A stretch of DNA of 64,000 bases, taken from contig JBAZBD010000001.1 of assembly GCA_041671645.1 (NCBI GenBank), positions 412,890-476,889 of the forward strand, in the 5' to 3' direction. A program made the position numbers and the translations under genes. Of the stretch, positions 1 through 64,000 are shown piece after piece. Under the pieces are notes generated by a model. It was not told the origin of the DNA, searched no databases, and saw nothing but the letters and a program-made list of their open reading frames with translations. How positions within the stretch are numbered: the first letter of the stretch is position 1; each line of letters opens with the position of its first letter. This DNA is from Patescibacteria group bacterium (GTDB lineage Bacteria > Patescibacteriota > UBA1384 > XYA2-FULL-43-10 > 1-14-0-10-43-13).

Positions 1-499
1 TCTTTGATTTTTCGGGCGATAGAGCGGTCAGAAGTGAGAAGGGCGGTTTTGACATATTGCTGAGTGATGGTTGAGCCTCCACGAAGAACTGCAGTACGAC
101 CGAGCATCTTATCTACTACCGCGCTCAAGATACTGCTGAATCTGATACCATGGTGCTGATAAAAATTAGCGTCTTCTACGGATATGGTGGCGTCTTTGAG
201 ATATTGAGACATTTGGTCGCTTGGGACGATGGTTCTTTTCTGGTCGCCGGTTTCGTAAAGTAGCATTTTCCCGGTTTTGTCATAAATTTTGGTCGAGACA
301 GTTGGCTTGCGACCAGCAATTTTAGATGGAGTGGGCAAATCCTTCGAAAACCAAGCGAAAAGAAGGGCGATAACCAAAATTATGCCGAGTACAGAATAGA
401 TCGTCCACGTCCAAAAAGAATGCCAAAAATGTTTTTTCTTCTTCGGCAACTCTCTCTTTACCTTTGACTTGAACAGGCATTTGAATACGTTCTTCATTT
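1..499 (-). CDS. Penicillin-binding protein 1A-type peptidoglycan glycosyltransferase (GT51), N-terminal part; truncated by the window start
   Basis: Minus-strand translation from the ATG at 499-497 gives MKNVFKCLFKSK..., then a TM segment (WTIYSVLGIILVIALLFAW), then the GT51 motifs EDANFYQHHGI and RGGSTITQQY. It is absent from the ORF track because it runs off the edge. Confidence 0.6.
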
Positions 500-611
500 T
501 GTTGACCATTGTGCTAGCGATTGTGTTTAATTTCATATTCCTCTTTCTTTACATTATACGTCCATATTGATATTCTGTAAATGAATCGTGCTTGTAAAAT
601 AAGGAAATAAT

Positions 612-1787
612 ATGGCAGACGAAGAATTTTTTGATCGTGGCGTAACAGAGATCATTACCGAGGCGTCTTTTCGTGAGAAGCTAAAAGCGGGCAAGAAACT
701 TCGTATCAAATATGGAGTCGATCCAACCAAACCAGATATCCACCTGGGCCATGCCTCAGTGATGTGGAGACTTCGAAAGCTTCAGGATGAAGGCCATACC
801 ATTATTTTCTTGATCGGCGACTACACTACCAAGATTGGCGACCCGTCCGGTCGCAATGCTACCAGGCCGGTGTTAGATGACGCCGAGATCAAGAAGAACG
901 CCGCAACTTACTTCGATCAAGCTGGCAGGATTTTAGATATGGGCAAAACCGAGATCAGATACAATTCAGAGTGGTTTGATAAATTGTCCTTTAACGATCT
1001 TTTGCAAATAGCTGGTAAATTTACGGTGGCTCAAATCATTGAGCGCGATGACTTCGAGAAAAGATTAAAAGAAGGCCATGATATTGGACTTCATGAGACG
1101 CTCTACCCAGTGATGCAGGCGTATGATTCTGTCATACTTATGGCTGATGTCGAATTTGGCGGCGGCGATCAGAAATTTAATATGCTAGCCGGCAGGGATT
1201 TGCAGAAGAAGATGAATCAATTGCCTCAGGATGTCGTAATGTTTAAGCTTTTGGTCGGACTGGACGGCAAGATCAAGATGAGCAAATCAGCAGACAACTA
1301 CATTGGAATTACTGAGCAGCCAGATCAGATTTTTGGCAAGATAATGTCTATCCCGGATAGCGCGATTATCGAATATTTCGAATTGGCCACAAAGATATCG
1401 GAAAATGAGATCGAAAAGATCAAGGACGAGTTAAGAGAGGGCAAGAATCCTCGAGATATCAAAATCCAGTTGGCCAAAGAGATTGTCTCTATCTATTATA
1501 GCGGCAAAGATGCCGAGGCAGCTGCCTTAGAATTCGAGAAAGTATTTTCGAGGAAGGAGCTTCCGACAGATATTCCTGAGGCAAAGATTGAATATGGAAA
1601 TTATAATATTTTGACCATACTAACTTTACTCGGCAGCGTTTCATCAAACTCTGACGCTAGAAGACTGGTCGAGCAGGGCGGAGTCAGGATAGATGAGGCC
1701 AAGATTACTGATCCGACTGCACAAATTGCGATCGATAAAGGCATGATAATTCAAATCGGCAAAAAGAATTTCTTCAAGATAAAGTAA
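612..1787 (+). CDS. tyrS: Tyrosyl-tRNA synthetase
   Basis: Class I HIGH (HLGH) and KMSKS motifs; C-terminal S4-like RNA-binding domain; 391 aa. Confidence 0.9.
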   Translation: MADEEFFDRGVTEIITEASFREKLKAGKKLRIKYGVDPTKPDIHLGHASVMWRLRKLQDEGHTIIFLIGDYTTKIGDPSGRNATRPVLDDAEIKKNAATYFDQAGRILDMGKTEIRYNSEWFDKLSFNDLLQIAGKFTVAQIIERDDFEKRLKEGHDIGLHETLYPVMQAYDSVILMADVEFGGGDQKFNMLAGRDLQKKMNQLPQDVVMFKLLVGLDGKIKMSKSADNYIGITEQPDQIFGKIMSIPDSAIIEYFELATKISENEIEKIKDELREGKNPRDIKIQLAKEIVSIYYSGKDAEAAALEFEKVFSRKELPTDIPEAKIEYGNYNILTILTLLGSVSSNSDARRLVEQGGVRIDEAKITDPTAQIAIDKGMIIQIGKKNFFKIK

Positions 1788-3472
1788 TGAGAAATATTGT
1801 AAAAGCAAAAATTGATCTAGCCCTAAAATCACTTGGTTTTAATTTGCCTGGCTATTCTGTAGATGAGCCTCCAAGTCGCGAAATGGGGGACTATTCGACC
1901 AACGTCGCGATGGTTGCGTCTGGCCTCGAGAAGAAAAATCCCCGCGAAATCGCCCAAAAGATTCAGTCAGAATTATCGAAAGATCCAGAAATTGAAAGTG
2001 TTGAGATTGCTGGACCAGGCTTTATCAATATCGCCTTAAAGAGTGATCTTTATACTGAAGAGCTCTCCAAAATCTTGGAAGAGGGGAGTAAGTACGGATC
2101 GTCGGAAATTGGCAAAGGCAAAACTATCAACGTCGAATATGTTTCGGCAAACCCAACTGGCCCTTTGCATATCGGCAATGCTCGTAGCGGCCCGATTGGT
2201 GAAGCGGTGGCTAATCTTTTTGAATTTAACAGCTATGGCGTCACCAAAGAATTCTATGTAAATGATATCGGGGTGCAGATCGGACGATTTGGGAAATCAT
2301 TATTCCACTGGTGCGCCATCAAGTCTGATCCTAAAATAGAATTCCCAGAAGGTGGCTATCCTGGAGAGTATATTCAGGAGACGTCAGAGAAAATTCAAAA
2401 AGAATTTGGAGATGAAATTGCTCACCTAGATAATGATCAGGAGAAAATCGATTTTTTTGCTAGAAAAGGTCTGAATGTTATGGTCGCAAATATTAAGTCA
2501 GACTTAGAACTAGCTGGAATTAACATTCATACTTTTTCATACGAAAGCAAGATTATAAATTCTGGAAAATCAAAGATAGTGATTGATCGCCTAAAAGAAA
2601 AAGGTTTTGTTGCTGAGAAGGATGGTGCTGTCTGGTTCAAGAATCCAGAAGACCCAGACCTTATGGACAATGACGCTGTATTGGCTAAGAGCGACGAAGA
2701 GAAATCTCTCACATATTTTGCCAATGATATCGCATATCATTTGGATAAGATTGATAGGGGTGCTGACAAACTTTTTGATATCTGGGGGGCTAATCATTTC
2801 GGTCATATACCTCGGATGAAGGCTGCGCTTAGAGCTCTCGGGTGTCCTGATGAGACGCTAGAAATTGTTCTATACCAATATGTCAGATTGAAGAAATCGG
2901 GCGTGGCTTCGAGCATGGGCAAAAGATTGGGCAATTTCGTTACCTTGCGCGCTGTGATTGAGGCGGGGGTAGAGGCAGACGCCTTCAAATATTTTATTCT
3001 TTCTCAAAACGCTAATACGCCGATGGATTTCGATATTGAACTAGCAGCCGAAAAATCAGAGAAGAATCCTGTCTACTATATTAAATATGCTCACGCTCGA
3101 ATTTGTTCAATTCTCAAGAAAATTGAGGAACAGGGGACCCCACTTCGCCAAGGCTTCGCGGGGCAGGTAAGCGATCAGGAGCGAGGAGATCTTTCATTAT
3201 TAAAAGACGAAAAAGAAATCGCCCTCTATAAAGAGCTGGTAAAATTCCCAGAAATCGTCGAGGAAACTCTTGTTGATTTTCAAACTCAACGACTCCCCCA
3301 CTTCGCTTACAAAATCGCCGCTCTCTTTCATGATTTTTATAACTCATGCAGTGTAATTGATGCAGGATCAAAAGAGCTTGTATCAGCTCGCTTGTCCCTG
3401 ATAATCGCGACCAAAAATATTCTGGCCAATACTCTAAAAATCTGCGGCATCAAGGCCCCAGAGAAGATGTAG
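1787..3472 (+). CDS. argS: Arginyl-tRNA synthetase
   Basis: 561 aa; HIGN class I motif; N-terminal Arg_tRNA_synt_N-like region and C-terminal DALR anticodon-binding region; overlaps the tyrS stop by 1 nt. Confidence 0.9.
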   Translation: MRNIVKAKIDLALKSLGFNLPGYSVDEPPSREMGDYSTNVAMVASGLEKKNPREIAQKIQSELSKDPEIESVEIAGPGFINIALKSDLYTEELSKILEEGSKYGSSEIGKGKTINVEYVSANPTGPLHIGNARSGPIGEAVANLFEFNSYGVTKEFYVNDIGVQIGRFGKSLFHWCAIKSDPKIEFPEGGYPGEYIQETSEKIQKEFGDEIAHLDNDQEKIDFFARKGLNVMVANIKSDLELAGINIHTFSYESKIINSGKSKIVIDRLKEKGFVAEKDGAVWFKNPEDPDLMDNDAVLAKSDEEKSLTYFANDIAYHLDKIDRGADKLFDIWGANHFGHIPRMKAALRALGCPDETLEIVLYQYVRLKKSGVASSMGKRLGNFVTLRAVIEAGVEADAFKYFILSQNANTPMDFDIELAAEKSEKNPVYYIKYAHARICSILKKIEEQGTPLRQGFAGQVSDQERGDLSLLKDEKEIALYKELVKFPEIVEETLVDFQTQRLPHFAYKIAALFHDFYNSCSVIDAGSKELVSARLSLIIATKNILANTLKICGIKAPEKM

Positions 3473-3493
3473 AACTATAAATTTATGAAGTGG

Positions 3494-5686
3494 CTAGAGG
3501 CTACCTTCGTATATTTTGTTGTCTCCTAGTCCCCATATCTTTTGGAGTTTGGTGTTCACGACGAAATCTTGCAATTTCACGCCGTCAAAAACATATTGAT
3601 TCTGGAAGTTTCCAGCTTTGTCGAATCTGAGGATTTTGCCTGCATTTGAATCAAAGACGAAGAGGTTACTCGTCTCATCATCAGTGTATATCTTGGTCGC
3701 TAATATCTTGTCCTGATCTATCAGGCTTGGAATATCTCTCAGGGCGAAATCTTGTTCTAGGCTTCCACGGACAAACTTTGCGACGCGGTTCCCTTTCTCC
3801 AGGACGAAGATGTTGCCGTCAACTGCCATATCTTTGGCTTCAATTAGCGATATTTTTCTGGTATCGGCGTACTTCGAGCCCTTGGCAAAACCGTCGTCCT
3901 TCTTGGTGTGTTTCCAGACTTGGCCAGTCTCGGAATCGAGGAGGTAGATATTTGTAGCATACGTTGTGATCGCAGCCGACCTTTCCCACGCGCCCAGGTC
4001 ATCAGTGACTTTGAACTCTGAGATGGTATTGCTGTCTAATGTCATGGACAAGACTTTTTGTTGGTCAGTCAAGACCAGAATAGTATTTTCTTGTTTTGAA
4101 AATGTCAGATTGATCGGTTGCCCCATGCCGCTAATAGTTGCCACAGGTTTTGATGATTTGTCTCTGGCGTCGGAGAGGGAAATTATTCCCTCGTTGCTGA
4201 TGCCATAGATTTGCGATCCGACCAGAGCGATTTTTGTAATATTTTTTTCTGCAGCAAAGGGGCTCGTATAGTAACGGACTGTATTGGTCTTGTCATCGAT
4301 AAACTCGTTGATATTTTTGACCAGGATGAGAGCTTTTTCACCGTTGACGCTTGAAGATCGGGCGTTTTCGGCGGTACTCAAAATCTCGAAGATTTTCTTG
4401 TAATCGACTGATTTGTGGAGGGCTAAATCGTTCTTGAAATTTTCAAAATCTGTTTTGGCCTGGTCATATGAACCGTCAAGTCGAACCTGGGAAATCTTGG
4501 CTTCGCGCTTCTCATTGTTCTCTGAGATCTTGAAATATCCAGTCGAAAGGGCGACCAGTATCAGGAAAATATACAGGTATTTCCTATTGTTCTTCTCAAG
4601 GACGATCCCGACTTTGTCGATGTGGCCAAAGCAATTTTGGCAGAAAAAAGCGATTTGTCCAAAGAAAGATTTGCTGGGGCCATGCTTGGCGTAGGCGACA
4701 GCCTTGATTTTGATCTTCTTGTAATTCTCTGACTCTTCGAGAGACTTGAAATTTTTGCTAATTCCAGCTTTTGCCTTCATGACTTGGTCGACGGCCTTGG
4801 GCAAATTTTTCCGAACGTATTGTAATATCTTGGGCCAGACCTGCTTGCGGCATTGATGCAAAAGTTGCTTCAGGAATTTGAGCGAACTCTTCCCGGCTAC
4901 CAGGGCGCCGACCCGACTTTTTTCTCTGGCTTCTGAAAATTTCGATTTAATATTTTTCACAACTGGATCGTCGTCATCAGTAAAGACGCACTGCAAGTTT
5001 TCATCGAGATAGGCAAAACCCTCATCCTTGTTGTCTGCAAAAATGACGATGGCGCCGACCGATTTGACTCGTGATTTTCTCAGTATTCCAGAGATTCCCA
5101 TCACTTCTTTGGCGGGATCGTGGAGCTTGATGACCTCTTTGAGATTGCTAAGGGGGAGGTGACCATAGGTATCTTTGGTTGCGAAGATAAGGCGGTCGTC
5201 GCTCGAGAGATCTCCAGAAACGATGTCGGAAAATATTTTGCCTGGATGAGTTGGCGCCTCACTATCCTCTTGGTTGATCAGGGAGGAGATACGATTATTT
5301 CTGAAAATATAGCCGACTATTTTGCCAGTTTGTGAGAGTAATATGTCTCGCCCCGAGACTATCCCAATTAGCATATTGAGGGAGAAAATCGATTTTAGAT
5401 CCGTTTGCTCTGCTTCTTTGCAGATGGCGTTGTTCAAGGCTGATAAAATATCATCGAAATCTTTGGGCTGAAAACTTTCTTTGTCGGAGACCTCATCCAT
5501 GATGACCTGGTTCAGCTTCTCCAAGAAAGCCTCATCTTCTGGCTGGGAGAAAGGTAGGTCGATTAAATAAAAAAGAAAATTACCGCCATCAAAATCAGAG
5601 CCGATCTTTTCACAGATAAGCCCCCTATTCTCCGATCTATTCCTGCTGGTGATAAGGGCAGATTGAACTACCGGAAGTTTGTCCAT
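3494..5686 (-). CDS. Large membrane protein with an N-terminal PP2C-like (possibly degenerate) phosphatase-like domain, one TM helix and a C-terminal beta-propeller-like repeat domain
   Basis: 730 aa. The N-terminus has PP2C-like blocks (SDFDGGNF, LLSQTGKIVGYIF, DDRLIFATKDTYGHL, GAIVIFADN) but the canonical GDSR is not conserved. TM segment YLYIFLILVALSTGYF. The C-terminus has repeated hydrophobic beta-strand blocks (NIYLLDSETGQVWKH, NIFVLEKGNRVAKF, NLFVFDSNAGKILRFD). Confidence 0.4.
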   Translation of the reverse strand: MDKLPVVQSALITSRNRSENRGLICEKIGSDFDGGNFLFYLIDLPFSQPEDEAFLEKLNQVIMDEVSDKESFQPKDFDDILSALNNAICKEAEQTDLKSIFSLNMLIGIVSGRDILLSQTGKIVGYIFRNNRISSLINQEDSEAPTHPGKIFSDIVSGDLSSDDRLIFATKDTYGHLPLSNLKEVIKLHDPAKEVMGISGILRKSRVKSVGAIVIFADNKDEGFAYLDENLQCVFTDDDDPVVKNIKSKFSEAREKSRVGALVAGKSSLKFLKQLLHQCRKQVWPKILQYVRKNLPKAVDQVMKAKAGISKNFKSLEESENYKKIKIKAVAYAKHGPSKSFFGQIAFFCQNCFGHIDKVGIVLEKNNRKYLYIFLILVALSTGYFKISENNEKREAKISQVRLDGSYDQAKTDFENFKNDLALHKSVDYKKIFEILSTAENARSSSVNGEKALILVKNINEFIDDKTNTVRYYTSPFAAEKNITKIALVGSQIYGISNEGIISLSDARDKSSKPVATISGMGQPINLTFSKQENTILVLTDQQKVLSMTLDSNTISEFKVTDDLGAWERSAAITTYATNIYLLDSETGQVWKHTKKDDGFAKGSKYADTRKISLIEAKDMAVDGNIFVLEKGNRVAKFVRGSLEQDFALRDIPSLIDQDKILATKIYTDDETSNLFVFDSNAGKILRFDKAGNFQNQYVFDGVKLQDFVVNTKLQKIWGLGDNKIYEGSL

Positions 5687-5884
5687 TTATTCTTTTATTT
5701 TACCTTTTTCGGTGGATATCTTCAACCAAAGGGGTATTTAAAAATAATATTATTTAATGATAAAATCTAAGTGAGGTTTTGCTTAGGCGATAAATTGGCC
5801 ATCAATTAGATCGCATAGGGTTTCCAATATTTGTTCTGACCGTGGTCAGAACGTGAGGTAACCCACTTGGTTATAAAGACCAAT

Positions 5885-7084
5885 TTAAACCGAAGCAGAG
5901 CCTCTTTTTTGTTTGGATTCAATCAGCTCACGGTAAATATCAAGTAACTCATGGAAGGTCTTGGTGATCTCATGCTGTGAAGCGATTTGCATCGAGTGTC
6001 GGCCCATTACTTCAGCTTGTCTCTTGTGTCTGATGATTTCGACAAGTCCCTTGGCCAAATCTTTTGAATCGTCAGTTTTGAACAAGAAACCGTTGACTTC
6101 GTCCTTGACTAGCTCTGGGAGGGCATTGGCTTTGACGGCTACTATAGGAAGTCCTGCGGACATAGCTTCAAGGGTGACCAGACTTTGAGTTTCAATAGTT
6201 GAAGCAATAGCGAAAACCGTCGCTGACTTGTAGAGAGCGACAAAATCGTCGGAATCATGGTCGAGGCGCCCCAGCATAGTTAAGTCCTTCCTGACACTTA
6301 GATCCTCAGCCAATTTCTCCATTTCAGAGATAAGATCCCCCGTACCGGCGAAGACGAAATGAGCGGTGGTATCCTTGACGACATCAGGAATTGCCCTGAC
6401 AATAACATCGATACTTTTGTCCTGATCAATTCTGCCTGTGTAGAGTACGATTGGATTATTGGGCAAATGATATTTGATCTTGAAGTCATTAATTTTTTTC
6501 TGCGGAAATTTCCTGGCGAAACGATCGTAAAATATTCCGTTTGAAATCGCCACCACTGGAGTCTTGACTCCCCAAGAGCGGATTTGTTTGGCGATAGTCT
6601 CGGTCGGCGTGAGGACTAGATCGCAACGGTTGTGAAAAGATACTAAATACCTTGTCAGCAGAAATTTGGAAAAAGGCTTCAATATCTTGAGTTTGACATA
6701 TGCGATAGCAAATTCGAGACTAAAATGATTGGTGATGACGACAGGAATGTTCTTTTCATTTCCGACGTCTCGAAGCATTATGCCAATGGTGGCGACGTCT
6801 TGGAGATGGATCAAATCTGGCTGGATCGATTCAATTTGACGCCTAATTTCATTCTTCGAAGCAGAAGTGATGCGAAAGCCTTTGCGGAAAGGATTCACAA
6901 TCGATTTCAAGCGGATCACTTTGTATGGGAAGCTCTTGTCAACAGAGGTTTCGCCGGTGCGACTGGGGCAGAGGACTATTGGCTCATGGCCAGATTTCAG
7001 TAAATTATTAGCTAGAATTTCGGTCGCAACAGCAACACCAGAAATATTGGGAGAGAACGATTCGGTTCCTAATATTATTTTCAT
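5885..7084 (-). CDS. Glycosyltransferase family 4 (GT-B, retaining)
   Basis: 399 aa; GT4 E-x7-E region (ETQSLVTLEAMSAGLPIVA...NGFLF); typical N-terminal GT-B fold. Confidence 0.8.
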   Translation of the reverse strand: MKIILGTESFSPNISGVAVATEILANNLLKSGHEPIVLCPSRTGETSVDKSFPYKVIRLKSIVNPFRKGFRITSASKNEIRRQIESIQPDLIHLQDVATIGIMLRDVGNEKNIPVVITNHFSLEFAIAYVKLKILKPFSKFLLTRYLVSFHNRCDLVLTPTETIAKQIRSWGVKTPVVAISNGIFYDRFARKFPQKKINDFKIKYHLPNNPIVLYTGRIDQDKSIDVIVRAIPDVVKDTTAHFVFAGTGDLISEMEKLAEDLSVRKDLTMLGRLDHDSDDFVALYKSATVFAIASTIETQSLVTLEAMSAGLPIVAVKANALPELVKDEVNGFLFKTDDSKDLAKGLVEIIRHKRQAEVMGRHSMQIASQHEITKTFHELLDIYRELIESKQKRGSASV

Positions 7085-7154
7085 ACTAATATTTTAGCTG
7101 TAAACAGAAATATTATCAAACAAAAATATACTCATCCATGACGAGTATATTTTT

Positions 7155-7229
7155 GGTCAGGGAGGCGGGACTTGAACCCGCGGCCTCCGGACCCCCAGCC
7201 CGGCGCGCTACCAACTGCGCTACACCCTG
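7155..7229 (-). tRNA. tRNA-Pro (anticodon GGG)
   Basis: Cloverleaf read on the minus strand: acceptor CAGGGTG/CTCCCTG (one mismatch), D arm GCGC-AGTTGGTA-GCGC, anticodon stem CCGGG/TCCGG with loop CTGGGGG, T arm GCGGG-TTCAAGT-CCCGC, encoded CCA. Confidence 0.75.
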
Positions 7230-7270
7230 AACAATTTAAAACAATACCAGATTTGAGACATGATTTCTAG

Positions 7271-7306
7271 GCAAAATAAAAAGCGGCCGATGTGTAGCGG
7301 CCGCTT
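7271..7306 (-). terminator. Intrinsic terminator downstream of the 7320-7745 ORF
   Basis: On the minus strand: AAGCGGCCG-ctacacat-CGGCCGCTT followed by TTTTATTTT. Confidence 0.5.
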
Positions 7307-7319
7307 GGATTGGTCGGGC

Positions 7320-7745
7320 TCAAAGGGATGTGCTGCCCTTTTTCCCGAAATTGTCATTGGAGTGGGATCTCCTTTGACCGACATAGATTGTCTTCGAATA
7401 GACCGAGAGCTTAAAGCAGATGCTTGCTGATCCGTTGTTGGCAATCGTCGGCGCTATATGCTGTTTGCATATCCCGAAGACGTATCTTGCAATGTGCGTT
7501 TCTGACCATGCCTCTGATGGCCACCTCTTGGTCCAGGAGTCTGTGGGCCAAAGAAATTGGATAGATGTGCGTACCTTGTTGGCACGCTTGCGGATTACTA
7601 CTCTGAATTCGAGATGAATGTAAGCTGGCTTACCATACTCGAAAGGAAAGCTTGACCCGCTTTGGTTTAGAATTGCCAGGATGTCCTGGACGGGGGCGGG
7701 GATCGTCATTGAATTGTCCTCCAAATTTTCATTCTCATATAACAA
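7320..7745 (-). CDS. Hypothetical protein (GC-richer islet next to tRNA-Pro)
   Basis: 141-aa ORF with a terminator; no recognisable motif; the true start may be an internal Met (MTIPAPV...). Confidence 0.3.
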   Translation of the reverse strand: MLYENENLEDNSMTIPAPVQDILAILNQSGSSFPFEYGKPAYIHLEFRVVIRKRANKVRTSIQFLWPTDSWTKRWPSEAWSETHIARYVFGICKQHIAPTIANNGSASICFKLSVYSKTIYVGQRRSHSNDNFGKKGSTSL

Positions 7746-7915
7746 AAAATCACCTGCTCGTATCCGGCTGGTGATTATTCGCTATATTCTCTAGTAGTCC
7801 AAAATCACTTGCCGGAATGGGTAAGTAGTAGGACTAGTAGGTTTTGTGCGAATGTGATCATTGAGATGAATTTACGCTTTTCCGATAAAAAAGTCAAGAA
7901 ATAAAAAATGGCCGA

Positions 7916-8266
7916 CTATTCTTGGTCGGCCATGGGTTCTGGGGTCAAGAGTATTTCCGTATAAGTAAGACCGAAGTCTTGCTGCGGGATCATTTCCCAG
8001 GCGTTGTTCTTTTCTTCCAATCTGAAGCCCAGAATTGCGCCATAGGCACCGCATGTCGGCCAAAATTGGCCGATCGCCAGATAGTTCTCTGACGAGCCCA
8101 CAATATGGAAATCTCTGGAGCAGCCGCCCTGGGTGAAGACGCCCTCACCAAAGACGCGGTTTTCGATCAGTCGTATTTTACCCTTGTATTCGAAGGTTGG
8201 CGGGCTCTGGAAGGGAAGTAACGGTTTTCCCAGAGCTGAGATATGAAAGGAAAATTCGGTGGTCAT
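7916..8266 (-). CDS. Hypothetical protein
   Basis: 116-aa ORF; no recognisable motif. Confidence 0.3.
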   Translation of the reverse strand: MTTEFSFHISALGKPLLPFQSPPTFEYKGKIRLIENRVFGEGVFTQGGCSRDFHIVGSSENYLAIGQFWPTCGAYGAILGFRLEEKNNAWEMIPQQDFGLTYTEILLTPEPMADQE

Positions 8267-8390
8267 GCTTCCACCTCCTCAAAAATTCTGCTCTGTGCAG
8301 TAATCAATGGAATCTTTATAACACAAAATCGGTTGTTTTGCCAGTCAACCTTACTTTTAATATTTGAAGTTTTGATCTATCCTATGAGTT

Positions 8391-9803
8391 ATGACTATAG
8401 AAAACATCAAAGATATTGTTGACGACGAGCTTTTTAATAAACTTCTGCTTGGGACTATAGATCCAACCCAAGAAATTATTTTGAAGATTTTGAAGAAAGC
8501 TTCGAAGAAAAAGGGCTTAAGTTTGGAAGACGTTGCCGCTCTTTGCAATTGTACTGACCCGGTCTTGATCGCGAAAATCTTTGAGTTCGCCTACAAGATC
8601 AAACAGGACATCTATGGCGAGCGGATAGTCCTATTTGCTCCACTATATATATCTGATTTTTGCGTCAATGACTGCGAATATTGCAATTTCCATTGCCGGA
8701 ACAACTCGCCGAGGCGAAAATTATCTCTAGAAGAAGTGGCGTCACAGACAAAGGCCCTGGTCGATATGGGACACAAACGGCTGCTCCTCGAGTTTGGCGA
8801 ACATCCCGTCGAAAATCCAATTGACTATGTTGTTGACACCATAAATACAATTTACAAAACGAAATCGAAGAACGGCGAGATTCGGAGAGTGAATGTAAAT
8901 ATTGCCGCCACGACAGTAGAAAATTATCGCAAACTGAAGGAAGCGGGGATTGGCACCTACCAACTTTTCCAAGAAACATATCATCGGCCCACTTTCGAAA
9001 AATTACATCATGGGCCAAAAGCCAAATATGAGAGACAGCTTTTCGCTCACAACAAAGCTTTTGAGGCGGGGATAGATGACTTGGGAATTGGCGTGTTATA
9101 CGGTCTTTATGATTGGCGATACGAAGTTCTAGCTCTCGTCTCTCATGCAGCTTACATGGACAAAACTTTTGGCGTCGGCCCGCATACTATTTCAGTACCG
9201 CGTTTTCAGGAAACGCCAGGAGTAGACTTTAAGCCGCCATATCCTGTTTCGGAGGATGAATTACTGAAAATCGTCGCAATACTACGATTAGCCGTGCCAT
9301 ATACCGGGATGATTATTTCGACTCGAGAACGGCCAGAAATTCGAGAGCAGGCGTTTAAACTTGGTATTTCTCAGACTAGTGCAGGCTCCCGAGTAGAAGT
9401 GGGTGGATATGACGAAAATTCTAAACCAGTGACTAAAAGCCCAAAAGATGATGGTTGCGGCCAATTCACCACTCATGACCCGAGAACCTTGGATCAGATT
9501 GTGATAAGCCTTTGCGACCAGGGGCTTTTACCATCTTTCTGCACTGCCTGCTACCGAAGTCTTCGGACGGGAGAGAGTTTCATGGAAATCGCCAAGCCAG
9601 GCAACATCCACAATTTTTGTCGGCCAAATGGAATTTTGACCTTCAAGGAATATCTCCTGGATTATGCTTCACCTCTGGCCAAGCAAAAAGGCGAGAAATT
9701 GATTCGTGAATATTTGGACAAGATTCCGTCAAAAAAACGCAGAGAAGAAACGATGGAGCGTCTGGCTAGACTTGAAAAAGGCGAGCGGGATCTGTACTTT
9801 TAA
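8391..9803 (+). CDS. hydG: Radical SAM tyrosine-lyase family protein, HydG-like ([FeFe]-hydrogenase maturase-like)
   Basis: 470 aa. N-terminal CVNDCEYC (CX3CX2C radical SAM cluster) and C-terminal CTAC-x22-C (the CX2CX22C auxiliary cluster motif characteristic of HydG, absent from ThiH). No hydE, hydF or hydA is present in the window. Confidence 0.6.
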   Translation: MTIENIKDIVDDELFNKLLLGTIDPTQEIILKILKKASKKKGLSLEDVAALCNCTDPVLIAKIFEFAYKIKQDIYGERIVLFAPLYISDFCVNDCEYCNFHCRNNSPRRKLSLEEVASQTKALVDMGHKRLLLEFGEHPVENPIDYVVDTINTIYKTKSKNGEIRRVNVNIAATTVENYRKLKEAGIGTYQLFQETYHRPTFEKLHHGPKAKYERQLFAHNKAFEAGIDDLGIGVLYGLYDWRYEVLALVSHAAYMDKTFGVGPHTISVPRFQETPGVDFKPPYPVSEDELLKIVAILRLAVPYTGMIISTRERPEIREQAFKLGISQTSAGSRVEVGGYDENSKPVTKSPKDDGCGQFTTHDPRTLDQIVISLCDQGLLPSFCTACYRSLRTGESFMEIAKPGNIHNFCRPNGILTFKEYLLDYASPLAKQKGEKLIREYLDKIPSKKRREETMERLARLEKGERDLYF

Positions 9804-9808
9804 TATAT

Positions 9809-9884
9809 CGGAGCGTGGCCCAATTGGTAGGGCACGCGATTCGGGTTCGCGAGACTCCGGGTTCGAGTCCCGGCGCTCCGACCA
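9809..9884 (+). tRNA. tRNA-Pro (anticodon CGG)
   Basis: Acceptor CGGAGCG/CGCTCCG, D arm GCCC-AATTGGTA-GGGC, anticodon stem CGCGA/TCGCG with loop TTCGGGT, T arm CCGGG-TTCGAGT-CCCGG, encoded CCA. Confidence 0.7.
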
Positions 9885-9936
9885 TTTTACATATGAGAAG
9901 ACTGATGCTAATATATTGTCTGGAGAAAATTTTGTT

Positions 9937-10851
9937 ATGGATTCGATAGAAGTCAAAAATTTGGTGAAAAATTACGGTCGGCTAAAGGCCGTTGATGGTG
10001 TCTGCTTCGAAGTTCGACAGGGCGAAATTTTTGGGTTGCTCGGCGAAAACGGAGCGGGCAAAACTACAACGTTGGAGATGATTGAAGGTTTGCGCAAGCC
10101 GACTTCTGGATCTATCCTGATGCTTGGAACCGATCTGAGTCATGGGATGAAAGATGAAATCAAAGAAAAAATTGGTGTTCAGCTCCAATCATCCGCTTAC
10201 TACAATTTCCTAACACTCAAAGAAATACTTGAGCTTTTTGGCGGATTTTACCAAAAATCAATTCCTGCCTTGGAACTCCTGAAAATGGTAAATCTGGATG
10301 CCAAGGCAAACTCTCTGGTCAAAAATCTTTCTGGCGGGCAAAAACAGAGATTTTCTATCGTCGCTGCATTGGTCAATGATCCCGAGATTGTTTTCTTGGA
10401 CGAGCCGACCACCGGGCTTGACCCGATCGCTCGTCGACGGCTGTGGGACATTATCGTCAAAATAAAATCTCAGGGCAAGACTATCATCATCACAACTCAC
10501 TATATGGAAGAGGCGGAGGTTCTTTGCGATCGCATTGCTATTATGGACAAAGGCAAGATTCTGAAAATGGGGGAGACTCACAAATTAATTGAAGCGACCA
10601 AGACTCCTTACAAGATTAGCTTTATCTTGAGCAAGCCGGATGGCAAAGAAATAGATGAAATTGCCAAGTTTGGAAAATTAGAGAATCTGGCCGGCAAGTC
10701 GAATCACTATGAAATGCATCTCAAAACTCAAGACGCAGTCAACAAATCGATCAATATAATTCAGAAATTAAATCCAGAGTCGCTGACAGTGGGGCGTGCT
10801 TCACTTGAAGACTTATTTGTGGAGTTAACAGGTAAGAATATCGAAGAGTAA
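9937..10851 (+). CDS. ABC transporter ATP-binding protein (ABC-2/exporter type)
   Basis: Walker A GENGAGKTT, signature LSGGQKQR, Walker B IVFLDEPT. Start placed at MDSIEVKNL because the track ORF (from 9706) overlaps tRNA-Pro. Confidence 0.85.
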   Translation: MDSIEVKNLVKNYGRLKAVDGVCFEVRQGEIFGLLGENGAGKTTTLEMIEGLRKPTSGSILMLGTDLSHGMKDEIKEKIGVQLQSSAYYNFLTLKEILELFGGFYQKSIPALELLKMVNLDAKANSLVKNLSGGQKQRFSIVAALVNDPEIVFLDEPTTGLDPIARRRLWDIIVKIKSQGKTIIITTHYMEEAEVLCDRIAIMDKGKILKMGETHKLIEATKTPYKISFILSKPDGKEIDEIAKFGKLENLAGKSNHYEMHLKTQDAVNKSINIIQKLNPESLTVGRASLEDLFVELTGKNIEE

Positions 10852-10853
10852 AT

Positions 10854-11939
10854 ATGTTTAAACTTTTTCTGCCAGATTTGAAAATGTTATTTCGGAACAA
10901 GCAAGCCTCGTTCTGGGCCTTGATGTTTCCCCTCATGTTCACCTTCATCTTTGGGTTTTTCTTTGGCAAAGATTCTACTACTGGCAATATTATAGTGATT
11001 AATAATTCAAAGACGGAAATTGCTACCAATCTGGAGCAAACGCTGACCGATACAAAGTTGTTTGTCATAAACAAAGATTATACTGACATCGACAAGGCTC
11101 GCGAGCAGGTCGAAAAGGGAAAAATTGCTGCCGTTTTGGTAATCCCTGAAAATTTTGGAGCGCCAACGTCTTCTGCGCCAAAAACATTGCAGGTCATCGA
11201 TGATCCGGCCAATACAACGACCAACACCGTGCTACTTGGCTTTCTCGATAAATTTAATGTCGGCCTCACTTTCAAGATCAACAAGATCGAAGAGACTGCT
11301 TTCACCGTTATCGAGGAGAAGACAAACAAGAAGAGTTTGGGATATTTCGACTTTGTTTTGGCTGGTTTGCTTGGCCTATCTCTGATGAACGCCTCGATAA
11401 TGGGAATCGCCGTCGGTATGTCAAAGTATCGAGAAGACAAGATATTCAAAAGATTGACTACGACCCCGATGAAACCTTGGTGGTTTATCGTCAATGAAGT
11501 TCTTTCCCATTTGGTTCTCAATTTCCTGCAAATCACAATCATCCTATTTGTTGGGAAATTTGTCTTCGACGCTCATATTTATGGAAGTTTCTGGGTGATT
11601 TACCCGCTGGCACTTCTCGGAGGTGTATTGTTCCAGCTTATTGGTTTCGCTATCGCTTCTATCGTCAAAACGACCGATGCCGCTCAGGGCGCGGCCATGG
11701 CGATCACCATCCCGATGATGTTCTTGGGCGGTGTTTTCTTCCCAATCGATGGTCTGCCCAAATGGCTTTTCTCGATTGTGCAGTTTTTGCCGATTGCGCC
11801 ATTACTCCGAATGCTTCGGACAGTTGTACTCGAAGGTGGCTCAGTACTGACCAATCCAGCTAATATGATTATCGTACTATCGTGGATCGTAGTCTGTCTC
11901 TTCTTCGCTAGCTGGAAATTTCGTCTTAACGAAGAATAA
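10854..11939 (+). CDS. ABC-2 family transporter permease
   Basis: 361 aa; N-terminal TM, large periplasmic loop, then five TM helices (ABC2_membrane-like); translationally coupled to the ATPase. Confidence 0.7.
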   Translation: MFKLFLPDLKMLFRNKQASFWALMFPLMFTFIFGFFFGKDSTTGNIIVINNSKTEIATNLEQTLTDTKLFVINKDYTDIDKAREQVEKGKIAAVLVIPENFGAPTSSAPKTLQVIDDPANTTTNTVLLGFLDKFNVGLTFKINKIEETAFTVIEEKTNKKSLGYFDFVLAGLLGLSLMNASIMGIAVGMSKYREDKIFKRLTTTPMKPWWFIVNEVLSHLVLNFLQITIILFVGKFVFDAHIYGSFWVIYPLALLGGVLFQLIGFAIASIVKTTDAAQGAAMAITIPMMFLGGVFFPIDGLPKWLFSIVQFLPIAPLLRMLRTVVLEGGSVLTNPANMIIVLSWIVVCLFFASWKFRLNEE

Positions 11940-11975
11940 GATTGAAAGAGTCAAACATTTTGGATTCTCTTTTTT

Positions 11976-13457
11976 TTGAGATATAATATTGCTATGTGGA
12001 TGCGCAACAAATGGTCCGAAATCATACTCAAGCTTTCTCTGATTCCAAAAAATAAACTCTATGTACTGGTTGGTTCTGTGCTGGTCATTATAATTTTACT
12101 AGTTACAGTCGGAGTCAAAACTGTTGGGGCGATCAGAGAGAAGAATCGTTTGCGAGCGGTAGAGCAGGAACAGTCAAGCAACGACTCTATTTTCGAAGTA
12201 GAGAAAAATTCTGGAACAGAGGTCGTCCCAACCACAAATACTCCAGACGCATCTACCCAAACCACTGCTGGTGTAAATTCTGGGACTAGCTCAACCCCTT
12301 CTACGTCTAGCGGCGGCGCAACAAACAGCTCAGATTCTACGTCTAGCGGTGGCACGACAACTGTTTCGGATTCTACCTCTAGCGGCGATACTACCAATAG
12401 TAGCAGCTCTAGCAGTAGCGGAAGCTCTAGCAGCGGTACGGCGACTCTGTCTTCCTGTGGAAGTAGCTATTCCTTCTTTGATCACGATCCGACGGACATG
12501 TCAGAATTTGCCAATATCGCGCCGCTCGGCAATCTTAATCCCTCAGGTCACGTTTTCCCGACCGATCATATTTATTTTTATCATTCTAGCAATAACACTT
12601 CCACGGTCTATGCCCCAGGGAGCGCAACTGTGACTCGGATCTCGGCGAGCGAAAACCAAACTGCTGGCACGACCGATTATAGTATTTACTTCAACCCATG
12701 TAGCGAACTAGAAGTTTATTATCTGCATATTTCCACCATGTCGCAAAAATTGCTTGACGCTTTTGTTGCTCCTTTTTCCTGGGATAGTACTTATTCGACT
12801 GGCGGTAGCACTTACCGAAATTACGGTCGAAATGTCAATGTTGTTCTGGCGAGCGGGGAGACCGTCGGCACTTTCACTGGCCAATATGCCTTTGATATGG
12901 GTGCGTATGACACCAGGATCACCTTAAATTTTGTCAATCCAAATGCTCGTCTGAACAGCACCCACACTGTATGCCCGCTCGATTATTATTCTGACAGTTT
13001 GAAGGCGACGCTTTATGGCTATCTCGGGAGTAGCGCTAGCAACAAACGCACCGTTGCCCCACTTTGCGGTACTGTTGATCAAGATGTCGCAGGTACGGCT
13101 CAAGGCGTCTGGCTGCTTGCAGGAACGACGCAGGTCAATGGCGAAGACACTCATCTAGCACTGGTTCATGGCAATACTGACCCAACACAGGCAACTTTTT
13201 CCGTCGGTACTTCTGTCGGCGCAAGCGGACTCTCGAGCGGGGTCTACACTTTTACCCCCTCTGGTGGGTCATACAATAAAGACTTCAATGCTGTCACAGT
13301 AGATAGCGGACCGCAATGTTATCGGGCAGAAAGAAACGGTGCTCAAACTATTCTGATCCAATTAACTAGTGCCACAACACTTAAGATCGAGAAACTAGAC
13401 GGTGATTGCGATACTCCACGTAGTTTTACTGGCAACGAAACATCATTCCAAAGGTAA
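11976..13457 (+). CDS. Membrane-anchored extracellular protein with a Ser/Thr-rich tandem-repeat linker
   Basis: 493 aa; N-terminal TM; ~80-aa S/T/G low-complexity stretch encoded by ~36-39 nt tandem repeats (12290-12440); C-terminal globular domain without recognisable motifs. Confidence 0.45.
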   Translation: MRYNIAMWMRNKWSEIILKLSLIPKNKLYVLVGSVLVIIILLVTVGVKTVGAIREKNRLRAVEQEQSSNDSIFEVEKNSGTEVVPTTNTPDASTQTTAGVNSGTSSTPSTSSGGATNSSDSTSSGGTTTVSDSTSSGDTTNSSSSSSSGSSSSGTATLSSCGSSYSFFDHDPTDMSEFANIAPLGNLNPSGHVFPTDHIYFYHSSNNTSTVYAPGSATVTRISASENQTAGTTDYSIYFNPCSELEVYYLHISTMSQKLLDAFVAPFSWDSTYSTGGSTYRNYGRNVNVVLASGETVGTFTGQYAFDMGAYDTRITLNFVNPNARLNSTHTVCPLDYYSDSLKATLYGYLGSSASNKRTVAPLCGTVDQDVAGTAQGVWLLAGTTQVNGEDTHLALVHGNTDPTQATFSVGTSVGASGLSSGVYTFTPSGGSYNKDFNAVTVDSGPQCYRAERNGAQTILIQLTSATTLKIEKLDGDCDTPRSFTGNETSFQR

Positions 13458-13540
13458 CATTCCTCAAACAAAAAACCAGAGGAATCAATAATTTGATCGC
13501 TCTGGTTTCCTGCCCATGCTTCCTTGCATAGGGCTGGATA

Positions 13541-13570
13541 CTGCCTCGCGTGAGGCGGTTATTTTTTTGC
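13541..13570 (+). terminator. Hairpin plus T-run after the 11976-13457 gene (possibly bidirectional)
   Basis: GCCTC-GCGT-GAGGC followed by GGTTATTTTTTTGC; overlaps the stop of the convergent minus-strand ORF. Confidence 0.4.
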
Positions 13571-14092
13571 GCCAGTTTGGCGCATTTCCTGTTCGGTCAG
13601 CTCCCGAGGTGGCGCCGTAAGGCGTCTCTCATACTGGCTGAGAAGGTAGGAGATTGACAATCCGTCGACGTTGACCAACTCCTGTAGGCGAGTGCACTCC
13701 TTGCAGATTTTGACGTCATCTGGACTGCGACGCTGTTGTTTTTCGACGGTATCGAGCAGTTTGCGCTTATCTTTCTCGGACTGGCGCAATTTTTCAATAA
13801 CGCCGAAGAGGTCAGCTGGCTCTGCCCAGTATTTCTCGCTGTCGAGACAGTACTTGGCGACAAGACGGGCTGCCTGGACAGGGTCTTTGGCGATAACGGC
13901 TTTGACTTGGCTGTCGCACCAAGCTGGGTCGGCATCAGGGGAATAGAAAGATCCGAAAGTCCCAGTGCAGGCTGCAACTGTGACTGTCTGGGTCGGCTGA
14001 TCAGCAGCTTGGCAAACCTTGCCGGCTGTGACAGCGAGGAGGACTGGCAGGACAATGGCCGCTACCAGTACAAGGGCGAAGTTACGTAACAT
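13559..14092 (-). CDS. Secreted hypothetical protein (GC-rich islet)
   Basis: Start chosen at MLRNFALVLVAAIVLPVLLAVTAG (signal-peptide-like). Local GC is ~53% versus ~42% in the surroundings, so both strands carry long ORFs here. Confidence 0.4.
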   Translation of the reverse strand: MLRNFALVLVAAIVLPVLLAVTAGKVCQAADQPTQTVTVAACTGTFGSFYSPDADPAWCDSQVKAVIAKDPVQAARLVAKYCLDSEKYWAEPADLFGVIEKLRQSEKDKRKLLDTVEKQQRRSPDDVKICKECTRLQELVNVDGLSISYLLSQYERRLTAPPRELTEQEMRQTGAKK

Positions 14093-14254
14093 GTACGTTC
14101 TCCTTTTGTTGATTGGATCCGTGATCCTTAACATTATATTAACACAAAATTGATGTATGGTCAATGTAGCAGGTATCTCTGACAGATCTTGCGCCATTTT
14201 GAAATTGAGAATAAAATCTAGTTAATTAATGAGCTAGAGGGGATTGGAGAAAAA

Positions 14255-14923
14255 ATGTTTGGAATGAGCTTGTTCGCCACTAAAGTAATATTGTTGTCGC
14301 TCGGGGTTGTCGTCTTGGGCGGGGCCGGATATAGCGCCTACCATTATATAGCTACAAAAGATTCAGATAGTACTGTTGAGGCGAAGATCACTGGCGTGCA
14401 AGCAACGGCCAAAAATATCACAGTTACCGAGGCGAGGATTGATGCGGGTGCAGTAAATTATGGCACAGAAGAGAATATTGTCGCTGGCTATACGGCAACC
14501 GCTTATGTCAAATTAAATTCTACGACCAAGTTGTCAAAAGTGGCACTCGAAGAGCTCAAAGTTAACAACTTGAGCGCACTTGGCGATTGTACTACCAGCG
14601 AGAAAGATGCCAGCATCGACACCTTCATTCCTAGTATCGGACAGCGAGGTTACATAAGCTTCAAATTGAGCTGTCGGACCGGCGTCTCATACTCAGTTGA
14701 TAGCGTCCTAGCTACATCTGGCGAGTGGAGTGGTATGAAATTACTTAGTTATGCTGGCCTGACCCCTGGAGCCCTGCAGAGATCTCTGACTTTTGATGTT
14801 GCGGCCAAGTATGATGATGGGACTATTGCTCGGAAATCGTTTAATGGTACGATCAGCGGCCAGACATTGTTCAATGGTGATTTTGGCGCTGGCTCACTTT
14901 CGGGACAAGGTGACAGCTTCTAG
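14255..14923 (+). CDS. Membrane-anchored extracellular hypothetical protein
   Basis: 222 aa; N-terminal TM (VILLSLGVVVLGGAGYSAY), then a beta-rich extracellular region. Confidence 0.45.
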   Translation: MFGMSLFATKVILLSLGVVVLGGAGYSAYHYIATKDSDSTVEAKITGVQATAKNITVTEARIDAGAVNYGTEENIVAGYTATAYVKLNSTTKLSKVALEELKVNNLSALGDCTTSEKDASIDTFIPSIGQRGYISFKLSCRTGVSYSVDSVLATSGEWSGMKLLSYAGLTPGALQRSLTFDVAAKYDDGTIARKSFNGTISGQTLFNGDFGAGSLSGQGDSF

Positions 14924-14964
14924 GATTACAAGAAATAATATTTCGTAATAATATAAGGAGAGAA

Positions 14965-15249
14965 ATGAACGAAGAAAAAGAGGCGAAGGGCGAGAAGTGT
15001 TATTGTGGCTGTGGCTGTGGCAGCGACTGCAAATGTGGTTGCGGATGCGGCTGTGGAACTAGCAAGGTCAAGAAATGGCATCACGGTAGCGCAAATGGCG
15101 GTGGTATCTACTGTCTTGGTATGATCGGTGTGGCAATATATTACATCCAGCAAGTAGACGGTTTTGGACCGATTATTGTCGCTATTCTGAAAGCTATCGT
15201 CTGGCCAGCGTATTTGCTCTACAAAGTTTTCACTATGTTGCACATGTAG
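14965..15249 (+). CDS. Small Cys-rich (metallothionein-like CxC repeat) protein with a C-terminal TM helix
   Basis: 94 aa; CYCGCGCGSDCKCGCGCGCG (10 Cys in 20 residues), then the hydrophobic helix IYCLGMIGVAIYY...IVAILKAIVW. Confidence 0.5.
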   Translation: MNEEKEAKGEKCYCGCGCGSDCKCGCGCGCGTSKVKKWHHGSANGGGIYCLGMIGVAIYYIQQVDGFGPIIVAILKAIVWPAYLLYKVFTMLHM

Positions 15250-15274
15250 TTTTGCTTAGTTTTTAGGCGAATAT

Positions 15275-15321
15275 CAAACACCTTATATATGTGCCTGCCC
15301 GCCTCTGGAGGGAGGTGTTTG
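15275..15321. repeat. Degenerate member of the AAACACCT...AGGTGTTT palindrome family
   Basis: CAAACACCT-(29 nt)-AGGTGTTTG; the outer arms are identical to the perfect palindromes at 22836 and 46285. Confidence 0.4.
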
Positions 15322-15380
15322 CGTCTGCGAAGACTCTTTAACGGCTTGAATCGTTATCGAGTTTAGAATAAGATTTAAAT

Positions 15381-15935
15381 ATGTTCAAAAAGATATTGAT
15401 TGTCGACAATAATTCGAAACATACGGCCAAAATTGCCAAGCTTTTCTCTGGCGACGAGATTAGTATTTGTAAGTGTGAGGATTTCGAGTCAGATAAGGCC
15501 GAAACATTTGATTTGGTGGTTCTCTCGGGGGGAAGTCACACCTACGCCGCCGATAATGAAAAAAATGCATATTCCGCCGAAATAGAATTTATCAAACAAA
15601 CAAAGAAGCCGCTCATTGGCATATGTCTGGGCTGCCAACTGATCGCCAAGGCATTCGGTGGTAAACTCACAAAGCTCGCCGAGAAACAGAGTGGAATATT
15701 GGAGATCGCCAAAAGTGTGAAAAAGTATGAAGTTTTCGAATCACACAAATATGCCATCTCAGAGATGCCAGATGAGCTAGAAACCCTTGCCGAGTCCGAG
15801 ACCGGGCCAGAAATTATCAGACATCGGGCGAGACCAACCTTCGGCTTTCAATTCCACCCCGAAGTATTCCCGCGAAAAACCGATGGCAAGAAACTATTTG
15901 ACCAAGTCATCGCTCAAGTTATCAAGTCTGCTTGA
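15381..15935 (+). CDS. Class I glutamine amidotransferase-like protein
   Basis: 184 aa; nucleophile elbow GICLGCQL; FQFHPE near the C-terminus (catalytic His/Glu region). Confidence 0.7.
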   Translation: MFKKILIVDNNSKHTAKIAKLFSGDEISICKCEDFESDKAETFDLVVLSGGSHTYAADNEKNAYSAEIEFIKQTKKPLIGICLGCQLIAKAFGGKLTKLAEKQSGILEIAKSVKKYEVFESHKYAISEMPDELETLAESETGPEIIRHRARPTFGFQFHPEVFPRKTDGKKLFDQVIAQVIKSA

Positions 15936-15985
15936 AGCGAAATTAAATTAAGCATAATATTTAGTCAAATTTAATCAGGAGAAAG

Positions 15986-16738
15986 ATGGAGCCTACATAT
16001 AATTCAGCAGCAGAATCAGAGAATGAAGAGCAAGCCGTTGATTTTAACAAGTTATTTCTTGCTCAGCTTGGATCAATGCCGCAGAAAACTGGGGAAGACG
16101 CCGAGCACGAAGCTTACCATCTAGGAAATATTGGAATTAGCGAAATTAGGCGTGAGGCGGTTGCAATTATCTTTCTGCTGGAAGGGTCCAAGAATCTTGA
16201 GATTTGGCTACAAGACCCCGGTAATTCCGAGAGAGCATATTGGCATAATACCGCCAGGCTAGTCCTGAAAGATTTTCTGCGTAGCAAGAATCTTAAACCA
16301 GATAGGATGACAGGTGCTTCTGTTTGTCAGGATCAGAATGATCAACTTTTCATGTTACTTAACAGCGACGATGAATTATTTGATCTTTTTTCAGATGATG
16401 CGAAGGAAGGCGACATCGGCGAAGATTGGCGAGAATTGTTCAAGCGTTACCAAATCAAGAAAGTAGTGGGTAGAGTGGCAAGCAGGACAAAGGACGGCGG
16501 TATTGATATAGAGGGAGTCGAGATAATTGATGAAGACCTAATGGGCAACAGACGGGAGGAAGGCTTCCTAAGAGATTTGGCGAAAGAGTATGAAATGACT
16601 ACTACGCAGTACCTACGCTTCAGAACTATTGTAAAATCTGCGGAGGCCAAGGATTCGGATCACCCTGGCACTGCGATCCAGTATCACGATCTAGCCAAGA
16701 AAATTGTTGCAGGGGATGATAGCATTTTGGTGAAATAA
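15986..16738 (+). CDS. Hypothetical acidic protein
   Basis: 250-aa ORF; no motif recognised. Confidence 0.4.
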   Translation: MEPTYNSAAESENEEQAVDFNKLFLAQLGSMPQKTGEDAEHEAYHLGNIGISEIRREAVAIIFLLEGSKNLEIWLQDPGNSERAYWHNTARLVLKDFLRSKNLKPDRMTGASVCQDQNDQLFMLLNSDDELFDLFSDDAKEGDIGEDWRELFKRYQIKKVVGRVASRTKDGGIDIEGVEIIDEDLMGNRREEGFLRDLAKEYEMTTTQYLRFRTIVKSAEAKDSDHPGTAIQYHDLAKKIVAGDDSILVK

Positions 16739-16756
16739 CTAAAGTTAGGATCTTTC

Positions 16757-17065
16757 ATGGAAAAATTGAATAAAAATGGGTTTCTAAACGCTTTTGGTAT
16801 CCTGGTCTATGTTGTGCTGGTCGCGACGCTAATGCAAAACGGCGACCGACTCTTTGGTCAGGCAGACAATTTTGTTAGTCCGATTGCCTTTCTCCTTTTG
16901 TTTTCGCTGTCGGCCACTATTGTGGGTGGGTTAATGCTTGGTAAACCATTGATGCTGTATTTCGACGGCAAGAAGAAAGAGGCGGTTTCGTTGTTCTTGG
17001 CCACATCAGGATGGCTTGCCGGTTTTACAATATTGGCATTTTTTGTAATTTTCTTGATCAAATAA
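16757..17065 (+). CDS. Small integral membrane protein
   Basis: 102 aa; 2-3 predicted TM helices. Confidence 0.4.
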   Translation: MEKLNKNGFLNAFGILVYVVLVATLMQNGDRLFGQADNFVSPIAFLLLFSLSATIVGGLMLGKPLMLYFDGKKKEAVSLFLATSGWLAGFTILAFFVIFLIK

Positions 17066-17081
17066 TTGAAAAAATTAGAGT

Positions 17082-17663
17082 ATGAAAAAAAATTGCATTA
17101 TAATTCATGGCTGTCCATCAAACAGAGAAAAAGCGATGGATCCAGCGACCAGAACCTATGACAAACATTGGATTCCTTGGGCCAAGAACGAACTAATTAA
17201 ATCGGGTATCAGTACCCTGACGCCTTACATGCCAGATCCGTGGGAACCTGTGTATGAGAAATTCAAAAAGGAATTTGAGAAATACGAAGTGAATGAAGGC
17301 ACAATATTGATCGGTCATAGTTGCGGATGTACTTTTCTAGTACGCTGGCTGGGCGAGACAAAAAGAAAAATCCACAAATTAATTTTAGTCGTGCCATGGA
17401 AGATCGCAGAGGGATCGCCAAAATCTGAAATGGACTTTTATAAATTCCCGATTGACGGGACTATCGGCCGCAGAGTTGATCAGATTACAATATTTACATC
17501 GGACAACGACGAGGAGGGTGGCAAGAGAGGCGCGGTAATGTTTCATGAAGCCTTGGGCGGAGACATTATTAGTTTGCCGGGCCATGGCCATTATGTCTTG
17601 GACGATATGGGAACCGAAGAATTCCCAGAATTGATAGATATAATTATCAAGGATAAAATTTGA
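17082..17663 (+). CDS. Alpha/beta hydrolase, RBBP9/YdeN-like serine hydrolase
   Basis: 193 aa; IIHG...S; nucleophile motif GHSCG; C-terminal GHGHY; size and motif order as in PF06821-type hydrolases. Confidence 0.6.
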   Translation: MKKNCIIIHGCPSNREKAMDPATRTYDKHWIPWAKNELIKSGISTLTPYMPDPWEPVYEKFKKEFEKYEVNEGTILIGHSCGCTFLVRWLGETKRKIHKLILVVPWKIAEGSPKSEMDFYKFPIDGTIGRRVDQITIFTSDNDEEGGKRGAVMFHEALGGDIISLPGHGHYVLDDMGTEEFPELIDIIIKDKI

Positions 17664-18007
17664 GTATGAAAAAAAAGTTTATAATTATTTTGCATCTATT
17701 TGTCATGACTCTGGCCTACACCTCGCCATTTTGGCTAGATTGGCGTTTGATAATTGTCGGGCTCCTCTTATACTATTTGCAGATTTGGATTTTCGGCGGT
17801 TGCATCCTAACTTATGCCCAACACGGCCGATGGGACGAAACTTTTAGCGGGCAATCAATCGTATGGTTGGCTTCCAAATTCGGAATGAAATTTAGAATGA
17901 AAGCAGTCAAGAAGTTTTTGAGCGTTCTACCGCCAATATTTATAGCAATAGCCATCGTCTACCAAATACTGTTTCACGGCTCCGTTTTGGTATTATTTAA
18001 TTCTTAA
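17660..18007 (+). CDS. Small integral membrane protein
   Basis: 115 aa; three hydrophobic helices; overlaps neighbouring genes by 4 nt (operon). Confidence 0.4.
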   Translation: MSMKKKFIIILHLFVMTLAYTSPFWLDWRLIIVGLLLYYLQIWIFGGCILTYAQHGRWDETFSGQSIVWLASKFGMKFRMKAVKKFLSVLPPIFIAIAIVYQILFHGSVLVLFNS

Positions 18008-18598
18008 TTGCTGGGGGAAGGTCTAACCATGGAGAATAAATTTGAGAAAATCTGGGATTTGGCCATGCCTTACCTCAAGAAGGGCATTATGAAGGATTTT
18101 GTTTCTCACACTAAGTATGTCGTAAAGTCGATGGAGATGATTATTGACGGCGAAGGCGGGGACGAGGATATATTAATTCCCTCTGCCATACTTCATGATG
18201 TCGGCTGGTCGAAAGTTGATCCATCTCTGCAATTAAATGACGACATGGAAAAGAAGCGTGAGGGCCAGAGGCAACATATCACTTTCGCCAAGGAAATTGT
18301 CGAGGAGGTTTTGGACCAAGCAGGTTATTCCGAAGAAGATATTCAAAAAGTTGTGGGGATAGTCATGGCTCACAAATTCCAAGACCCAGAAGACAAAGAG
18401 AAGCAGATGTTGATCGATGCAGACAACCTCTCCGACACTTTCAAGGAGCAGTTTGACTCTGATGTTGTCGCTTATCATTCAACGCCTGAGCAAGTTTATG
18501 AATATAGAATGAATAATAAATATTACACGCAAACCGCCCAGCAAATCGCAGATCAACAAATGGCAAAACTAAAAGCTGAAATTAAAGATAAGATTTGA
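18008..18598 (+). CDS. HD-domain phosphohydrolase
   Basis: H...HD (AILHDVGW) and a downstream D (IDADNL) in HD superfamily spacing; start adjacent to the preceding stop. Confidence 0.6.
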   Translation: MLGEGLTMENKFEKIWDLAMPYLKKGIMKDFVSHTKYVVKSMEMIIDGEGGDEDILIPSAILHDVGWSKVDPSLQLNDDMEKKREGQRQHITFAKEIVEEVLDQAGYSEEDIQKVVGIVMAHKFQDPEDKEKQMLIDADNLSDTFKEQFDSDVVAYHSTPEQVYEYRMNNKYYTQTAQQIADQQMAKLKAEIKDKI

Positions 18599-19083
18599 GT
18601 ATGAATACAAAAAAAGAAGAAACATATTTAGACAGAAATGGTGATCCACACCAGAAGCCGACCGACATGGAGGTGTTGCATCGCGATTCTGCTTATGGGA
18701 TAGCTCTGAATGATGGTAGAGTCCTCCTCGTTAAATCACCCGACTTTGGCTTTTGGGTAATCCCTGGCGGAGGAGTCGAAGAGGGAGAGACGCTAGAAGA
18801 TGGACTGAGGAGAGAATTTTTAGAAGAAACTGGTTTTCTGATTGACGAGATTGGAGAATTGTTCTTTTCTGAGCGGCTAAGCTTTTATCATCAGAAATTG
18901 GATTCGTATTATGATTCGCACTGCAAATATTTCTTGGTTACGATGAAAAACGAGACACAAGATCTTGCTAAACTTAACCCTGAAGATGCGGGCGAAATTC
19001 GCTGGTTCGATTTATCGGGTTTTGATCTACGCATCTTGAATCACGCCAGCAGGAGAGCAGTAGAACTATTAATTAAGAATTAG
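18595..19083 (+). CDS. NUDIX hydrolase
   Basis: Nudix box GGGVEEGETLEDGLRREFLEETG. Confidence 0.8.
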   Translation: MSMNTKKEETYLDRNGDPHQKPTDMEVLHRDSAYGIALNDGRVLLVKSPDFGFWVIPGGGVEEGETLEDGLRREFLEETGFLIDEIGELFFSERLSFYHQKLDSYYDSHCKYFLVTMKNETQDLAKLNPEDAGEIRWFDLSGFDLRILNHASRRAVELLIKN

Positions 19084-19085
19084 AT

Positions 19086-19694
19086 TTGAATATGAAAATA
19101 TTTTTAACATCACATGCGGGGAGAGTGATTGATCGAATCATCCCCAAATTGCCCAAAAAACCAGAGGAACTGAAGGCACTTTTCATTACGACCGCTGGCA
19201 ATCCTTACACTGACATACATTGGATTGATGAGGACAGAGAGAATCTCACAAAAGCAGGGTTTGCGTTGACTGATTATGATTTGGTAGACAAAAACGAGGA
19301 CGAAGTCAGAAATGTTGTCGATGACAGCGATGTAATATTCGTCGAGGGTGGCAATACCTTCTTTCTGTTGAAATACGCGAGAGAAAGCGGCTTTGACAAA
19401 GTGATGAAAGAACAAAAAGACAATGACAAAGTTTTCGTCGGCGTCAGCGCAGGTGCATATATAGCGACTCCGTCAGTAGAGCCAACTGAGTGGAAAAGAG
19501 AGAAGAATCATTACGGCATTACTGATTTGTCGGGCTTCAATCTTGTGCCGTTTGTGGTTTTCGCGCACTATACGGACGAGTATCATGATATGATCGAAAT
19601 GAAGAGAAAAGAACTGACATACGATCTGGTCACGATCAGAGATGACGAAGTCATCGAGGCGACGGAAAATGGTGCAGAGAAGCTGGGATTATAA
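19086..19694 (+). CDS. Peptidase S51 (dipeptidase E/cyanophycinase-like) family protein
   Basis: 202 aa; FVEGGNTF and VGVSAG (Ser nucleophile) blocks typical of S51. Confidence 0.6.
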   Translation: MNMKIFLTSHAGRVIDRIIPKLPKKPEELKALFITTAGNPYTDIHWIDEDRENLTKAGFALTDYDLVDKNEDEVRNVVDDSDVIFVEGGNTFFLLKYARESGFDKVMKEQKDNDKVFVGVSAGAYIATPSVEPTEWKREKNHYGITDLSGFNLVPFVVFAHYTDEYHDMIEMKRKELTYDLVTIRDDEVIEATENGAEKLGL

Positions 19695-19716
19695 ATAATT
19701 AGAGTAAGATTCGATT

Positions 19717-20457
19717 ATGGAAAAAGAGCAAAAGTATCAAGATTTATTAAAAGAAGCCAAAGCCGATTCAAGCATTGTTGGTTTTATCTTGGCTGCGGGT
19801 CGAGGGAAGGGTGTTTTCACTGAAAAATCCGATTATGATGTTTTTATCATTATTCGTGACGAAGTTGCCGATGAGTACATACATAAGTTTGATCAGATTA
19901 AGGATCCAAATACTCTAGACATCAATGCCATGTCTCTATCGAGTTTTGAAAAATATGCCGAGTTGGGAACGCCCTCTGAGTGGGATAGATACAATTTTTC
20001 ACATCTCAAAGCAGAAGTTGATAAACTTGACGGCGGAATTAAAAAGCTGATTGACAGGAAAGGTTCTCTTTCGGACACAGAAATACGGGGTATCGTCAGT
20101 GCTAATTTGGACGGGTATATCAATAGCTACTATAGATCAATCAAAAATGATCGTGACGGCGATACTCTGTCTTCAAGGCTGGACGCCTCGGAGTCGGTGC
20201 CTTTGCTTTTGACCGCTCTGTTCGCATTGCACGGAAGGATAAAGCCGTATAATAAATTTCTCAAATCGGAGCTGGAAAATTTTCCGCTGGAAAAACTTCC
20301 TTGGGACAGTGGCGAGTTTATGGCGCTCGTTTTGCAAATAATTTCGACGGGAAACGTCGAGGTTCAAAAACAAGTATTTCAAAAAATCTCTGAGCTGTTT
20401 CGATCCAATGGTTACGATGGTGTAATCACTGGCTGGGACGGGTATTGGTTGGGATAA
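19717..20457 (+). CDS. Pol-beta-superfamily nucleotidyltransferase (ANT/Lnu-like fold)
   Basis: GFILAAGRGKG...SDYDVFIII (G[SG]-x9-13-DxD NTase signature); 246 aa. Confidence 0.5.
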   Translation: MEKEQKYQDLLKEAKADSSIVGFILAAGRGKGVFTEKSDYDVFIIIRDEVADEYIHKFDQIKDPNTLDINAMSLSSFEKYAELGTPSEWDRYNFSHLKAEVDKLDGGIKKLIDRKGSLSDTEIRGIVSANLDGYINSYYRSIKNDRDGDTLSSRLDASESVPLLLTALFALHGRIKPYNKFLKSELENFPLEKLPWDSGEFMALVLQIISTGNVEVQKQVFQKISELFRSNGYDGVITGWDGYWLG

Positions 20458-20467
20458 GGATTTTACT

Positions 20468-21298
20468 ATGAAACAGAAAATTTTGGTTACAGGGGCTAGC
20501 GGGTATGTCGGGGCGCGAATTTACTCTGACTTAAAGAGCGATTTTGATGTTGTCGGCGTTTACAATAGGACGAAACTATTTCCAGAATTAGAACAGCTTG
20601 ATATCACCGATCTATCGGCAACATTAGCAAAAGTTGAGCAGATCAAGCCTGATTGGATTGTGCATATCGCTGCCGATCCAAATCATACATCTTGCGAAGC
20701 TGACCCCGAAAAGGCGATCAAGCTCAACGAAGGTGGCACCAATAATATCGCCGAAGCCGCCAACAAAACTGGCGCCAAGGTAGTCTACATTTCCTCTGTT
20801 GCCGCGATGACAGGCGTCGATCTATATGGCAAGACCAAGCGTCATGGCGAGAAGTTTATCGAAGACGTGAAGGCTGGCTGGGCAATATTGCGTCCGTCTC
20901 TGATTGTCGGATTTAGCCCCAACACCACCAACGATCGGCCTTTCAATCGATTCCTCAAAGCGCTTGCGGGAGAAGCTCCGGCTGTTTATGATAATTCCTG
21001 GAAATTCCAGCCAAGCTATCTCGGACATATTTCCGAAGTGATCGCACAGATTATCAAGCGAAATATTACTGGCGAAATAATTCCGATCACTATACCGCAC
21101 CTGACTACTCGCTATGATCTGGCCAAAGATATCCTGATCCCCTTTGGCGTCGAAGTCTCGTCCAAAGACGCAGGGGATACCACGCCAGTCGTGGAGTTTG
21201 ACCAAGCAGAGCTCAAAAAGCTCGGCTTGCCAGTCTATACTTATGATGAAATGATTAGTAGAATAGTTATAGAAACAAAGAAGGGTTTGGAGATCTAG
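20468..21298 (+). CDS. NAD(P)-dependent epimerase/dehydratase (SDR Rossmann)
   Basis: ILVTGASGYVGARI glycine-rich NAD-binding motif; 276 aa. Confidence 0.65.
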   Translation: MKQKILVTGASGYVGARIYSDLKSDFDVVGVYNRTKLFPELEQLDITDLSATLAKVEQIKPDWIVHIAADPNHTSCEADPEKAIKLNEGGTNNIAEAANKTGAKVVYISSVAAMTGVDLYGKTKRHGEKFIEDVKAGWAILRPSLIVGFSPNTTNDRPFNRFLKALAGEAPAVYDNSWKFQPSYLGHISEVIAQIIKRNITGEIIPITIPHLTTRYDLAKDILIPFGVEVSSKDAGDTTPVVEFDQAELKKLGLPVYTYDEMISRIVIETKKGLEI

Positions 21299-21300
21299 GC

Positions 21301-22464
21301 TTGATCGGCATCGGAAGGGGATCCTCGCGCAACTATTTATTATTCAAGAAAGACTTTGCAATGGCGTGGACTGAAATAAAATATAGCAAAAATTTAGTAA
21401 ATCGAGCAGGAGATACTCTCATTAGCCAAGGATCTTCAACAGATGAGATTAACGAGGCGCTAATGGTTCTTGACAACTGGCGCTCTGCCCATAGCTTTCC
21501 CTTGCATATTTTTAAAAAGAGATTAAAGGTTGTTTCTAGCGCGGTTGATGACACCTCTTTAGTCGTTCAAAGGCTTAAGCGCAGCCCAGCCATCCTCAGA
21601 AAATTGCAGAGAAGATATGGAGAGCTATCTCCGACAATGAAACTATCCCAAATGCAGGATATCGGAGGATGCAGGGCCGTACTAGCGAATGTAAAACTGG
21701 TTAATAAGATTTGTAGCGAATACTATCATACTGATAAAGCAAATCGTGGCGAGCATTGTGATTTAAAGCACCAATTCAAAAATAAAAAGGATTATATCAA
21801 CAATCCTAAGGATGACGGCTACAGGGGTGTTCATCTGATTTATAAATATATAAGTGATAAGTCCAATAAATATAATGGGTTGCTTATTGAAATTCAGGTT
21901 AGGTCTAAGCTCCAGCATCTCTGGGCAACTGCAGTAGAGACAGTCGGCCATTTTACAAAGCAGGCGCTAAAGTCAAATGAGGGAGAAGAGGACTGGATTA
22001 CCTTCTTTAAACTTGTAAGTTCAGTGTTCGCTCAGAAGGAGAAAACACCCCCTGTTCCAGATACACCCATTGATGGCTCTGAATTGTTTCGACAGGTTGA
22101 GAAATTATCGAACAAACTTCAGGTTGTAGAGAAAATAAAAAGCTGGGCTGAATCGTTAAGGCAAATGGAGCAGATTGAGCAGAACGAGCCGCACAAACCA
22201 CATTTTTATCTTCTGGAATTGGATATCGATACCAGGAGATTAGCAATACGGGCGTTTGATAAGAAAGATGAGGAGACGGCAAATCAAATGTATTCTGCGG
22301 CAGAAAAAAGGGCTAGCGAAGCGAAGGCAAACAGAGATATTGTGCTAGTTGAAGCTGATACAACAAAAGAACTCCAAAGGGCCTATCCAAATTATTTTTT
22401 GGATACAAAAGAATTTATTCAAGAACTTGAGAATTATTTAAATAATGCCGAAGGTATTAAATAA
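21301..22464 (+). CDS. RelA/SpoT-domain nucleotide pyrophosphokinase (standalone synthetase domain with ~85-aa N-terminal and ~170-aa C-terminal extensions)
   Basis: Synthetase motifs in order: RLKRSPAILRKLQRR (Syn1), DIGGCRAV (Syn2 Mg-binding Asp), GYRGVHLIY (Syn3), EIQVRSKLQHLWA (Syn4 catalytic Glu). An alternative start is MAWTEIKY at 21361. Confidence 0.7.
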   Translation: MIGIGRGSSRNYLLFKKDFAMAWTEIKYSKNLVNRAGDTLISQGSSTDEINEALMVLDNWRSAHSFPLHIFKKRLKVVSSAVDDTSLVVQRLKRSPAILRKLQRRYGELSPTMKLSQMQDIGGCRAVLANVKLVNKICSEYYHTDKANRGEHCDLKHQFKNKKDYINNPKDDGYRGVHLIYKYISDKSNKYNGLLIEIQVRSKLQHLWATAVETVGHFTKQALKSNEGEEDWITFFKLVSSVFAQKEKTPPVPDTPIDGSELFRQVEKLSNKLQVVEKIKSWAESLRQMEQIEQNEPHKPHFYLLELDIDTRRLAIRAFDKKDEETANQMYSAAEKRASEAKANRDIVLVEADTTKELQRAYPNYFLDTKEFIQELENYLNNAEGIK

Positions 22465-22503
22465 GGATATACAGCTTTTTGGGAATATATAGGGAGGAGT
22501 AAT

Positions 22504-22812
22504 ATGCAACTAAATTATTTGATCGCTGGACTCGTAATTGGCCTATTGGTAGGGTGGTTCTTTCGGAAGCCCAAAGGGAAAGCTCGGGAGAACGTTAGAT
22601 TGTCGGAAGCGGAGAGGGAGAAGGCGGGGAATATTGAGAAAATTAATTCCTACATCTCTAGCCACTCCAGCGTTACCAACGCAGAAATTGCCAAGCTTCT
22701 CGGCGTTTCGGACGCGACTGTGGTCCGTTATATGGACGAACTAGAGGCGAGTGGAGCGGTCAGACAGATCGGCAAGACCGGCATCGATGCTCATTACGAA
22801 AAAGTAAATTAA
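22504..22812 (+). CDS. Membrane-anchored winged-helix DNA-binding protein
   Basis: 102 aa; N-terminal TM (LIAGLVIGLLVGWFF); C-terminal HTH TNAEIAKLLGVSDATVVRYMDELEASGAV. Confidence 0.5.
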   Translation: MQLNYLIAGLVIGLLVGWFFRKPKGKARENVRLSEAEREKAGNIEKINSYISSHSSVTNAEIAKLLGVSDATVVRYMDELEASGAVRQIGKTGIDAHYEKVN

Positions 22813-22835
22813 CATCTCTAGCACTGCATAAATCG

Positions 22836-22880
22836 AACACCTCACATATGTGAGGTGTTTGTGTCTCTTCTGATTTTTTC
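22836..22880 (+). terminator. Perfect 24-bp palindrome AACACCTCACATATGTGAGGTGTT plus T-rich tail
   Basis: Hairpin followed by TGTGTCTCTTCTGATTTTTT; the same palindrome recurs at 46285. Confidence 0.55.
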
Positions 22881-22936
22881 CAATCCTCTACGTTCTTCTC
22901 CAATCTTTTCATATTAAACTTCCGTTCTATGATCTA

Positions 22937-23047
22937 GGTAGCGGATTAGACGCTATAGCGCACAAACCGCCACCGTAACAATATTCAGTTGTAAAGTTAT
23001 TTTAAGCTTACAAAATAAAATTCCCGCCTCGGAAATCGGGGCGGGAG
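22937..23047. repeat. Copy 1 of a ~110-bp repeat unit: nested-palindrome element + 50-nt tail + hairpin
   Basis: GGTAGCGGATTAGA-CGCTATAGCG-CACAAACCGCCACC (outer inverted repeat enclosing the 10-bp perfect palindrome CGCTATAGCG), tail, then CCCGCC-N11-GGCGGG. It is 107/109 identical to 24335-24443. Confidence 0.7.
23011..23047 (-). terminator. Intrinsic terminator of the 23064-23609 gene (inside repeat copy 1)
   Basis: Minus strand: CTCCCGCC-ccgatttccga-GGCGGGAATTTTATTTTG. Confidence 0.5.
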
Positions 23048-23063
23048 TGAACTAATTTTGCCG

Positions 23064-23609
23064 CTATTCGGCTTCAGGCGGGGCTTCAAGGAGGGCAAAA
23101 ACTTGAGCAATGGCGTCGGCGTATTTGTCGTCTTTGTATTCGGCGCGTCTACGTACCTGGTAATATGTATCCGTTGATAGCCAGCCTGCTATGGAGGCAG
23201 CGAATGCGGATGCCGTAGTTTCGTTTAGGCCGGACAGTACTTCGAGCATCTCGTCGAGATTATCATCCATGACGCGACCGGCGATAATCGCTGAACAGTC
23301 TATGTTTACCAATGGGTAAATTAAACTGCCGATCTGTATAGTACTTGTAGCACTGTAAACAATGCTTGGGATGACCAGGGCTATCCCAGAAAGCAGTATT
23401 TTGCCATTTGGCAGATCATTTGCGAAAAGGTTAAAGTCCCGTAATAACGCGGGAATGAACGCGTTATTCTCATCGTTCGCAAGGGTGTCGATCCACTTCT
23501 TCGCCTCTTCAAGTGTTTGGCATGCGGGGCCTGAAATTAATAATTCCAGATCATCGATTCTCTTCATCTCACGATCCTTTTTGCTTGGCACCAGTATGGT
23601 AAGCACCAA
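23064..23609 (-). CDS. Hypothetical protein
   Basis: 181-aa ORF followed by a terminator; no motif recognised. Confidence 0.4.
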   Translation of the reverse strand: MVLTILVPSKKDREMKRIDDLELLISGPACQTLEEAKKWIDTLANDENNAFIPALLRDFNLFANDLPNGKILLSGIALVIPSIVYSATSTIQIGSLIYPLVNIDCSAIIAGRVMDDNLDEMLEVLSGLNETTASAFAASIAGWLSTDTYYQVRRRAEYKDDKYADAIAQVFALLEAPPEAE

Positions 23610-23705
23610 TGCAGAACTTATACCACAAATGGGCTGGATTAGATAGAGTGATAGTTCTCTTGCTACTTCTTCAATTAAGAAAACTGAACTCTCATTCGCA
23701 TCGCA

Positions 23706-23742
23706 GGTGGCGGATTAGACGCTATAGCGCACAAACCGCCAC
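23706..23742. promoter_or_regulatory. Copy 2 of the nested-palindrome element (core only), 18 nt upstream of the PaaX-like gene
   Basis: GGTGGCGGATTAGACGCTATAGCGCACAAACCGCCAC lies in the divergent intergenic region between the 23609 (-) and 23761 (+) starts. Confidence 0.5.
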
Positions 23743-23760
23743 TTATAGTAAAATAATCAT

Positions 23761-24288
23761 ATGAAGTTATCCAAGAATGTCAAAGCAATTTTGAGTACTA
23801 TTGGCTTGGGGCTGGCGCTTACAGTCGCGTCCACCTCGCCATATTTTTTGGTCAATTTAGTCAAATCAAAGAACAAATACGAGAAATATCGCTACAAGAA
23901 AATCATCAAAAAATTGTTTGACGACAAGATCATTTATCTTTCGGGGGAGGAAATAAAGTTGTCCGAAAATGGTCTCGAACTGCTGAGGCTTGCGCAGGTC
24001 GAGGATATCACTATCGCCAAGGGCAAAGGCGAATGGGATGGTTTTTGGCACCTGGTCTGCTATGACGTGCCGGAATCATACAAGCAGAGGAGGGATTGTT
24101 TCCGCCGAAAACTTATTGAATCAGGATTTTACCAAGTTCAGTACAGTCTGTGGGTAATTCCGTGGCCATGCAAAGAGGAGATTGCGATTATTGCGCAAAG
24201 TCTCGACATTGCGCCCTTTGTTGCCTATCTCAATACCGATTATCTGCCCCAACAACAAAAGCTCCTGAACCATTTCGATCTCGCATAA
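23761..24288 (+). CDS. PaaX-like domain protein (putative transcriptional regulator) with an N-terminal hydrophobic anchor
   Basis: WDGFWHLVCYDVPESYKQRRDCFRRKLIESGFYQVQYSLWVIPWP matches the PaaX middle-domain signature (W-x-G-x-WHLV-x-Y..P...R...R..L...GF......W). It has a preceding wHTH-like region (LSENGLELLRLAQ) and an N-terminal TM/signal. Confidence 0.5.
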   Translation: MKLSKNVKAILSTIGLGLALTVASTSPYFLVNLVKSKNKYEKYRYKKIIKKLFDDKIIYLSGEEIKLSENGLELLRLAQVEDITIAKGKGEWDGFWHLVCYDVPESYKQRRDCFRRKLIESGFYQVQYSLWVIPWPCKEEIAIIAQSLDIAPFVAYLNTDYLPQQQKLLNHFDLA

Positions 24289-24334
24289 CCAACAAAGATC
24301 TCTTTGAAAAATCAGGTTGAATCATTTTCGGTGG

Positions 24335-24443
24335 TGGCGGATTAGACGCTATAGCGTACAAACCGCCACCGTAACAATATTCAGTTGTAAAGTTATTTTA
24401 AGCTTACAAAATAAAATTCCCGCCTCGGAAATCGGGGCGGGAG
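24335..24443. repeat. Copy 3 of the ~110-bp repeat unit (nested palindrome + tail + hairpin)
   Basis: Near-identical to copy 1 (two substitutions); the direct repeats flank a 1.4 kb segment. Confidence 0.7.
24407..24443 (-). terminator. Intrinsic terminator of the 24447-24752 gene (inside repeat copy 3)
   Basis: Same hairpin + U-run as at 23011-23047. Confidence 0.5.
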
Positions 24444-24446
24444 GGA

Positions 24447-24752
24447 TTAGCTTTCGGCTATTAGGACGAGCGCTTGCTCGAGCGCTTGCTTGTGCGTGTC
24501 TTCGATTGCCTTAATGGCAGTTTCAAGGCTGGGAAAATAATTTTCATTCCCATTCTTGACGGGGAGTTGCATATCTGTGAATGCTTCGTATCGATACGAT
24601 TTGCCTGCTATGTCCGCAGGGGTGGGAATCGATTCGTACTCGCGCCGGTGCACATTACCTACGAAGTGCCCCTGACACAATTCATCCTTGTGGTGGTATA
24701 CGCGCCACCAAGTTTCACTACCAGGAAATCCTGGGCTGTTGCTATATCTCAT
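24447..24752 (-). CDS. Hypothetical protein
   Basis: Start chosen at MRYSNSPGFP, which has a strong upstream AAAGGGGGT RBS-like sequence; 101 aa. Confidence 0.4.
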   Translation of the reverse strand: MRYSNSPGFPGSETWWRVYHHKDELCQGHFVGNVHRREYESIPTPADIAGKSYRYEAFTDMQLPVKNGNENYFPSLETAIKAIEDTHKQALEQALVLIAES

Positions 24753-25049
24753 AAATACCCCCTTTGAATATTTTGATCTGAGCAATGATATCATAGCTAT
24801 AACACGTACAGCCCAAAGTAGCAAGGGTGAAGGTTGCATCATTATGATTTTTTGGTGATTGGCTGATGAACAATAATATTGCGGATATTGTCTTCGTCTT
24901 CTTAATCAGCTATTATTCACTCGATTGGTAATATATTCCTGTCCTGCCCTTGGGGTACAACAAAAGGAATCCGATCTCAAATCAAGGGCCCCAACTATCC
25001 ACTGCAGGTCGAAATGGGTAGTCTATCAACCTAATATCTTTGGAGACTT

Positions 25050-25250
25050 ATGGACAACAAAGAATTCAACAAAGCCCTAGATGAGGCTACGAAGAAGAAG
25101 ATGCTTGAGGATCCAGAAATCTGGTGGAAGCCACGAAGATCGCATTGGGATGAATGGGGTTCGCCTGTCGGGCTGACGCTCGCCTGGGCGCCAGGACTCG
25201 TATGCGTCGGAGTATTCCTCTGGTTTCTCCATCTCGCTGAGCTGATCTAA
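25050..25250 (+). CDS. Small protein with a C-terminal TM helix
   Basis: 66 aa; followed by a terminator. Confidence 0.35.
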   Translation: MDNKEFNKALDEATKKKMLEDPEIWWKPRRSHWDEWGSPVGLTLAWAPGLVCVGVFLWFLHLAELI

Positions 25251-25260
25251 TAATAAAATT

Positions 25261-25292
25261 CCCTCCGTCTAATCGGGGGGATTTTATTTTGG
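25261..25292 (+). terminator. Intrinsic terminator
   Basis: CCCTCCG-tctaat-CGGGGGG followed by ATTTTATTTTGGG. Confidence 0.5.
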
Positions 25293-25369
25293 GTAGAATT
25301 GCAGGCAGTTTTCCTATCACTCTTTTCGGAGTAAGATTAGAATATGAAAAAAGTATTGAGAAAGAGATT

Positions 25370-25834
25370 ATGAGGATCTTATTTGTGTGCACTGATAATA
25401 TTGGGCGGAGCGTGACGGCTGAGTATTGCCTCAAAGATTATCTGGCCAAACATAATATTGATGGCGTTGATGTGGCTTCTGCCGGGACTCATGCGGATAG
25501 CGACATGACCGGATTTTCGATGGCGCATTTTCCGAAACTTATGAAGCTAGGTATTGATGCTTCTGGGCATAAGAGGCGACAACTGAGTCAAGAATTAGTG
25601 GATTGCGCCGACAAAATTGTGGTTTTTGACAATTCACACCAAGGGTGGATTAGGCAAAAATTCGGCCTGAATGTGCCTCTCTATAACGAGATATATATAA
25701 ATGAATCAACTGAGATCAGGGTATCGGGACCAGAGTTGAAGGGCACCTCTGACGATCGGATGATCCAGCTCGTAGACTATATTTATAGTTCAACCCCAAC
25801 TTTTTGGGAAAATTTGAAATTGCTCTCTAAATAA
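25370..25834 (+). CDS. Low-molecular-weight phosphotyrosine phosphatase / ArsC (LMW-PTP family arsenate reductase)-like
   Basis: P-loop ILFVCTDNIGRS (C-x5-R-S); start set at MRILFV; ~154 aa. Confidence 0.7.
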   Translation: MRILFVCTDNIGRSVTAEYCLKDYLAKHNIDGVDVASAGTHADSDMTGFSMAHFPKLMKLGIDASGHKRRQLSQELVDCADKIVVFDNSHQGWIRQKFGLNVPLYNEIYINESTEIRVSGPELKGTSDDRMIQLVDYIYSSTPTFWENLKLLSK

Positions 25835-25855
25835 AATTCCCGTCTCGCTTCATAA

Positions 25856-25892
25856 GTGGCGGATTAGACGCTATAGCGGGATAACCGCCACT
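25856..25892. repeat. Copy 4 of the nested-palindrome element (with a degenerate tail up to ~26010)
   Basis: AGTGGCGGATTAGACGCTATAGCGGGATAACCGCCACT; the downstream AAAAATCCCGCTCCGAAATCGAGGAG resembles the repeat-unit hairpin. Confidence 0.5.
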
Positions 25893-26095
25893 TTTAGGCA
25901 TATTAATCTTTGAGCTGAAAGCCGGGAAGTTATCCAACTTATTTAAGCCATCTAAGTTATTCAAGTTAATGAAACAAAAATCCCGCTCCGAAATCGAGGA
26001 GTAAAGTACTAGTTTTGACCTCATATTTTGGTCGAGCGCCGATGCGGCGACCATTTGAAAGCTATTATTGATGCCACGGATAGGGGAATCTTGGC

Positions 26096-27385
26096 CTAGA
26101 ATTGACCAATGATGTTTTTGTAGCCAGCTTCGGGGTCTGAGCCGTCAACTGTTTTGGCCGTCGGGGCAGTGAAGCCTCTTGGCGTCATCATGTTCTCTTG
26201 ATTCGTAAATTCGTATCTTGTATAGAATATTTTAGCCGCTCCGAGTTCTATCGCTTTTCTGGTACTGGCCAATATTTGTGTCGCATTTATGTCTGGATCG
26301 GAAGAAATTAGTGCCTCTGCTTCAGTCACCCAAATCGGTTTATTGATGTTGAATTCTGCGAGCAATCTTTTGTATGGCTCGACATTGAAACTGTCGATCG
26401 AATCGCTGGTGATGCAGTGAACATTGGCATAATCAAAAGCGGCGATAGTGTCGGCATTTGCAAATACACTACGGTAGAAACCGATAAAATTATTATTTCC
26501 ACCGGCTGCTCCAGCGATCACCACTTTGGCTTCCGAATCGGCGGCCTTGATCGCCTCGGATGTGTTTATCAGCAGAGTACCATAAGCCTCAGGTGTGTCT
26601 TTCCAAAATTTCAGACGATCGATGCCGTCGGGCGAAGATAAATCAGGTTCGTTCATCACCTCCCAGTGCTTGATTGGCATAGTCAGACCGGCCATATCCT
26701 TGATGCCGTCTCCGTCATAACGCTCAACCATAGCGGTGATCCATTTCTTGTAAGCGATCCAGTCTGTCGGCGCGCATCTCTGAAGCGGCAGATACCCGCG
26801 TCCATAGGTTTCCTCGTCGAGACCAGGCTTGCTGCCCTTTTTGGAATCCTCGCCTCCGGGCGCAAATTCATCATTTGAGGACACAGCGCAACTACTAGCC
26901 TTTGGATTATTCATCTGATCCCAATCAGCAAAGGGCCATATGGTGGCAAGTATTGCAACATTGTCTTTTTGGTATCGTGCGACTTCTTTGTCGGAGATAG
27001 AATAATAGTATTCAGCGTCGGCGCTGGATTGGCTTCTCTCCCAGACGAAGGCTCCGGGGTGCGGCCTGACCCAACCCCCACCAACCCCAGTGATGAATTC
27101 GCCGTCTCCGGGTCCGGCCGACAAAAATCCAAATTTGTTATTCAAAATTGACTCAGGGATAGTTACTTTGGCCACAACACTATTTTCATCGGCTGGAGTG
27201 GATGTGCTCACGCCCTTATCATCCGTCGGCTCCTCTCCTTTTCGAATCACAAAGAAGGCAACACCCGCTAATATCAAAAAGGCTGCTGCTATTACGATCC
27301 AAAGTTTTTTCTTGCTAGACTTCTTCGGTGGTTCGATGCCCTGTTCGCTAGTCGCTGTGCTCTGACTGCTATCTTGAGTTTCCAT
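26096..27385 (-). CDS. Membrane-anchored glycoside hydrolase, clan GH-A (GH5-like)
   Basis: N-terminal TM; HWEVMNEP (acid/base NEP motif) and WVTEAE (nucleophile region); 429 aa. Confidence 0.55.
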   Translation of the reverse strand: METQDSSQSTATSEQGIEPPKKSSKKKLWIVIAAAFLILAGVAFFVIRKGEEPTDDKGVSTSTPADENSVVAKVTIPESILNNKFGFLSAGPGDGEFITGVGGGWVRPHPGAFVWERSQSSADAEYYYSISDKEVARYQKDNVAILATIWPFADWDQMNNPKASSCAVSSNDEFAPGGEDSKKGSKPGLDEETYGRGYLPLQRCAPTDWIAYKKWITAMVERYDGDGIKDMAGLTMPIKHWEVMNEPDLSSPDGIDRLKFWKDTPEAYGTLLINTSEAIKAADSEAKVVIAGAAGGNNNFIGFYRSVFANADTIAAFDYANVHCITSDSIDSFNVEPYKRLLAEFNINKPIWVTEAEALISSDPDINATQILASTRKAIELGAAKIFYTRYEFTNQENMMTPRGFTAPTAKTVDGSDPEAGYKNIIGQF

Positions 27386-27566
27386 ATCCCACTCCTTTTA
27401 ATTTATTGATGTATATATTATATTCCGATGTATAAAAAACTAGAAGACATCATTTGATCAATGAAGTGGCATTTATTTGCCAGCGTCTTTGGCGTAAAAT
27501 ATGGTCAGGAGCTAATATCAATTGGTCGTGGTATGATATTGGAGTAGATATTTAATTGGAGGCGAT

Positions 27567-28628
27567 ATGGACAAATTTGTGAAGAAATTAAAGCCCCTGT
27601 GCAAAAATGAATTTCTGAAAAAGTGGTGGCTGGTAATATTGCTATCAATAATTTTGGCCGGTGGTGTTCTCGTATTTTTGCGTGGAGATGAGGACGAATG
27701 GACTAAGAATAAATATGGAATTTGGGTCAAACATGGCAACCCGAGTAGCGCCGCTCCTGACGGGGCGAAAACAGCTGAGACTTGGAAGCGGGACAAGACT
27801 ATGCTGATGGGCGAGACAACATCGAGTGACACCCATAAAATTTCTGACAATCTATATCGTATGTTTGTGAATGGAAAAGGCGGAATTTCATACGCTGAAT
27901 CGACCGACGGCAAGAACTGGGGCTCCCTTGCCAACACCGGGGTGACGGAGGACGAGAATATGATGATCTCCAATCCTTCTGCACTAAAACTGGCCGATGG
28001 AAGCTGGATTATGCTCTATGAACAGACGTCAAAAACTCAGCCGGGCCAGCAAAAAGGTCCAAATGGTAAATCAAACCAGAGGAACCTTTACCTGGCTACC
28101 TCTGCAGACGGTATTACTTTTGCGAAGCAGGGGATTGCTATTGATAGTAGCAAAAGTGACAATTTCTTCGCTTCAGTCCCAGATATGGTATTGATGCCGA
28201 ACAACGATGTCCGCCTTTACTACGTTTGTGGCGGTAACGCGATCTGCTCAAGTATTTCGAAGGACAGCGGCAAAACCTGGGTCAAGGAGCCAGGTTTTCG
28301 GATGGCGAACATGGCAGTCGATCCTGATGTGGTCAAACAAACGGTCGATGGCAAGACTAGTTGGGTGATGTATTATTCAGTCTTGGAGCCAAGCGAAAAC
28401 AATCTTTTCAAGGCCATCTCGACCGACGGATATCTTTGGACGAAATTGTCTGGCCAGGTGATCAAAAAGACTGGTGAAAACGCGATTGTTGACCCTGATG
28501 TATTTGAAACTACGCCAGGGAGCTGGGTTATGAATTTTGGAGAATCAGGCGGCAATTCCTCTACTGGAGGAGACCAGATCAATCTCTACCGCGCCACATT
28601 TGAGGGCGATATCTTCGCAGAGAAATAA
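27567..28628 (+). CDS. Membrane-anchored BNR/Asp-box repeat protein (sialidase/GH-like beta-propeller)
   Basis: N-terminal TM; Asp-box-like repeats SKDSGKTW, STDGYLW, TSADGITF. Confidence 0.5.
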   Translation: MDKFVKKLKPLCKNEFLKKWWLVILLSIILAGGVLVFLRGDEDEWTKNKYGIWVKHGNPSSAAPDGAKTAETWKRDKTMLMGETTSSDTHKISDNLYRMFVNGKGGISYAESTDGKNWGSLANTGVTEDENMMISNPSALKLADGSWIMLYEQTSKTQPGQQKGPNGKSNQRNLYLATSADGITFAKQGIAIDSSKSDNFFASVPDMVLMPNNDVRLYYVCGGNAICSSISKDSGKTWVKEPGFRMANMAVDPDVVKQTVDGKTSWVMYYSVLEPSENNLFKAISTDGYLWTKLSGQVIKKTGENAIVDPDVFETTPGSWVMNFGESGGNSSTGGDQINLYRATFEGDIFAEK

Positions 28629-29594
28629 ATGGATACAATATTCTACCCTATCAAATTACTTGCCGAATGGCTTACGGGAAGCGTTTTCTCTATCTACGGC
28701 GACTCACGACTCGGTGAAGTGATCAACTTTTTCATATACGACACGATCAAGATTTTGATCCTGCTTTTCGTGATTATTTTTGTCGTCTCGATGATTCGCT
28801 CTTTTCTTCCACCGGAAAAGATTCGTCGATTGCTGTCTCACAAGAATCAATTTATCGGCAATATTTTGGCCTCACTCCTTGGAATTGTTACACCATTCTG
28901 TACTTGCAGTGCAATTCCTCTCTTCCTGGGTTTTATCGAAGCTGGTGTGCCGCTGGGCGTGACTTTTTCTTTCCTGATTGCTAGCCCGATGATCAACGAA
29001 GTTGCACTGGTGCTACTTCTGGGCATGTTTGGCTGGAAAATCGCCCTACTATATATAGTAAGCGGCCTTTTGATAGCCATAGTGTCAGGCCTGGTTATTG
29101 GCCGACTCAAGCCTGAGAAATTATTGATCGAAATTGATTATCAAAAAAATATTTTTAACGAACAGCGCAAAATTACTTGGAAATATCGGGTGAACTGGGC
29201 CAGGGAATACGCCCTCAACATTACCAAAAAAGTTTGGGTTTATGTCGTCGTCGGTATCGCACTCGGGGCGATAATCCATGGCTATGTGCCGACCGATTTC
29301 TTGGCACGATACGCTGGAAGCGACAAATGGTATGCAGTTCCGTTTGCCACGTTGCTCGGCGTCCCACTCTATTCAAATGCAGCTGGGATCGTCCCATTGA
29401 TCTCGGTATTGACGGAAAAGGGCGTAGCGATCGGGACGGTTCTCGCTTTTATGATGGCAGTGACGGGGCTATCCTTGCCAGAGTTTATGATTTTGAAGAA
29501 AGTGATGAAAACAAAATTGATCATAATCTTTGCCTCGATAGTCGCATTGGGCATTATGCTGACCGGGTATTTGTTTAATTTAGTACTAAAATAA
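28629..29594 (+). CDS. Permease of the DUF318/ArsP-like family
   Basis: 321 aa; ~8 TM helices; conserved TPFCTCSAIP motif (the TPFCSCS-like Cys pair of ArsP-type permeases). Confidence 0.6.
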   Translation: MDTIFYPIKLLAEWLTGSVFSIYGDSRLGEVINFFIYDTIKILILLFVIIFVVSMIRSFLPPEKIRRLLSHKNQFIGNILASLLGIVTPFCTCSAIPLFLGFIEAGVPLGVTFSFLIASPMINEVALVLLLGMFGWKIALLYIVSGLLIAIVSGLVIGRLKPEKLLIEIDYQKNIFNEQRKITWKYRVNWAREYALNITKKVWVYVVVGIALGAIIHGYVPTDFLARYAGSDKWYAVPFATLLGVPLYSNAAGIVPLISVLTEKGVAIGTVLAFMMAVTGLSLPEFMILKKVMKTKLIIIFASIVALGIMLTGYLFNLVLK

Positions 29595-29602
29595 GTCTTT
29601 GG

Positions 29603-30220
29603 CTATTGGTTCTTGACCACGATTGTCTCAATCGTGTTGGCGGCGTCTTCGCAACGATCTGTAATGTGTTCTAGGATTTCGTAGAGTTCCTTGATTTTCA
29701 TAATAGTGATTGGGTCGGTCTCATTTTTGAACAATTCTCCTAGTGTATGGCGGTGTAAATCATCAGCCTCGTTTTCGATGAAATTGACAAACTCGCAGTG
29801 TTTGAGAAGTTTGGCCTGATTTTTGTTTTTGCCCAATTCTCTAACTGCCGCAACGACTTGTTTGATCGCTTTCTCGGCGATGTGGATGTAGAGAAAAGCG
29901 GGTTTGGGGATGGGATCAATGTTGTAGATATATATTCTGGCAACTGCCATATCCATGACGTCTATAACATCATCGAGTTCGGAAGCTAACTCGGCAATAT
30001 CCTCGCGGTCAAGTGGGGTGATGAAGGTCTTGTTCAGTTTGTTCATGACCTCATGGATAACATCGTCGGCATCGTGCTCGATTTTTTTGATTTTGATCGA
30101 TTGCTTGTGAGCGTCGGTGTTGGTCTCGAGATCAGAAAGAACGTCGACCGCTTTTTGCATCAGGGTGGCCTGTTTTTCAAAAAGTACGAAGAAATCAGTT
30201 GACTGCGGGAAAAATCTCAT
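29603..30220 (-). CDS. DUF47 (PhoU-like) phosphate transport accessory protein
   Basis: 205 aa; helical; FITPLDREDI block typical of Pit-associated DUF47; immediately downstream of pitA. Confidence 0.7.
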   Translation of the reverse strand: MRFFPQSTDFFVLFEKQATLMQKAVDVLSDLETNTDAHKQSIKIKKIEHDADDVIHEVMNKLNKTFITPLDREDIAELASELDDVIDVMDMAVARIYIYNIDPIPKPAFLYIHIAEKAIKQVVAAVRELGKNKNQAKLLKHCEFVNFIENEADDLHRHTLGELFKNETDPITIMKIKELYEILEHITDRCEDAANTIETIVVKNQ

Positions 30221-30228
30221 AAAATCCT

Positions 30229-31239
30229 TTATTTAATAAAAAGTATGACAATTTGATAGACGACGAAGGAGAAGATGGCGGCAAGCGGGATGGTCAAAAG
30301 CCAGGCCCAAACAATATTGAAAGTCACGCCCCAACGGACGGCTGAGAGTCGTCTGGCCGATCCGACCCCAGAAATGGCTCCAGTAATGACATGAGTGGTC
30401 GAGACCGGAACGCCAAGATGGGTAGCGAAGAAGATGCTGAAGGCGCTGGCTGTCTCGGCGGCGAAGCCGTCTATCGGACGAAGCTTGGTGATCTTGCTGC
30501 CCATTGTTTTGACAATGCGCCATCCACCAAATAGGGTGCCCAGGGCGATGGCAGCCTGGCAGGAAAGCACAACCCAGAGTGGAATTGTAAATGTATGGGT
30601 GATACCGCCGGCCAAAAGGACTGTCGCTATTATACCCATAGTTTTCTGTGCATCGTTACCACCATGGCCCAAACTGTAGAGAGCGGCCGAGAATATTTGC
30701 ATTATTTTGGACCATTTTGTAACTTTGGCTGGAGTCTGCTTGCGTGCGATCCAGGTCACCAAAGTTATTAATACAAGCCCCAGGACCATCCCGATTGTGG
30801 GGGCCAGGACTATGAAAATTACTGTTTTGGTCCAGCCAGCCCAGAGAACCGCACCGAATCCCGCTTTGGCAATAGCGGCCCCAGCATAGCCTCCGATCAG
30901 GGCGTGGGAGGAACTAGTCGGGAGGCCGAAGTACCAGGTTGTCAAATTCCAGACAATGGTTCCGATTACTCCAGCCATAATGACGTAGAGATCAACCTGG
31001 TTGATATCGATCATGCCCTTTCCGATGGTCTTGGCGACGGCGGTGCCGAAGATTAGGAAGGCGATAAAATTAAAAAAGGCTGCCCATATGACAGCTTGTT
31101 TTGGCGTGAGCACTCTTGTTGACACAACGGTCGCTACAGAATTGGCGGCGTCGTGGAAACCATTGGTAAAGTCAAAAATTAGCGCCAGGGCGATAATTAC
31201 GATTATTAAGATGAGTGTGCCTGTGATCATCTTCCTCAA
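30229..31239 (-). CDS. pitA: Inorganic phosphate transporter, PiT family
   Basis: GFHDAANSVATVV and GGNDAQKTMGII PHO4 signature repeats; 336 aa; multi-TM. Confidence 0.85.
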   Translation of the reverse strand: MRKMITGTLILIIVIIALALIFDFTNGFHDAANSVATVVSTRVLTPKQAVIWAAFFNFIAFLIFGTAVAKTIGKGMIDINQVDLYVIMAGVIGTIVWNLTTWYFGLPTSSSHALIGGYAGAAIAKAGFGAVLWAGWTKTVIFIVLAPTIGMVLGLVLITLVTWIARKQTPAKVTKWSKIMQIFSAALYSLGHGGNDAQKTMGIIATVLLAGGITHTFTIPLWVVLSCQAAIALGTLFGGWRIVKTMGSKITKLRPIDGFAAETASAFSIFFATHLGVPVSTTHVITGAISGVGSARRLSAVRWGVTFNIVWAWLLTIPLAAIFSFVVYQIVILFIK

Positions 31240-31337
31240 TCTAACAGATAAAATTATTCTTTGTCTAGGGGGCGATACTGGCGAGAAGTATAATTTTGGG
31301 ATAGAATTTATTTATATTTATAAATGGAAGGAGCTCG

Positions 31338-32060
31338 ATGTCGGAAGAAAAGGGCCAGAAAAGCCGGTTGACTCTAATTATTGCTGTCCTGATGCTGATT
31401 TTTCTCTTAATTATATTTTTCCGCTTTGGGTTTGTCCTTAGTTTTTGGATTACATTGATCCTGTGGCTAGTCTATTGGTGCGTCAAATATTTCTTGAAAT
31501 TGTCGGTGATGATTTCCTGGATTATTCTGTTTTTCATTATCATTTTTAGTTTGCTTGTTTCAATTAACGTTTTTCCTGGCTTGAAAGTTGTCAAAAGCAC
31601 TAGTAAATCTACAACCTCTGCCACTTTGGTCAAATGTACTTCGACATCATCTGATCAGCCAACCACCATCCCTGGTTACAAAGCATTGATGTACGCCCAG
31701 GGCCTTAATTCAAATAGCGAGACGGATACGGGGACAAGGACATTTTCGCTCTCAGCTTTGAAAAGCAAATCAGGAGGGGACGATATTTACTTCAATTTTG
31801 CCAAAGATCCCGAGGGGAATATCAAAGGGGTCAAGGGTATGATCGAAGTTTGCGACTCAAACAATATGACTTCCCGACTTGGCACGACCAAGGACACGAC
31901 AGCTACTCCGGCTGGTGAAAACGCATGGGGCGTTATCTATTATATGCATGGTGGCAACTACCCTCATGGCACTGGCGAGTATAGAGTTGATTCATATGCC
32001 AATGTGAGCGGGACTTGGGTCTTTGTCGGGAGAGTAACAGGAATCACAATTACAGAATAG
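31338..32060 (+). CDS. Membrane protein with a C-terminal extracellular domain
   Basis: 240 aa; 3-4 N-terminal TM helices, then an S/T-rich linker and a beta-rich domain. Confidence 0.4.
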   Translation: MSEEKGQKSRLTLIIAVLMLIFLLIIFFRFGFVLSFWITLILWLVYWCVKYFLKLSVMISWIILFFIIIFSLLVSINVFPGLKVVKSTSKSTTSATLVKCTSTSSDQPTTIPGYKALMYAQGLNSNSETDTGTRTFSLSALKSKSGGDDIYFNFAKDPEGNIKGVKGMIEVCDSNNMTSRLGTTKDTTATPAGENAWGVIYYMHGGNYPHGTGEYRVDSYANVSGTWVFVGRVTGITITE

Positions 32061-32112
32061 TCCGAATGTTGTACTCAATAAAAAACCAACGCATCTATTG
32101 GTGTGTTGGCGG

Positions 32113-32592
32113 TTATTTGAATAGAGGAAAAAATTCGAGACAGGCAGGGTATAGCAAGCAAAGTCCGAGGGCGACTAGTTTGAATCCGAGCCAGCTATAA
32201 GTCTGGTGATGCGCCTCACTGCTTTTGCGAGTGAGAGTGAACATTGACATTACGGCCATGCCCCAGAAAATCGAACGGCCAACCTCGCAAGCGCCCTCTT
32301 TGTCGGCCATGACAGCGGCGAAGATAAACATTGTGGCTGCGATTGCGTGAAATACAATCCATCGATAGGACTTAGTGTAGAACCCTATGATGTATGGGAG
32401 GAAGGCAAGCAGCCATACAGTGTATGACACTGGGTGGATGACTGATATGCTCTCTGCTACGATTTTGGTACAGGGTAGTAGAAAGTAGGTAGCTGCATAA
32501 AGGACAGCGAAGACAAGAAACCACAGAAAAATTAATTTTTTCACAGACGTCACCTCTCCTACTTCTATAACATAAAACTCAATTATTAACAA
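32113..32592 (-). CDS. Integral membrane protein
   Basis: 159 aa; ~5 TM helices. Confidence 0.35.
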   Translation of the reverse strand: MLIIEFYVIEVGEVTSVKKLIFLWFLVFAVLYAATYFLLPCTKIVAESISVIHPVSYTVWLLAFLPYIIGFYTKSYRWIVFHAIAATMFIFAAVMADKEGACEVGRSIFWGMAVMSMFTLTRKSSEAHHQTYSWLGFKLVALGLCLLYPACLEFFPLFK

Positions 32593-32655
32593 TCAGATAT
32601 TCGGTGGTTACCTCTCCTCAGTTTATTTTCAGCTATTTTGGTGTATGATCTGTTT

Positions 32656-33336
32656 ATGAGAATACTTATTGTCGAAGATGATCACAAAATTGCAAATGCA
32701 GTCAAGAAGGGTTTGGAACAGGAATTGTATGCTGTAGATATTTCTTATGATGGCAAAGATGGCTTGGGTAATGCGCTTACAAATCCGTATGATTTAATCA
32801 TACTCGACCGAATGTTACCTGAAGTCGACGGTATCAAAATCTGCGAAGCAATTAGGAAAAAACAAATTCATACTCCAATAATTATATTGACCGCAAAGGA
32901 TAAAGTGGGCGACAGGGTCGAGGGGCTAAATGCCGGTGCTGATGATTATCTGGTCAAACCTTTTGCTTTTGAAGAATTATTAGCTAGGGTCCGTGCTTTA
33001 CTTAGGCGCCCCAAAAATGTAATAGCAAATGTGATTACCGTTGGTGATTTACGATTGGATACTATTACTTTTGAAGTATTTAGGGGAGACAAACCGATTG
33101 ATCTGTCATCAAAAGAATTTGCTCTTTTGGAATATATGATGAGAAACTCCGATAGGATATTGACCAAGGATAACATTATCGGGCACGTTTGGGATTATGA
33201 TGCAGATATATTGCCCAACACAGTTGAGGTGTATATCGGGTATTTGAGAAATAAAATTGACAAGCCTTTTGTTGGAAAAAAACCATTAATTCAAACCGCT
33301 CGTGGGTTTGGCTACAAAATCGGAATAGGAAAATGA
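32656..33336 (+). CDS. OmpR-family response regulator
   Basis: MRILIVEDD...DLIILDRMLP receiver domain; C-terminal winged-helix trans_reg_C (VEVYIGYLRNKID). Confidence 0.85.
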   Translation: MRILIVEDDHKIANAVKKGLEQELYAVDISYDGKDGLGNALTNPYDLIILDRMLPEVDGIKICEAIRKKQIHTPIIILTAKDKVGDRVEGLNAGADDYLVKPFAFEELLARVRALLRRPKNVIANVITVGDLRLDTITFEVFRGDKPIDLSSKEFALLEYMMRNSDRILTKDNIIGHVWDYDADILPNTVEVYIGYLRNKIDKPFVGKKPLIQTARGFGYKIGIGK

Positions 33337-34358
33337 AAATTAACAAAATCTTCAAAGATATTTTTGATCAAGCTTCACTACGTCTGTCGCTGTTTTATGT
33401 ATTGATTATTATGATGATTAGTATCGGATTTAGCGTCGGTTTATTCAATATCTCCTCAAATGAAATAGGCAGAGGTCTTGGCAAACAATCTCGCTTTCTC
33501 CAAGATATTAACATGCACGTCCTGGCTCCCAATATTGATCTTGAGCGATTGAGACAAGAGCAGATTGACGAGAGCAACGGAAATTTGCGGACCAATCTGA
33601 TTTATTTCAATCTGTTGATTCTTTTGCTCTCTTCGTGTGCCAGTTATTTCTTCGCCAGAAAAACACTGGAGCCGATTAGAGAATCTGTCGAGGCCCAAAA
33701 TCGTTTTACGGCTGACGCCTCTCACGAATTGCGTACGCCGCTGACAGCTCTTCGAACAGAAATTGAAGTCGCAATGCGCGATGATAAATTAAATCTGCAA
33801 GCGGCCAAGAAGCTTCTTGAAAGTAATCTTGAAGAAATAGCCAAACTGGAATCTCTTTCCAACGCGCTTTTGAAGCTAGCCAAAAATGAGAACTCGAAGC
33901 CAGAAATTGGGAAAGTTGATCTGAGTGAAGTTGTTATTAGCGCCTATGAGAAGGTCGAGAGTTTGGCCAACAAAAAGTCGATGATCTTTGATAATCACTT
34001 GCAGCCAGCAATTGTTCGCGGCGATAGGCATAGCTTGACCGAACTTTTCGTTATCCTTTTGGATAATGCGATCAAGTACAGCCCGAACAAATCAAAAATT
34101 AATATTGATATTCAAATTGATGGCAATTTCGTACTTGTCGGAATTAAGGATCGAGGCCTGGGAATCAAGGCTTCGGATCTTCCTTATATATTTAATCGAT
34201 TCTATCGAGCGGATAATTCTCGGAGCAAGGAAAGTGTCGCTGGCTATGGGCTTGGTTTGTCGATTGCGAAACAAATCGCTGATCTTCACGGTGGCAATTT
34301 GAGCGCTACGAGCAAGCCTGGCAAGGGCAGTGAGTTCATTGTAAAATTGCCGGCTTAA
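33333..34358 (+). CDS. Sensor histidine kinase
   Basis: Two TM helices; H-box ADASHELRTPLTAL; N box and G boxes (DRGLGI, GYGLGLSIAKQIADLHGG); overlaps the response-regulator stop. Confidence 0.85.
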   Translation: MKINKIFKDIFDQASLRLSLFYVLIIMMISIGFSVGLFNISSNEIGRGLGKQSRFLQDINMHVLAPNIDLERLRQEQIDESNGNLRTNLIYFNLLILLLSSCASYFFARKTLEPIRESVEAQNRFTADASHELRTPLTALRTEIEVAMRDDKLNLQAAKKLLESNLEEIAKLESLSNALLKLAKNENSKPEIGKVDLSEVVISAYEKVESLANKKSMIFDNHLQPAIVRGDRHSLTELFVILLDNAIKYSPNKSKINIDIQIDGNFVLVGIKDRGLGIKASDLPYIFNRFYRADNSRSKESVAGYGLGLSIAKQIADLHGGNLSATSKPGKGSEFIVKLPA

Positions 34359-34453
34359 GTTGTTGAACAATTTTGTCTTAAGGATTAAGATAAAGGTGTC
34401 CTTTTTGCGTTTGAAATAATTTTATAAAAACAAATCAAAATCATAGGAGAAAA

Positions 34454-34894
34454 ATGCCAAAAAAGAAAAACAAAAAATTCCAGCTGACCGATATCCCAGA
34501 TATCATGGTGAAATGGGTCGGGTCTACAAATTCCTTAATCGTACACACTCTAATCTTTTTGTTTTCATTTCTATCGCATTGGATTTTTGGGATATCATTA
34601 GACTTTGTCCTATTAGTTCTGACCACCGTAGTATCCCTTGAGGCTATCTATCTCGCCATATTCATTCAGCGCTCAGTAAATCAACAAGCGACACGCCTTG
34701 AAGATGTTGAGGAAGCTCTTGATGACGTTGAAGAAAGTTTGGATGACGTCGAAGAATCAATTGATGATGTTGAAGAGAGTTTATCGTCGAAAGACGGTGC
34801 GCCCCACAAGAACTCAAAAGAAATTCATCGCTCCCTGGAGGAACTAATTTCTGAAATCAAAGCATTATCAAAAGAGATCAAAAATCGTTCATAA
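34454..34894 (+). CDS. Membrane protein with a C-terminal coiled coil containing 7-aa tandem repeats (DUF1003-like architecture)
   Basis: Two TM helices, then EDVEEALDDVEESLDDVEESIDDVEESL (21-nt tandem repeats). Confidence 0.4.
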   Translation: MPKKKNKKFQLTDIPDIMVKWVGSTNSLIVHTLIFLFSFLSHWIFGISLDFVLLVLTTVVSLEAIYLAIFIQRSVNQQATRLEDVEEALDDVEESLDDVEESIDDVEESLSSKDGAPHKNSKEIHRSLEELISEIKALSKEIKNRS

Positions 34895-34920
34895 ATATAA
34901 TTTAATGCATGGAGTGAACC

Positions 34921-35544
34921 ATGGCAAAAGTTGATTATAAGAAAGAGATGAAGGAACTATATAGTCCTTCGACCAAAGAAGTGGCAGAAGTTGTCGTGCC
35001 CAAAATGAATTTCCTGATGATTGATGGCAAGGGCGACCCCAATACTTCTCAGGAATATATTGACTCGATTCAGACGCTTTATCCCGTGGCCTATACGATT
35101 AAATTTGCAATCAAGAAGTCAACCGGCCTGGACTTCGGCGTGATGCCGCTCGAGGGACTTTGGTGGTCAGATGACATGAGTGATTTTACGGCTGGTAAGA
35201 AGGACAATTGGCAGTGGACGAGCATGATCATGCAGCCAGACGTCGTGACCAGGGAAATTTTTGAAAAAGCAGTGGCGGACGTCAAAGCCAAGAATCCGCC
35301 AGCTGGCGGACCAGCATCTATCGACAAAATACGGTTTGAAAGTTACGACGAAGGCCAGGCCGCACAAATTATGTATATTGGTTCGTACTCTGAAGAGGGG
35401 CCGACGATCAAGCGGATCCATGAAAAAATATTATCTGGTGGTGGTAAGCTCTCTGGCAAACATCATGAAATTTATCTGTCGGATCCGCGTAAAGCAGACC
35501 CGAAAAAACTAAAAACCGTGATTAGACAGCCATTCAAGGAGTAG
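34921..35544 (+). CDS. GyrI-like small-molecule-binding domain protein (putative)
   Basis: 207 aa; HHEIYLSDPRK near the C-terminus and overall size resemble GyrI-like/AraC-effector-binding family proteins. Low certainty. Confidence 0.4.
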   Translation: MAKVDYKKEMKELYSPSTKEVAEVVVPKMNFLMIDGKGDPNTSQEYIDSIQTLYPVAYTIKFAIKKSTGLDFGVMPLEGLWWSDDMSDFTAGKKDNWQWTSMIMQPDVVTREIFEKAVADVKAKNPPAGGPASIDKIRFESYDEGQAAQIMYIGSYSEEGPTIKRIHEKILSGGGKLSGKHHEIYLSDPRKADPKKLKTVIRQPFKE

Positions 35545-35565
35545 AAAATAATACTTGGAGGAATC

Positions 35566-36045
35566 ATGAAGCAAGAAGGAACATGTTGTCCGAAATTTGA
35601 CCCGGCACCGTGGCAGGAAAAGGAAGTGACTTGGAGGGACAAACTTTTCGTCAAAGATAGTGTGAAAGCATTTATGCATATTCCGCTCAATATGGGTGCG
35701 GTCATGACAAAAATGGGCAAGCTGATCGATGAGACAGGCGCAAAACTGGACAACAATGATTATCTAATCTTGTCGGACGAACTATCTCCATGGAAAAGCG
35801 ACCAACTCATAGCCGTAACCAAGGAGGTCCCGGGACTTGAGAGCGTCAGACTATCGGGCACATACCTAACCAAAGTTTTCGAAGGGCCTTATCAGGAGGC
35901 GCCGAATTGGTATCGTGAAATGCAAAATTTTGTGAAGGGGAAGGGTAAAGAGGCCAAGAAAATATACATGTTCTATACCACCTGTCCAAAATGTGCAAAG
36001 AAATATGGCCATAATTACGTCGTTCTCCTGGCTCAAATAAGATAA
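35566..36045 (+). CDS. Hypothetical protein with Cys pairs (CCP...CPKC)
   Basis: 159 aa; N-terminal CC and C-terminal CPKC suggest metal binding. Confidence 0.4.
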   Translation: MKQEGTCCPKFDPAPWQEKEVTWRDKLFVKDSVKAFMHIPLNMGAVMTKMGKLIDETGAKLDNNDYLILSDELSPWKSDQLIAVTKEVPGLESVRLSGTYLTKVFEGPYQEAPNWYREMQNFVKGKGKEAKKIYMFYTTCPKCAKKYGHNYVVLLAQIR

Positions 36046-36125
36046 CGCGGCGTCTATAAGCAGATTCTCAGAAATTGCTCATACTATATATGAGTAGGTT
36101 TTATTTATAATTTTTTGGAGCAACT

Positions 36126-37487
36126 ATGGGCGTAATCATCCGTGGGTTTAAGAACGCATTTCGCAATAACGTCAGAACGGTCTCGGTCGTTTTCATCTTG
36201 GCGCTTTCTATTGCCATGTCACTAGTCATGTTGTTGTCGCTTAAGACCGTCCAGGGCAGGATCGAGTCTGTCAAAAGTTCGATTGGAAACACGATCAGCG
36301 TTTCACCGGCCGGTGCTCGCGGTTTTGAAGGAGGCGGAGAACCTTTGACTTCTGCGGATATAAGCTCGATTTCTTCTTTGTCTCATGTCACCAAGGTCAG
36401 CCAGACGGTCAACGACCACCTAACCCCAGGCACAAATACAAATCTTGTTCCCTCTCAGGAAGCTGGCACGATTGGAAATCGTCAGAGACAGCAGATGGGG
36501 GCGGATGATGGGAGCGCCACGGCGCGTAATCAACGTGTCTTCGCCATGCCTATCATGGTGACGGGCACGAACGATCTGACCAATACGGCAAGTCTCTTTG
36601 TCGATAGTTTCACAATCACAAGTGGCGAAAAGTTTGATGGTGGTTCTGACCAAAATGTCGCGTTGGTCGGAAGCGAGCTAGCCACCAAAAATAATCTTAG
36701 TGTCGGCTCCACCTTCCAGGCATATGGCAAAGATATTTCGGTTGTCGGAATATTTGATGGCGGAAGCAAATTTGCAAACGCCAACTTTGTCATGCCATTG
36801 AAATCCCTTCAAATTTTGTCTGGCCAAGCTGACCAGGTCACTTCGGCGACCGTATTAGCTGACTCGATCGACAACATTGCCGCTGTCAAAGACTCAATCA
36901 AATCAAAGCTTGGGGCGAAGGCGGATGTCACAGCTCAACAGGATAGTTCTGCAGAAGCAGTCAAGCCTCTCGAAAATATCAAAACGATTTCTCTTTACAG
37001 TCTGATCGGATCACTAGCGGCCGGAGCAATAGTAATATTCTTGACCATGCTGATGATTGTGCGCGAACGTCGTCGCGAAATTGGCGTGCTCAAGGCGATA
37101 GGATCATCAAATATCGGAATTGTGGCAATGTTTAACGTAGAGTCGCTCGTCCTGACCTTGACCAGTAGCGTAGTTGGCATATTCATGGGTCTAGTATTTA
37201 GCAATCCCATTTTGAAAGTTCTAGTCAACAATTCAGAGGCTTCGGGCAACGCCTCGGTAGCGAGTATGGGCGGTCCGAATCATGACCATGCCGCTATGAT
37301 GGCTGGTGTAGCGGCTAGAGCTCTTCCTGGAGCCAGGAATGCGCTGAATAATCTGCATGCCGTTGTCGGCTGGGATATCCTTCTCTACGGCTTGGGCGCT
37401 GCAGTCTTGATTGCGATAATTGGAAGTGCCATACCCGCCTTCTTCATTTCTAAAGTTCGCCCTGCTGAAGTGATGAGAGCGGAATAA
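36126..37487 (+). CDS. ABC transporter permease, MacB/FtsX-like
   Basis: N-terminal TM, large periplasmic domain, C-terminal FtsX 3-TM domain (IGVLKAIGSSN...). Confidence 0.75.
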   Translation: MGVIIRGFKNAFRNNVRTVSVVFILALSIAMSLVMLLSLKTVQGRIESVKSSIGNTISVSPAGARGFEGGGEPLTSADISSISSLSHVTKVSQTVNDHLTPGTNTNLVPSQEAGTIGNRQRQQMGADDGSATARNQRVFAMPIMVTGTNDLTNTASLFVDSFTITSGEKFDGGSDQNVALVGSELATKNNLSVGSTFQAYGKDISVVGIFDGGSKFANANFVMPLKSLQILSGQADQVTSATVLADSIDNIAAVKDSIKSKLGAKADVTAQQDSSAEAVKPLENIKTISLYSLIGSLAAGAIVIFLTMLMIVRERRREIGVLKAIGSSNIGIVAMFNVESLVLTLTSSVVGIFMGLVFSNPILKVLVNNSEASGNASVASMGGPNHDHAAMMAGVAARALPGARNALNNLHAVVGWDILLYGLGAAVLIAIIGSAIPAFFISKVRPAEVMRAE

Positions 37488-37551
37488 TCAGCGAAGCTGA
37501 TTATTCTAGTCGAAAGTTGAAAGAAAAAGTTTATAAAGTCAAAAGGAATAT

Positions 37552-38223
37552 ATGCTAAAAGTAACAAATCTAACCAAAAAGTTTGAATCTGGAGATAGTG
37601 ATGTTGTCGCGGTGAAGGATGTAAGTCTCGAAATCCCGACTGGTGTCTTCTCGACCATAGTTGGCAAAAGCGGAAGCGGTAAGAGCACCCTATTGTCATT
37701 GCTTGGTGCGCTGGATAAGCCGACCTCAGGATCGATCGATGTCGATGGCCAAAATATCAGCAAATTCGGCGATTCGAAATTGATCAAATACAGACGAGAA
37801 AAAATCGGTTTTATCTTCCAAAATTATAATTTAATACCCAATCTAACTGCACTTGAGAATGTGATGCTTCCGATGGAATTTGCGGGGCTCAGCGTCAAAG
37901 CGCAAAAAGATAGAGCGGCAAAACTTCTTGATCAGGTAGGAATGAATGGGGATAAACAAAGCCGCAAACCTGGTCGTCTATCTGGCGGAGAACAGCAGAG
38001 GGTGGCGATAGCGCGTTCACTGGCCAACAAGCCAAAATTAATTTTGGCTGATGAGCCAACGGGAAATCTTGATAGCGCGACAGGGAAAATTATTATAAAG
38101 CTCCTGAAAGACCTAGCAAAATCTGAAGATACTACTATTGTAGCTGTAACTCATGACGACGGTATTGCAGCCGAATCACATCTGACGTTTCGCCTAAAGG
38201 ATGGCAAGCTGGTGAAAAATTAA
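37552..38223 (+). CDS. ABC transporter ATP-binding protein (MacB/LolD-like)
   Basis: Walker [10 protein letters not shown], signature [14 protein letters not shown], Walker [12 protein letters not shown]. Confidence 0.9.
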
Positions 38224-38294
38224 TAGTGTTTGGCCTACCAATCTTCGGTATTCTTATGATAAAATATCTTTGCAATTAAAAAAGAGGTTTTGTC

Positions 38295-39587
38295 ATGGAA
38301 ATTTTGAGAAATATGTGGCGTCGAAAGTTTAGAACTTTTCTGACTATTTTTGGCATTGTGATTGGGATCTTCGCTTTCACTGTGATGGGCAGTATGGCGC
38401 TCAAATTGAACAAAATGATCGATGGCGGTAAGCGCTATATCACGGGGCAAATCTCGATTTCTCCCAAAGGCACAGATTTTACCATGGGCGGCAGCGGCAC
38501 TTCGACTTTGCCAGTGGATTTGTTGCAGAAAATTGCGGCAGTCGAAGGAGTCGAAGCAGTCGAGGGCTCAGTAAGCCTCGTGGTTGATGAGCCAAACCTT
38601 GATGATCCAGCGAGCGCATCTATGAATATGGGTCAGCCACCAACAATATATAGTATTGATCCTAGCTCAAATTTTAAAAACAAAAACTGGGCGACACTGG
38701 ATATGAAAGAGGGCGAAGAGATCGGGAAAGATACAGCTGAAAACGAGATTGCGATTGGCTATACAGTCGCCCTGGACAAGAAGTGGAAGATGGGGGATAC
38801 GGTCAAAATCCGCGGACGCGAGTTTAAAGTGGTCGGAATTCTCAATAAGACTATGACTGGACCGGATAGTTATGTTTTCATGAATATCAAACCTGCTAGG
38901 GAAATGTTTGTAGACTCAAATCCATTTTTGAAATCCTTGAAGACTCAATCTGAAAACACGGCGAATATTTCAGACACAGAGCTGGCCAAACTTTCGCCTG
39001 AGGCGCGGGCTCAAATAGTTCAGGCCCAATCATTTAAGATGGAAAACATTTCGACGGCAGCTTCGGTTTCTTGGAAAGATGGGGTTGATTCAGACAAGCT
39101 CTCGACTACGATTAAAGACCAGTTCAAAAGCGAGGTTACAGTCCTCTCGCCAAAGGCGATGGGAGAGCTGATCGACAAGGCTTCGGCCACGATGAATGCG
39201 ATTATTCTCGGTGCGGCTTTGCTCGCTTTAATCGTCGGACTCTTCTCTATAGTGAATACAATGGTGATGTCGATATCCGAGCGGACCAAGGAGATAGGAA
39301 TCAAGAAGGCTCTGGGTGCGTCAAATCGATCAATTGCTTTCGAATACACCATGGAAGCTGGACTGATCGGATTTTTGGGCGGAGTGATCGGCGCTGCTCT
39401 TGGAGGTCTATCGGCATATTTGATCAATCAGAAAATGGCCGCGAAGGGGGCAGAAATCTTCCTTCTCGATACCAGCTTCTTTGTTTATGTCCTCATATTC
39501 TCCTTTGTCGTAGGTATTATTGCGGGGGTTATCCCAGCGATGAGAGCGGCGAAGTTGAAGGTTGTCGAAGCCGTACGAGAATTATAA
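38295..39587 (+). CDS. ABC transporter permease, MacB/FtsX-like (second copy)
   Basis: Same architecture as 36126-37487; FtsX C-terminal domain (IGIKKALGASN...). Confidence 0.75.
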   Translation: MEILRNMWRRKFRTFLTIFGIVIGIFAFTVMGSMALKLNKMIDGGKRYITGQISISPKGTDFTMGGSGTSTLPVDLLQKIAAVEGVEAVEGSVSLVVDEPNLDDPASASMNMGQPPTIYSIDPSSNFKNKNWATLDMKEGEEIGKDTAENEIAIGYTVALDKKWKMGDTVKIRGREFKVVGILNKTMTGPDSYVFMNIKPAREMFVDSNPFLKSLKTQSENTANISDTELAKLSPEARAQIVQAQSFKMENISTAASVSWKDGVDSDKLSTTIKDQFKSEVTVLSPKAMGELIDKASATMNAIILGAALLALIVGLFSIVNTMVMSISERTKEIGIKKALGASNRSIAFEYTMEAGLIGFLGGVIGAALGGLSAYLINQKMAAKGAEIFLLDTSFFVYVLIFSFVVGIIAGVIPAMRAAKLKVVEAVREL

Positions 39588-39593
39588 GAATGT

Positions 39594-39656
39594 CATTCCG
39601 GACTTGATCCGGAATCTAAATAATAATGATTGGACCCCGGATCAAGTCCGGGGTGA
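39594..39656. repeat. Two palindromic hairpin units in inverted orientation between the permease and ATPase genes
   Basis: TCCGGA-cttga-TCCGGA and CCCCGGA-tcaag-TCCGGGG, reverse complements of each other and 22 nt apart. Confidence 0.5.
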
Positions 39657-39673
39657 CAAATAATAAGGAAAGT

Positions 39674-40366
39674 ATGGAATCAAAAATAATTGTAAGTGCC
39701 AAAGGACTCAAAAAAAGTTATAAGATGTCGAAGCACAATGTGGTGCAGGCGCTGGACGGCGTCGATATCGAGGTCAAGCAGGGAGACTTTACCGCGATCG
39801 TTGGTCCTTCCGGCTGTGGCAAGTCCACATTGATGCACATATTGGGGCTATTGGATCGACCCGATGAAGGAGATCTTTTTATCGATGGAGAAGATTTTAG
39901 CAAATTAAAAGACGATAAGGCTTATAAAGTAAGGGCCAAAAAGGTCGGCTTTATCTTCCAGGGATTTAATCTGATCCCTACACTGACTGCGCTAGAAAAT
40001 GTAGTTCTGGCGGGAAAATACGGCGGGATGAAACTGGCTGAGCGCAAAAAGAGAGCCATCGAGTTGCTCAATATGGTAGGTCTAGCTGAGCGCATGAATC
40101 ACAAGCCCAACGAGCTCTCTGGCGGCCAACAGCAGCGAGTAGCGATGGCCAGGGCCCTAATGAACGATCCAGCAATAATTTTGGCTGATGAGCCAACTGG
40201 TGAGCTAGATACCAAAACCTCACTTGAGATTATGGAGATGCTCAAAAAGCTAAATCGTGAGGGCAAGACTTTCCTGATAGTGACTCACAACATGGACGTT
40301 GCGGCCGAGTGCAAAAATGTTATTCGACTCAGAGACGGCAAGAACGATATATCCAAATTAAAATAA
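39674..40366 (+). CDS. ABC transporter ATP-binding protein (second copy)
   Basis: Walker [10 protein letters not shown], signature [15 protein letters not shown], Walker [12 protein letters not shown]; start at MESKIIV. Confidence 0.9.
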
Positions 40367-40374
40367 TTGTACTT

Positions 40375-41025
40375 TTATCCGACTAGCATTGTCGGGTCGA
40401 TACCGATAATTTTCGATAAAGCTAAGATTAGGGGTCGGATCAATTGCAAGAAGATCGAGCTGCCCGAGACCTGATCGTAAATGATAATCCCAAGCAGGAG
40501 GTACGGGCCAAAGTTTTGGTATGTTTCCCTCATTGGCGGCGACATAAGTGGCTCGATCAAGTGTGACCCATCGAGTGGGGGAATCGGCAAGATATTGAAG
40601 GACGCAAGGGCAATATTTAGGACAGCAGCCAAGTTCAAGATTTGGACCAGGAAGGAGTGCGTTCCGGAAATCCCAGCAGAGACAAGAACCTTGAGAATAA
40701 TTGAAATAATTAGGGCGATAATTAAGTTTGTGATAATCCCAGCAAGTGAAACCCAGATCTCTGAACTCTTGTTTCGGAAATAGGCTGGGTTGACTGGTAC
40801 TGGTTTGCCCCAGCCAAAACCAATGATTAGAAGCATAATACTACCAACCAAATCCAGATGGGCTAGAGGATTGATAGTGAGGCGCCCCTCAATTTTGGCT
40901 GTCGGATCGCCTGCCCAGTTGGCCACCAACGCGTGAGCAAATTCATGAAGGGTGAGGCTGAAAATAATAATTGCTAAAAATATTATTCCTACGACTGGGT
41001 CCTGAAAGATTGATAATAATAGCAT
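40375..41025 (-). CDS. M50-family (site-2 protease-like) zinc metalloprotease
   Basis: HEFAHAL (HExxH) within a TM helix; later LDGSH region; 216 aa; multi-TM. Confidence 0.65.
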   Translation of the reverse strand: MLLLSIFQDPVVGIIFLAIIIFSLTLHEFAHALVANWAGDPTAKIEGRLTINPLAHLDLVGSIMLLIIGFGWGKPVPVNPAYFRNKSSEIWVSLAGIITNLIIALIISIILKVLVSAGISGTHSFLVQILNLAAVLNIALASFNILPIPPLDGSHLIEPLMSPPMRETYQNFGPYLLLGIIIYDQVSGSSIFLQLIRPLILALSKIIGIDPTMLVG

Positions 41026-41131
41026 TGTTCCTCGTCTTGATAAATATCTTAGTTTTTGTTATGATATGCAGGTTCGGTATTGATTTGACTTCCTTATAAA
41101 TATTTTAACATTTCACGCGGGAGATAAAAAG

Positions 41132-41293
41132 ATGGCAAGATGCGCAATATGTGTGAAAAGTGCGACAGCGGGGAACCAAGTCTCACATTCACAGATTCAT
41201 ACAAAGAGAACCTTTAAGCCAAACCTACAAAAAGTTGGTGGTGTTATGTTATGCACTCGTTGCATGAAGACCATCAAAAAGATCACAAAATAG
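41132..41293 (+). CDS. rpmB: 50S ribosomal protein L28
   Basis: 53-aa ORF MARCAICVKSATAGNQVSHSQIHTKRTFKPNLQKV...CTRC. It is not in the ORF track, which omits ORFs below ~60 aa. Confidence 0.8.
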   Translation: MARCAICVKSATAGNQVSHSQIHTKRTFKPNLQKVGGVMLCTRCMKTIKKITK

Positions 41294-41390
41294 GGGCAGG
41301 TTATAAAGTCGAAAGTTCAAAGTCGAAAGAAACGATTCATGGTCTTGTCTTAGTCTTGTAACTTTATACTTTATACTTTATCACTTTGAA

Positions 41391-41729
41391 CTAACTTGGT
41401 AGTTTTTCGCCGCTCTCGATAATCTTCTTGTCACGTTCATCTTGGAGTTTCTTGAAACAGTCCTCGCAGAGAATATCTTCTGTAGTTGGCTGGAAGGGGA
41501 CTTCATTTTTTTTGCCACAAACTCGGCATTTGATCCACCACATTGGGTGTTTGTCTCGTAATTTGTCACGGTTTTTGGCGGTGCAAACTTTGCAACGTTT
41601 TGGCAGATTTTGCAATCCTTTCTCGAGGAAGAATTTCTGCTCTCCGGCAGTAAAAATAAATTTATCACCACAATCTTTACAAACTAATGTTTTGTCTTCT
41701 AGCTCGCTGATATCTACTTTTGGACTCAT
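41391..41729 (-). CDS. Zinc-ribbon protein (four CxxC pairs)
   Basis: CKDCGDK...CKVC...CRVCGKK...CEDC; 112 aa. Confidence 0.45.
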   Translation of the reverse strand: MSPKVDISELEDKTLVCKDCGDKFIFTAGEQKFFLEKGLQNLPKRCKVCTAKNRDKLRDKHPMWWIKCRVCGKKNEVPFQPTTEDILCEDCFKKLQDERDKKIIESGEKLPS

Positions 41730-41822
41730 ATATTCTCCTATTTAATCTTCTTCCATAATACCACTCTAAATCCGTTAAAACTAGTTTTGGCGGATTTAGT
41801 GTTTTGTGGTAATTTGAATACT

Positions 41823-42524
41823 ATGGACTCGAAAGATTTATTGAATTTACAAAATGATTGGCAGGATGGTAACTTCTATCATGCTTATCTTGTGTTGGGA
41901 AACAGGGAAGAATCAGAGAGGCTGGTGAATTTATTATGCGAGAAGTCTGGTACGTCAAGAAAATTTGTGACTGAAATCGGGGATAGCGACGCAGGCATCA
42001 AAATCGATCAAATCAGAGAGCTGATCCACTCTGCCAATCTGACGAAAGAAGGGCTTCGAATAATTGTGCTTTGGGATGCGGAAACGATGAATATTTCAGC
42101 GTCAAACGCGCTCCTCAAGATTTTGGAAGAACCACCAGCGGGGGTCGTATTCTTGCTACAGTCCAAAAATCAATCCTTGTCTCTGACGATTAAATCTCGT
42201 TGCAGGCTCGTCCGTTTGGCGAATACTGAGACAAAAAATCATACTTCATCATACCAGATCAATTTTGCAGATAACCTGCATGTATTGCTAAAACAAATAG
42301 AAAAAGTAGTCAAGGGCGAAGAGACTGAGGCGTATCTTCTGGAGTTGGTTTTTTTGGTTAGAAATGATATGATTGAGACTAAGAAATCAAGCTTGGCCGA
42401 AGCGCTGACCAGCATTGAGCGCACAAGGCAGAGAATTGGGAAAAACGCCAATCCGAGACTGGCATTAGAAAATTTAATAATAGAAATCAAAGATATATAT
42501 GAAAGAGATATTTTTCAGGGCTAG
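41823..42524 (+). CDS. holB: DNA polymerase III delta' subunit-like
   Basis: SNALLKILEEPP motif; AAA-like N-terminal region lacking an intact Walker A; start set at MDSKDLL. Confidence 0.65.
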   Translation: MDSKDLLNLQNDWQDGNFYHAYLVLGNREESERLVNLLCEKSGTSRKFVTEIGDSDAGIKIDQIRELIHSANLTKEGLRIIVLWDAETMNISASNALLKILEEPPAGVVFLLQSKNQSLSLTIKSRCRLVRLANTETKNHTSSYQINFADNLHVLLKQIEKVVKGEETEAYLLELVFLVRNDMIETKKSSLAEALTSIERTRQRIGKNANPRLALENLIIEIKDIYERDIFQG

Positions 42525-43278
42525 GAGCGACAGTAAGGTGTACCAAGTCCCAGCCAACAACCTGGAGCTAAATGACGGCGACCTCATCCTTTTTGAGTCT
42601 GAAAAGTGCCAGGAAGTGGCAACAGTGATTAAATCGAGCGAAAAAGGTGAGGGCTTGAGCGTCGAGAGCAAGGGCGAGATTATCAGGCGTTTGAACGAGA
42701 AAGATCTGAAAATTGATGCTGATCGCAAGGCCGAAGCCAAGCAAAATATCGAAAAATGTGGTCAAATAGTCCTAAAACACCAGCTCCCAATGGAAGTCCT
42801 TGATGCCGATCTATCTTTTGACGGATCAAAACTAACTTTTTACTTTTCAGCTCCAGGACGAGTTGATTTTCGCTCCCTCGTCTCTGAGCTTGCATCAACA
42901 TTCCAAAAACTGATACGTTTACAGCAGGTTGGTGCAAGGGACCGTGCCAGATGTGTCGGCGGGATTGGCCGATGTGGCCAACAGTACTGTTGCAAGAGAT
43001 TCATCAAGGGCGAGCTCGAAACAGTCTCTACAGACATGGCATATGATCAAAATTTGGGTCAAATGGGGCCGAATCGAACGACAGGGGCTTGCGGAAAACT
43101 AATGTGTTGTCTAAAATTTGAGTTACCTTTTTATCAGGAGATGAAGAAGAAGCTTCCTGCGGTTGGCACCACGATCAAGACCAAGGACGGCAAGGGCATC
43201 GTAGTTTCTCAATGCGTGGTGAAAAGTAAGGTGACTGTTCAGCTAGAAAATAAAAATTATCTGGAGGTAGAGTGTTAG
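42499..43278 (+). CDS. PSP1 C-terminal domain protein (YaaT/RicT-like)
   Basis: FSAPGRVDFRSLV...RLQQVGARD...CGQQYCC; the conserved holB-yaaT adjacency. Confidence 0.75.
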   Translation: MKEIFFRARSDSKVYQVPANNLELNDGDLILFESEKCQEVATVIKSSEKGEGLSVESKGEIIRRLNEKDLKIDADRKAEAKQNIEKCGQIVLKHQLPMEVLDADLSFDGSKLTFYFSAPGRVDFRSLVSELASTFQKLIRLQQVGARDRARCVGGIGRCGQQYCCKRFIKGELETVSTDMAYDQNLGQMGPNRTTGACGKLMCCLKFELPFYQEMKKKLPAVGTTIKTKDGKGIVVSQCVVKSKVTVQLENKNYLEVEC

Positions 43279-44021
43279 AAGTATTGATTATAATTTTCCT
43301 GGGGTTAGCTCTTTTTCTCCTATTGCGTCATTATCCTGACGCTAAAGAGGTCAAGTTTTCACTGTCAAAAATTGATTTTTCTAGATTCCAGAAGCTTTTG
43401 ACCAATCGTAGACCTCACAAGATCGATAGCATTATTGCCGCGCCGATGCAGAGAAACATGACAGCCGTAGAGTCAGAAGATGATAACTTCGCGCCTCAGC
43501 CAAAAATTGCCAAAGTTTTCAGCGAGAAGAGCCCTATGCTCTTGTCTCACCTCTACAAAGCCGAGGAAGCATATGAGGCTAATGATTTACGCGAGGCCGA
43601 AGTCCAAGCGCTCGAAGCGATCGCTAAAGACAATCGTTGCGCAGAAGCTTATGTCATGATCGGCAAAATCGCTTTCTTTCGTGGAGAATTTGCTGATTCA
43701 AGAGAAGCTTATAAAGCGGCTCTGAAATGCAACAAGAATTTGGCCGAAGCCTATTTTGGTACTGGTATGGTAGAAATGCGAGAGGACAACTTCACCAAGG
43801 CGATTGATCATATGGAGAAGGCTATCAATCTCGAGAAGGGGAACGCTGAGTGGTATTTCGAACTTGGCAAGAGCTATATCGAGATCAGACAGTACGCCAA
43901 AGCAGCAAAGGTTTTGAAGAAGGCGGCTAGCATCGATATCGATAACAAGGACTACAAATCTCTTGCCGCCGAAGCCGAAGAAAAACAGAGAACGCATTCG
44001 GTCTACTCACGATTACGCTAG
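43272..44021 (+). CDS. TPR-repeat protein with an N-terminal TM
   Basis: Three to four TPR units (AEAYVMIGKIAFFRGEF..., AEAYFGTGMV..., AEWYFELGKSY...). Confidence 0.6.
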   Translation: MLEVLIIIFLGLALFLLLRHYPDAKEVKFSLSKIDFSRFQKLLTNRRPHKIDSIIAAPMQRNMTAVESEDDNFAPQPKIAKVFSEKSPMLLSHLYKAEEAYEANDLREAEVQALEAIAKDNRCAEAYVMIGKIAFFRGEFADSREAYKAALKCNKNLAEAYFGTGMVEMREDNFTKAIDHMEKAINLEKGNAEWYFELGKSYIEIRQYAKAAKVLKKAASIDIDNKDYKSLAAEAEEKQRTHSVYSRLR

Positions 44022-44076
44022 GATTGAACAAACCAGTAGAAAATGGTATATTCTTTGTGTTAATTTTGCCGTTGTA

Positions 44077-44116
44077 CCTGCCTGCCGGTAGGCAGGGCTC
44101 AGTTGGTAGAGCAACT
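44077..44116 (+). pseudogene. tRNA fragment: hairpin + 20-nt copy of the tRNA-Thr(GGT) D-arm region
   Basis: CCTGCC-tgccggta-GGCAGG followed by GCTCAGTTGGTAGAGCAACT, identical to residues 10-29 of the tRNA-Thr 28 nt downstream. No complete cloverleaf can be drawn. Confidence 0.35.
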
Positions 44117-44143
44117 TTAATGAATTGATACTATTTGTCGGGT

Positions 44144-44219
44144 GCCGATGTAGCTCAGTTGGTAGAGCAACTCCATGGTAAGGAGTAGGTCACCGGTTCA
44201 ATTCCGGTCATCGGCTCCA
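44144..44219 (+). tRNA. tRNA-Thr (anticodon GGT)
   Basis: Acceptor GCCGATG/CATCGGC, D arm GCTC-AGTTGGTA-GAGC, anticodon stem ACTCC/GGAGT with loop ATGGTAA, T arm ACCGG-TTCAATT-CCGGT, CCA. Confidence 0.75.
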
Positions 44220-44240
44220 GACAAATAGTGGCATTAGTAA

Positions 44241-44329
44241 GCCCCGACGCCCAGGGAAACTGGGATCGGGGTCCCGATCAAAACATCGGGAGAGTAGGTC
44301 GCCCCGACAAGTCGGGGTCAACGGCTCCA
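44241..44329 (+). other. Cluster of three GC-rich hairpins after tRNA-Thr (structured RNA or terminator cluster), ending in a tRNA-3'-end-like TCAACGGCTCCA
   Basis: CCCCGA-cg-CCCAG-GGAAA-CTGGG-a-TCGGGG; TCCCGAT-caaaac-ATCGGGA; CCCCGA-caag-TCGGGG. The last 12 nt mimic the tRNA-Thr acceptor 3' end (CATCGGCTCCA). Confidence 0.3.
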
Positions 44330-44435
44330 TAAAAATATCAATAATCGAATATCATTGATCAAGTGATTGAATAATTCCTGAAAATAGGTTACAATAACTT
44401 GTGATTTGGTACTTGAAACTTGGTATTTTTTTGTT

Positions 44436-44520
44436 GCTGGGATAGCAAAGTGGTCAACTGCATCTGACTGTAAATCAGACGGCATCGCCTTCGTAGGTTC
44501 GAATCCTGCTCCCAGCACCA
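44436..44520 (+). tRNA. tRNA-Tyr (anticodon GTA), type II with a long variable arm
   Basis: Acceptor GCTGGGA/TCCCAGC, anticodon stem TCTGA/TCAGA with loop CTGTAAA, variable-arm hairpin GGC-atc-GCC, T arm GTAGG-TTCGAAT-CCTGC, CCA. Confidence 0.75.
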
Positions 44521-44574
44521 CGCTTAGCGTGGTGAAAGGGACGCCTAGCGTCCCACCTTCATCGCCTGAGCGAT
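44516..44574 (+). other. Three consecutive short hairpins between tRNA-Tyr and tRNA-Thr
   Basis: CACCACGC-tta-GCGTGGTG (uses the tRNA CCA end), GGGACGC-cta-GCGTCCC, ATCGC-ctga-GCGAT. Confidence 0.3.
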
Positions 44575-44576
44575 TC

Positions 44577-44651
44577 GCCAGCTTAGCTCAACGGTAGAGC
44601 AACTGTTTTGTAAACAGTAGGTTATGGGTTCAAATCCCTTAGCTGGCTCCA
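44577..44651 (+). tRNA. tRNA-Thr (anticodon TGT)
   Basis: Acceptor GCCAGCT/AGCTGGC, D arm GCTC-AACGGTA-GAGC, anticodon stem ACTGT/ACAGT with loop TTTGTAA, T arm ATGGG-TTCAAAT-CCCTT (one mismatch), CCA. Confidence 0.7.
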
Positions 44652-44692
44652 TTAAAAAATTAATCAGATATTTATTTCCGAAAGAAATCACT

Positions 44693-44860
44693 ATGGCAAA
44701 AGAAGCTAGAAAACTAGTCACACTTGAATGCGAGAAATGCAAATCTCGTGGTTACCACACAGACAAGAGATTGAAGGGTCAGGACGTTATCAAACGTATT
44801 GAATTGACCAAGTATTGCAAGGTCTGCAAGGTTCGCACATTGCACAAAGAAACAAAATAA
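44693..44860 (+). CDS. rpmG: 50S ribosomal protein L33
   Basis: MAKEARKLVTLECEKCKSRGYHTDKRLKGQDVIKRIELTKYCKVCKVRTLHKETK (55 aa); four-Cys zinc ribbon typical of L33. Confidence 0.8.
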   Translation: MAKEARKLVTLECEKCKSRGYHTDKRLKGQDVIKRIELTKYCKVCKVRTLHKETK

Positions 44861-44941
44861 GTTTGAGCTGGTAAGCAATAAGCCAGTAAGCGTCTAAGTT
44901 TTTACTTAATTCTTACTGCTTAAAAGCTTATTAGCTTCAAT

Positions 44942-45015
44942 AGGGGTATAGTTAAATGGTATAACGAAGGTCTCCAAAACCTTTATTAGGGGTTCGATTC
45001 CTCTTACCCCTGCCA
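44942..45015 (+). tRNA. tRNA-Trp (anticodon CCA)
   Basis: Acceptor AGGGGTA/TACCCCT, anticodon stem AAGGT/ACCTT with loop CTCCAAA, T arm AGGGG-TTCGATT-CCTCT, CCA. Confidence 0.75.
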
Positions 45016-45019
45016 AAAA

Positions 45020-45053
45020 ATATCCAGTCTAGTACTGGATATTTTTTGTTTTG
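45020..45053 (+). terminator. Intrinsic terminator after the tRNA/rpmG cluster
   Basis: ATATCCAGT-ctagt-ACTGGATAT followed by TTTTTTGTTTTG. Confidence 0.6.
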
Positions 45054-45141
45054 TTAAAAGAGAAATCGAGCTAAAGGGGGGTGTGAATTGGGGGTCCATC
45101 GTCAGAAAGGACAGGGAACCGATGGCGTTTTGATATAGAAG

Positions 45142-46086
45142 TTAGAGCCGAGAATCATTGGATTCAATTGTCACAGCAACATAGTCTGACCCTGTTACTC
45201 TTTGATCGCCAGCAAACGGACCGTCATCAGGCACAATGTAACACCCACGTTCTTTTTGGGAACTAGATAAATCCCTAGCTTTTACGCAATATGACATAGA
45301 GAAAGCAAGCCCATTTATGTTTCCGCTTGAGATTACATTTCTTATCGATGATACTGATTTGGTCTTGTCTTCTGCCAACCATGTACCAATTCTTTTGACT
45401 GGTTCGTTTTGTCCAGTCCTTTGACATGGAGCACGTTCGGCCAGATGCTTTTTGACATGACCCCTGCCGATCAGAATAATCATCTTGGCAGGATCGGCCT
45501 CTTTTATGATTGAATACATAGTTTCATCTCGTCTATTTTGGTAGTCTGCATCATTTGTCTCTTGGTTCTCAGCATCTATGCAAACAACTTTAATGCCGAT
45601 TAATTTGGCAGCGATAATTAATTTGATATTATTGTCATCCCAGCTAAATGGCATGATTTTTTTTAATTGTCCAAAAATATTTTCATTTGTAAAATCCAAA
45701 GAATCCAACATTTCTTGTCGATGAAAATCTGCTTCAACTGCAAGATGCGTCACCCCTTGGTCTTTCAGCATTCCCAGGCTTTTTATGAGTGATAGCCTCA
45801 TTTCTTTACACTCACTTAGGTGGCTCTCTCCAATTAGCGTAAAATCATTTTGAGAGGCTATTTGTATTATCGCATCGCTAAAAGGCACAGAATTATTTTC
45901 AAAATACTCCAACGTTTCATTTAGCAGCTTTTTTTCTGCAATATTTGCGTCATCTTGCACAGCATCATCAGGCACCCCTAGATTGGAATCCGCCATTCTT
46001 GTTTTATCTGGGATGTCTGTCATGCCCATGTCTCCTTTTGTCATTTTGCCACATCCGCTCGAATCTTCATTCATCTTATCTCCCAA
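45142..46086 (-). CDS. Hypothetical protein, possibly of the Tiki/TraB/ChaN/erythromycin-esterase superfamily
   Basis: 314 aa; GESH (FTLIGESHLSE) and GRGH (ILIGRGHVKK) blocks in the order of the GxxH motifs of that superfamily; ~60-aa acidic low-complexity N-terminus. Confidence 0.35.
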   Translation of the reverse strand: MGDKMNEDSSGCGKMTKGDMGMTDIPDKTRMADSNLGVPDDAVQDDANIAEKKLLNETLEYFENNSVPFSDAIIQIASQNDFTLIGESHLSECKEMRLSLIKSLGMLKDQGVTHLAVEADFHRQEMLDSLDFTNENIFGQLKKIMPFSWDDNNIKLIIAAKLIGIKVVCIDAENQETNDADYQNRRDETMYSIIKEADPAKMIILIGRGHVKKHLAERAPCQRTGQNEPVKRIGTWLAEDKTKSVSSIRNVISSGNINGLAFSMSYCVKARDLSSSQKERGCYIVPDDGPFAGDQRVTGSDYVAVTIESNDSRL

Positions 46087-46284
46087 AATTAAACTTTATA
46101 CGATTCAATAAATGCATCAATACTTAATAAATACTACTTGATGGCAAAAACAAAGTCAAAACAGGATTGGAAATTATTTTTTAATTCGGGTTTGGGTTCT
46201 CGTTGAAGAGTTTGCACTTAGGCAATAAATGCATTCTTTCGTCGTAGTATTTCGTTCTAACGCTTCAGCCAGCCACTGCCAGAT

Positions 46285-46310
46285 AAACACCTCACATATG
46301 TGAGGTGTTT
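46285..46310. terminator. Perfect 26-bp palindrome AAACACCTCACATATGTGAGGTGTTT (bidirectional terminator-like)
   Basis: Same palindrome as at 22836; lies between two minus-strand genes; flanked by T-rich sequence. Confidence 0.5.
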
Positions 46311-46362
46311 ATTTGTTGTAAAGCCAAAGCCTAGATTAAGTCGTTATGCTTCTCCGACATCA

Positions 46363-47109
46363 CTATTTTGTTGCTTCAATCTTCAAGCTCTCCAGAGGTA
46401 TGCCGCTATATTGGCGTTTGCTGATACCCTTGTCTTCAGATAAAATCTTTACTTTAAAACCTGCAGATTCAACGATTTTAATATAATCATCTCTCAAGAG
46501 CGCTCCGCCAACGCAACCACCCAATAATTCTTCGTTGTTTTTGATCTCATCGGAGATATCTTCTAGGAGCACAATATCCGAGACAAACATTTTACCGCCT
46601 TCTTTTAGAACACGATGAGACTCAGCAAATACTTTTGATTTATCAGGAGCAAGATTAATGACGCAATTGCTAATAATTATATCAATTGAATTGTCTTCAA
46701 CAGGGAGATCTTCGATATCTCCGAGTCGAAATTCAACATTTTTATAGCTCAACTTTTGGGCATTTTGCTTGGCTTTTTCAATCATCTCTTCTGAAAAATC
46801 TACGCCGATGACTTTGCCTGAATCACCGACCTTTTTCGCAGCCAGAAAACAATCAAATCCTGCGCCAGAGCCCAAGTCCAATACAGTATTTCCTTCTTTG
46901 ATGTTGGCCAAAGCTGTCGGATTGCCGCAACCAAGTCCCAGGTTGGCATTGGGTGCGGAGCTTATCTCGTCCTCAGAATAACCGATGCTTTTGGCAATTT
47001 GATCATTGGTCGAGTCGTCACAGTTGCAACTACAGCCACAAGTCGAACCATTAACGGCGATCTTCCCATAAAAATTTTTTACAATACCTTTAACCTTATC
47101 CTTTTCCAT
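46363..47109 (-). CDS. arsM: Arsenite S-adenosylmethionine methyltransferase
   Basis: SAM motif I VLDLGSGAGFD; conserved Cys-containing blocks GCGNP and ISNCVINL (the ArsM As(III)-binding cysteines); N-terminal CGCSCNC; overlaps arsR. Confidence 0.75.
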   Translation of the reverse strand: MEKDKVKGIVKNFYGKIAVNGSTCGCSCNCDDSTNDQIAKSIGYSEDEISSAPNANLGLGCGNPTALANIKEGNTVLDLGSGAGFDCFLAAKKVGDSGKVIGVDFSEEMIEKAKQNAQKLSYKNVEFRLGDIEDLPVEDNSIDIIISNCVINLAPDKSKVFAESHRVLKEGGKMFVSDIVLLEDISDEIKNNEELLGGCVGGALLRDDYIKIVESAGFKVKILSEDKGISKRQYSGIPLESLKIEATK

Positions 47110-47422
47110 GAAATTCTCCTTTACTTAAGATTTTGTTTAGAAGTTCTCTATATTTATTTAATTCTTTCTCATTGATTGAATAATAGACGTTCAGGCCCTC
47201 TTTTCTGGAATTTAGCAAATCAAAATCTTTTAACACTTTCAAATGGTGAGATGTAAGATTCTGAGGCAATTCTAAAAATTCCCAAATTTTGCAAACGCAC
47301 TGCTCATCATATTTTTGAAGAAAGCAAATAATGGCAAGGCGATTGTCTTCTGAGATTATTTTTAAGAATTCAGCTAATAAAGGCGTAGAGCTCTTGTTAT
47401 TGCGACAGTGATTTTGTATCAT
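47096..47422 (-). CDS. arsR: ArsR/SmtB-family metalloregulator
   Basis: wHTH with the metal-binding CVC (EQCVCKI) and a SHHLKVL recognition helix; 108 aa. Confidence 0.8.
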   Translation of the reverse strand: MIQNHCRNNKSSTPLLAEFLKIISEDNRLAIICFLQKYDEQCVCKIWEFLELPQNLTSHHLKVLKDFDLLNSRKEGLNVYYSINEKELNKYRELLNKILSKGEFHGKG

Positions 47423-47431
47423 ATTTTTAGT

Positions 47432-47453
47432 ATATCAACAAACATTGATATAG
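47432..47453. promoter_or_regulatory. Candidate ArsR operator: 8-bp inverted repeat with a 6-bp spacer upstream of arsR
   Basis: TATATCAA-caaaca-TTGATATA, 10 nt upstream of the arsR start, in the divergent region shared with the ferredoxin gene. Confidence 0.4.
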
Positions 47454-47480
47454 TCTATATTAATAAAAGAGGATGCAAAA

Positions 47481-47663
47481 ATGCCAATCCGTGTAGATAA
47501 GAGCAAATGCCCGCAAAATCACCCCTGTCCAGCTATCAAAGTTTGTCCGGTTGAAGCCTTGAGTCAAAGAGATTTCAACGCACCGGAGGTTGATATGGAT
47601 AAGTGCCTGGAATGTGGCGCTTGCTCTAATTTTTGTCCAATGGGTGCCTTGCGGGTGGAGTAG
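47481..47663 (+). CDS. Small 4Fe-4S ferredoxin-like protein
   Basis: 60 aa; CPQNHPCPAIKVCP and CLECGACSNFCP cysteine clusters. Confidence 0.55.
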   Translation: MPIRVDKSKCPQNHPCPAIKVCPVEALSQRDFNAPEVDMDKCLECGACSNFCPMGALRVE

Positions 47664-47717
47664 CTAGAAATAATATTTTTATTAATATATTTATTAATTA
47701 ACGGTCTGTAACAATTT

Positions 47718-48623
47718 TTATCTTCCGTATTGTTGCTGGGCGGCTTGTTCGCGGGCGGCTTGCTCCATGGCCGCGGCTTCCGATCCTCCAGCGGCTTGAC
47801 CCTGGCTGTCGCCCTGAGTTTGATTGAGAGATTTGGCTTGATCTTGATACTGCTGGATCTGCTCTGGCGTCGGTTCGCTTGACCCAGCAGGGGCTTGACC
47901 AGCTTCGGCCGCGGCTTTCATTTCGTCAGCTTTGGCTTGTGCTTGGGCCTTGGCAGCTGCTTCCGCCTGAGCGGCTTGGGATTGACCAGCGGCTTGACCA
48001 GTAGCTTGCATTTCCTTGGCCTTAGCTTCTGCCTGGATTTTTGCTTCAGTCTCTACTTTTGCTTTGACTTCAGTTTCTACTTGAGAGCGCATTTTGCCTT
48101 CGATAATACTGGTAGAGTCAATTGTGTAATTCTGCAGAAGTTCGGGATTGTCTTCTAGAATTTTCTGTATGTTTTTCGAGCTGTTGGCCTGGGCATTCTT
48201 GATCGCCGCCTTGGCCGCTTCGGGCGCCTTGTTGAGGACCTGCTTCAATATCTCCTGTTGTCTGGTGTTGGCTTCAGCGATCCTTTTGTCGACTTCAGCT
48301 TTGTTCTTGACCTCGGCCGAAACAATCTCGATTTTCTCAAAATTTTTCTGATAGCTTTCGCTGATGCTCTCTAGCTTTTTCTGATCAATCTTGTCACTAT
48401 AATTCTCGATCTCGGCAGTTCTACGGTCTGACAATTCGAGCAGATAATCAGTCTTCTTCTCTTTGTTGAAAATTAGCGCTGCCTTGGTACTCTCGCCCCA
48501 AGTTTGCAAGAAGTACATACTGGAATCTGGCTTGATAAAGCCTAAATTCTCAGATGCGGCGAGCGCGAAATTGGGCGCGGTAAGCAAGAGCGCCAAGGAT
48601 AACGTAAATAATATTCGTTTCAT
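47718..48623 (-). CDS. Secreted coiled-coil protein with an Ala/Gln/Glu-rich low-complexity C-terminus
   Basis: Signal peptide MKRILFTLSLALLLTAPNFALA; the C-terminal third is AQAEAKAKE-type repeats (GC-rich coding). Confidence 0.45.
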   Translation of the reverse strand: MKRILFTLSLALLLTAPNFALAASENLGFIKPDSSMYFLQTWGESTKAALIFNKEKKTDYLLELSDRRTAEIENYSDKIDQKKLESISESYQKNFEKIEIVSAEVKNKAEVDKRIAEANTRQQEILKQVLNKAPEAAKAAIKNAQANSSKNIQKILEDNPELLQNYTIDSTSIIEGKMRSQVETEVKAKVETEAKIQAEAKAKEMQATGQAAGQSQAAQAEAAAKAQAQAKADEMKAAAEAGQAPAGSSEPTPEQIQQYQDQAKSLNQTQGDSQGQAAGGSEAAAMEQAAREQAAQQQYGR

Positions 48624-48637
48624 ATTTCTCCCTGTAG

Positions 48638-49930
48638 TTATTTGTTAAACCAAGATTTGATAATTTCCTCAGCCGGTTTGTTGCGAAAAGTGCAGGCGAC
48701 TGAGAGCTTCGGCTTGACTTCAGGATCTAGGCTGTCGTCCCATGGATAGTTGGCGACGTCGATTCTCTCAATATTGCTCAGCCCGGCCAGGGAAGCGAAG
48801 AAAGCTTCGAACGCGCCATTTTGATATTGGTAGTCTGCACTTACATTTATAACACCTTCGCTTCGAGAGTCAAGGACTTCGAGCGCGCCTTTGTTTAACG
48901 AATTTGTATAGCTCGACGGGGCAAAGAAAATTGTGAGTTTAACTTTTTTCTCTCCTGCCTTGGAATTTAGATCTTGCAAGTAGCGATAAATACCAGTTTT
49001 CGCGTCTAGGCCGCGGTATTTTTCTGGGAGATCGTAGACTCTAATTTCGATAACATCGGCATTTGTGAAAAAATCATACTTTGTCCAATCTTCCTTGCCG
49101 TTGATGTTTTCCATAAATCCATAACGATTGACCTCTGCATAAATCTGGCCCCTGAAAACCTCTCGCACATTCCTGATTAATTCATTCTGCAGGGAATTAG
49201 CCAGCGCTTCATGGCCGGCAAAAATCGGCTCCATCCAGGTGGGGGAGATGCTCATTGTGTCGATCCCAGCGGACTGATAAAGACTACCGCGCTCGATAAG
49301 TCTGGTTTGCCATTTGGCAAAATAATCCTTGATCCACTCTTCGCTGTGGCTAGTATTGAATTTTTCATAGTCGGAGACGACGCCAGTTTGAATATCGCCA
49401 GAGAGGCCAGCCTTGATATATTTCCGCATGTCGACAAATGAAATATTGTGTTTGATGCCGATCTTGAGCCCGCGAGAGTGAGCCCCGTCTGCGAGTTTCT
49501 TCAAATCCTTGGTGCTGATTTCTTCATCACGGAAATCGTTCCAAAATGTGTCCCCGACAATTTCGTAATCCGTTGTGGTGAAGTCACTTCCTTTGCCAAA
49601 CTTCGCTAGATGAAAATCATTTACATAGACTTCCTTGGCGCCCAACTCTGCGACTCGATCGAAGGAGGAGCTAATATTTTTCTGCGTAGTTTCAAACATG
49701 CCCATATTGTAATTTCGGCCCCAGGTATCGCTCATGCTGACAGCTTTTGTTTGGCTTAATTTGACGGCGTTTGTCGAAACAGAGTAACTATTGCGAGCTG
49801 GCGAAGCGCTGCACCATGGGGGAGTTGGCCAAGGGCCCTTGGGCGGGCAGGTGTCTGTGGCGAACATCAGAGCGGAAATTATTATCATTGCGCCGATCGC
49901 AATCGATACGATTTTGAGTACTTTTTTCAT
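48638..49930 (-). CDS. Secreted/membrane-anchored hypothetical protein (possible TIM-barrel hydrolase)
   Basis: 430 aa; N-terminal TM/signal; no diagnostic motif. Confidence 0.4.
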   Translation of the reverse strand: MKKVLKIVSIAIGAMIIISALMFATDTCPPKGPWPTPPWCSASPARNSYSVSTNAVKLSQTKAVSMSDTWGRNYNMGMFETTQKNISSSFDRVAELGAKEVYVNDFHLAKFGKGSDFTTTDYEIVGDTFWNDFRDEEISTKDLKKLADGAHSRGLKIGIKHNISFVDMRKYIKAGLSGDIQTGVVSDYEKFNTSHSEEWIKDYFAKWQTRLIERGSLYQSAGIDTMSISPTWMEPIFAGHEALANSLQNELIRNVREVFRGQIYAEVNRYGFMENINGKEDWTKYDFFTNADVIEIRVYDLPEKYRGLDAKTGIYRYLQDLNSKAGEKKVKLTIFFAPSSYTNSLNKGALEVLDSRSEGVINVSADYQYQNGAFEAFFASLAGLSNIERIDVANYPWDDSLDPEVKPKLSVACTFRNKPAEEIIKSWFNK

Positions 49931-50055
49931 TTTGCCTTGCTCTTTAGCTATTATTTATTTGATTATATCTCCTATCTGCAAAATTCTTCAAGAAATTGTT
50001 GATTGGGGAAACTATTAGCTGATATAATCAGGCAAACAATAATCAAGGAGAAGAG

Positions 50056-50493
50056 ATGACGATCAACGGCGAACCGACGGGGGACGCACAAATGGATGCG
50101 ACGGATTTGATAGACGATGTGTCGGCAGGAGAGGAAACGCCAGCGGCGCCAGGAACGGTTCAGTATCTCGCAAAAGGCATTGGCGGTGGAATTGATCCGC
50201 GCGGATTGACGGCTGCAGAAGAAGCAAATAACTTAGCAGAAAATAACCTCAATAATTTGCTTGGGGAAATTGATGGATTGGTTGACGGCTGTAAGGACAA
50301 AGACATTGCGACAGAAATTTACCGCTTAGCCGAAAGACTCGAAATCGCTCCAGGCGATGAAGTGAGGGCATATATCGGGAGAGAGAAAGACGCAATCGAT
50401 ACGCTCTTGTCGGCGTCGTTATTTGCCAACAACGATGGCGATGAGAACGCCGAAGCACTCAAGGCTGCGCTTGAGGGATTGCTCAAACTATAA
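50056..50493 (+). CDS. Hypothetical acidic protein
   Basis: 145-aa ORF in a GC-richer patch; no motif. Confidence 0.3.
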   Translation: MTINGEPTGDAQMDATDLIDDVSAGEETPAAPGTVQYLAKGIGGGIDPRGLTAAEEANNLAENNLNNLLGEIDGLVDGCKDKDIATEIYRLAERLEIAPGDEVRAYIGREKDAIDTLLSASLFANNDGDENAEALKAALEGLLKL

Positions 50494-50571
50494 TTGTAAA
50501 CAATTAATTATTCTTGCGTACTAAAAATACTCGCCCAAGGACGAGTATTTTTTATAGATGATATTTCAAAT

Positions 50572-51348
50572 TTAATCGCCTAGGTCGGCTCGGTCGATGA
50601 TGAGGGAGTCGGCACTTGTCGAGTCTGTAATGGCGTCGGGATTTGTAAAATAATTGATGATGCCGTCGCTGATCGCTTTGGCCTCGCTGATAAGTCTGGA
50701 ATTATCTTTGGCCAGGGATTTTGATTCGGTCGTATTGGTGATGAAGAAGGCTTCGGCCATCACGGCTGGCATCTCGGCGACCCAGAGCTCGCTGTTGTTG
50801 AATTTCGAAATACCCTGATCCTTGATTTGCAGAGTAGAAGCGATAGAGCTTTGGACGCTACTGGCGAGCTTCTTGTCTATCTCTTTGTAATATAGTGTGG
50901 TGGCGTAGTCGACCGAACGGTCGGTTTTGTACGAGTTGTGGTGGATGGCGACCAGAATGTCGGCCTTGACTGAATTACAATACGCGGCCCGATCTCTTTT
51001 GTAGATAAATTCGTCGTCGGTGCGGGTGAAATAGACTTTGTAGCCTGCGGCAACCAAGTTTGTCGCCACTTCCTGCGCTACTATCAGATTGATCTTGCTC
51101 TCGATAATCGAATTGTAACTGGCGCCGATGTCATTGCCGCCATGGCCTGGGTCGAGGCAGACTGACTCAGTCTTGGTTGGGACGGCTTCGATCAATTCCT
51201 TGACCGTTGATTTGTGCTCTTCTTTTGGTTCGGACAGTTTTGACCTCGTATATTTGCTCCAAATTGTTGGTACCACAAATCCGGCTAGAAGTAGCAAGAC
51301 AACGGCTAGCAGGATTCGATTTTTTCGTCTTTTTTCGCTTTGGTCCAT
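50572..51348 (-). CDS. N-acetylmuramoyl-L-alanine amidase (Amidase_3)
   Basis: N-terminal TM; VCLDPGHGGND, ILVAIHHNS, EAFFITN blocks (Zn ligands His/Glu/His). Confidence 0.8.
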   Translation of the reverse strand: MDQSEKRRKNRILLAVVLLLLAGFVVPTIWSKYTRSKLSEPKEEHKSTVKELIEAVPTKTESVCLDPGHGGNDIGASYNSIIESKINLIVAQEVATNLVAAGYKVYFTRTDDEFIYKRDRAAYCNSVKADILVAIHHNSYKTDRSVDYATTLYYKEIDKKLASSVQSSIASTLQIKDQGISKFNNSELWVAEMPAVMAEAFFITNTTESKSLAKDNSRLISEAKAISDGIINYFTNPDAITDSTSADSLIIDRADLGD

Positions 51349-51475
51349 AGCAATTTCTCTCTTAGTAATTGATCTTACCGAAATAGCTTACATAAGTAAA
51401 ATGAGAAATAGCTTAAGCTTTTTCTCAGCTTTTGGGGTTTAAATTAGAATAGGGAATATTAATTTTGGAGGAGAT

Positions 51476-51850
51476 ATGTCAAATAAAAAGTATTCATACA
51501 ATGCATTAATTACGATTTTGCTGATTACCATCACTATCACTTTGGCCAACGCCGCTCCTGTTAATGCGGGCGAAAGTGGTGGCGGCAGGATCATTCTGAC
51601 AGAAATGACGAGATCTGCAGAAAATTATTCCAAGGCAACGAAGAAACAGTACAAGGATGATCTCAAGTCGGCCAATGCTGGTTATCGCTCCTCTGTCAGG
51701 GCGGCAAACTCAACTTATAATTCAATTTTGAAATCGACTACGGACAAAAATGTTCGCAAGCAAGCCAAAGCGGCTCGCGAAAAGGCGATTGATGACGCGC
51801 AAAGTAAATTTGATCAGGCCAAGAAAGATGCACTGGCGAAGACTATATAA
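51476..51850 (+). CDS. Small secreted protein
   Basis: Signal peptide ending ANA-APV; Lys/Ala-rich helical remainder. Confidence 0.4.
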   Translation: MSNKKYSYNALITILLITITITLANAAPVNAGESGGGRIILTEMTRSAENYSKATKKQYKDDLKSANAGYRSSVRAANSTYNSILKSTTDKNVRKQAKAAREKAIDDAQSKFDQAKKDALAKTI

Positions 51851-51927
51851 ACATAGGATTGAATTAAGCAAAAATACCACCTTCTCCCCCTGGGGTGGTA
51901 TTTTTTCTTATAGATGAGTCGTAGAGG

Positions 51928-54090
51928 TTATTCTTCTTCTTGTTTCAGCGACTTGGCCAACAAACTTAGCATTTTTCTAATTTTTATTTTGAGAATGGGG
52001 AAGCGCCTGAGCAAGAGAAATATAATCGTAGTTGCGAGTATCAGACTTGCTGAGACGATGGAAATTATTAAATTCCAGTTGGGTCGGCTCGGTGCGCTTG
52101 AGGTCTCTAGTATGACATCCACCGGTGCGGGTGCAACTTGGGGCGCTTCAACAACAACCGGGACAGCGGTGAAGGTTACCTTGATTGCGCCAAGCTCTAG
52201 GCCTCCAATTTTGATTTTGACAGTTTTCTCTTCAGCCGTGGTCGAATTGAATGTTGCTTTGTAATTATCACCGTCAGCAGTGATCGCGCCGAAAACATTG
52301 TTTGATCCTGTCGATTCGATCGCTAGTTTATCGCTCTTCACGACTTGATTTAGAGAATTTTTGAGGGAAATCGTGAAGGTGATATTGTCCTTGCCGTCAG
52401 CAACGGCGCTTGTCTTGTCTGGCTCAATCCTCGAATTTTCTTTGGTTGCCGGCCTGGTCGTTGTAGAGCTAGTTGTCGTGGGGCTTGATTGATCGGTCGT
52501 ACTTGCTGGCTCAGCGGCAGCTGTGACAGACCCAGAAGAGGATGGAGTATACGATGAACATTCTCCGACGGAAGTAATCTGGGGAGACTCTGTAAAATTA
52601 AGATTTTGGCCGCAGACAGATGTCTCTCTACTGCCACTGACTTTCCAATAGGCCAATCGAGATCCGAATTTGTAAGCATACAAATCAGCTGAGCCATTTA
52701 TCGCGACTAATTCGTCCAGGTAGAGGTTCCCGCTAGAAGTATTGCCTTGGCTGTCGTAAACTACGCTCTCGAATCTGATCGGATAATCGATCGAGCCATT
52801 GCCGCCCCATGAGGTTTTGGCAACGTCTAGCCCGAAATCAAATTTTAGAAAGTTCCATGAGCTTGTTACTTTGCCCATGTCAAATTGAAAAGTTTCATTG
52901 TCGGCATCTTTGACCCGTAATTTCAAAATACTTCCGCTGGTGGTTCCCTTTGCCCAGATGCCCAATCCGACTGGGCTTCCATCAAGCGCGGTTTCCTTTT
53001 CGGCAACAGTGTAGCCTTCGCCAGAGTAGAAATTATAGCTGTATTTCATAGCACCAGAGTACAAGCCATCTGCGCCTGACAGAGACAGGGAGGCGTTGCT
53101 GGATTGGTCGATCTTCCAGCCGTTGACGCCATCAAAATTATCAATATTTTTTTTGTCTAATATGTATATTTTCTCTGCTTGGCCAGCGTCAGAAAGAGGT
53201 CTCACGACACTATTGTATCTGTCGTAAACTGTCTTGTGACTTAGGTCTGCATTGACCATACCCCATTCGTCGCCGTCACGAAAACGGTACATTATGACTT
53301 TCTCAACTTCAGCAACTGACATGGCCATAATGTATGCGCGAGCGATATAGTTGGCCTGGTTCTCCGCTCCCGCAGTGCCAGTTTTGATACCAAACTCCGT
53401 GATCCAAATCTTTTTGCCACCGCCTTTGGCCCTGATTACATTTGCTGCAATATTAATAGAATTGGTGAAGTCGCCGATATTGAATTCGACTATTTCGGGT
53501 GCGGAATTACGATAAGGATGAAGGCCTAGAGCATCAAATTTGTCCCAAGCACCGGCATTGTATATTCCATTCCAAAAACTTGTTGCTTCGAGACGGGCGG
53601 TCAGGCCGGCCACTATCACCTTGGCGGAAGTGACGGCTTTGATCTTGTCGTAAGCTCGAGACAAATACGGTGCGTAGTCGTTGGCAGATACGAAATTGTC
53701 TGCTTCGTTGAATATTTCGTAGGCGCTTGCTTTGCCGTTGTAACGATTGGCGACAGTCTCGACGAAATTTCCCCAATCATCGACCGAAGGGAGCTCAGTG
53801 CCAGCAGTCAGGAGAATCAAGTTTTCAATCCCCCTGTCGCTGGCTAGGTTGATGCCAGTATCGTAAGGCGTCCAGTCGGGACTTGCGCTGTAGGCAATTT
53901 CAGTCCTAGTAACATTTGCGCCTACACTATTCAAAGAGTCTGCAATCGAACTTTTGATACTGTCTGGCTCACTACTAATATAAGCACCGACGCCAAAGGC
54001 ACCGGCAAAGGCAGTCACGGGGGAGAGCGAGACCGCGAGGAGATTTAGTACGATTATAACTTTTGTGGCGACACCAACGTTGTTCCTCAT
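51928..54090 (-). CDS. Extracellular multidomain glycoside hydrolase (clan GH-A catalytic domain + beta-sandwich/Ig-like domains) with a C-terminal TM anchor
   Basis: Signal peptide; EIFNEAD (acid/base) and KIWITEFG (nucleophile) blocks; downstream beta-sandwich regions and Big-like segment; a Pro/Ala-rich linker and a hydrophobic helix (LIISIVSASLILATTIIFLLL) at the C-terminus. Confidence 0.55.
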   Translation of the reverse strand: MRNNVGVATKVIIVLNLLAVSLSPVTAFAGAFGVGAYISSEPDSIKSSIADSLNSVGANVTRTEIAYSASPDWTPYDTGINLASDRGIENLILLTAGTELPSVDDWGNFVETVANRYNGKASAYEIFNEADNFVSANDYAPYLSRAYDKIKAVTSAKVIVAGLTARLEATSFWNGIYNAGAWDKFDALGLHPYRNSAPEIVEFNIGDFTNSINIAANVIRAKGGGKKIWITEFGIKTGTAGAENQANYIARAYIMAMSVAEVEKVIMYRFRDGDEWGMVNADLSHKTVYDRYNSVVRPLSDAGQAEKIYILDKKNIDNFDGVNGWKIDQSSNASLSLSGADGLYSGAMKYSYNFYSGEGYTVAEKETALDGSPVGLGIWAKGTTSGSILKLRVKDADNETFQFDMGKVTSSWNFLKFDFGLDVAKTSWGGNGSIDYPIRFESVVYDSQGNTSSGNLYLDELVAINGSADLYAYKFGSRLAYWKVSGSRETSVCGQNLNFTESPQITSVGECSSYTPSSSGSVTAAAEPASTTDQSSPTTTSSTTTRPATKENSRIEPDKTSAVADGKDNITFTISLKNSLNQVVKSDKLAIESTGSNNVFGAITADGDNYKATFNSTTAEEKTVKIKIGGLELGAIKVTFTAVPVVVEAPQVAPAPVDVILETSSAPSRPNWNLIISIVSASLILATTIIFLLLRRFPILKIKIRKMLSLLAKSLKQEEE

Positions 54091-54238
54091 ATCCTCATTA
54101 TATCAAATACGTGCAAGTAATTTTCCGTTTCAATGATTGTTTATAGAAATCAATCGTAATTGGGGATAAGTGTTCGTTGTTTGTTCGGTTTTGTATTATC
54201 ATAGTGGTATGAGTATTTCCTCCAGCCCAAAAGATTAT

Positions 54239-55441
54239 ATGGTACTGTTTCTCGACATGAATTCGTTTTTTGCTTCGGTCGAGCAACAGGTCCAGCCGAC
54301 TTTGCGGGGGCGACCGATCGGTGTTTCGCCTTATACAGGCGAATCTGGCTGTATTATCGCCGCTTCGTACGAAGCAAAGCAGAGGGGCGTCCGGATTTGC
54401 CGCAATGGGGAAGCCAAAAAACTTTGCCCGGAGATCAAGATTGTGGAGGCGCGGCCGGCACTATATATGCTTTATCACAAAGAAATCAGGCGCGTGATAG
54501 AAAAGTTCACACCCTTCTACGACGTCTTGAGTATTGACGAATTTGCGATCTACCTGACCCCGTTGGATCAAAACAGAGAGAAGGCGATTGCGATGGCGAT
54601 CGGGTTGAAGAAGGCGATACAGGAGGAAGTAGGGGATTATCTGCGCTGTTCGGTCGGAATAAGCTCATCTATCTTTTTGGCCAAAATGGCAGGGGAGAGA
54701 CAGAAGCCAGACGGGCTGACGACTCTCGAATTAAAAAATTTGAGGCAGTTTTATGCCGGATTAAGGTTGACTGATCTGACTGGTATAAACTGGCGTTTAG
54801 AAATACAACTCAAAAATTTCGGTATCAATTCCCCACTAGACCTTTTCGATAAGCCGGTCGGAGAATTGGCTCGAATGCTCAATCACTGGGGAAAACTCTG
54901 GTATTTTCGTCTTCGCGGTCACGAAGTTGATGATTATGCTGTAAAGAATAAAACTATTGGTCATTCCTGTGTTCTGGCACCAGAATTTCGGTCGAAACTA
55001 GGGGCGATGAACGTAATTCGCAAGTTGGTTTCCAAGGCGGGATTTCGTTTGCGTCGTCAGGGCTATCAGGCGGCTGGAGTTTCGGTCACAATTAATTTCA
55101 TGGACAGGAGCACTTTTCATATTAGCCACAAATGCGATTATTTTTCTGACAATTGGAGTTTTTTGGATCAAATCTACAGATTATTGGGCAAATGTCCCTG
55201 GCAGAGCCGGCCGATCTTGGTTGCCATTTCCTCTTTCAATCTACGGCGTGGTGAAAAGTTCGATCAGCTCTCCTTTCTTCGAGACATCGAGAAAGCAAAG
55301 AAGCTATCCGACACGATTGACGGCTTGTCTGAGCGCTACGGAGCTGATAGCATCTGCCAGGCTTCCTCCTTTGGCGCAGGGGAGAGCGCACCAGACCGAA
55401 TCCCCTTTGGTCGGCCCCGTTATGATATTAGAAATTATTGA
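54239..55441 (+). CDS. Y-family DNA polymerase (DinB/UmuC-like)
   Basis: LFLDMNSFFASVEQ (catalytic Asp), SYEAKQRGV and SIDEFAIYL (palm D-E) blocks. Start set at MVLFLDMN; the track ORF starts at 54170. Confidence 0.8.
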   Translation: MVLFLDMNSFFASVEQQVQPTLRGRPIGVSPYTGESGCIIAASYEAKQRGVRICRNGEAKKLCPEIKIVEARPALYMLYHKEIRRVIEKFTPFYDVLSIDEFAIYLTPLDQNREKAIAMAIGLKKAIQEEVGDYLRCSVGISSSIFLAKMAGERQKPDGLTTLELKNLRQFYAGLRLTDLTGINWRLEIQLKNFGINSPLDLFDKPVGELARMLNHWGKLWYFRLRGHEVDDYAVKNKTIGHSCVLAPEFRSKLGAMNVIRKLVSKAGFRLRRQGYQAAGVSVTINFMDRSTFHISHKCDYFSDNWSFLDQIYRLLGKCPWQSRPILVAISSFNLRRGEKFDQLSFLRDIEKAKKLSDTIDGLSERYGADSICQASSFGAGESAPDRIPFGRPRYDIRNY

Positions 55442-55534
55442 TGTTTTCCCACAGTTGCACTAAAATTTGGGGTAGTTTATAATGTAAATAAGGCACTTTT
55501 TGTCATTATTCTTGTATATAGGCGGAGGGAAATT

Positions 55535-58138
55535 TTGGGGAAAATCACCATCATAAAAGCTCTGAAATTAAGATTCAGGTTTCGTATCCTGACTGTTTTG
55601 GCGTGTCTGGTACTGGTGGTAGCGCTGGGTGGAATTCTGATCAGCAACAATCCTCGTTTGACACGGGCTAACGGGATTTATCTCATTTCTGAGATATGCA
55701 CAGTCGAAGGCGCTTGGGAGCTAGTTTGGAATGACCCTTATTGCGATGGTTATAATGTATCGGTCCCGGCTGGAGCTACGCTTACGATACGGGGGGGCAG
55801 AACATTCAAAGATGTGACTGTCGACGGCGGTACTTTGATCACTTATGGCGGCCCGCATAACTTTACGAATTTAACTGTGAAAAATAGCGGCACAGTGACT
55901 CACGACGCTCTTGCTCAAAACGAAACTATAATTGCTGACAACTCTAGTACCAAAATGGTCAATCTTAATGTTTCTGGCAGGCTACTACTCGAGTCAGGCG
56001 GCAAGATAAATGTGGATGGCAAAGGCTACGCGGGGGGGGTAAGAGATGATGTTAACGGCGACGGTCCTGGCGGCGGCGGCGGACATTTTGCTGGTGAGTT
56101 TACACTAGAATATGATACTTTTGGCGCTGGCGGATCAAATGCGGGCTGGGGGGGCAATGGAGCTTACGACACTTCCGACTCTGGGGGCGCGACCGGTATA
56201 ACAGGTCCCTCACCCTACCCAAGTTTTCTTTTGCCACAATATCAATATGGTTCTGGCGGCGGCTACGCCTTTGCTCATAGAACGGGTGGTTCCGCTGAAT
56301 CGTTTGGCGGAAGCGGCGGTGGCAGGATCAAAATCAATGCAGACACTATTGAGCTATCTGGGAGTTCCTTCATCTCTGCAAATGGTACTAGTAGTGTTGC
56401 TCAACAAGATCGTAATCAAAACAACAAGAAGGTCGCTGGCGGCGGCGCTGGCGGCGGCGGCTATATCTCGATAACTGTTTCGAAATATTTGGCAAGTACC
56501 CAAAGTGGTGTTGATCCTTCTGGCAATGTTAAGGCTGGCCAATTGACAAGTGGATCCAAAGGCACCGTTGGTCAAATTACTGCGGGGCTCAGTAATTATG
56601 CTTATTTATACGCAGTACATGCCTACGGCGGTGATGCATTGGACGGTACCGAGGCTACTAATAGCGGCGGAACTGGCGGAGGCGGTTATGTTTCCATTAC
56701 CACTTCTAGCTTTGCGTCTACATGTTTGCTCCAGTCGGGTGTCAACAAACCCATACCCGCTGATTGTGAAAATCGGGATGTGGTGGTTGATGGTTTGAAC
56801 CAAGATTTGCCGACCGATTATTTAACAAATACGACAACAGCAAAGGTGTACGCAGATCTCTCGGATACTTCATTGGCGAGTTCCAAACGTCATTTTTCGA
56901 GCCTGACCATTAAGAACAAAGGGGTATTAACACACCTTGGATCTAGCGATTATTCTGACCAAGCAGTTTTCAAGAAGTTGGCGGCTGTTGACATAGAGAC
57001 AAGCGGAGATATCACACTCGAAAGTGGCGGTGTGATTGATGTAACGGGTAAGGGATATGCAGGTGGAGCTGCCGGAACGGCTGATGTACTTTACGTTTAT
57101 TCACACCCAACAAATGGTATGGGACCTGGTGGTGGCAAGGCCGCAGCCTACGGAGAATGGACGCTTCCTGCCGGTTATACCAATAACTTAGTCAATAATG
57201 ATCTTGTCGGCGGCGGCGGTAGCTATGCCGGGGCCGGCGGCGGGGTAACCGGAACGAATAGTTATAGCGATGGTTCGACGTCTTGGTCTGCATCGCTCTA
57301 TTCGACCGGTACGTTTGGCCTTGGCTCTGGCGGCGGCGGAGTAAGTAATATGACTGTTACAAGCTCGGTTTTCGCTGGAGAGCCAAATTTCCGTTTTGCT
57401 AGCGGCGGTGCCGGTGGTGGACGTGTCCGTCTCGTTAGTACCGCCGGAAAAATTATTTTCCATGGCACTGCGCAGGTACTAGCCAAAGGGCTAAAGGGTT
57501 CCAATCATTGCACTTTATCTTGTGATGCTTCCGCTATCGGCGGTTCAGGATCTGGTGGTTCGATTATACTAAATGCTACAGAATTCGATTTTGATACCAG
57601 CCCAAATATTAATGCAGATAATGGTGCGAATGGCTCTGCCATTGCTCCAAACGGTCTTGTCCAGAGCGCTCCAACCCTGGTTCTCGCTCCATCCATAACA
57701 GGCAACATCAATATTTTAGCTGGTGGTGGCAATCTTAATGATTCTAATACCACCAACTTGGGCGGGTATGGCGGCGGCGGAGCGATTGTCTTTGAATTAG
57801 TTACTCGAAACGGGGTTACGATCAAGAAGACACTTACGGCGATCGAACGACCAGGTGCGTCACCGATAAATAATTTTAATCCTTACGCTTTGCGGAAGAA
57901 CGATAAGATTTTGGTTACACTTGACCTGACCAATTTGCCGACGGGTCAGTCTGTTACGGTAACGGACGATCTACTGACGACGCCTGGCGGATCAACTTCA
58001 TATGCCATTTGTGGTGGTGATATTATCGACGGCCCGACCGATCAAGGATACACTAGCAAAACTGCTTCACTGATCACATGGACATTTACACCAGCTTCTC
58101 AAAGCAAGAGATTGTCTTACCAGTGCAAAGTTCAATAG
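55535..58138 (+). CDS. Giant Gly-rich surface protein (beta-helix-like repeats), N-terminal TM
   Basis: 867 aa; recurring ...DGKGYAGG.../...TGKGYAGGAAG... and GGGxGGGG blocks; no catalytic motif; immediately upstream of the pilus genes. Confidence 0.45.
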   Translation: MGKITIIKALKLRFRFRILTVLACLVLVVALGGILISNNPRLTRANGIYLISEICTVEGAWELVWNDPYCDGYNVSVPAGATLTIRGGRTFKDVTVDGGTLITYGGPHNFTNLTVKNSGTVTHDALAQNETIIADNSSTKMVNLNVSGRLLLESGGKINVDGKGYAGGVRDDVNGDGPGGGGGHFAGEFTLEYDTFGAGGSNAGWGGNGAYDTSDSGGATGITGPSPYPSFLLPQYQYGSGGGYAFAHRTGGSAESFGGSGGGRIKINADTIELSGSSFISANGTSSVAQQDRNQNNKKVAGGGAGGGGYISITVSKYLASTQSGVDPSGNVKAGQLTSGSKGTVGQITAGLSNYAYLYAVHAYGGDALDGTEATNSGGTGGGGYVSITTSSFASTCLLQSGVNKPIPADCENRDVVVDGLNQDLPTDYLTNTTTAKVYADLSDTSLASSKRHFSSLTIKNKGVLTHLGSSDYSDQAVFKKLAAVDIETSGDITLESGGVIDVTGKGYAGGAAGTADVLYVYSHPTNGMGPGGGKAAAYGEWTLPAGYTNNLVNNDLVGGGGSYAGAGGGVTGTNSYSDGSTSWSASLYSTGTFGLGSGGGGVSNMTVTSSVFAGEPNFRFASGGAGGGRVRLVSTAGKIIFHGTAQVLAKGLKGSNHCTLSCDASAIGGSGSGGSIILNATEFDFDTSPNINADNGANGSAIAPNGLVQSAPTLVLAPSITGNINILAGGGNLNDSNTTNLGGYGGGGAIVFELVTRNGVTIKKTLTAIERPGASPINNFNPYALRKNDKILVTLDLTNLPTGQSVTVTDDLLTTPGGSTSYAICGGDIIDGPTDQGYTSKTASLITWTFTPASQSKRLSYQCKVQ

Positions 58139-58160
58139 AACAGAAATCTAATCCAACTGA

Positions 58161-59318
58161 ATGAGAAAGCATATTTACGAATTTATTTTGATCCTTGTCT
58201 TGTCTTTGTTCGCCTTGGACAAGGCTTTTGCTGACGCTGGCAGATTGCCCGAGATGATGGTGGGCCAAACTACTGTGACCAGCCCCAACAGCGTCTCTTA
58301 TGGCGGAATGACGGGCAATTATGCGGTTTACAACGAAGATGCAACTTTGAGCTATGGCTTTAATATCGGCAATTTGAAGCTGAGCAATGCGGCCGATAGC
58401 TGCCTCGCTATATCCAACCCGATTTGTTTTGTCCTCGGCAAAGGCTTGATTGGCGCTGATTCAGTCGGTAACGCGGGCAAATTAATGACGAGCCGCACTT
58501 ACGTCGATGTCGGTGATGGCCAAGGACCGATCACAAGGCATGAGCTACCGGCGCTTTTCCTCGGCACCAATACAATAATGGGTGATACCTTTGGACTTAG
58601 CTCTAGTCTTTTCGACTACTGGGGCAAGAACACTGTAGGGAGTGGTGGGGACATCCATAGCACTGGCGCGACCTGGGAAATGCAAAATTACACTCTGAAT
58701 CCAAATTCACAGATGGCTTGGGACGGGACAAGCAACAATTATCAATTTGGAAAGTTCGATGACAAATTGCAAAATATGGCAGAGTCAGCTGTTTCGATTG
58801 GTTCGACTGCTCTAAACGGCAATAACCTTTGGAATCTGTGCGGCGAGAATCTAACTGATTCTTATGACGCGGCCACCTCATGCTCTGGCTATCCAGAAGG
58901 GAAGACTTGGGTTGTCGACGGAGATCTAGATTTGACGGCTTCCAGTGCTAGGACGATTCAATTCCAGGGAGTTGGTACAATTATTGTAAACGGGGACATT
59001 AAAATTGGTGCGAATATTAATATCCAGTCTATGGATAACAAGATGTTAGACAAAATCGGTTTCATCGCCAATGGCGGCGTATCTAGCAATGGAGACTGTT
59101 CTTATGGTGGCGGTGGATCGATTAATGCGATGCTCTTTTGCAAAGAAACAATGACGATTGGTCCTAATTCAGAAATGACTGGATCTTTCGTGGCTAAGAA
59201 TTTCAGCGACCCAACCAATGTAAGCTTCTTCTTTGACTACAATCTAGATGGCAAAGTGCCCCCTGGATTCCGGACTCTGATAGTGCCAAAGTCAAATGAG
59301 GTGGGGAACAAACCATAA
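58161..59318 (+). CDS. Secreted hypothetical protein (pilus-locus associated)
   Basis: Signal peptide MRKHIYEFILILVLSLFALDKAFA; 385 aa. Confidence 0.4.
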   Translation: MRKHIYEFILILVLSLFALDKAFADAGRLPEMMVGQTTVTSPNSVSYGGMTGNYAVYNEDATLSYGFNIGNLKLSNAADSCLAISNPICFVLGKGLIGADSVGNAGKLMTSRTYVDVGDGQGPITRHELPALFLGTNTIMGDTFGLSSSLFDYWGKNTVGSGGDIHSTGATWEMQNYTLNPNSQMAWDGTSNNYQFGKFDDKLQNMAESAVSIGSTALNGNNLWNLCGENLTDSYDAATSCSGYPEGKTWVVDGDLDLTASSARTIQFQGVGTIIVNGDIKIGANINIQSMDNKMLDKIGFIANGGVSSNGDCSYGGGGSINAMLFCKETMTIGPNSEMTGSFVAKNFSDPTNVSFFFDYNLDGKVPPGFRTLIVPKSNEVGNKP

Positions 59319-59520
59319 GTGCCAAAAAATTTCTAATTACTAATTTTTAATTTCTAAACAAATCCGAAATCTAAAAATTTCAATTCAAAATATTTAGGTC
59401 AATTAAGCCAAAGGCTCCCCTTTGGGGGAGCAATTAGATTAATTAGAAATTGATTTAATTTATTGTAAATAAATTAAATTCATATATAATATAGTTAAGC
59501 ATTCTAACGGAGGGGTTCAG

Positions 59521-60141
59521 ATGGACTTATCAAATATTTTAGGCAAGGGCTCAGGGAAGCCCTCTCGTGCCGACTCCAATGGTCAATTCAAGATCATGTC
59601 GGATTCTGGCTCGAATCCCTCAATCATCATACTCTGGGTTGGGGTCGCAATTTCTGTTTTAGCGAGCGGATTTTTGATGTATCAAAATTTCAGCATGAAG
59701 AGCCGTGTAGCAGACAAGAAGGTTGAACGCGATACGACTGTGGCCAAGCTTGATTCATCCAATTACAGACAGATTAGAGCGGAGGCAACCGAGATTCAGG
59801 CAAAAATAGCTCAAATCGAAGCTGCTCTCGACAGGAGATATCCTATGGCTGATTTCATGCCTCAGATTTTCCAACGGATCAACTCCAACGTCACGGTCAC
59901 CAGTATTTCTCTGACGAATGAGGGCAAGTTTGCCATGACTGGCAAAACTGACAGCTACCGTGGTGCCGCTGACCAGGTTATGACTTTTGAGGCTTGGAAA
60001 TCGAAGGATATAGCGGTTATGAACAATATCGAATTAGGGTCTATCGCTATCTCGGCCGCCAACAACAATACTGGCAGTGTTCCAGTCACTATCACTGCCG
60101 CTATCCCGACGATTCCTAGCACAGTGGAAGGAGCACAATGA
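59521..60141 (+). CDS. PilN-like type IV pilus assembly protein
   Basis: Short cytoplasmic N-terminus, single TM, coiled coil, then periplasmic domain; gene order ahead of the PilO-like gene and PilB. Confidence 0.5.
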   Translation: MDLSNILGKGSGKPSRADSNGQFKIMSDSGSNPSIIILWVGVAISVLASGFLMYQNFSMKSRVADKKVERDTTVAKLDSSNYRQIRAEATEIQAKIAQIEAALDRRYPMADFMPQIFQRINSNVTVTSISLTNEGKFAMTGKTDSYRGAADQVMTFEAWKSKDIAVMNNIELGSIAISAANNNTGSVPVTITAAIPTIPSTVEGAQ

Positions 60142-60701
60142 ACAGCAAAAATTTGATGAAATTTGTCCTTCCAATCGTTTTGATCCTTTTGTTTCTCGCC
60201 GTCAGCTATTTTTATACTTTCGCACAGCTTTCATCGAAATATTCTGATATCAAAAAATATGATGACGAGACAATCTCGGCTCAGTCCAATCTAACGGCTC
60301 TCGAGAAGACAAAGACATTACTAGACAAATCCAAATCAACATTGGCTGACGCCAAGGTGGCGGTAGCTGATGACAAAGATTCGCCCAATATTATTGCTGA
60401 GCTTGAGAGACTAGCGGCTCGCTACGGAGCAATCATTCCAAGCGTTCAGATCAGCGATGTCGCCACTTCTGCTTCGAAGTCAAAGAGTCTCGCCAGTGTA
60501 GGGAATGGACTGATTACTCCGGTAACAGTTTCCTTCATGATTTCTGGATCTGCCGACAATATGAAGGCTTTCGTCGAGACTTTAGAAAATGATCTCAAGA
60601 TATTTAATATCAAAAGCATGGTCGTATCAAGCTCGACTAGCGGATTGACGCTCTCGATCCAGGCAGAAATTTACAAGAGCGCGTCTACAGCAACTAAATA
60701 A
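60138..60701 (+). CDS. PilO-like type IV pilus assembly protein
   Basis: N-terminal TM, coiled coil, ferredoxin-like periplasmic region; 4-nt overlap with the preceding gene. Confidence 0.5.
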   Translation: MNSKNLMKFVLPIVLILLFLAVSYFYTFAQLSSKYSDIKKYDDETISAQSNLTALEKTKTLLDKSKSTLADAKVAVADDKDSPNIIAELERLAARYGAIIPSVQISDVATSASKSKSLASVGNGLITPVTVSFMISGSADNMKAFVETLENDLKIFNIKSMVVSSSTSGLTLSIQAEIYKSASTATK

Positions 60702-60708
60702 GTGAGGG

Positions 60709-60966
60709 ATGATGAATACTGACAAAACAAACAATTTAGTTCTCTGGGGCAGTATCGCATTTGTCCTGCTCGTCCTTTTGGGATTTGGCTCACTTTGGTA
60801 TACCTCACGAAACGCGAACGTGGTTGCTTCTAGCACTGCCAATGTTGATGTCGTTCAGACAGAAGCAAAGGCCGAGAAACTCTTGACTGGCCGAGACAAT
60901 CTATCCGGGATGCCAGTCTCTGGCCCAACCAGCGATTCTGTCGGAAAAACTAATCCTTTCCAATAA
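60709..60966 (+). CDS. Small TM protein in the pilus operon (PilP-like?)
   Basis: 85 aa; one TM helix. Confidence 0.3.
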   Translation: MMNTDKTNNLVLWGSIAFVLLVLLGFGSLWYTSRNANVVASSTANVDVVQTEAKAEKLLTGRDNLSGMPVSGPTSDSVGKTNPFQ

Positions 60967-60971
60967 AATAG

Positions 60972-63479
60972 ATGGACAAGAAGGCAGCCTACCAAAATTA
61001 TTATCCCGTGACGGAGGATATATTAGCCACCCAGTCTATTCTGGATGTTTTTGTTTTACAAAATATTCTCGATCCGGAGGATGCCGATAAGCTCAAAGCG
61101 AAACTCAAGACCAATCGTGAGGTTGAGGATTTCTTGCTTAGAAACAGAATCGTCTCCAGGGATACGATCAACAAGGCCTACAGCATTATCTTCAAATTGC
61201 CATATATCGAGCTCAAAAACGTCGAAATTAGTGAAGAATTACGCAAGGCAGTGCCAGAGAAACTGGTCCGGAAATACGGCATTATTCCTTTCGGGATCAC
61301 CGAAGGGATTCTCCGACTGGCTATGTATTTACCAGCTGACTTGTTGGTTAACTACCAGACAGGCCTAATCCAGCTTTTCGCCGATAGGGACTTGAAAATC
61401 GAGCTCTATATTACGGGACAAAGCGATTTCAACGAATGCTTGAAACAGTACCAGGGCAAGGCCAACCAACTTTTGATCAAGAAGGGGAGCCTGCCGGTAG
61501 TTTTCTTACGCAATCAAAATATTTCACAGAAGTTTTTGACCAAAATCCCGCTCGAATTTATCCAGAAATACAGAATCGCAGTTTTTGGCCAAAATGCCAA
61601 CAATTACTTCCTGGTCGCCTGCGAGCAGCCAGATTCTCCAGTTGTAATTCGCATTCTGGAGTTTATTGAGAAGGAAAACAATATTAAGGTTGAGAGATTT
61701 GCTACTTCGAGAGAGGATATTGACTATATTATTGGGCTCCTCGACAAGAAAGCTCAGCCTGCTAAGACTGCGGATAACTCTAAAGAAGCCGAAACAAAAA
61801 CAGCGGCAATATCCTCAAATCCGAAGATAAAGGATAAGGATTCGCTCGCCTCGATGCTGGATAATTTCCTGGGCTCAAACGATCCGAAGTTGACAGTTGA
61901 CGAAATACCAAACGCAGATCTAGTTTCTAGGCCTGATCCCGCCGAGAAACCGAAGGTTGGCAGGGATGCGATCGCCGAAATGACTGCTGTCAGCGCTACA
62001 CCTTCCTCAGATACTACAACTACACAGAATAATACTTCGGAAACCGATCAGGCAAAAAAGGCTGACGCTACCGCTGAACAAATTGCCCCCTCCAACGAGA
62101 TCAAAGCCCCCGAGGGCGCAGGCGGCGAATTTACAGTCACTGCTGAAGCGAAGAAGCAAAAAGTAGCTGCCGACAATTCTGAAGCTGAAGGTGCGGAGAA
62201 AAGCAGCCTTGATTCCAACGATATCGGAGCTCTGATTCGGGAGGAAGTTAAGACTTTGGCTCAGCTTGAATCGATCGCTAAGGAAGGGTTTATCCCCAAA
62301 ATTGTTGCGGCGGTCATCGACTTTGCCTTGAACCAGCGAAGTAGTGATATCCATGTCGAACCAAATGTCAAAGATATGCGGATTCGCTGTAGAATTGATG
62401 GAATTTTGACTGATGTCCTCAAGATGCCGCCCAAAATGCAGCCGCCTTTCGTTAGCCGTATCAAGATTATGTCGCGTCTCAAAATTGATGAGACTAGAGT
62501 ACCACAGGACGGTCGATTTGACGTGAAATTCATGGATCATGAAGTTGATGTCCGTGTCTCGACTTTGCCGACAGTTCATGGCGAGAAGATCGTGATGAGA
62601 GTTCTGGACAAGAGCAAAAGCATGCTTTCGCTTGAGGATTTGGGCGTGACTGGCAGTGCTTCGGAGAAAACGATCGATGCGATGAAAAAACCCTATGGCA
62701 TTATCCTGGTAACCGGCCCTACGGGGTCAGGAAAGTCCACTACATTATATGCAATACTTAGCCGTTTATCCGTTCCTGGAGTGAATATTGTGACACTTGA
62801 AGATCCAGTTGAATATGAGATCCCTGGCATCAATCAGTGCCAGGTCAAGCCAGAAATCGGCTTTACTTTCGCTTCGGGTCTCCGAAGTATCTTGCGTCAA
62901 GACCCAAATATTATTATGGTTGGTGAAATTCGTGATGCTGAGACCGCCTCGATGGCTACCCACGCCGCTCTCACTGGTCATTTGGTTCTCTCTACTCTTC
63001 ATACCAACGACACCGCCGGAGCATTGCCTAGACTGATCAACATGGGTGTAGAGCCATTTCTGATCACTTCCTCCATCAATCTAGTGGTCGCCCAGCGTCT
63101 TGTTCGCCGTATTTGTCCCAAGTGCAAGGAAGAGATGAAAATTCCACCAAAATTGATGGATGAGCTAAAAGCCGAAGTTGCCAAAATTCCGCAAAGCAAT
63201 CAGAAAGATTTTGCTCGTATACCGGCAGATCCGAAGGTTTTTTATGGCAAAGGCTGCTCTGATTGTAATCACGGTTACAAGGGCCGCATAGGAATTTTCG
63301 AAGTTATGTCGATAACTCCTAGCATCGAGGAGTTGGCGGTGACCAAGAGGCCGGCCAATGAGATCAAGGAGGTTTCAATCAAAGAGGGCATGATTACGAT
63401 GAAACAGGATGGAATACTCAAGGCCTTTGAGGGTCAGACAACGATAGACGAAGTTTTCCAGGCAGTGATCAACAGTTAA
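60972..63479 (+). CDS. pilB: Type IV pilus assembly ATPase PilB/GspE with an extended N-terminal region
   Basis: Walker A GPTGSGKSTT, Asp box, Walker B DPVEYE, His box LTGHLVLSTLHTND, tetracysteine CPKC...CSDC; 835 aa with two N-terminal GSPII_E_N-like segments and a ~130-aa low-complexity acidic linker. Confidence 0.85.
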   Translation: MDKKAAYQNYYPVTEDILATQSILDVFVLQNILDPEDADKLKAKLKTNREVEDFLLRNRIVSRDTINKAYSIIFKLPYIELKNVEISEELRKAVPEKLVRKYGIIPFGITEGILRLAMYLPADLLVNYQTGLIQLFADRDLKIELYITGQSDFNECLKQYQGKANQLLIKKGSLPVVFLRNQNISQKFLTKIPLEFIQKYRIAVFGQNANNYFLVACEQPDSPVVIRILEFIEKENNIKVERFATSREDIDYIIGLLDKKAQPAKTADNSKEAETKTAAISSNPKIKDKDSLASMLDNFLGSNDPKLTVDEIPNADLVSRPDPAEKPKVGRDAIAEMTAVSATPSSDTTTTQNNTSETDQAKKADATAEQIAPSNEIKAPEGAGGEFTVTAEAKKQKVAADNSEAEGAEKSSLDSNDIGALIREEVKTLAQLESIAKEGFIPKIVAAVIDFALNQRSSDIHVEPNVKDMRIRCRIDGILTDVLKMPPKMQPPFVSRIKIMSRLKIDETRVPQDGRFDVKFMDHEVDVRVSTLPTVHGEKIVMRVLDKSKSMLSLEDLGVTGSASEKTIDAMKKPYGIILVTGPTGSGKSTTLYAILSRLSVPGVNIVTLEDPVEYEIPGINQCQVKPEIGFTFASGLRSILRQDPNIIMVGEIRDAETASMATHAALTGHLVLSTLHTNDTAGALPRLINMGVEPFLITSSINLVVAQRLVRRICPKCKEEMKIPPKLMDELKAEVAKIPQSNQKDFARIPADPKVFYGKGCSDCNHGYKGRIGIFEVMSITPSIEELAVTKRPANEIKEVSIKEGMITMKQDGILKAFEGQTTIDEVFQAVINS

Positions 63480-63545
63480 TTTCCTTGCTTTGGCTCCTTA
63501 TTTACATTAAAATAAACATAACATAATAAAAGTCCTGGGAGGGGC

Positions 63546-64000
63546 ATGGGTGACGGAAGCTCGATAACTAAGTACTTGGATTTTGCGATTGCACAGAACG
63601 CTTCGGATGTTCATTTTTCTGTTGGCGTACCTGCGATGATCCGAGTAGACGGACGGCTTGCCGCTATCCCTGATGCGCCTATAATTTCCGATGCTGTGGC
63701 CCAAACTTTGATCACATCTTTCGTGCCCAAAGATCTATTGTTGACTCTCCGCCAGAAGAGAGAGCTCGACTTCTCCTTTGGCTACAAAAATATGCGTTTT
63801 CGTGTAAATGTATACTTCCAGAAAGGCTCAGTATCTGCCTCTCTCCGCTCGATACCGAAGGAAATCCGAGGTTTCAAGGAGCTTGGCCTTCCTCCAATTT
63901 TGGAGAAATTTACAGAGCACAGCCAAGGCTTTGTCGTGATTACCGGGCCTACTGGTTCGGGCAAGTCGACAACTTTGGCAGCGATGGTCAACAAAATCAA
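63546..64000 (+). CDS. pilT: Twitching-motility ATPase PilT (5' part; truncated by the window end)
   Basis: MGDGSSITKYLDFAIAQNASDVHFSVGVPAMIRVDGRL...ITGPTGSGKSTT; runs off the window end. Confidence 0.8.
   Translation, partial: MGDGSSITKYLDFAIAQNASDVHFSVGVPAMIRVDGRLAAIPDAPIISDAVAQTLITSFVPKDLLLTLRQKRELDFSFGYKNMRFRVNVYFQKGSVSASLRSIPKEIRGFKELGLPPILEKFTEHSQGFVVITGPTGSGKSTTLAAMVNKI

Follow-up and report, generated by a model that had tools for sequence, protein, structure and literature searches.

The stretch at 44068-44329 is probably a nested tRNA locus, in which a resident tRNA-Thr(GGT) gene has been split by insertions and encloses a replacement copy, the insertions being palindromic elements which prefer tRNA genes. 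The locus lies in the 64,000-nucleotide (64-kb) stretch of DNA that was analysed as a whole, called the window here, and all features described below are on its forward (+) strand. The resident gene, or outer copy, carries four insertions: one after position 9, one in the anticodon loop, one between positions 39 and 40, and one in the place of the T-arm. The outer copy in the window is a decaying pseudogene, without a T-loop, with an AGT anticodon and with a mutated 5' strand of the anticodon stem. All of the sequences compared come from metagenome assemblies.

The inner tRNA-Thr(GGT), at 44144-44219, is intact, with the allele GCCGATG/CATCGGC and an encoded CCA. ARAGORN calls it Thr(GGT), it scores 72.2 bits against RF00005 in Rfam (gathering score 29), and it is the only Thr(GGT) gene which the two programs detected in the window. 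It sits within the outer anticodon loop as part of a 116-nt cassette of leader, tRNA and trailer; 76 nt of this are tRNA, only about 40 nt are not, and the insert holds no ORF. The leader (44119-44143) consists of AATGAATTGAT, a stem arm ACTATTTGTC (44130-44139) and a 4-nt linker, GGGT, ending in U(-1), and the point at which the outer anticodon loop gives way to it can be placed only to within a few bases. The trailer (44220-44234) starts directly after the CCA with the other stem arm, GACAAATAGT (44220-44229), followed by GGCAT, and the two arms form a 10-bp stem which brackets the tRNA. U(-1) and the 4-nt single-stranded linker recur in most cassettes. Rfam found tRNAs only, whether in the window at gathering thresholds, in the locus at E <=5 or in six related loci at E <=1, and the group I intron core RF00028 had no match in 43950-45150 at E <=5 or in the six related loci at E <=1. 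A YrlA-like match of 18.7 bits (gathering score 69) was set aside as noise from the D-arm copy.

The outer copy was detected by neither ARAGORN nor Rfam, and was traced by our own alignment of the tRNA-Thr consensus with the inner gene masked; over-fitted rows of this alignment (L006, L009, L001 and L008) were disregarded, as was the row for the window's outer T-arm, which was borrowed from tRNA-Tyr. Positions 1-9 are the acceptor 5' strand GCCGTTG and TA (44068-44076). GCCGTTG (44068-44074), immediately 5' of the first hairpin, pairs with CAACGGC (44319-44325), which together with TCCA makes up the acceptor 3' strand at 44319-44329, CAACGGCTCCA, a near copy of the tRNA 3' end. Positions 10-31 (44097-44118) comprise the D-arm GCTCAGTTGGTAGAGC, A26 and the anticodon-stem 5' strand, which reads ACTTT as opposed to ACTCC in the live alleles. 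An exact 20-nt repeat, GCTCAGTTGGTAGAGCAACT, is found at 44097-44116 in this part and at 44153-44172 in the inner tRNA. Beyond the cassette lies an anticodon-loop remnant, TAGTAAG (44235-44241, about positions 33-39), with anticodon AGT and not GGT. Positions 40-48 follow at 44292-44300 as GAGT, which is the rest of the anticodon-stem 3' strand, and the variable loop AGGTC. Joined, the last two pieces read TAGTAAG followed by GAGTAGGTC, as they also do in the related locus L017, against TGGTAAGGAGTAGGTC in the live gene. If the outer exons were joined precisely, the joints would be GCCGTTGTA followed by GCTCAG, and ..AAG followed by GAGT...

Insertion 1, between outer positions 9 and 10, is a 20-nt palindromic hairpin at 44077-44096 with the arms CCTGCCTGCC and GGTAGGCAGG, together CCTGCCTGCCGGTAGGCAGG. 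An identical hairpin occurs in the outermost 5' fragment of L097, and a perfect-palindrome version, CCTGCCTGCCGGCAGGCAGG, occurs at other sites of L024, L030 and L098, away from detected tRNA genes. At 39/40 there are two hairpins in a row: hpA (44242-44271), nested and GC-rich, which reads CCCCGA CG CCCAG GGAAA CTGGG A TCGGGG, and hpB (44272-44291), which reads TCCCGAT CAAAAC ATCGGGA. L017 has a homolog of hpA at the same site with its outermost pair changed from C-G to U-A, compensated, and a homolog of hpB with loop differences only. The T-arm is replaced by the hairpin GCCCCGA CAAG TCGGGGT (44301-44318), and the same replacement is seen in the 3' fragment of L009. The pattern CCCCGA..TCGGGG has two matches in the 64 kb, both in this locus, against 0.03 expected, which rules out a repeat dispersed over the window, and the locus hairpins in general have essentially no other occurrence there.

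The acceptor pairing, the 3' piece with its anticodon-loop remnant, anticodon-stem 3' strand and variable loop, and the bracketing 10-bp stem were all missed in the sequence-only reading, and they indicate that the fragments are the two halves of one second tRNA-Thr wrapped around the real one. The 276 nt at 44060-44335 fold as nested halves at -122.9 kcal/mol, with a z of -6.5 against shuffles. The outer copy cannot be a working tRNA because its T-loop is gone and its T-arm has been replaced by a hairpin; taking the insertions out leaves it without a T-loop, with AGT as its anticodon and with ACTTT in place of ACTCC.

Several claims of the sequence-only reading stand as made: a hairpin (44077-44096) and an exact 20-nt D-arm copy (44097-44116) lie 5' of tRNA-Thr(GGT), and three GC-rich hairpins (44242-44271, 44272-44291 and 44301-44318) lie 3' of it, followed by the near copy of the tRNA 3' end at 44319-44329. 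Its tRNA calls (Thr-GGT, Tyr, Thr-TGT and Trp) and rpmG are correct, and secE and nusG are absent 3' of tRNA-Trp, as they are in relatives. It also suggested remnants of recombination or integration, which is right in that these are halves of a resident gene split by foreign DNA; loose decorations and integrase att scars are both rejected, since the halves do not overlap and together rebuild one gene enclosing a replacement tRNA. The proposed structured ncRNA of about 90 nt at 44241-44329 found no support: the covariance search found no Rfam family there at E <=5, and the stretch resolves into the two palindromic insertions at 39/40 and the 3' remainder of the outer tRNA.

The same locus was compared in 16 relatives, sampled via a neighbouring protein. 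About half have nests or fragments and the others are clean, so the nest structures are dispensable. The thought that the fragments might be non-conserved spacer in orthologous loci therefore finds partial agreement in the clean half, but the architecture recurs, and in L017 the sequences recur too, so the nest is not random spacer. L017, another Berkelbacteria-like genome, has a homologous nest at the same locus, and it aligns with the window's over 171 columns without gaps and with 14 differences. Six of these form 3 compensatory pairs and 8 are unpaired, and 0 of 51 pairs are broken. The L017 leader is homologous to that of the window, with a compensated T>C change. By a rough estimate, the chance of all 8 single non-tRNA changes falling in unpaired columns is about 5e-4, from (37/95)^8. 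The non-tRNA parts of the module differ at 12 of 95 columns and are much better kept than the flanking intergenic DNA. The inner and outer alleles are reciprocally swapped in L017.

Comparison with two other relatives identifies the outer copy as the resident ortholog. Of the relatives whose intergenic DNA can be aligned, L013 is the closest, and its single clean gene has the outer copy's allele; L016, whose flanks are shared with L017 up to the gene ends, has a plain gene where L017 has its outer copy. The allele GCCGTTG/CAACGGC is that of the sole clean tRNA-Thr(GGT) in both L013 and L008. The outer acceptor pairing, GCCGTTG/CAACGGC as opposed to GCCGATG/CATCGGC in the inner tRNA, had been considered as a sign of selection, and this was dropped because the same allele is simply the live gene of the relatives. 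Some loci are one-sided, L008 with a 5' fragment only and L009 with a 3' fragment only. In relatives, free-standing GIY-YIG and PD-(D/E)XK nuclease genes are found in this gene cluster.

Metagenome loci were collected with a pattern that is independent of the junctions and specified only two D-arms too close together. All of them (10/10) are nests of tRNA-Thr(GGT) in tRNA-Thr(GGT). Nesting of this kind is shared with related CPR bacteria that have not been cultivated. Deleting the insert restores a perfect tRNA in L101 and in L099/L103, and the outer copies of L017 and L098 have 21/21 stem pairs once their four insertions are removed. Cognate nests were also found for tRNA-Thr(TGT) (L027, L106) and tRNA-Trp (L001, L016), and nesting is three deep at some loci. 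The top of the census held no tRNA from non-CPR control loci; it was ranked by raw scores, z-scores being inflated where many neighbouring tRNAs had been masked (L094). Inner and outer copies are nearly always different alleles. Outer copies are decaying in the window, L027 (T stem), L104 (2-nt deletion) and L006.

Every cassette has complementary leader and trailer arms, such as ACTATTTGTC/GACAAATAGT, CCTGCCCGCC/GGCAGGCGGG, GCCTTCCACCAAA/TTTGGTGTGAAGGC and CCCCGCACCTTT/AAAGGTGCGGGG, which are terminal inverted repeats of the MITE type and differ in sequence by family. In L101 and L104 the cargo of one leader/trailer family is Thr(GGT), and in L027 the cargo of the same family is Thr(TGT). Some hairpins have no cargo but the same two ends as tRNA cassettes; examples are the one at 12/13 of L098 and the empty hairpin of L096, which retains GCCCAT..GGGC. 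The hairpin families TCCCGAC..GTCGGGA, CCTGCCYGCC..GGYRGGCAGG and TCCGCC..GGCGGA occur in many loci, and the accessory hairpins vary between loci in number, place and sequence. Related palindromes at several sites, filled and empty relatives, and compensated stems are what is expected of a mobile GC-rich palindromic cluster. Different sequences have repeatedly hit the outer positions 10/11, 12/13, 30/31, 33-35, 39/40 and 55/56, and about 20 junctions compared showed neither a target-site duplication nor a common sequence or conserved tetranucleotide. A candidate cassette motif in L009, L028 and L030, GGGGCAACTCTCC, turned out to be outer tRNA positions 24-30 between two insertions. A phage origin was considered and rejected: two cassette patterns had no matches in viral contigs, and the three phage sequences matched by a generic pattern of two close D-arms are unrelated, being 5' fragments within tRNA arrays and what is probably an intron.

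A promoter-like site at 44024-44052, TTGAAC-N17-TATATT with a TG before the -10 hexamer, lies 15 nt 5' of the first outer base, and is presumably the promoter of a single transcript which covers the inner tRNA and both outer halves. A comparable site lies directly 5' of the clean gene in L013 and L016, and of the outer gene in L017. A second promoter-like site, TTGAAT-N17-TACAAT at 44367-44395, lies 5' of tRNA-Tyr and is kept in sequence in L013. Between the intact tRNA-Tyr(GTA) (44436-44520) and the intact tRNA-Thr(TGT) (44577-44651) there is a fifth hairpin insertion, a GC-rich spacer of 56 nt at 44521-44576, where L013 has 'ttt' alone. Three short hairpins had been described in it; the three palindromes are present, but the RNA folds best as one long imperfect hairpin (44521-44572, -33.7 kcal/mol, z -6.4). 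No second copy of its palindrome, GGGACGC..GCGTCCC, was found in the window or the fetched loci. By Pfam, the neighbouring genes encode a TPR protein, L33, a weakly ChaN-like protein, a methyltransferase and ArsR, and a Pfam scan of the neighbouring ORFs found no transposase, recombinase, integrase or homing endonuclease in or adjoining the locus. An exact look-up of the window's L33 protein returned no match.

The inner tRNA would be transcribed from the resident promoter within a precursor of about 270 nt, and freed by RNase P and 3' processing at the leader/trailer stem; the 4-nt linker ending in U(-1), and the trailer stem which starts right after the CCA, point to this kind of processing. 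A role of the stems in processing is possible. The hairpins and cassettes may be small, palindromic, non-autonomous insertion elements which spread from one CPR genome to another with a preference for tRNA genes as landing sites, some of them bringing a rescue tRNA. A bare hairpin in a live single-copy tRNA gene would be removed by selection, which may be why bare hairpins are seen only in dead copies and spacers, and a hairpin with a cognate tRNA at its apex would be able to colonise a live gene. Repeated rounds would lead to nests three deep, the outer copy would decay after insertion, and later recombination or deletion could leave isolated 5' or 3' fragments. Selection or homology-guided spread would explain why the cargo tRNA is cognate in every case.

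With neither a target duplication nor a common junction sequence, the insertions fit no well-characterised transposition chemistry. Tentatively, the elements could form a new class of protein-less, tRNA-gene-specific mobile element of CPR, in which the cognate tRNA at the apex both rescues the host gene and directs the element by homology or structure; base-precise insertion without target duplication would then point to single-stranded DNA or an RNA intermediate. Nested tRNA genes would result from one invasion after another by such elements, which would also make tRNA alleles turn over rapidly, and bare hairpins would be members of the class that have collapsed or have no cargo. Several outer copies are perfect despite up to four insertions, which requires either that insertion is very fast relative to point mutation or that there is some constraint on the outer copy, and these perfect interrupted copies are the main point in favour of an intron-like reading.

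Such a reading, a new type of intron whose removal everywhere and ligation of the outer exons would make the outer tRNA functional too, as in the multi-intron tRNAs of Thermoproteales, is unlikely. It would account for precise insertions with no bases lost or duplicated, for the perfect tRNA that deletion gives in L101, L099, L098 and L017, for differing sequences at the same positions (10/11, 12/13, 30/31, 33-35, 39/40 and 55/56) and for stems kept through compensatory changes, and Patescibacteria tRNA-Thr(GGU) is a known host of introns near this site (PMC13011429). But the window's outer copy, which lacks a T-loop and has an AGT anticodon and a mutated anticodon stem, would be non-functional even if spliced, and decay is seen in other outer copies too (the T stem of L027, the 2-nt deletion of L104, and L006). 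An intact cognate tRNA lies inside every interrupted gene, as rescue predicts and as a harmless intron would not need; Rfam gives no group I or II signal; and the junctions, as read from the sequences, face one another across the foot of an unbroken helix and not within a bulge-helix-bulge. Also unlikely is that there is no dedicated element, and that tRNA alleles are replaced by homologous or homology-facilitated illegitimate recombination, with the tRNA core as anchor and the hairpins arising from palindrome-preserving replication errors. Illegitimate joints are expected to be sloppy, and many nests are base-exact (L101, L099, L097). The hairpin and leader/trailer families span distant contigs and cargo tRNAs, as de novo palindromes would not, and the same 20-nt palindrome is found away from detected tRNA genes. 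On the side of recombination are the nearly always different inner and outer alleles, the one-sided arrangements (L008 5' only, L009 3' only), and the GIY-YIG and PD-(D/E)XK nucleases in the relatives' cluster, which could make breaks; the tRNA halves of an existing nest could also act as homology arms for transfer.

If the outer halves and hairpins were instead a functional scaffold, that is, a structured precursor or stable ncRNA controlling the processing, stability or expression of the inner tRNA, one would understand the fold of the 276-nt region (far better than shuffles, z -6.5), the stems maintained between window and L017 with no pair broken, the better conservation of the non-tRNA module parts (12 differences in 95 columns) than of the flanks, and the U(-1) and 4-nt linker recurrent in most cassettes. 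We consider this quite unlikely, given a plain gene in about half of the relatives, the sister genomes L013 and L016 included, accessory hairpins that differ from locus to locus in number, place and sequence, and no Rfam match. tRNA genes are classic integration sites, with crossover points in the anticodon loop and T-loop, and the tRNA-Tyr and tRNA-Trp 3' ends of L023 and L100, duplicated from the T-loop on, resemble serial att scars. That the nest is an attL/attR-type scar of an integrase-borne element, later almost wholly deleted, is nevertheless very improbable: integration duplicates the crossover segment, and the outer halves of the window, L017, L101, L099 and L097 have no overlap. The intact gene also has a 5' half on one side and a 3' half on the other and is not terminal, the insert is small at about 116 nt, no integrase gene is nearby, and junction positions vary widely. 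Least credible is an artefact of metagenome assembly, such as strain variants of one tRNA gene stitched together. All data are short-read metagenome assemblies, in which tRNA genes are repeats for the assembler, but the same architecture is found in independent NCBI MAG and JGI metagenome assemblies, on contigs which include some of 46 to 671 kb, the leader and trailer sequences are unique and belong to neither tRNA allele, and L098/L102 and L099/L103 show the same structure in independent samples.

tRNA genes rank with the most conserved parts of a genome and with those that tolerate least, yet here they have been interrupted repeatedly, with base-level precision, by DNA that brings a replacement tRNA. 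If the reading as nested genes invaded by palindromic elements is true, selfish DNA has a new means of settling in an essential gene of which there is one copy, and reduced CPR genomes have a new route of tRNA allele turnover and horizontal transfer. If insertion uses single-stranded DNA or RNA, an enzyme activity so far undescribed in these organisms may be at work. In annotation, tRNA finders miss the outer halves and hairpins, and a nest may be mistaken for pseudo-tRNA debris, introns or ncRNAs. The cassettes resemble natural self-contained tRNA expression modules, with a leader/trailer stem, a 4-nt linker and U at -1. No description of nested tRNA genes, or of palindromes or hairpins in Patescibacteria tRNA genes, was found in the literature searched.

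REP/BIME and IS200/IS605-derived palindromes are extragenic GC-rich hairpins, often paired, which are mobilised in trans by single-strand-specific Y1 transposases without target duplication. The elements described here are likewise GC-rich hairpins, often paired and inserted without target duplication, but their targets are tRNA genes, and REP elements are not known to have tRNA cargo. The tRNA fragments left by integrative elements are similar in that partial copies adjoin an intact tRNA gene and the incoming DNA restores the disrupted function. Unlike attL/attR fragments, the nests have no duplicated crossover segment, no integrase and an insert of about 100 to 170 nt, and what the insert supplies is an entire tRNA and not just the 3' portion that was displaced.

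The multi-intron, split and permuted tRNA genes of archaea (Thermoproteales, Nanoarchaeum), with their bulge-helix-bulge introns, have up to four interruptions per gene at non-canonical positions, and related intervening sequences at different positions have been read as intron transposition. The number of interruptions per gene and their non-canonical positions are alike here, whereas the hosts are bacteria, an intact cognate tRNA is always enclosed, and outer copies decay. The bulge-helix-bulge geometry of two 3-nt bulges and a 4-bp helix was not found at the junctions as read from the window, L017 and metagenome sequences (such introns are cited as ref 18 in PMC13011429). Group I introns interrupt the anticodon loops of bacterial tRNAs, with divergent ones in Patescibacteria tRNA-Thr(GGU), and are precise and patchy (PMC13011429). 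They share with the cassette the anticodon-loop site, the tRNA species, the phylum, the precision and the patchiness. The cassette differs in having no group I core, in being a 116-nt insert with a 76-nt tRNA inside a degenerate host copy, and in being accompanied by further insertions in the D region, anticodon stem and T-arm.

Mobile GC-rich palindromic clusters are known from AT-rich organelle genomes: in yeast mitochondria, in Neurospora, where they flank mitochondrial tRNA genes, as double hairpins in Allomyces, and in Volvox (PMC4478555, with Yin et al. 1981 and Paquin et al. 2000 as cited there; PMC2670323). The hairpins described here resemble them in being short palindromes, perfect or nearly so, which are GC-rich within a genome of lower GC and often stand as tandem double hairpins; they are patchy in close relatives, keep the hairpin while changes concentrate in the loops, merge and nest, encode no protein, and are associated with tRNA genes as in Neurospora. 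Unlike the organelle clusters, they are in a free-living-type bacterial (CPR) chromosome, lie inside tRNA genes and not beside them, and have no AG target duplication; the cargo of some units is a full-length tRNA, and these units nest in the gene cognate to it, of which we found no report for the organelle clusters. In the same group of organisms, CPR rRNA genes contain short (<200 bp) ORF-less insertions, along with intervening sequences excised by RNase III; the insertions show no intron signature, are found at the tip or foot of stem-loops, concentrate at recurrent sites and are scattered over the host phylogeny (PMC11270868). Both are short ORF-less inserts in stem-loops of structural RNA genes. 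However, rRNA tolerates excision without ligation and tRNA does not, which may be why a replacement tRNA rides along.

At the tRNA-Thr(GGT) locus of the window one tRNA gene is nested within another. The locus is not mere debris: it was probably assembled by palindromic insertion elements, and one of these brought in a replacement tRNA. ARAGORN and Rfam agree on tRNA-Thr(GGT) at 44144-44219, tRNA-Tyr at 44436-44520, tRNA-Thr(TGT) at 44577-44651 and tRNA-Trp at 44942-45015, with rpmG at 44693-44860. The sequence-only reading had described pseudo-tRNA fragments and GC-rich hairpins among these genes, and all of its features are present on direct reading of the region. The 20-nt D-arm repeat occurs as exact copies at 44097-44116 and 44153-44172, TCAACGGCTCCA nearly duplicates the acceptor 3' end, and the GC-rich hairpins are confirmed, with the CCCCGA..TCGGGG arms confined to the locus (2 matches vs 0.03 expected in 64 kb). 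The Tyr/Thr(TGT) spacer, described earlier as three short hairpins, folds best as one long hairpin.

The fragments belong to a second, interrupted tRNA-Thr(GGT), the outer copy (44068-44329), which surrounds the intact inner gene. Its 5' end, GCCGTTG-TA, lies at 44068-44076, immediately 5' of the first hairpin, and GCCGTTG pairs with CAACGGC (44319-44325) as the outer acceptor stem. The downstream outer piece contains GAGT-AGGTC, which is the remaining 3' strand of the anticodon stem plus the variable loop. When the two hairpins inserted between outer positions 39 and 40 (hpA, 44242-44271, and hpB, 44272-44291) are removed, this piece reads TAGTAAG followed by GAGTAGGTC, the anticodon loop and stem. 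The inner tRNA is bracketed by a 10-bp stem, ACTATTTGTC/GACAAATAGT, formed by the leader and trailer of its cassette, and the window's 20-nt hairpin corresponds to a leader arm fused directly to a trailer arm. In the minimum-energy fold of 44060-44335 (-122.9 kcal/mol, z -6.5) both the outer acceptor stem and the bracket stem form, as do the inner cloverleaf and every hairpin.

Homologues of the window's L33 come from Candidatus Berkelbacteria or Patescibacteria. Orthologous loci were collected via L33 and, separately, via the PSP1 protein encoded nearby, in genomes of GTDB species, a sampling unbiased toward the tRNA cluster. They conserve the gene order holB, PSP1, TPR, tRNAs, rpmG, tRNA-Trp. 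The relative whose intergenic DNA can still be aligned to the window (L013) has a single clean tRNA-Thr(GGT) with the GCCGTTG/CAACGGC allele of the window's outer copy, and its Tyr/Thr(TGT) spacer is 'ttt' only. Two other relatives, L016 and L017, share flanks right to the gene ends, with a plain gene in L016 at the site of the L017 outer copy. Because of this allele match, these shared flanks and a promoter-like TTGAAC-N17-TATATT (44024-44052) shortly upstream of its 5' end, the outer copy is the resident orthologous gene, and the inner tRNA and hairpins are insertions.

The nest in L017 (5604-5929) is homologous to that of the window, sharing the cassette leader, bracket stem, trailer and 39/40 hairpin pair; it differs in its D-region hairpins and in a hairpin inserted in the T-loop. 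Without its four insertions the L017 outer tRNA has 21/21 stem pairs, and its anticodon is AGT, the same as in the window's outer copy. Between the bracket stem and the outer variable loop, both included, the alignment of the two loci is gapless, spanning 171 columns with 14 differences: three pairs are changed on both sides with pairing kept, eight changes fall in unpaired columns, and 0/51 predicted pairs are broken. The chance that all eight single changes would miss the 58 paired columns is roughly estimated at ~5e-4, over 95 non-tRNA columns. This non-tRNA part of the module has 12 differences in its 95 columns, while flanking intergenic DNA is conserved far less, and the module is absent from the sister genome L016; these two facts suggest that the module spread horizontally. 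Between the two nests the acceptor alleles are reciprocally swapped, TTG outer and ATG inner in the window and the opposite in L017 (A5:U68 vs U5:A68), for which successive invasions or selection against precursor mispairing are possibilities.

The nest is one instance of a feature that recurs in CPR genomes. A metagenome collection was scanned for two tRNA D-arms too close for neighbouring genes, a pattern that specifies no cassette or hairpin, and all ten of the ten loci found were tRNA-Thr(GGT) within tRNA-Thr(GGT). The insert lies inside the anticodon in L101 and at 30/31 in L099 and L103, and its deletion gives a flawless tRNA in each. The outer copy of L098 has 21/21 pairs despite four insertions (12/13, 30/31 with the tRNA, 39/40 and 55/56), L096 and L097 show three levels of nesting, and a further nest family is common to L030 (Berkelbacteria RIFOXYA2_FULL_43_10), L028 and L009. 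A census scored with a purpose-written script found that cargo is likewise cognate in tRNA-Thr(TGT) nests (L027 5566-5753, L106 195-460) and tRNA-Trp nests (L001 4280-4530, L016 5200-5420), with no tRNA from the non-CPR control loci among the top scores. About half of the 16 PSP1-sampled relatives have nests or one-sided fragments, and the others are clean. By L33, L106 comes from the window's closest relative (91% identity). In the tRNA-Trp(CCA) nests the insert has a leader/trailer stem and interrupts the anticodon loop at ~34/35; the window's own tRNA-Trp is clean and is the same allele as the L001 outer Trp.

Leader and trailer arms are complementary in every cassette, and their sequences vary by family. 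The trailer arm begins at, or just past, the inner tRNA 3' end, and in most cassettes a single-stranded linker of ~4 nt, usually with a terminal U, precedes the inner tRNA. One family of arms is found with either Thr tRNA: with Thr(GGT) in L101 and L104, and with Thr(TGT) in L027, whose arms are nearly identical to those of the other two; a related family (CCCGCCTGCG-type, as in Thr cassettes) carries Trp in L016. Cargo-less hairpins and tRNA cassettes have both ends in common: the 12/13 hairpin of L098 has the ends of the cassette at that locus, and in L096 an 'empty' hairpin retains the acceptor-stem ends GCCCAT..GGGC. The perfect-palindrome form of the window's 20-nt hairpin is found in L024, L030 and L098, away from detected tRNA genes. 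Insertion sites also lie outside tRNA loops, and the junctions compared had no target duplication and no common sequence.

Insertions that are base-exact, in outer copies several of which are still perfect, could be read as intron-like, with the outer copy alive. The arguments against this are stronger. An intact cognate tRNA lies within every interrupted gene, Rfam gave no intron-family match at the locus or at related loci, and the junction geometry is unlike bulge-helix-bulge. The outer copies also decay: that of the window has lost its T-loop and has an AGT anticodon and ACTTT instead of ACTCC, the T stem of L027 is broken, L104 has a 2-nt deletion and L006 is heavily eroded. We conclude that the outer copies are pseudogenes of varying age, and therefore that insertion is rapid compared with point mutation.

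Outer and inner copies would be co-transcribed from the resident promoter, with RNase P and 3' processing acting at the leader/trailer stem to free the inner tRNA. The hairpin families are probably mobile with a preference for tRNA genes; in live genes, presumably only insertions bringing a cognate tRNA survive, and one-sided fragments (L008, L009) may be the product of later recombination. No enzyme gene that could drive insertion was found at the window locus. Relatives have free-standing nuclease-like genes between the tRNA genes of the cluster, GIY-YIG and PD-(D/E)XK (PDDEXK_5), and a third type, a 198-aa ORF that matches HTH_23 only weakly (L002 3111-3392; L009 957-1331; L010 767-1018; L011 496-747; L001 3215-3811; L021). 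None of these is in the window; they could introduce the breaks through which alleles are replaced.

Other palindromes and repeats were seen along the way. An intergenic hairpin at window 15268-15320 (AAACACCT...AGGTGTTT) surrounds CCTGCCCGCCTCTGGAGGG, and its motif CCTGCCCGCCTCTGGNGGG recurs in L098 at ~8634; it has no Rfam match and may be a CCTGCC palindrome family member or a small RNA. A 9-bp GC-rich palindrome at 7908-7933 (ATGGCCGAC TATTCTTG GTCGGCCAT), ~680 nt from tRNA-Pro(GGG) (7154-7229), has a CCGAC/GTCGG core in common with the tRNA-fragment hairpins. The short palindrome GGATTCCCGCCTGCGCGGGAATGACA is dispersed outside the tRNA cluster in several Berkelbacteria-like contigs (L001 7937-7990; L019 2810; L022 67). 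In L023 (5856-6160 and 6541-6700) and L100 (reverse strand, 3' of tRNA-Tyr), one or two further 3' ends, duplicated from the T-loop onward, lie behind tRNA-Tyr and tRNA-Trp, and a conserved ~100-nt module (GGAGGCGCGACTG.GCGC.GAG.CGGGGTCGA ... GTGACC) precedes each; the arrangement suggests an element of another kind, possibly serial att-like scars. Tandem structured units of ~70 nt (CGTAAAA..TTTTACGTG..CACGTGGCAC..), unrelated to the window hairpins, lie 3' of each tRNA in the L002/L105 relative (L002 2878-3080, 3470-3580, 3658-3950; L105 900-1900). After their CCA end, several tRNAs have another repeat, TTCGAcTC ... TCGAATGACCCTGAG..TGTCGAAGGGCC (L001 2843-2990; L009 1417-1530 and 1617-1650). 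In phage contigs L093 (2073-2120, reverse strand) and L094 (4557-4612), 5' tRNA fragments lie immediately ahead of other tRNA genes in arrays, and in L093 one tRNA-like 5' half precedes a structured stretch of ~250 nt that may be an intron; both kinds of case are unrelated to the CPR cassettes.

Searches of the literature turned up no account of nested tRNA genes, nor of palindromes within CPR tRNA genes. The nearest known systems are the GC-rich palindromic clusters that are mobile in organelle genomes (PMC4478555, PMC2670323), short insertions lacking ORFs in the rRNA genes of CPR bacteria (PMC11270868) and group I introns of Patescibacteria tRNAs, Thr(GGU) among them (PMC13011429), together with the multi-intron tRNAs of archaea and integrase att scars. 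The elements are classed with selfish palindromic insertions, an already-known kind, and there is a substantial chance that they are a new class of tRNA-targeting element.

Follow-up and report, generated by a model that had tools for sequence, protein, structure and literature searches.

The window analysed here, a stretch of 64,000 nucleotides, belongs to the MAG of an uncultured, ultrasmall member of the Patescibacteria, with Berkelbacteria as the nearest named relatives. It ends in what is best explained as the 5' half of the type IV pilus gene block that is standard in this Berkelbacteria-like lineage. GlyRich and P385 open the block as a pair of adjacent genes for predicted beta-solenoid proteins, which would be exported by the Sec route, are not pilins and would most likely act as a surface attachment complex that cooperates with the pilus. 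Its assembly ATPase, PilB, is of a long form typical of the lineage and appears to carry a disordered tether. Taken as a whole, the explanation that combines the upstream half of a pilus block, an attachment complex and a normal long PilB is considered moderately probable.

A check of the open reading frames recovered every gene that the initial annotation had described, at the same coordinates and all on the plus strand. These genes are GlyRich (55535-58138, 867 aa; NCBI locus tag WC227_02455, annotated as hypothetical), P385 (58161-59318, 385 aa), a PilN-like protein (59521-60141, 206 aa), a PilO-like protein (60138-60701, 187 aa), a small single-TM protein (60709-60966, 85 aa), the long form of PilB (60972-63479, 835 aa; PF00437 and PF05157) and PilT (63546-64000), of which the first 151 residues are included and the rest lies beyond the window end. 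The identity of PilT is given by TIGR01420 (pilT_fam, E 1.6e-41, profile positions 2-146), and in relatives the PilT at the equivalent position has 355-356 aa. Five-sequence profiles of the PilN-like (A2) and PilO-like (A3) proteins matched PilN and PilO of M. xanthus in PDB 3jc8, with E 0.006 and 6.8e-5, respectively; the match of the PilO-like protein to PF04350 was sub-threshold (E 0.031). In a manner compatible with the PilN/PilO family, the two genes overlap (the start of pilO and the stop of pilN share 4 nt) and the products have a single N-terminal hydrophobic segment, which in the PilN-like protein is a TM segment that accompanies a conserved MDLENxL N-terminus; the position of this gene is kept in all related loci. 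The small TM protein belongs to no Pfam family, and its C-terminal GKxNPF motif is invariant in an alignment of five loci; its gene occupies what we take to be the place of pilP in pilMNOPQ operons.

The gene order was compared in 25 metagenome loci collected by a scan for the C-terminal motif of GlyRich. P385 lies immediately 3' of GlyRich in 21 of them, while in the remaining four the sequence ends less than 2 kb further on, and the pilus genes follow in the same order in all loci with sufficient downstream sequence (14/14). L003/L004 and L007 share the order GlyRich, P385, PilN, PilO, TM, PilB, PilT. Given that PilB identity among the syntenic loci is 46-69%, this order has been held over considerable divergence, and the proximity of the Gly-rich gene to pilus genes holds beyond this genome. 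These loci come from a single broad lineage and were recovered by a motif-based scan, therefore part of the synteny could be inherited order. The 5' neighbour of GlyRich varies, being DinB in the window and a GT2 glycosyltransferase in L035, which indicates that the conserved block starts at GlyRich. DinB, which has no relation to pili, is also kept upstream in several close relatives.

Neither PilM, PilC, PilD nor pilins were detected within the window by a Pfam search of about 60 ORFs and a pilin-motif regex, in agreement with the previously reported lack of PilM and PilC genes. As seen in relatives only, the sought pilC and pilin genes, together with PilD, come after PilT, so their absence from the window is a window-edge effect. 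PilM was seen neither in the window nor within 10 kb on either side in the relatives that were inspected. Type IV pilus clusters of CPR bacteria have been described in which the genes for PilB, PilT, PilC, PilN, PilO and PilD lie together and PilQ is missing (Meheust et al. 2019, PMC6744442); the portion of this description available to us makes no mention of the GlyRich/P385 pair, the head/tail split discussed below, or the long PilB.

GlyRich starts with a TTG codon preceded, 5 nt upstream, by GGAGGG. A consensus scan also revealed a promoter-like site, TTGATG-17-TAAAAT, 5' of the gene (55438..55466, plus strand); such sites are rarer in this region than in shuffled sequence, so that it is a weak candidate. 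The N-terminus (residues 1-45, 55535..55669) shows a long, basic N-region (family consensus MAKISI..K.R..R in alignment A1), a hydrophobic helix modelled over residues 7-38, and an NPxxT[KR]A motif. The protein had been described as an N-terminally anchored giant full of Gly-rich repeats. Its length of 867 aa, which hardly deserves the word giant, and its repeats stand; nevertheless, the conserved NPxxT[KR]A that closes the hydrophobic segment is a possible signal-peptidase I site, hence the anchoring is uncertain: the segment could stay in place as a Sec signal anchor or be cleaved off as a signal peptide.

According to the structure model, GlyRich consists of a duplicated beta-helix module and a C-terminal beta-sandwich, in line with the beta-helix fold guessed earlier from its repeats. 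Module A (residues 109-390, 55859..56704) is formed by beta-helix rungs and Gly-rich loops, with KGYAGG at residue 163; module B (residues 453-760, 56891..57814), with KGYAGG at 506, is the best-conserved block of A1. In a self-alignment the two modules are 29% identical over 313 aa (E 2e-27), so that the repeat is a true internal duplication and goes beyond a shared composition. The Gly content is 17.2%, and there are 13 runs of GGG or longer versus 3.6 ± 1.75 in shuffles. The predicted beta-sandwich (residues 761-867, 57815..58135) is conserved in A1 with the pattern IKKTL..R.G..FNPYAL..D.I.V...TD..L...C...Y.C.VQ, and residues 762-866 were modelled as strands with a pLDDT of 76-86. GlyRich matched no Pfam or NCBIfam family at E up to 0.1, and the A1 profile gave no matches among all PDB sequences at E up to 1. 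The best structural matches, in partial alignments with high rmsd, were adhesins, with the tapirins leading (PDB 6n2c, 6n2b and 4wa0); these match its modelled structure without sequence similarity. Tapirins, which have a beta-helix core with a long connecting loop, are adhesins of Caldicellulosiruptor encoded beside type IV pilus loci (10.1101/359786) and their ligand is cellulose; GlyRich, which is likened to them by predicted structure and gene position, differs in having two Gly-rich modules plus a beta-sandwich.

P385 can be divided into a head and a tail. The head (residues 1-303, 58161..59069) begins with a Sec-type signal peptide (..DKAFA↓DAG); its N half was modelled poorly, and after it come a helix at residues 194-209 and, at 248-303, the first rungs of the solenoid. 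The tail (residues 305-385, 59073..59315; pLDDT 87-92) comprises the last rungs and the motif F.YDY..D...PPGFR. The predicted solenoid recalls ice-binding proteins, whose DUF3494 fold is a right-handed beta-solenoid flanked by a long alpha-helix, and ComZ, a pilin linked to competence in Thermus thermophilus (PDB 6qvi; PMC6561018), with the difference that ComZ is a pilin and P385 lacks a class III signal peptide. In many relatives the head forms an ORF by itself, some 300 aa long and with KLGIISIAG as its last residues, and a P385-type tail of ~80 aa forms the C-terminus of other proteins, of 317, 339, 451, 708, 1686 and 4017 aa, encoded 3' of the head ORF and 5' of pilN. About 16 loci encode head and tail as one protein and about 7 keep them apart; the tail is upstream of pilN in every locus showing both, ending 90-650 nt before it, or ~1.5 kb in L018, where an extra 426-aa ORF lies between the 1686-aa tail protein and pilN. 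The division of the solenoid into a head ORF and a cargo-borne tail suggests docking in trans, and P385 would be the cargo-free version of a head-plus-tail solenoid whose tail belongs, in relatives, to larger surface proteins. A further architecture is found in P0160, where the C-terminal domain of GlyRich is fused to a P385-type protein (30% identity, E 3e-8). DUF7305 (PF23981) scored 26.3 bits on P385, under its cut-off of 27; among three full-length homologs (the 403-aa protein of L007, P0142 and P0160) it was detected only in P0160, with 16.5 bits, and the tail-bearing cargo proteins scanned gave no match.

Between P385 and pilN there is an AT-rich gap of 202 nt. It contains a GC-rich hairpin, GCTCCCC-TTTG-GGGGAGC (59414..59431), that the scan scored as a terminator for the minus strand but not for the plus strand; its function is uncertain, since the plus strand has no T-run. 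A promoter-like site, TTGTAA-16-TATAAT (59463..59490, plus strand; a consensus match), lies 5' of pilN and is followed by a GGAGGGG ribosome-binding site. From these signals, the GlyRich/P385 unit and the pilN unit may be transcribed separately.

Type IV pili of Patescibacteria mediate host binding and twitching, and large PilX proteins of a non-canonical kind, lacking a PilD signal, have been proposed as adhesins in Saccharibacteria (PMC12206443). GlyRich and P385 are likewise large pilus-locus proteins devoid of a PilD signal, as are PilX1 and PilX2 of Nanosynbacter lyticus TM7x and PilY1 of Proteobacteria; however, the latter carry a C-terminal beta-propeller, and the two proteins of the window model as a beta-helix or solenoid and gave no Pfam match to the PilY1 family. 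The prepilin motif G↓F/M-T/S-L-x-E was absent from GlyRich, P385 and the six-frame translation of the window. Neither a prepilin signal nor a PilY1-type propeller is present to support the suggested role as a pilus tip protein, which stays hypothetical. An adhesin role is plausible, and the idea of a pilus-associated adhesin is favoured by the synteny and the adhesin-like structural matches; it is tempered by the occurrence of the module in archaeal proteins away from pilus genes and by the hairpin and promoter-like site before pilN. In such a role the complex would bind, for example, to a host cell or some other surface, against which the pilus pulls as it retracts.

The same observations bear on a different reading, according to which the two proteins serve the envelope or cell surface in general, as adhesins or wall-associated structural proteins, without a physical or functional link to the pilus, and are placed there by inherited order or by loose co-regulation of surface structures. 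The gap signals just described could give the pilus genes their own start, and neither protein has a pilin signal; moreover, the Gly-rich module matches 7254 library proteins and is common in giant surface proteins encoded away from pilus genes, among them one of 4952 aa from an archaeon, around whose gene no pilus genes lie within 10 kb. DinB, though unrelated to pili, is likewise conserved upstream in several close relatives. Nevertheless, the block is retained though its upstream neighbour changes, its order is intact across the 14 sufficiently long loci at the PilB divergence given above, and the tail module consistently precedes pilN; this reading is thus deemed unlikely, albeit the most serious of the rivals. 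That GlyRich could be a secreted beta-helix enzyme, of the polysaccharide lyase or hydrolase type, acting on the host envelope or an extracellular polymer, is very improbable: Pfam and NCBIfam searches at E up to 0.1 revealed no lyase or hydrolase family, enzymes rank below adhesins among the structural matches, and the invariant columns of A1 are almost all Gly, without conserved acidic or basic residues that would make up a catalytic set.

Given the kinship between type IV pili and type II secretion systems, it could be argued that GlyRich and P385 are cargo of the pilus machinery, working as a type II-like piston, instead of partners of the filament. Both have Sec-type N-termini, like type II substrates, and their genes adjoin those of the motor. 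However, an outer membrane and PilQ seem to be missing from Patescibacteria (PMC6744442), so that a Sec-exported protein would already be extracellular and a second export step unneeded; this is the least probable of the alternatives, and the attachment complex remains the preferred reading.

With regard to PilB, its ATPase core (N2 and C-terminal domains, 62280..63458, plus strand) matches PF00437 (T2SSE) over residues 437-829 with E 1.9e-127 and contains the Walker A motif GPTGSGKS at 582-589; PilB/PilF proteins in the PDB match at ~1e-116. The translation also shows a tetracysteine, C715-x2-C718 and C762-x2-C765, a zinc motif that is typical of assembly ATPases and has been described for PilF (PMC11731258). 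TIGR02538 scored 546.8 bits, under its cut-off of 675.65, and matched from residue 395 onwards only. The N-terminal part matches PF05157 (MshEN; 62.4 bits, cut-off 23.1) in two stretches, the best being residues 74-164, and the two GSPII_E_N-like segments of the initial annotation were recovered. The first (residues ~21-165, 61032..61466) has a helical bundle and an alpha/beta subdomain; the second (residues ~170-260, 61479..61751), which is missing from the ~580-aa PilBs in the alignment, has the alpha/beta subdomain only, and residues 76-108 and 174-206 are 36% identical (E 2.4e-5). In a relative, L014, PilB shows a third GSPII-like segment. Two copies of the c-di-GMP consensus RLGxx(L/V/I)(L/V/I)xxG(L/V/I)(L/V/I)xxxxLxxxLxxQ were sought in PilB by regex without a match, and by eye the Arg of motif I and both conserved Gly positions are replaced within residues 22-73; as read from the residues, the motif is degenerate.

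The segment joining these domains to the core is better delimited as residues 261-420 (61752..62231; 160 aa) than as 260-400, and is merely mildly acidic: it is rich in Ala, Ser, Thr, Asp, Glu and Lys, with 29 D+E versus 18 K+R (net charge about -11), and 14% of its residues are hydrophobic versus 38% in the rest of PilB. Far from being an oddity of this genome, it is present in all 106 related clusters of long PilB (775-930 aa), always together with the second GSPII-like repeat, and is thus typical of the lineage. Its length in these proteins ranges from 107 to 258 aa (median 160), and its identity to the 105 long homologs is 6-23%, versus 60-97% for the ATPase core. All 106 linkers fall on the disordered side of a charge-hydropathy plot, as expected of the disordered tether proposed previously; yet the linker contains a short motif, SLASMLDNFLGSNDPKLTVDEI (61833..61907, plus strand), that is conserved in the alignment of long homologs. 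The family pattern is an amphipathic stretch followed by GP[ED] and then by [LIF]T[IV]D, and a permissive regex applied to linker residues 21-90 found the core (hydrophobic, T/S/V, hydrophobic, D/N/E) in 99 of the 106. PilB would therefore be, on this evidence, the ordinary assembly ATPase of the lineage, in which a disordered tether of ~160 aa links a complete GSPII domain and a second, partial one to the ATPase ring, and a partner presumably docks on the tether motif. [quoted passage not shown] There are three of them in PilF, all complete, and two bind c-di-GMP; this triple arrangement had been reported only in Deinococcus-Thermus (PMC11731258); the PilB of the window differs in its single complete domain, its apparently degenerate c-di-GMP motif, and its disordered linker with a conserved motif of its own.

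The six-frame ORF list of the window recovered every gene named in the initial annotation. The gene of the 867-aa Gly-rich protein, here called GlyRich (locus tag WC227_02455), is located at 55535-58138 on the forward strand; its TTG start codon stands 5 nt after a GGAGGG ribosome-binding site and agrees with the N-termini of the homologues in the alignment. On the same strand it is followed by the gene of its 385-aa secreted neighbour P385 (58161-59318), the pilN-like (59521-60141) and pilO-like (60138-60701) genes, a gene for an 85-aa single-transmembrane (TM) protein (60709-60966) placed between pilO and pilB, pilB (60972-63479, 835 aa), and pilT, which begins at 63546 and whose 3' part lies beyond the window end. 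In Pfam, PilB contains T2SSE (residues 437-829, E 1.9e-127) and, in two stretches, MshEN, the GSPII type of N-terminal domain found in pilus assembly ATPases; PilT matches the NCBIfam model TIGR01420 (E 1.6e-41). The Pfam score of PilO is sub-threshold (E 0.031), and the PilN and PilO of M. xanthus were the best PDB sequences for five-sequence profiles (E 0.006 and 6.8e-5, respectively). The 85-aa TM protein belongs to no Pfam family and its C-terminal GKxNPF is invariant in the five loci compared (5/5); its gene presumably occupies the place of pilP in pilMNOPQ operons.

Only 20 clusters, none with a Pfam domain, came out of the first homology search with GlyRich. In these contexts DinB precedes GlyRich, present as a single gene or as two tandem paralogues, and a protein of 300-400 aa follows. 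In the relatives' loci L003/L004 this protein is directly followed by PilN, PilO, the TM protein, PilB and PilT, an order also found in L007; in L002 and L005/6 a LamG/DUF2341 protein 3.6-4.0 thousand residues long comes after it, and in the L002/L010 genome PilN, PilO, the TM protein and PilB are located downstream of this giant. Named relatives of the window PilB are mostly Candidatus Berkelbacteria, and the syntenic L007 is labelled Saccharibacteria; the latter was the only relative detected when genome contigs were searched with PilB, a Sphingomicrobium match being irrelevant. A metagenome scan with a 60-aa alignment of the GlyRich C-terminal domain, which carries the motif FNPYAL[QR]x[NGA]D, returned 25 loci that were compared with the window proteins by tblastn. 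P385 is immediately downstream in 21 of the 25, the remaining four having less than 2 kb of downstream sequence, and pilus genes are kept in 14 of the 14 loci with enough downstream sequence (PilB identity 46-69%), all of which belong to a single broad lineage and were retrieved by means of a conserved motif. The GlyRich gene is thus syntenic with the pilus genes, contrary to the possibility considered in the initial annotation, and its synteny in relatives supports a functional link with the pilus. The upstream neighbour varies, being DinB in the window and its close relatives and, in L035, a GT2 glycosyltransferase itself preceded by Ham1 and NUDIX genes; therefore, the conserved block begins at GlyRich.

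Pfam searches of approx. 60 ORFs revealed no PilM, PilC or PilD encoded in the 64-kb window, so that their presence elsewhere within it was rejected, and the same searches together with a pilin-motif regex revealed no pilins there. The reported lack of PilC in the window therefore stands, and relatives do carry this gene: in L009, L010 and L035, whose PilBs are 61%, 59% and 52% identical to that of the window, the genes downstream of pilT encode, in order, PilC (T2SSF), a single pilin or a pair of pilins (N_methyl), PilD (Peptidase_A24) and then more pilins. Because of this gene order, the missing PilC is interpreted as an edge effect. The PilM family gave no match within the 10-kb flanks of these three loci, and the conserved MDLENxL N-terminus of PilN suggests a cytoplasmic partner encoded elsewhere.

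GlyRich contains 17.2% glycine, with KGYAGG at residues 163 and 506 and 13 runs of GGG or longer, versus 3.6 ± 1.75 in shuffled sequences. The protein is internally duplicated, given that residues 109-390 align with residues 453-760 (29% identity, E 2e-27), and its AlphaFold2 model, obtained with 17 homologues (mean pLDDT 70.6), consists of an N-terminal helix (residues 7-38), two beta-rich modules in which the Gly-rich stretches are the least confident, and a C-terminal beta-sandwich (residues 762-866). No family in Pfam or NCBIfam describes it, and a Foldseek search of the PDB yielded nothing significant (best E 0.43). Structural matches of the model span only 150-220 residues with high rmsd, and beta-helices are alike among themselves; these matches support the view that GlyRich may be an extracellular, adhesin-like beta-helix. 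At its N-terminus, a basic N-region of considerable length precedes approx. 19 hydrophobic residues and the motif NPxxT[KR]A, which is conserved; since the latter could be a candidate signal-peptidase I site, the N-terminal anchoring originally proposed for this protein is unproven. Phase-variable DNA repeats were sought in the gene and rejected, given that only a 26-nt repeat of 2.2 copies was found.

A HMMER profile of the GlyRich family matched 7254 proteins at E up to 1e-3, and 693 at E up to 1e-30, with architectures of one module (approx. 500 aa), two modules (850-1000 aa), or up to 13 copies in proteins of 2000-6600 aa, whose source names include Paceibacterota, Auribacterota and Nanoarchaeota. 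One such protein, P0164 (L037, 10001-24859), has 4952 residues with 13 Gly-rich module copies and DUF2341; its contig encodes the archaeal markers ribosomal S8e, eIF-1A, LSM and S_layer_C, and no pilus genes were found within 10 kb of it. From these thousands of matches, including an archaeal protein with no pilus genes nearby, the Gly-rich module is considered an uncurated element of general use in surface proteins, probably common to CPR bacteria and DPANN-type archaea, and the link to the pilus appears confined to the subfamily with a C-terminal beta-sandwich and a P385 neighbour. The module is a widespread repeat whose matches among CPR, DPANN archaea and Auribacterota number in the thousands, and it would merit a family definition.

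P385 has a Sec-type signal peptide (..DKAFA|DAG). Its AlphaFold2 model is poor at residues 18-186 and confident at residues 190-375 (pLDDT 80-94), where a helix (194-209) is followed by solenoid rungs (248-357). Its score against the Pfam family DUF7305, for which a literature search found no papers, is just under the threshold (26.3 versus 27 bits). In many relatives, the head of P385 (residues 1 to approx. 303) is a separate ORF of approx. 300 aa ending in KLGIISIAG, and the tail (approx. 305-385, ending in F.YDY..D...PPGFR) forms the last 80 residues or so of a larger downstream protein, with 317 aa in L029, 339 in L028, 451 in L009, 708 in L003, 1686 in L018 and 4017 in L002/L010. Head and tail are fused in approx. 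16 loci, as in the window, which carries the cargo-free form, and split in approx. 7; between the end of the tail and pilN lie 90-650 nt, except in L018, where the distance is 1.5 kb. The break falls between modelled solenoid rungs, the last head strand being 298-303 and the tail strands 313-357. In addition, the homologue P0160 unites in one chain a signal peptide, the beta-sandwich of the GlyRich C-terminus (30% identity, E 3e-8) and both parts, head and tail, of a P385-type protein. In close relatives, LamG/DUF2341/Vgb_lyase-like proteins of 3673-4017 aa sit between the P385-head gene and pilN (L002, 16297-22655; L005, 13886-22526; L010, 1-8356); the L010 giant, the only one with its C-terminus in view, ends in a P385-type tail.

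By a Rosetta-stone argument from these fusions, an interaction is probable between the head, the cargo proteins that bear the tail and the C-terminal domain of GlyRich, and the simplest mechanism would be one solenoid completed in trans. A tentative extension is that the P385 solenoid could be a two-piece docking device, formed by a head of approx. 300 aa and the tail of approx. 80 aa of interchangeable cargo proteins (317-4017 aa), with GlyRich joining through its beta-sandwich; different adhesins, including the LamG/DUF2341 giants, could then plug onto a single adaptor, whose gene immediately precedes those of the pilus machinery. The split solenoid is a concrete mechanism proposal for attaching very large surface proteins and, if it is true and the adaptor also binds the pilus, it would represent modular adhesin display by episymbiotic bacteria.

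The gap of 202 nt between P385 and pilN is AT-rich, with a GC hairpin at 59414-59431 (perfect 7 bp) that may be a terminator or a regulatory element, and a TTGTAA-16-TATAAT site at 59463-59490. Because this gap, the hairpin and the site precede pilN, GlyRich and P385 probably form their own transcription unit, separate from pilN. The 7-nt repeat AATTTCT is also present in this spacer, in 4.3 copies (59328-59357).

To our knowledge, the molecules that recognise the host in Patescibacteria are mostly unknown. Every cultivated member lives in attachment to another microbe, and binding to the host requires its type IV pili (PMC12206443). In the locus described here, we consider it probable that the surface beta-solenoid proteins are functionally coupled to the pilus: after export through Sec, GlyRich and P385 would assemble into a complex on the surface that acts with the pilus in attachment, with P385 as the adaptor and a binding surface provided by GlyRich and, in relatives, also by the LamG giants. 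The locus may be likened to the tapirin-plus-pilus and PilY1/PilX-plus-pilus arrangements; however, GlyRich and P385 lack the class III signal of pilins and the propeller of PilY1, and GlyRich has no sequence homology to tapirins. Accordingly, a pilin identity of either protein was rejected for want of a prepilin motif, and homology of GlyRich to tapirins is not supported; the search of its sequence profile against the PDB was empty. The location at the pilus tip initially proposed for GlyRich seems unlikely.

Alternatively, the pair could be surface proteins unrelated to the pilus, a reading that would suit a separate transcription unit and a module also used away from pilus genes; the pilus genes kept downstream of the pair throughout the lineage point the other way, and this reading is plausible but rather doubtful. 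That GlyRich is a beta-helix enzyme is quite improbable. Least of all would we expect the two proteins to be cargo of a secretion-type function of the pilus machinery. The locus defines a conserved, unannotated secreted beta-solenoid pair tied to pilus genes across a lineage, and this pair and the split solenoid are its noteworthy parts, the PilB part being ordinary for the lineage.

PilB shows Walker A, tetracysteine and GSPII features and, judged by its sequence, is a true PilB-type ATPase. Its N-terminal extension had been viewed as a possible peculiarity of this genome; nevertheless, 106 of the best 120 clusters are long PilBs of 775-930 aa (47-81% identity, 97-100% coverage), so that the long form is common in the lineage, and would still count as a variant. 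The alignment revealed an extra segment (residues approx. 120-260) common to all long PilBs and missing from those of approx. 580 aa. The second GSPII segment consists of the alpha/beta subdomain only (residues 174-206 versus 76-108, 36% identity, E 2.4e-5). The linker that follows (residues 261-420) is poorly conserved, with 6-23% identity versus 60-97% in the ATPase core, and varies from 107 to 258 aa among long PilBs (median 160). The disorder suggested for it fits the charge-hydropathy calculation, in which 106 of 106 linkers plot beyond the boundary, among disordered sequences; its acidic character holds only mildly, since the window linker is rich in Ala, Ser, Thr, Asp, Glu and Lys with a net charge of approx. 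-11. A motif at residues 288-312 (SLASMLDNFLGSNDPKLTVDEI) is conserved, and a loose regex found its core in 99 of the 106 long PilBs; the linker may be a flexible tether whose motif docks a partner. The MshEN c-di-GMP consensus (PMC11731258) has no match in PilB, both conserved glycines being replaced (residues 22-73), and c-di-GMP sensing was rejected on account of this degenerate motif. Three consecutive GSPII domains in assembly ATPases have been reported only in Deinococcus-Thermus (PMC11731258), and the N-terminal design of the window PilB is related to that of Thermus PilF but different. Outside Deinococcus-Thermus, a PilB that combines several GSPII-type domains (more than one) with a long, disordered tether bearing a conserved motif is thus a design shared across this lineage. 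In L014 (14951-18093), PilB is encoded in two ORFs separated by approx. 200 nt, one of 433 aa that carries the conserved linker motif and three GSPII-like segments, two before the motif and the third after it, and the other of 544 aa with the ATPase part; either this PilB is genuinely divided at its linker or the assembly is wrong here.

Other features were observed in the window. Just upstream of the pilus locus, and adjoining an Amidase_3 gene (50572-51348), the reverse strand encodes a 720-aa protein (51928-54090) with a weak match to a glycoside-hydrolase catalytic core, Big_1/Invasin_D3 and a C-terminal hydrophobic segment, which is probably another surface protein. A 301-aa protein with DUF5667 and a bactofilin-like beta-helix segment is encoded at 47718-48623, also on the reverse strand; a DUF5667 protein is likewise found within the pilus-adjacent block of L003/L004. 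A tRNA-Pro(CGG) gene (9809-9884) falls inside the ORF called as an ABC-transporter ATPase (9706-10851), for which the GTG codon at 9706 is almost certainly not the true start, this lying further downstream. Finally, a 175-aa protein (23761-24288) matches the central, Cas2-like domain of PaaX at E 6.8e-22 and, weakly, Cas2 itself, and four tRNA genes are clustered at 44144-45015 (Thr-GGT, Tyr-GTA, Thr-TGT and Trp-CCA).
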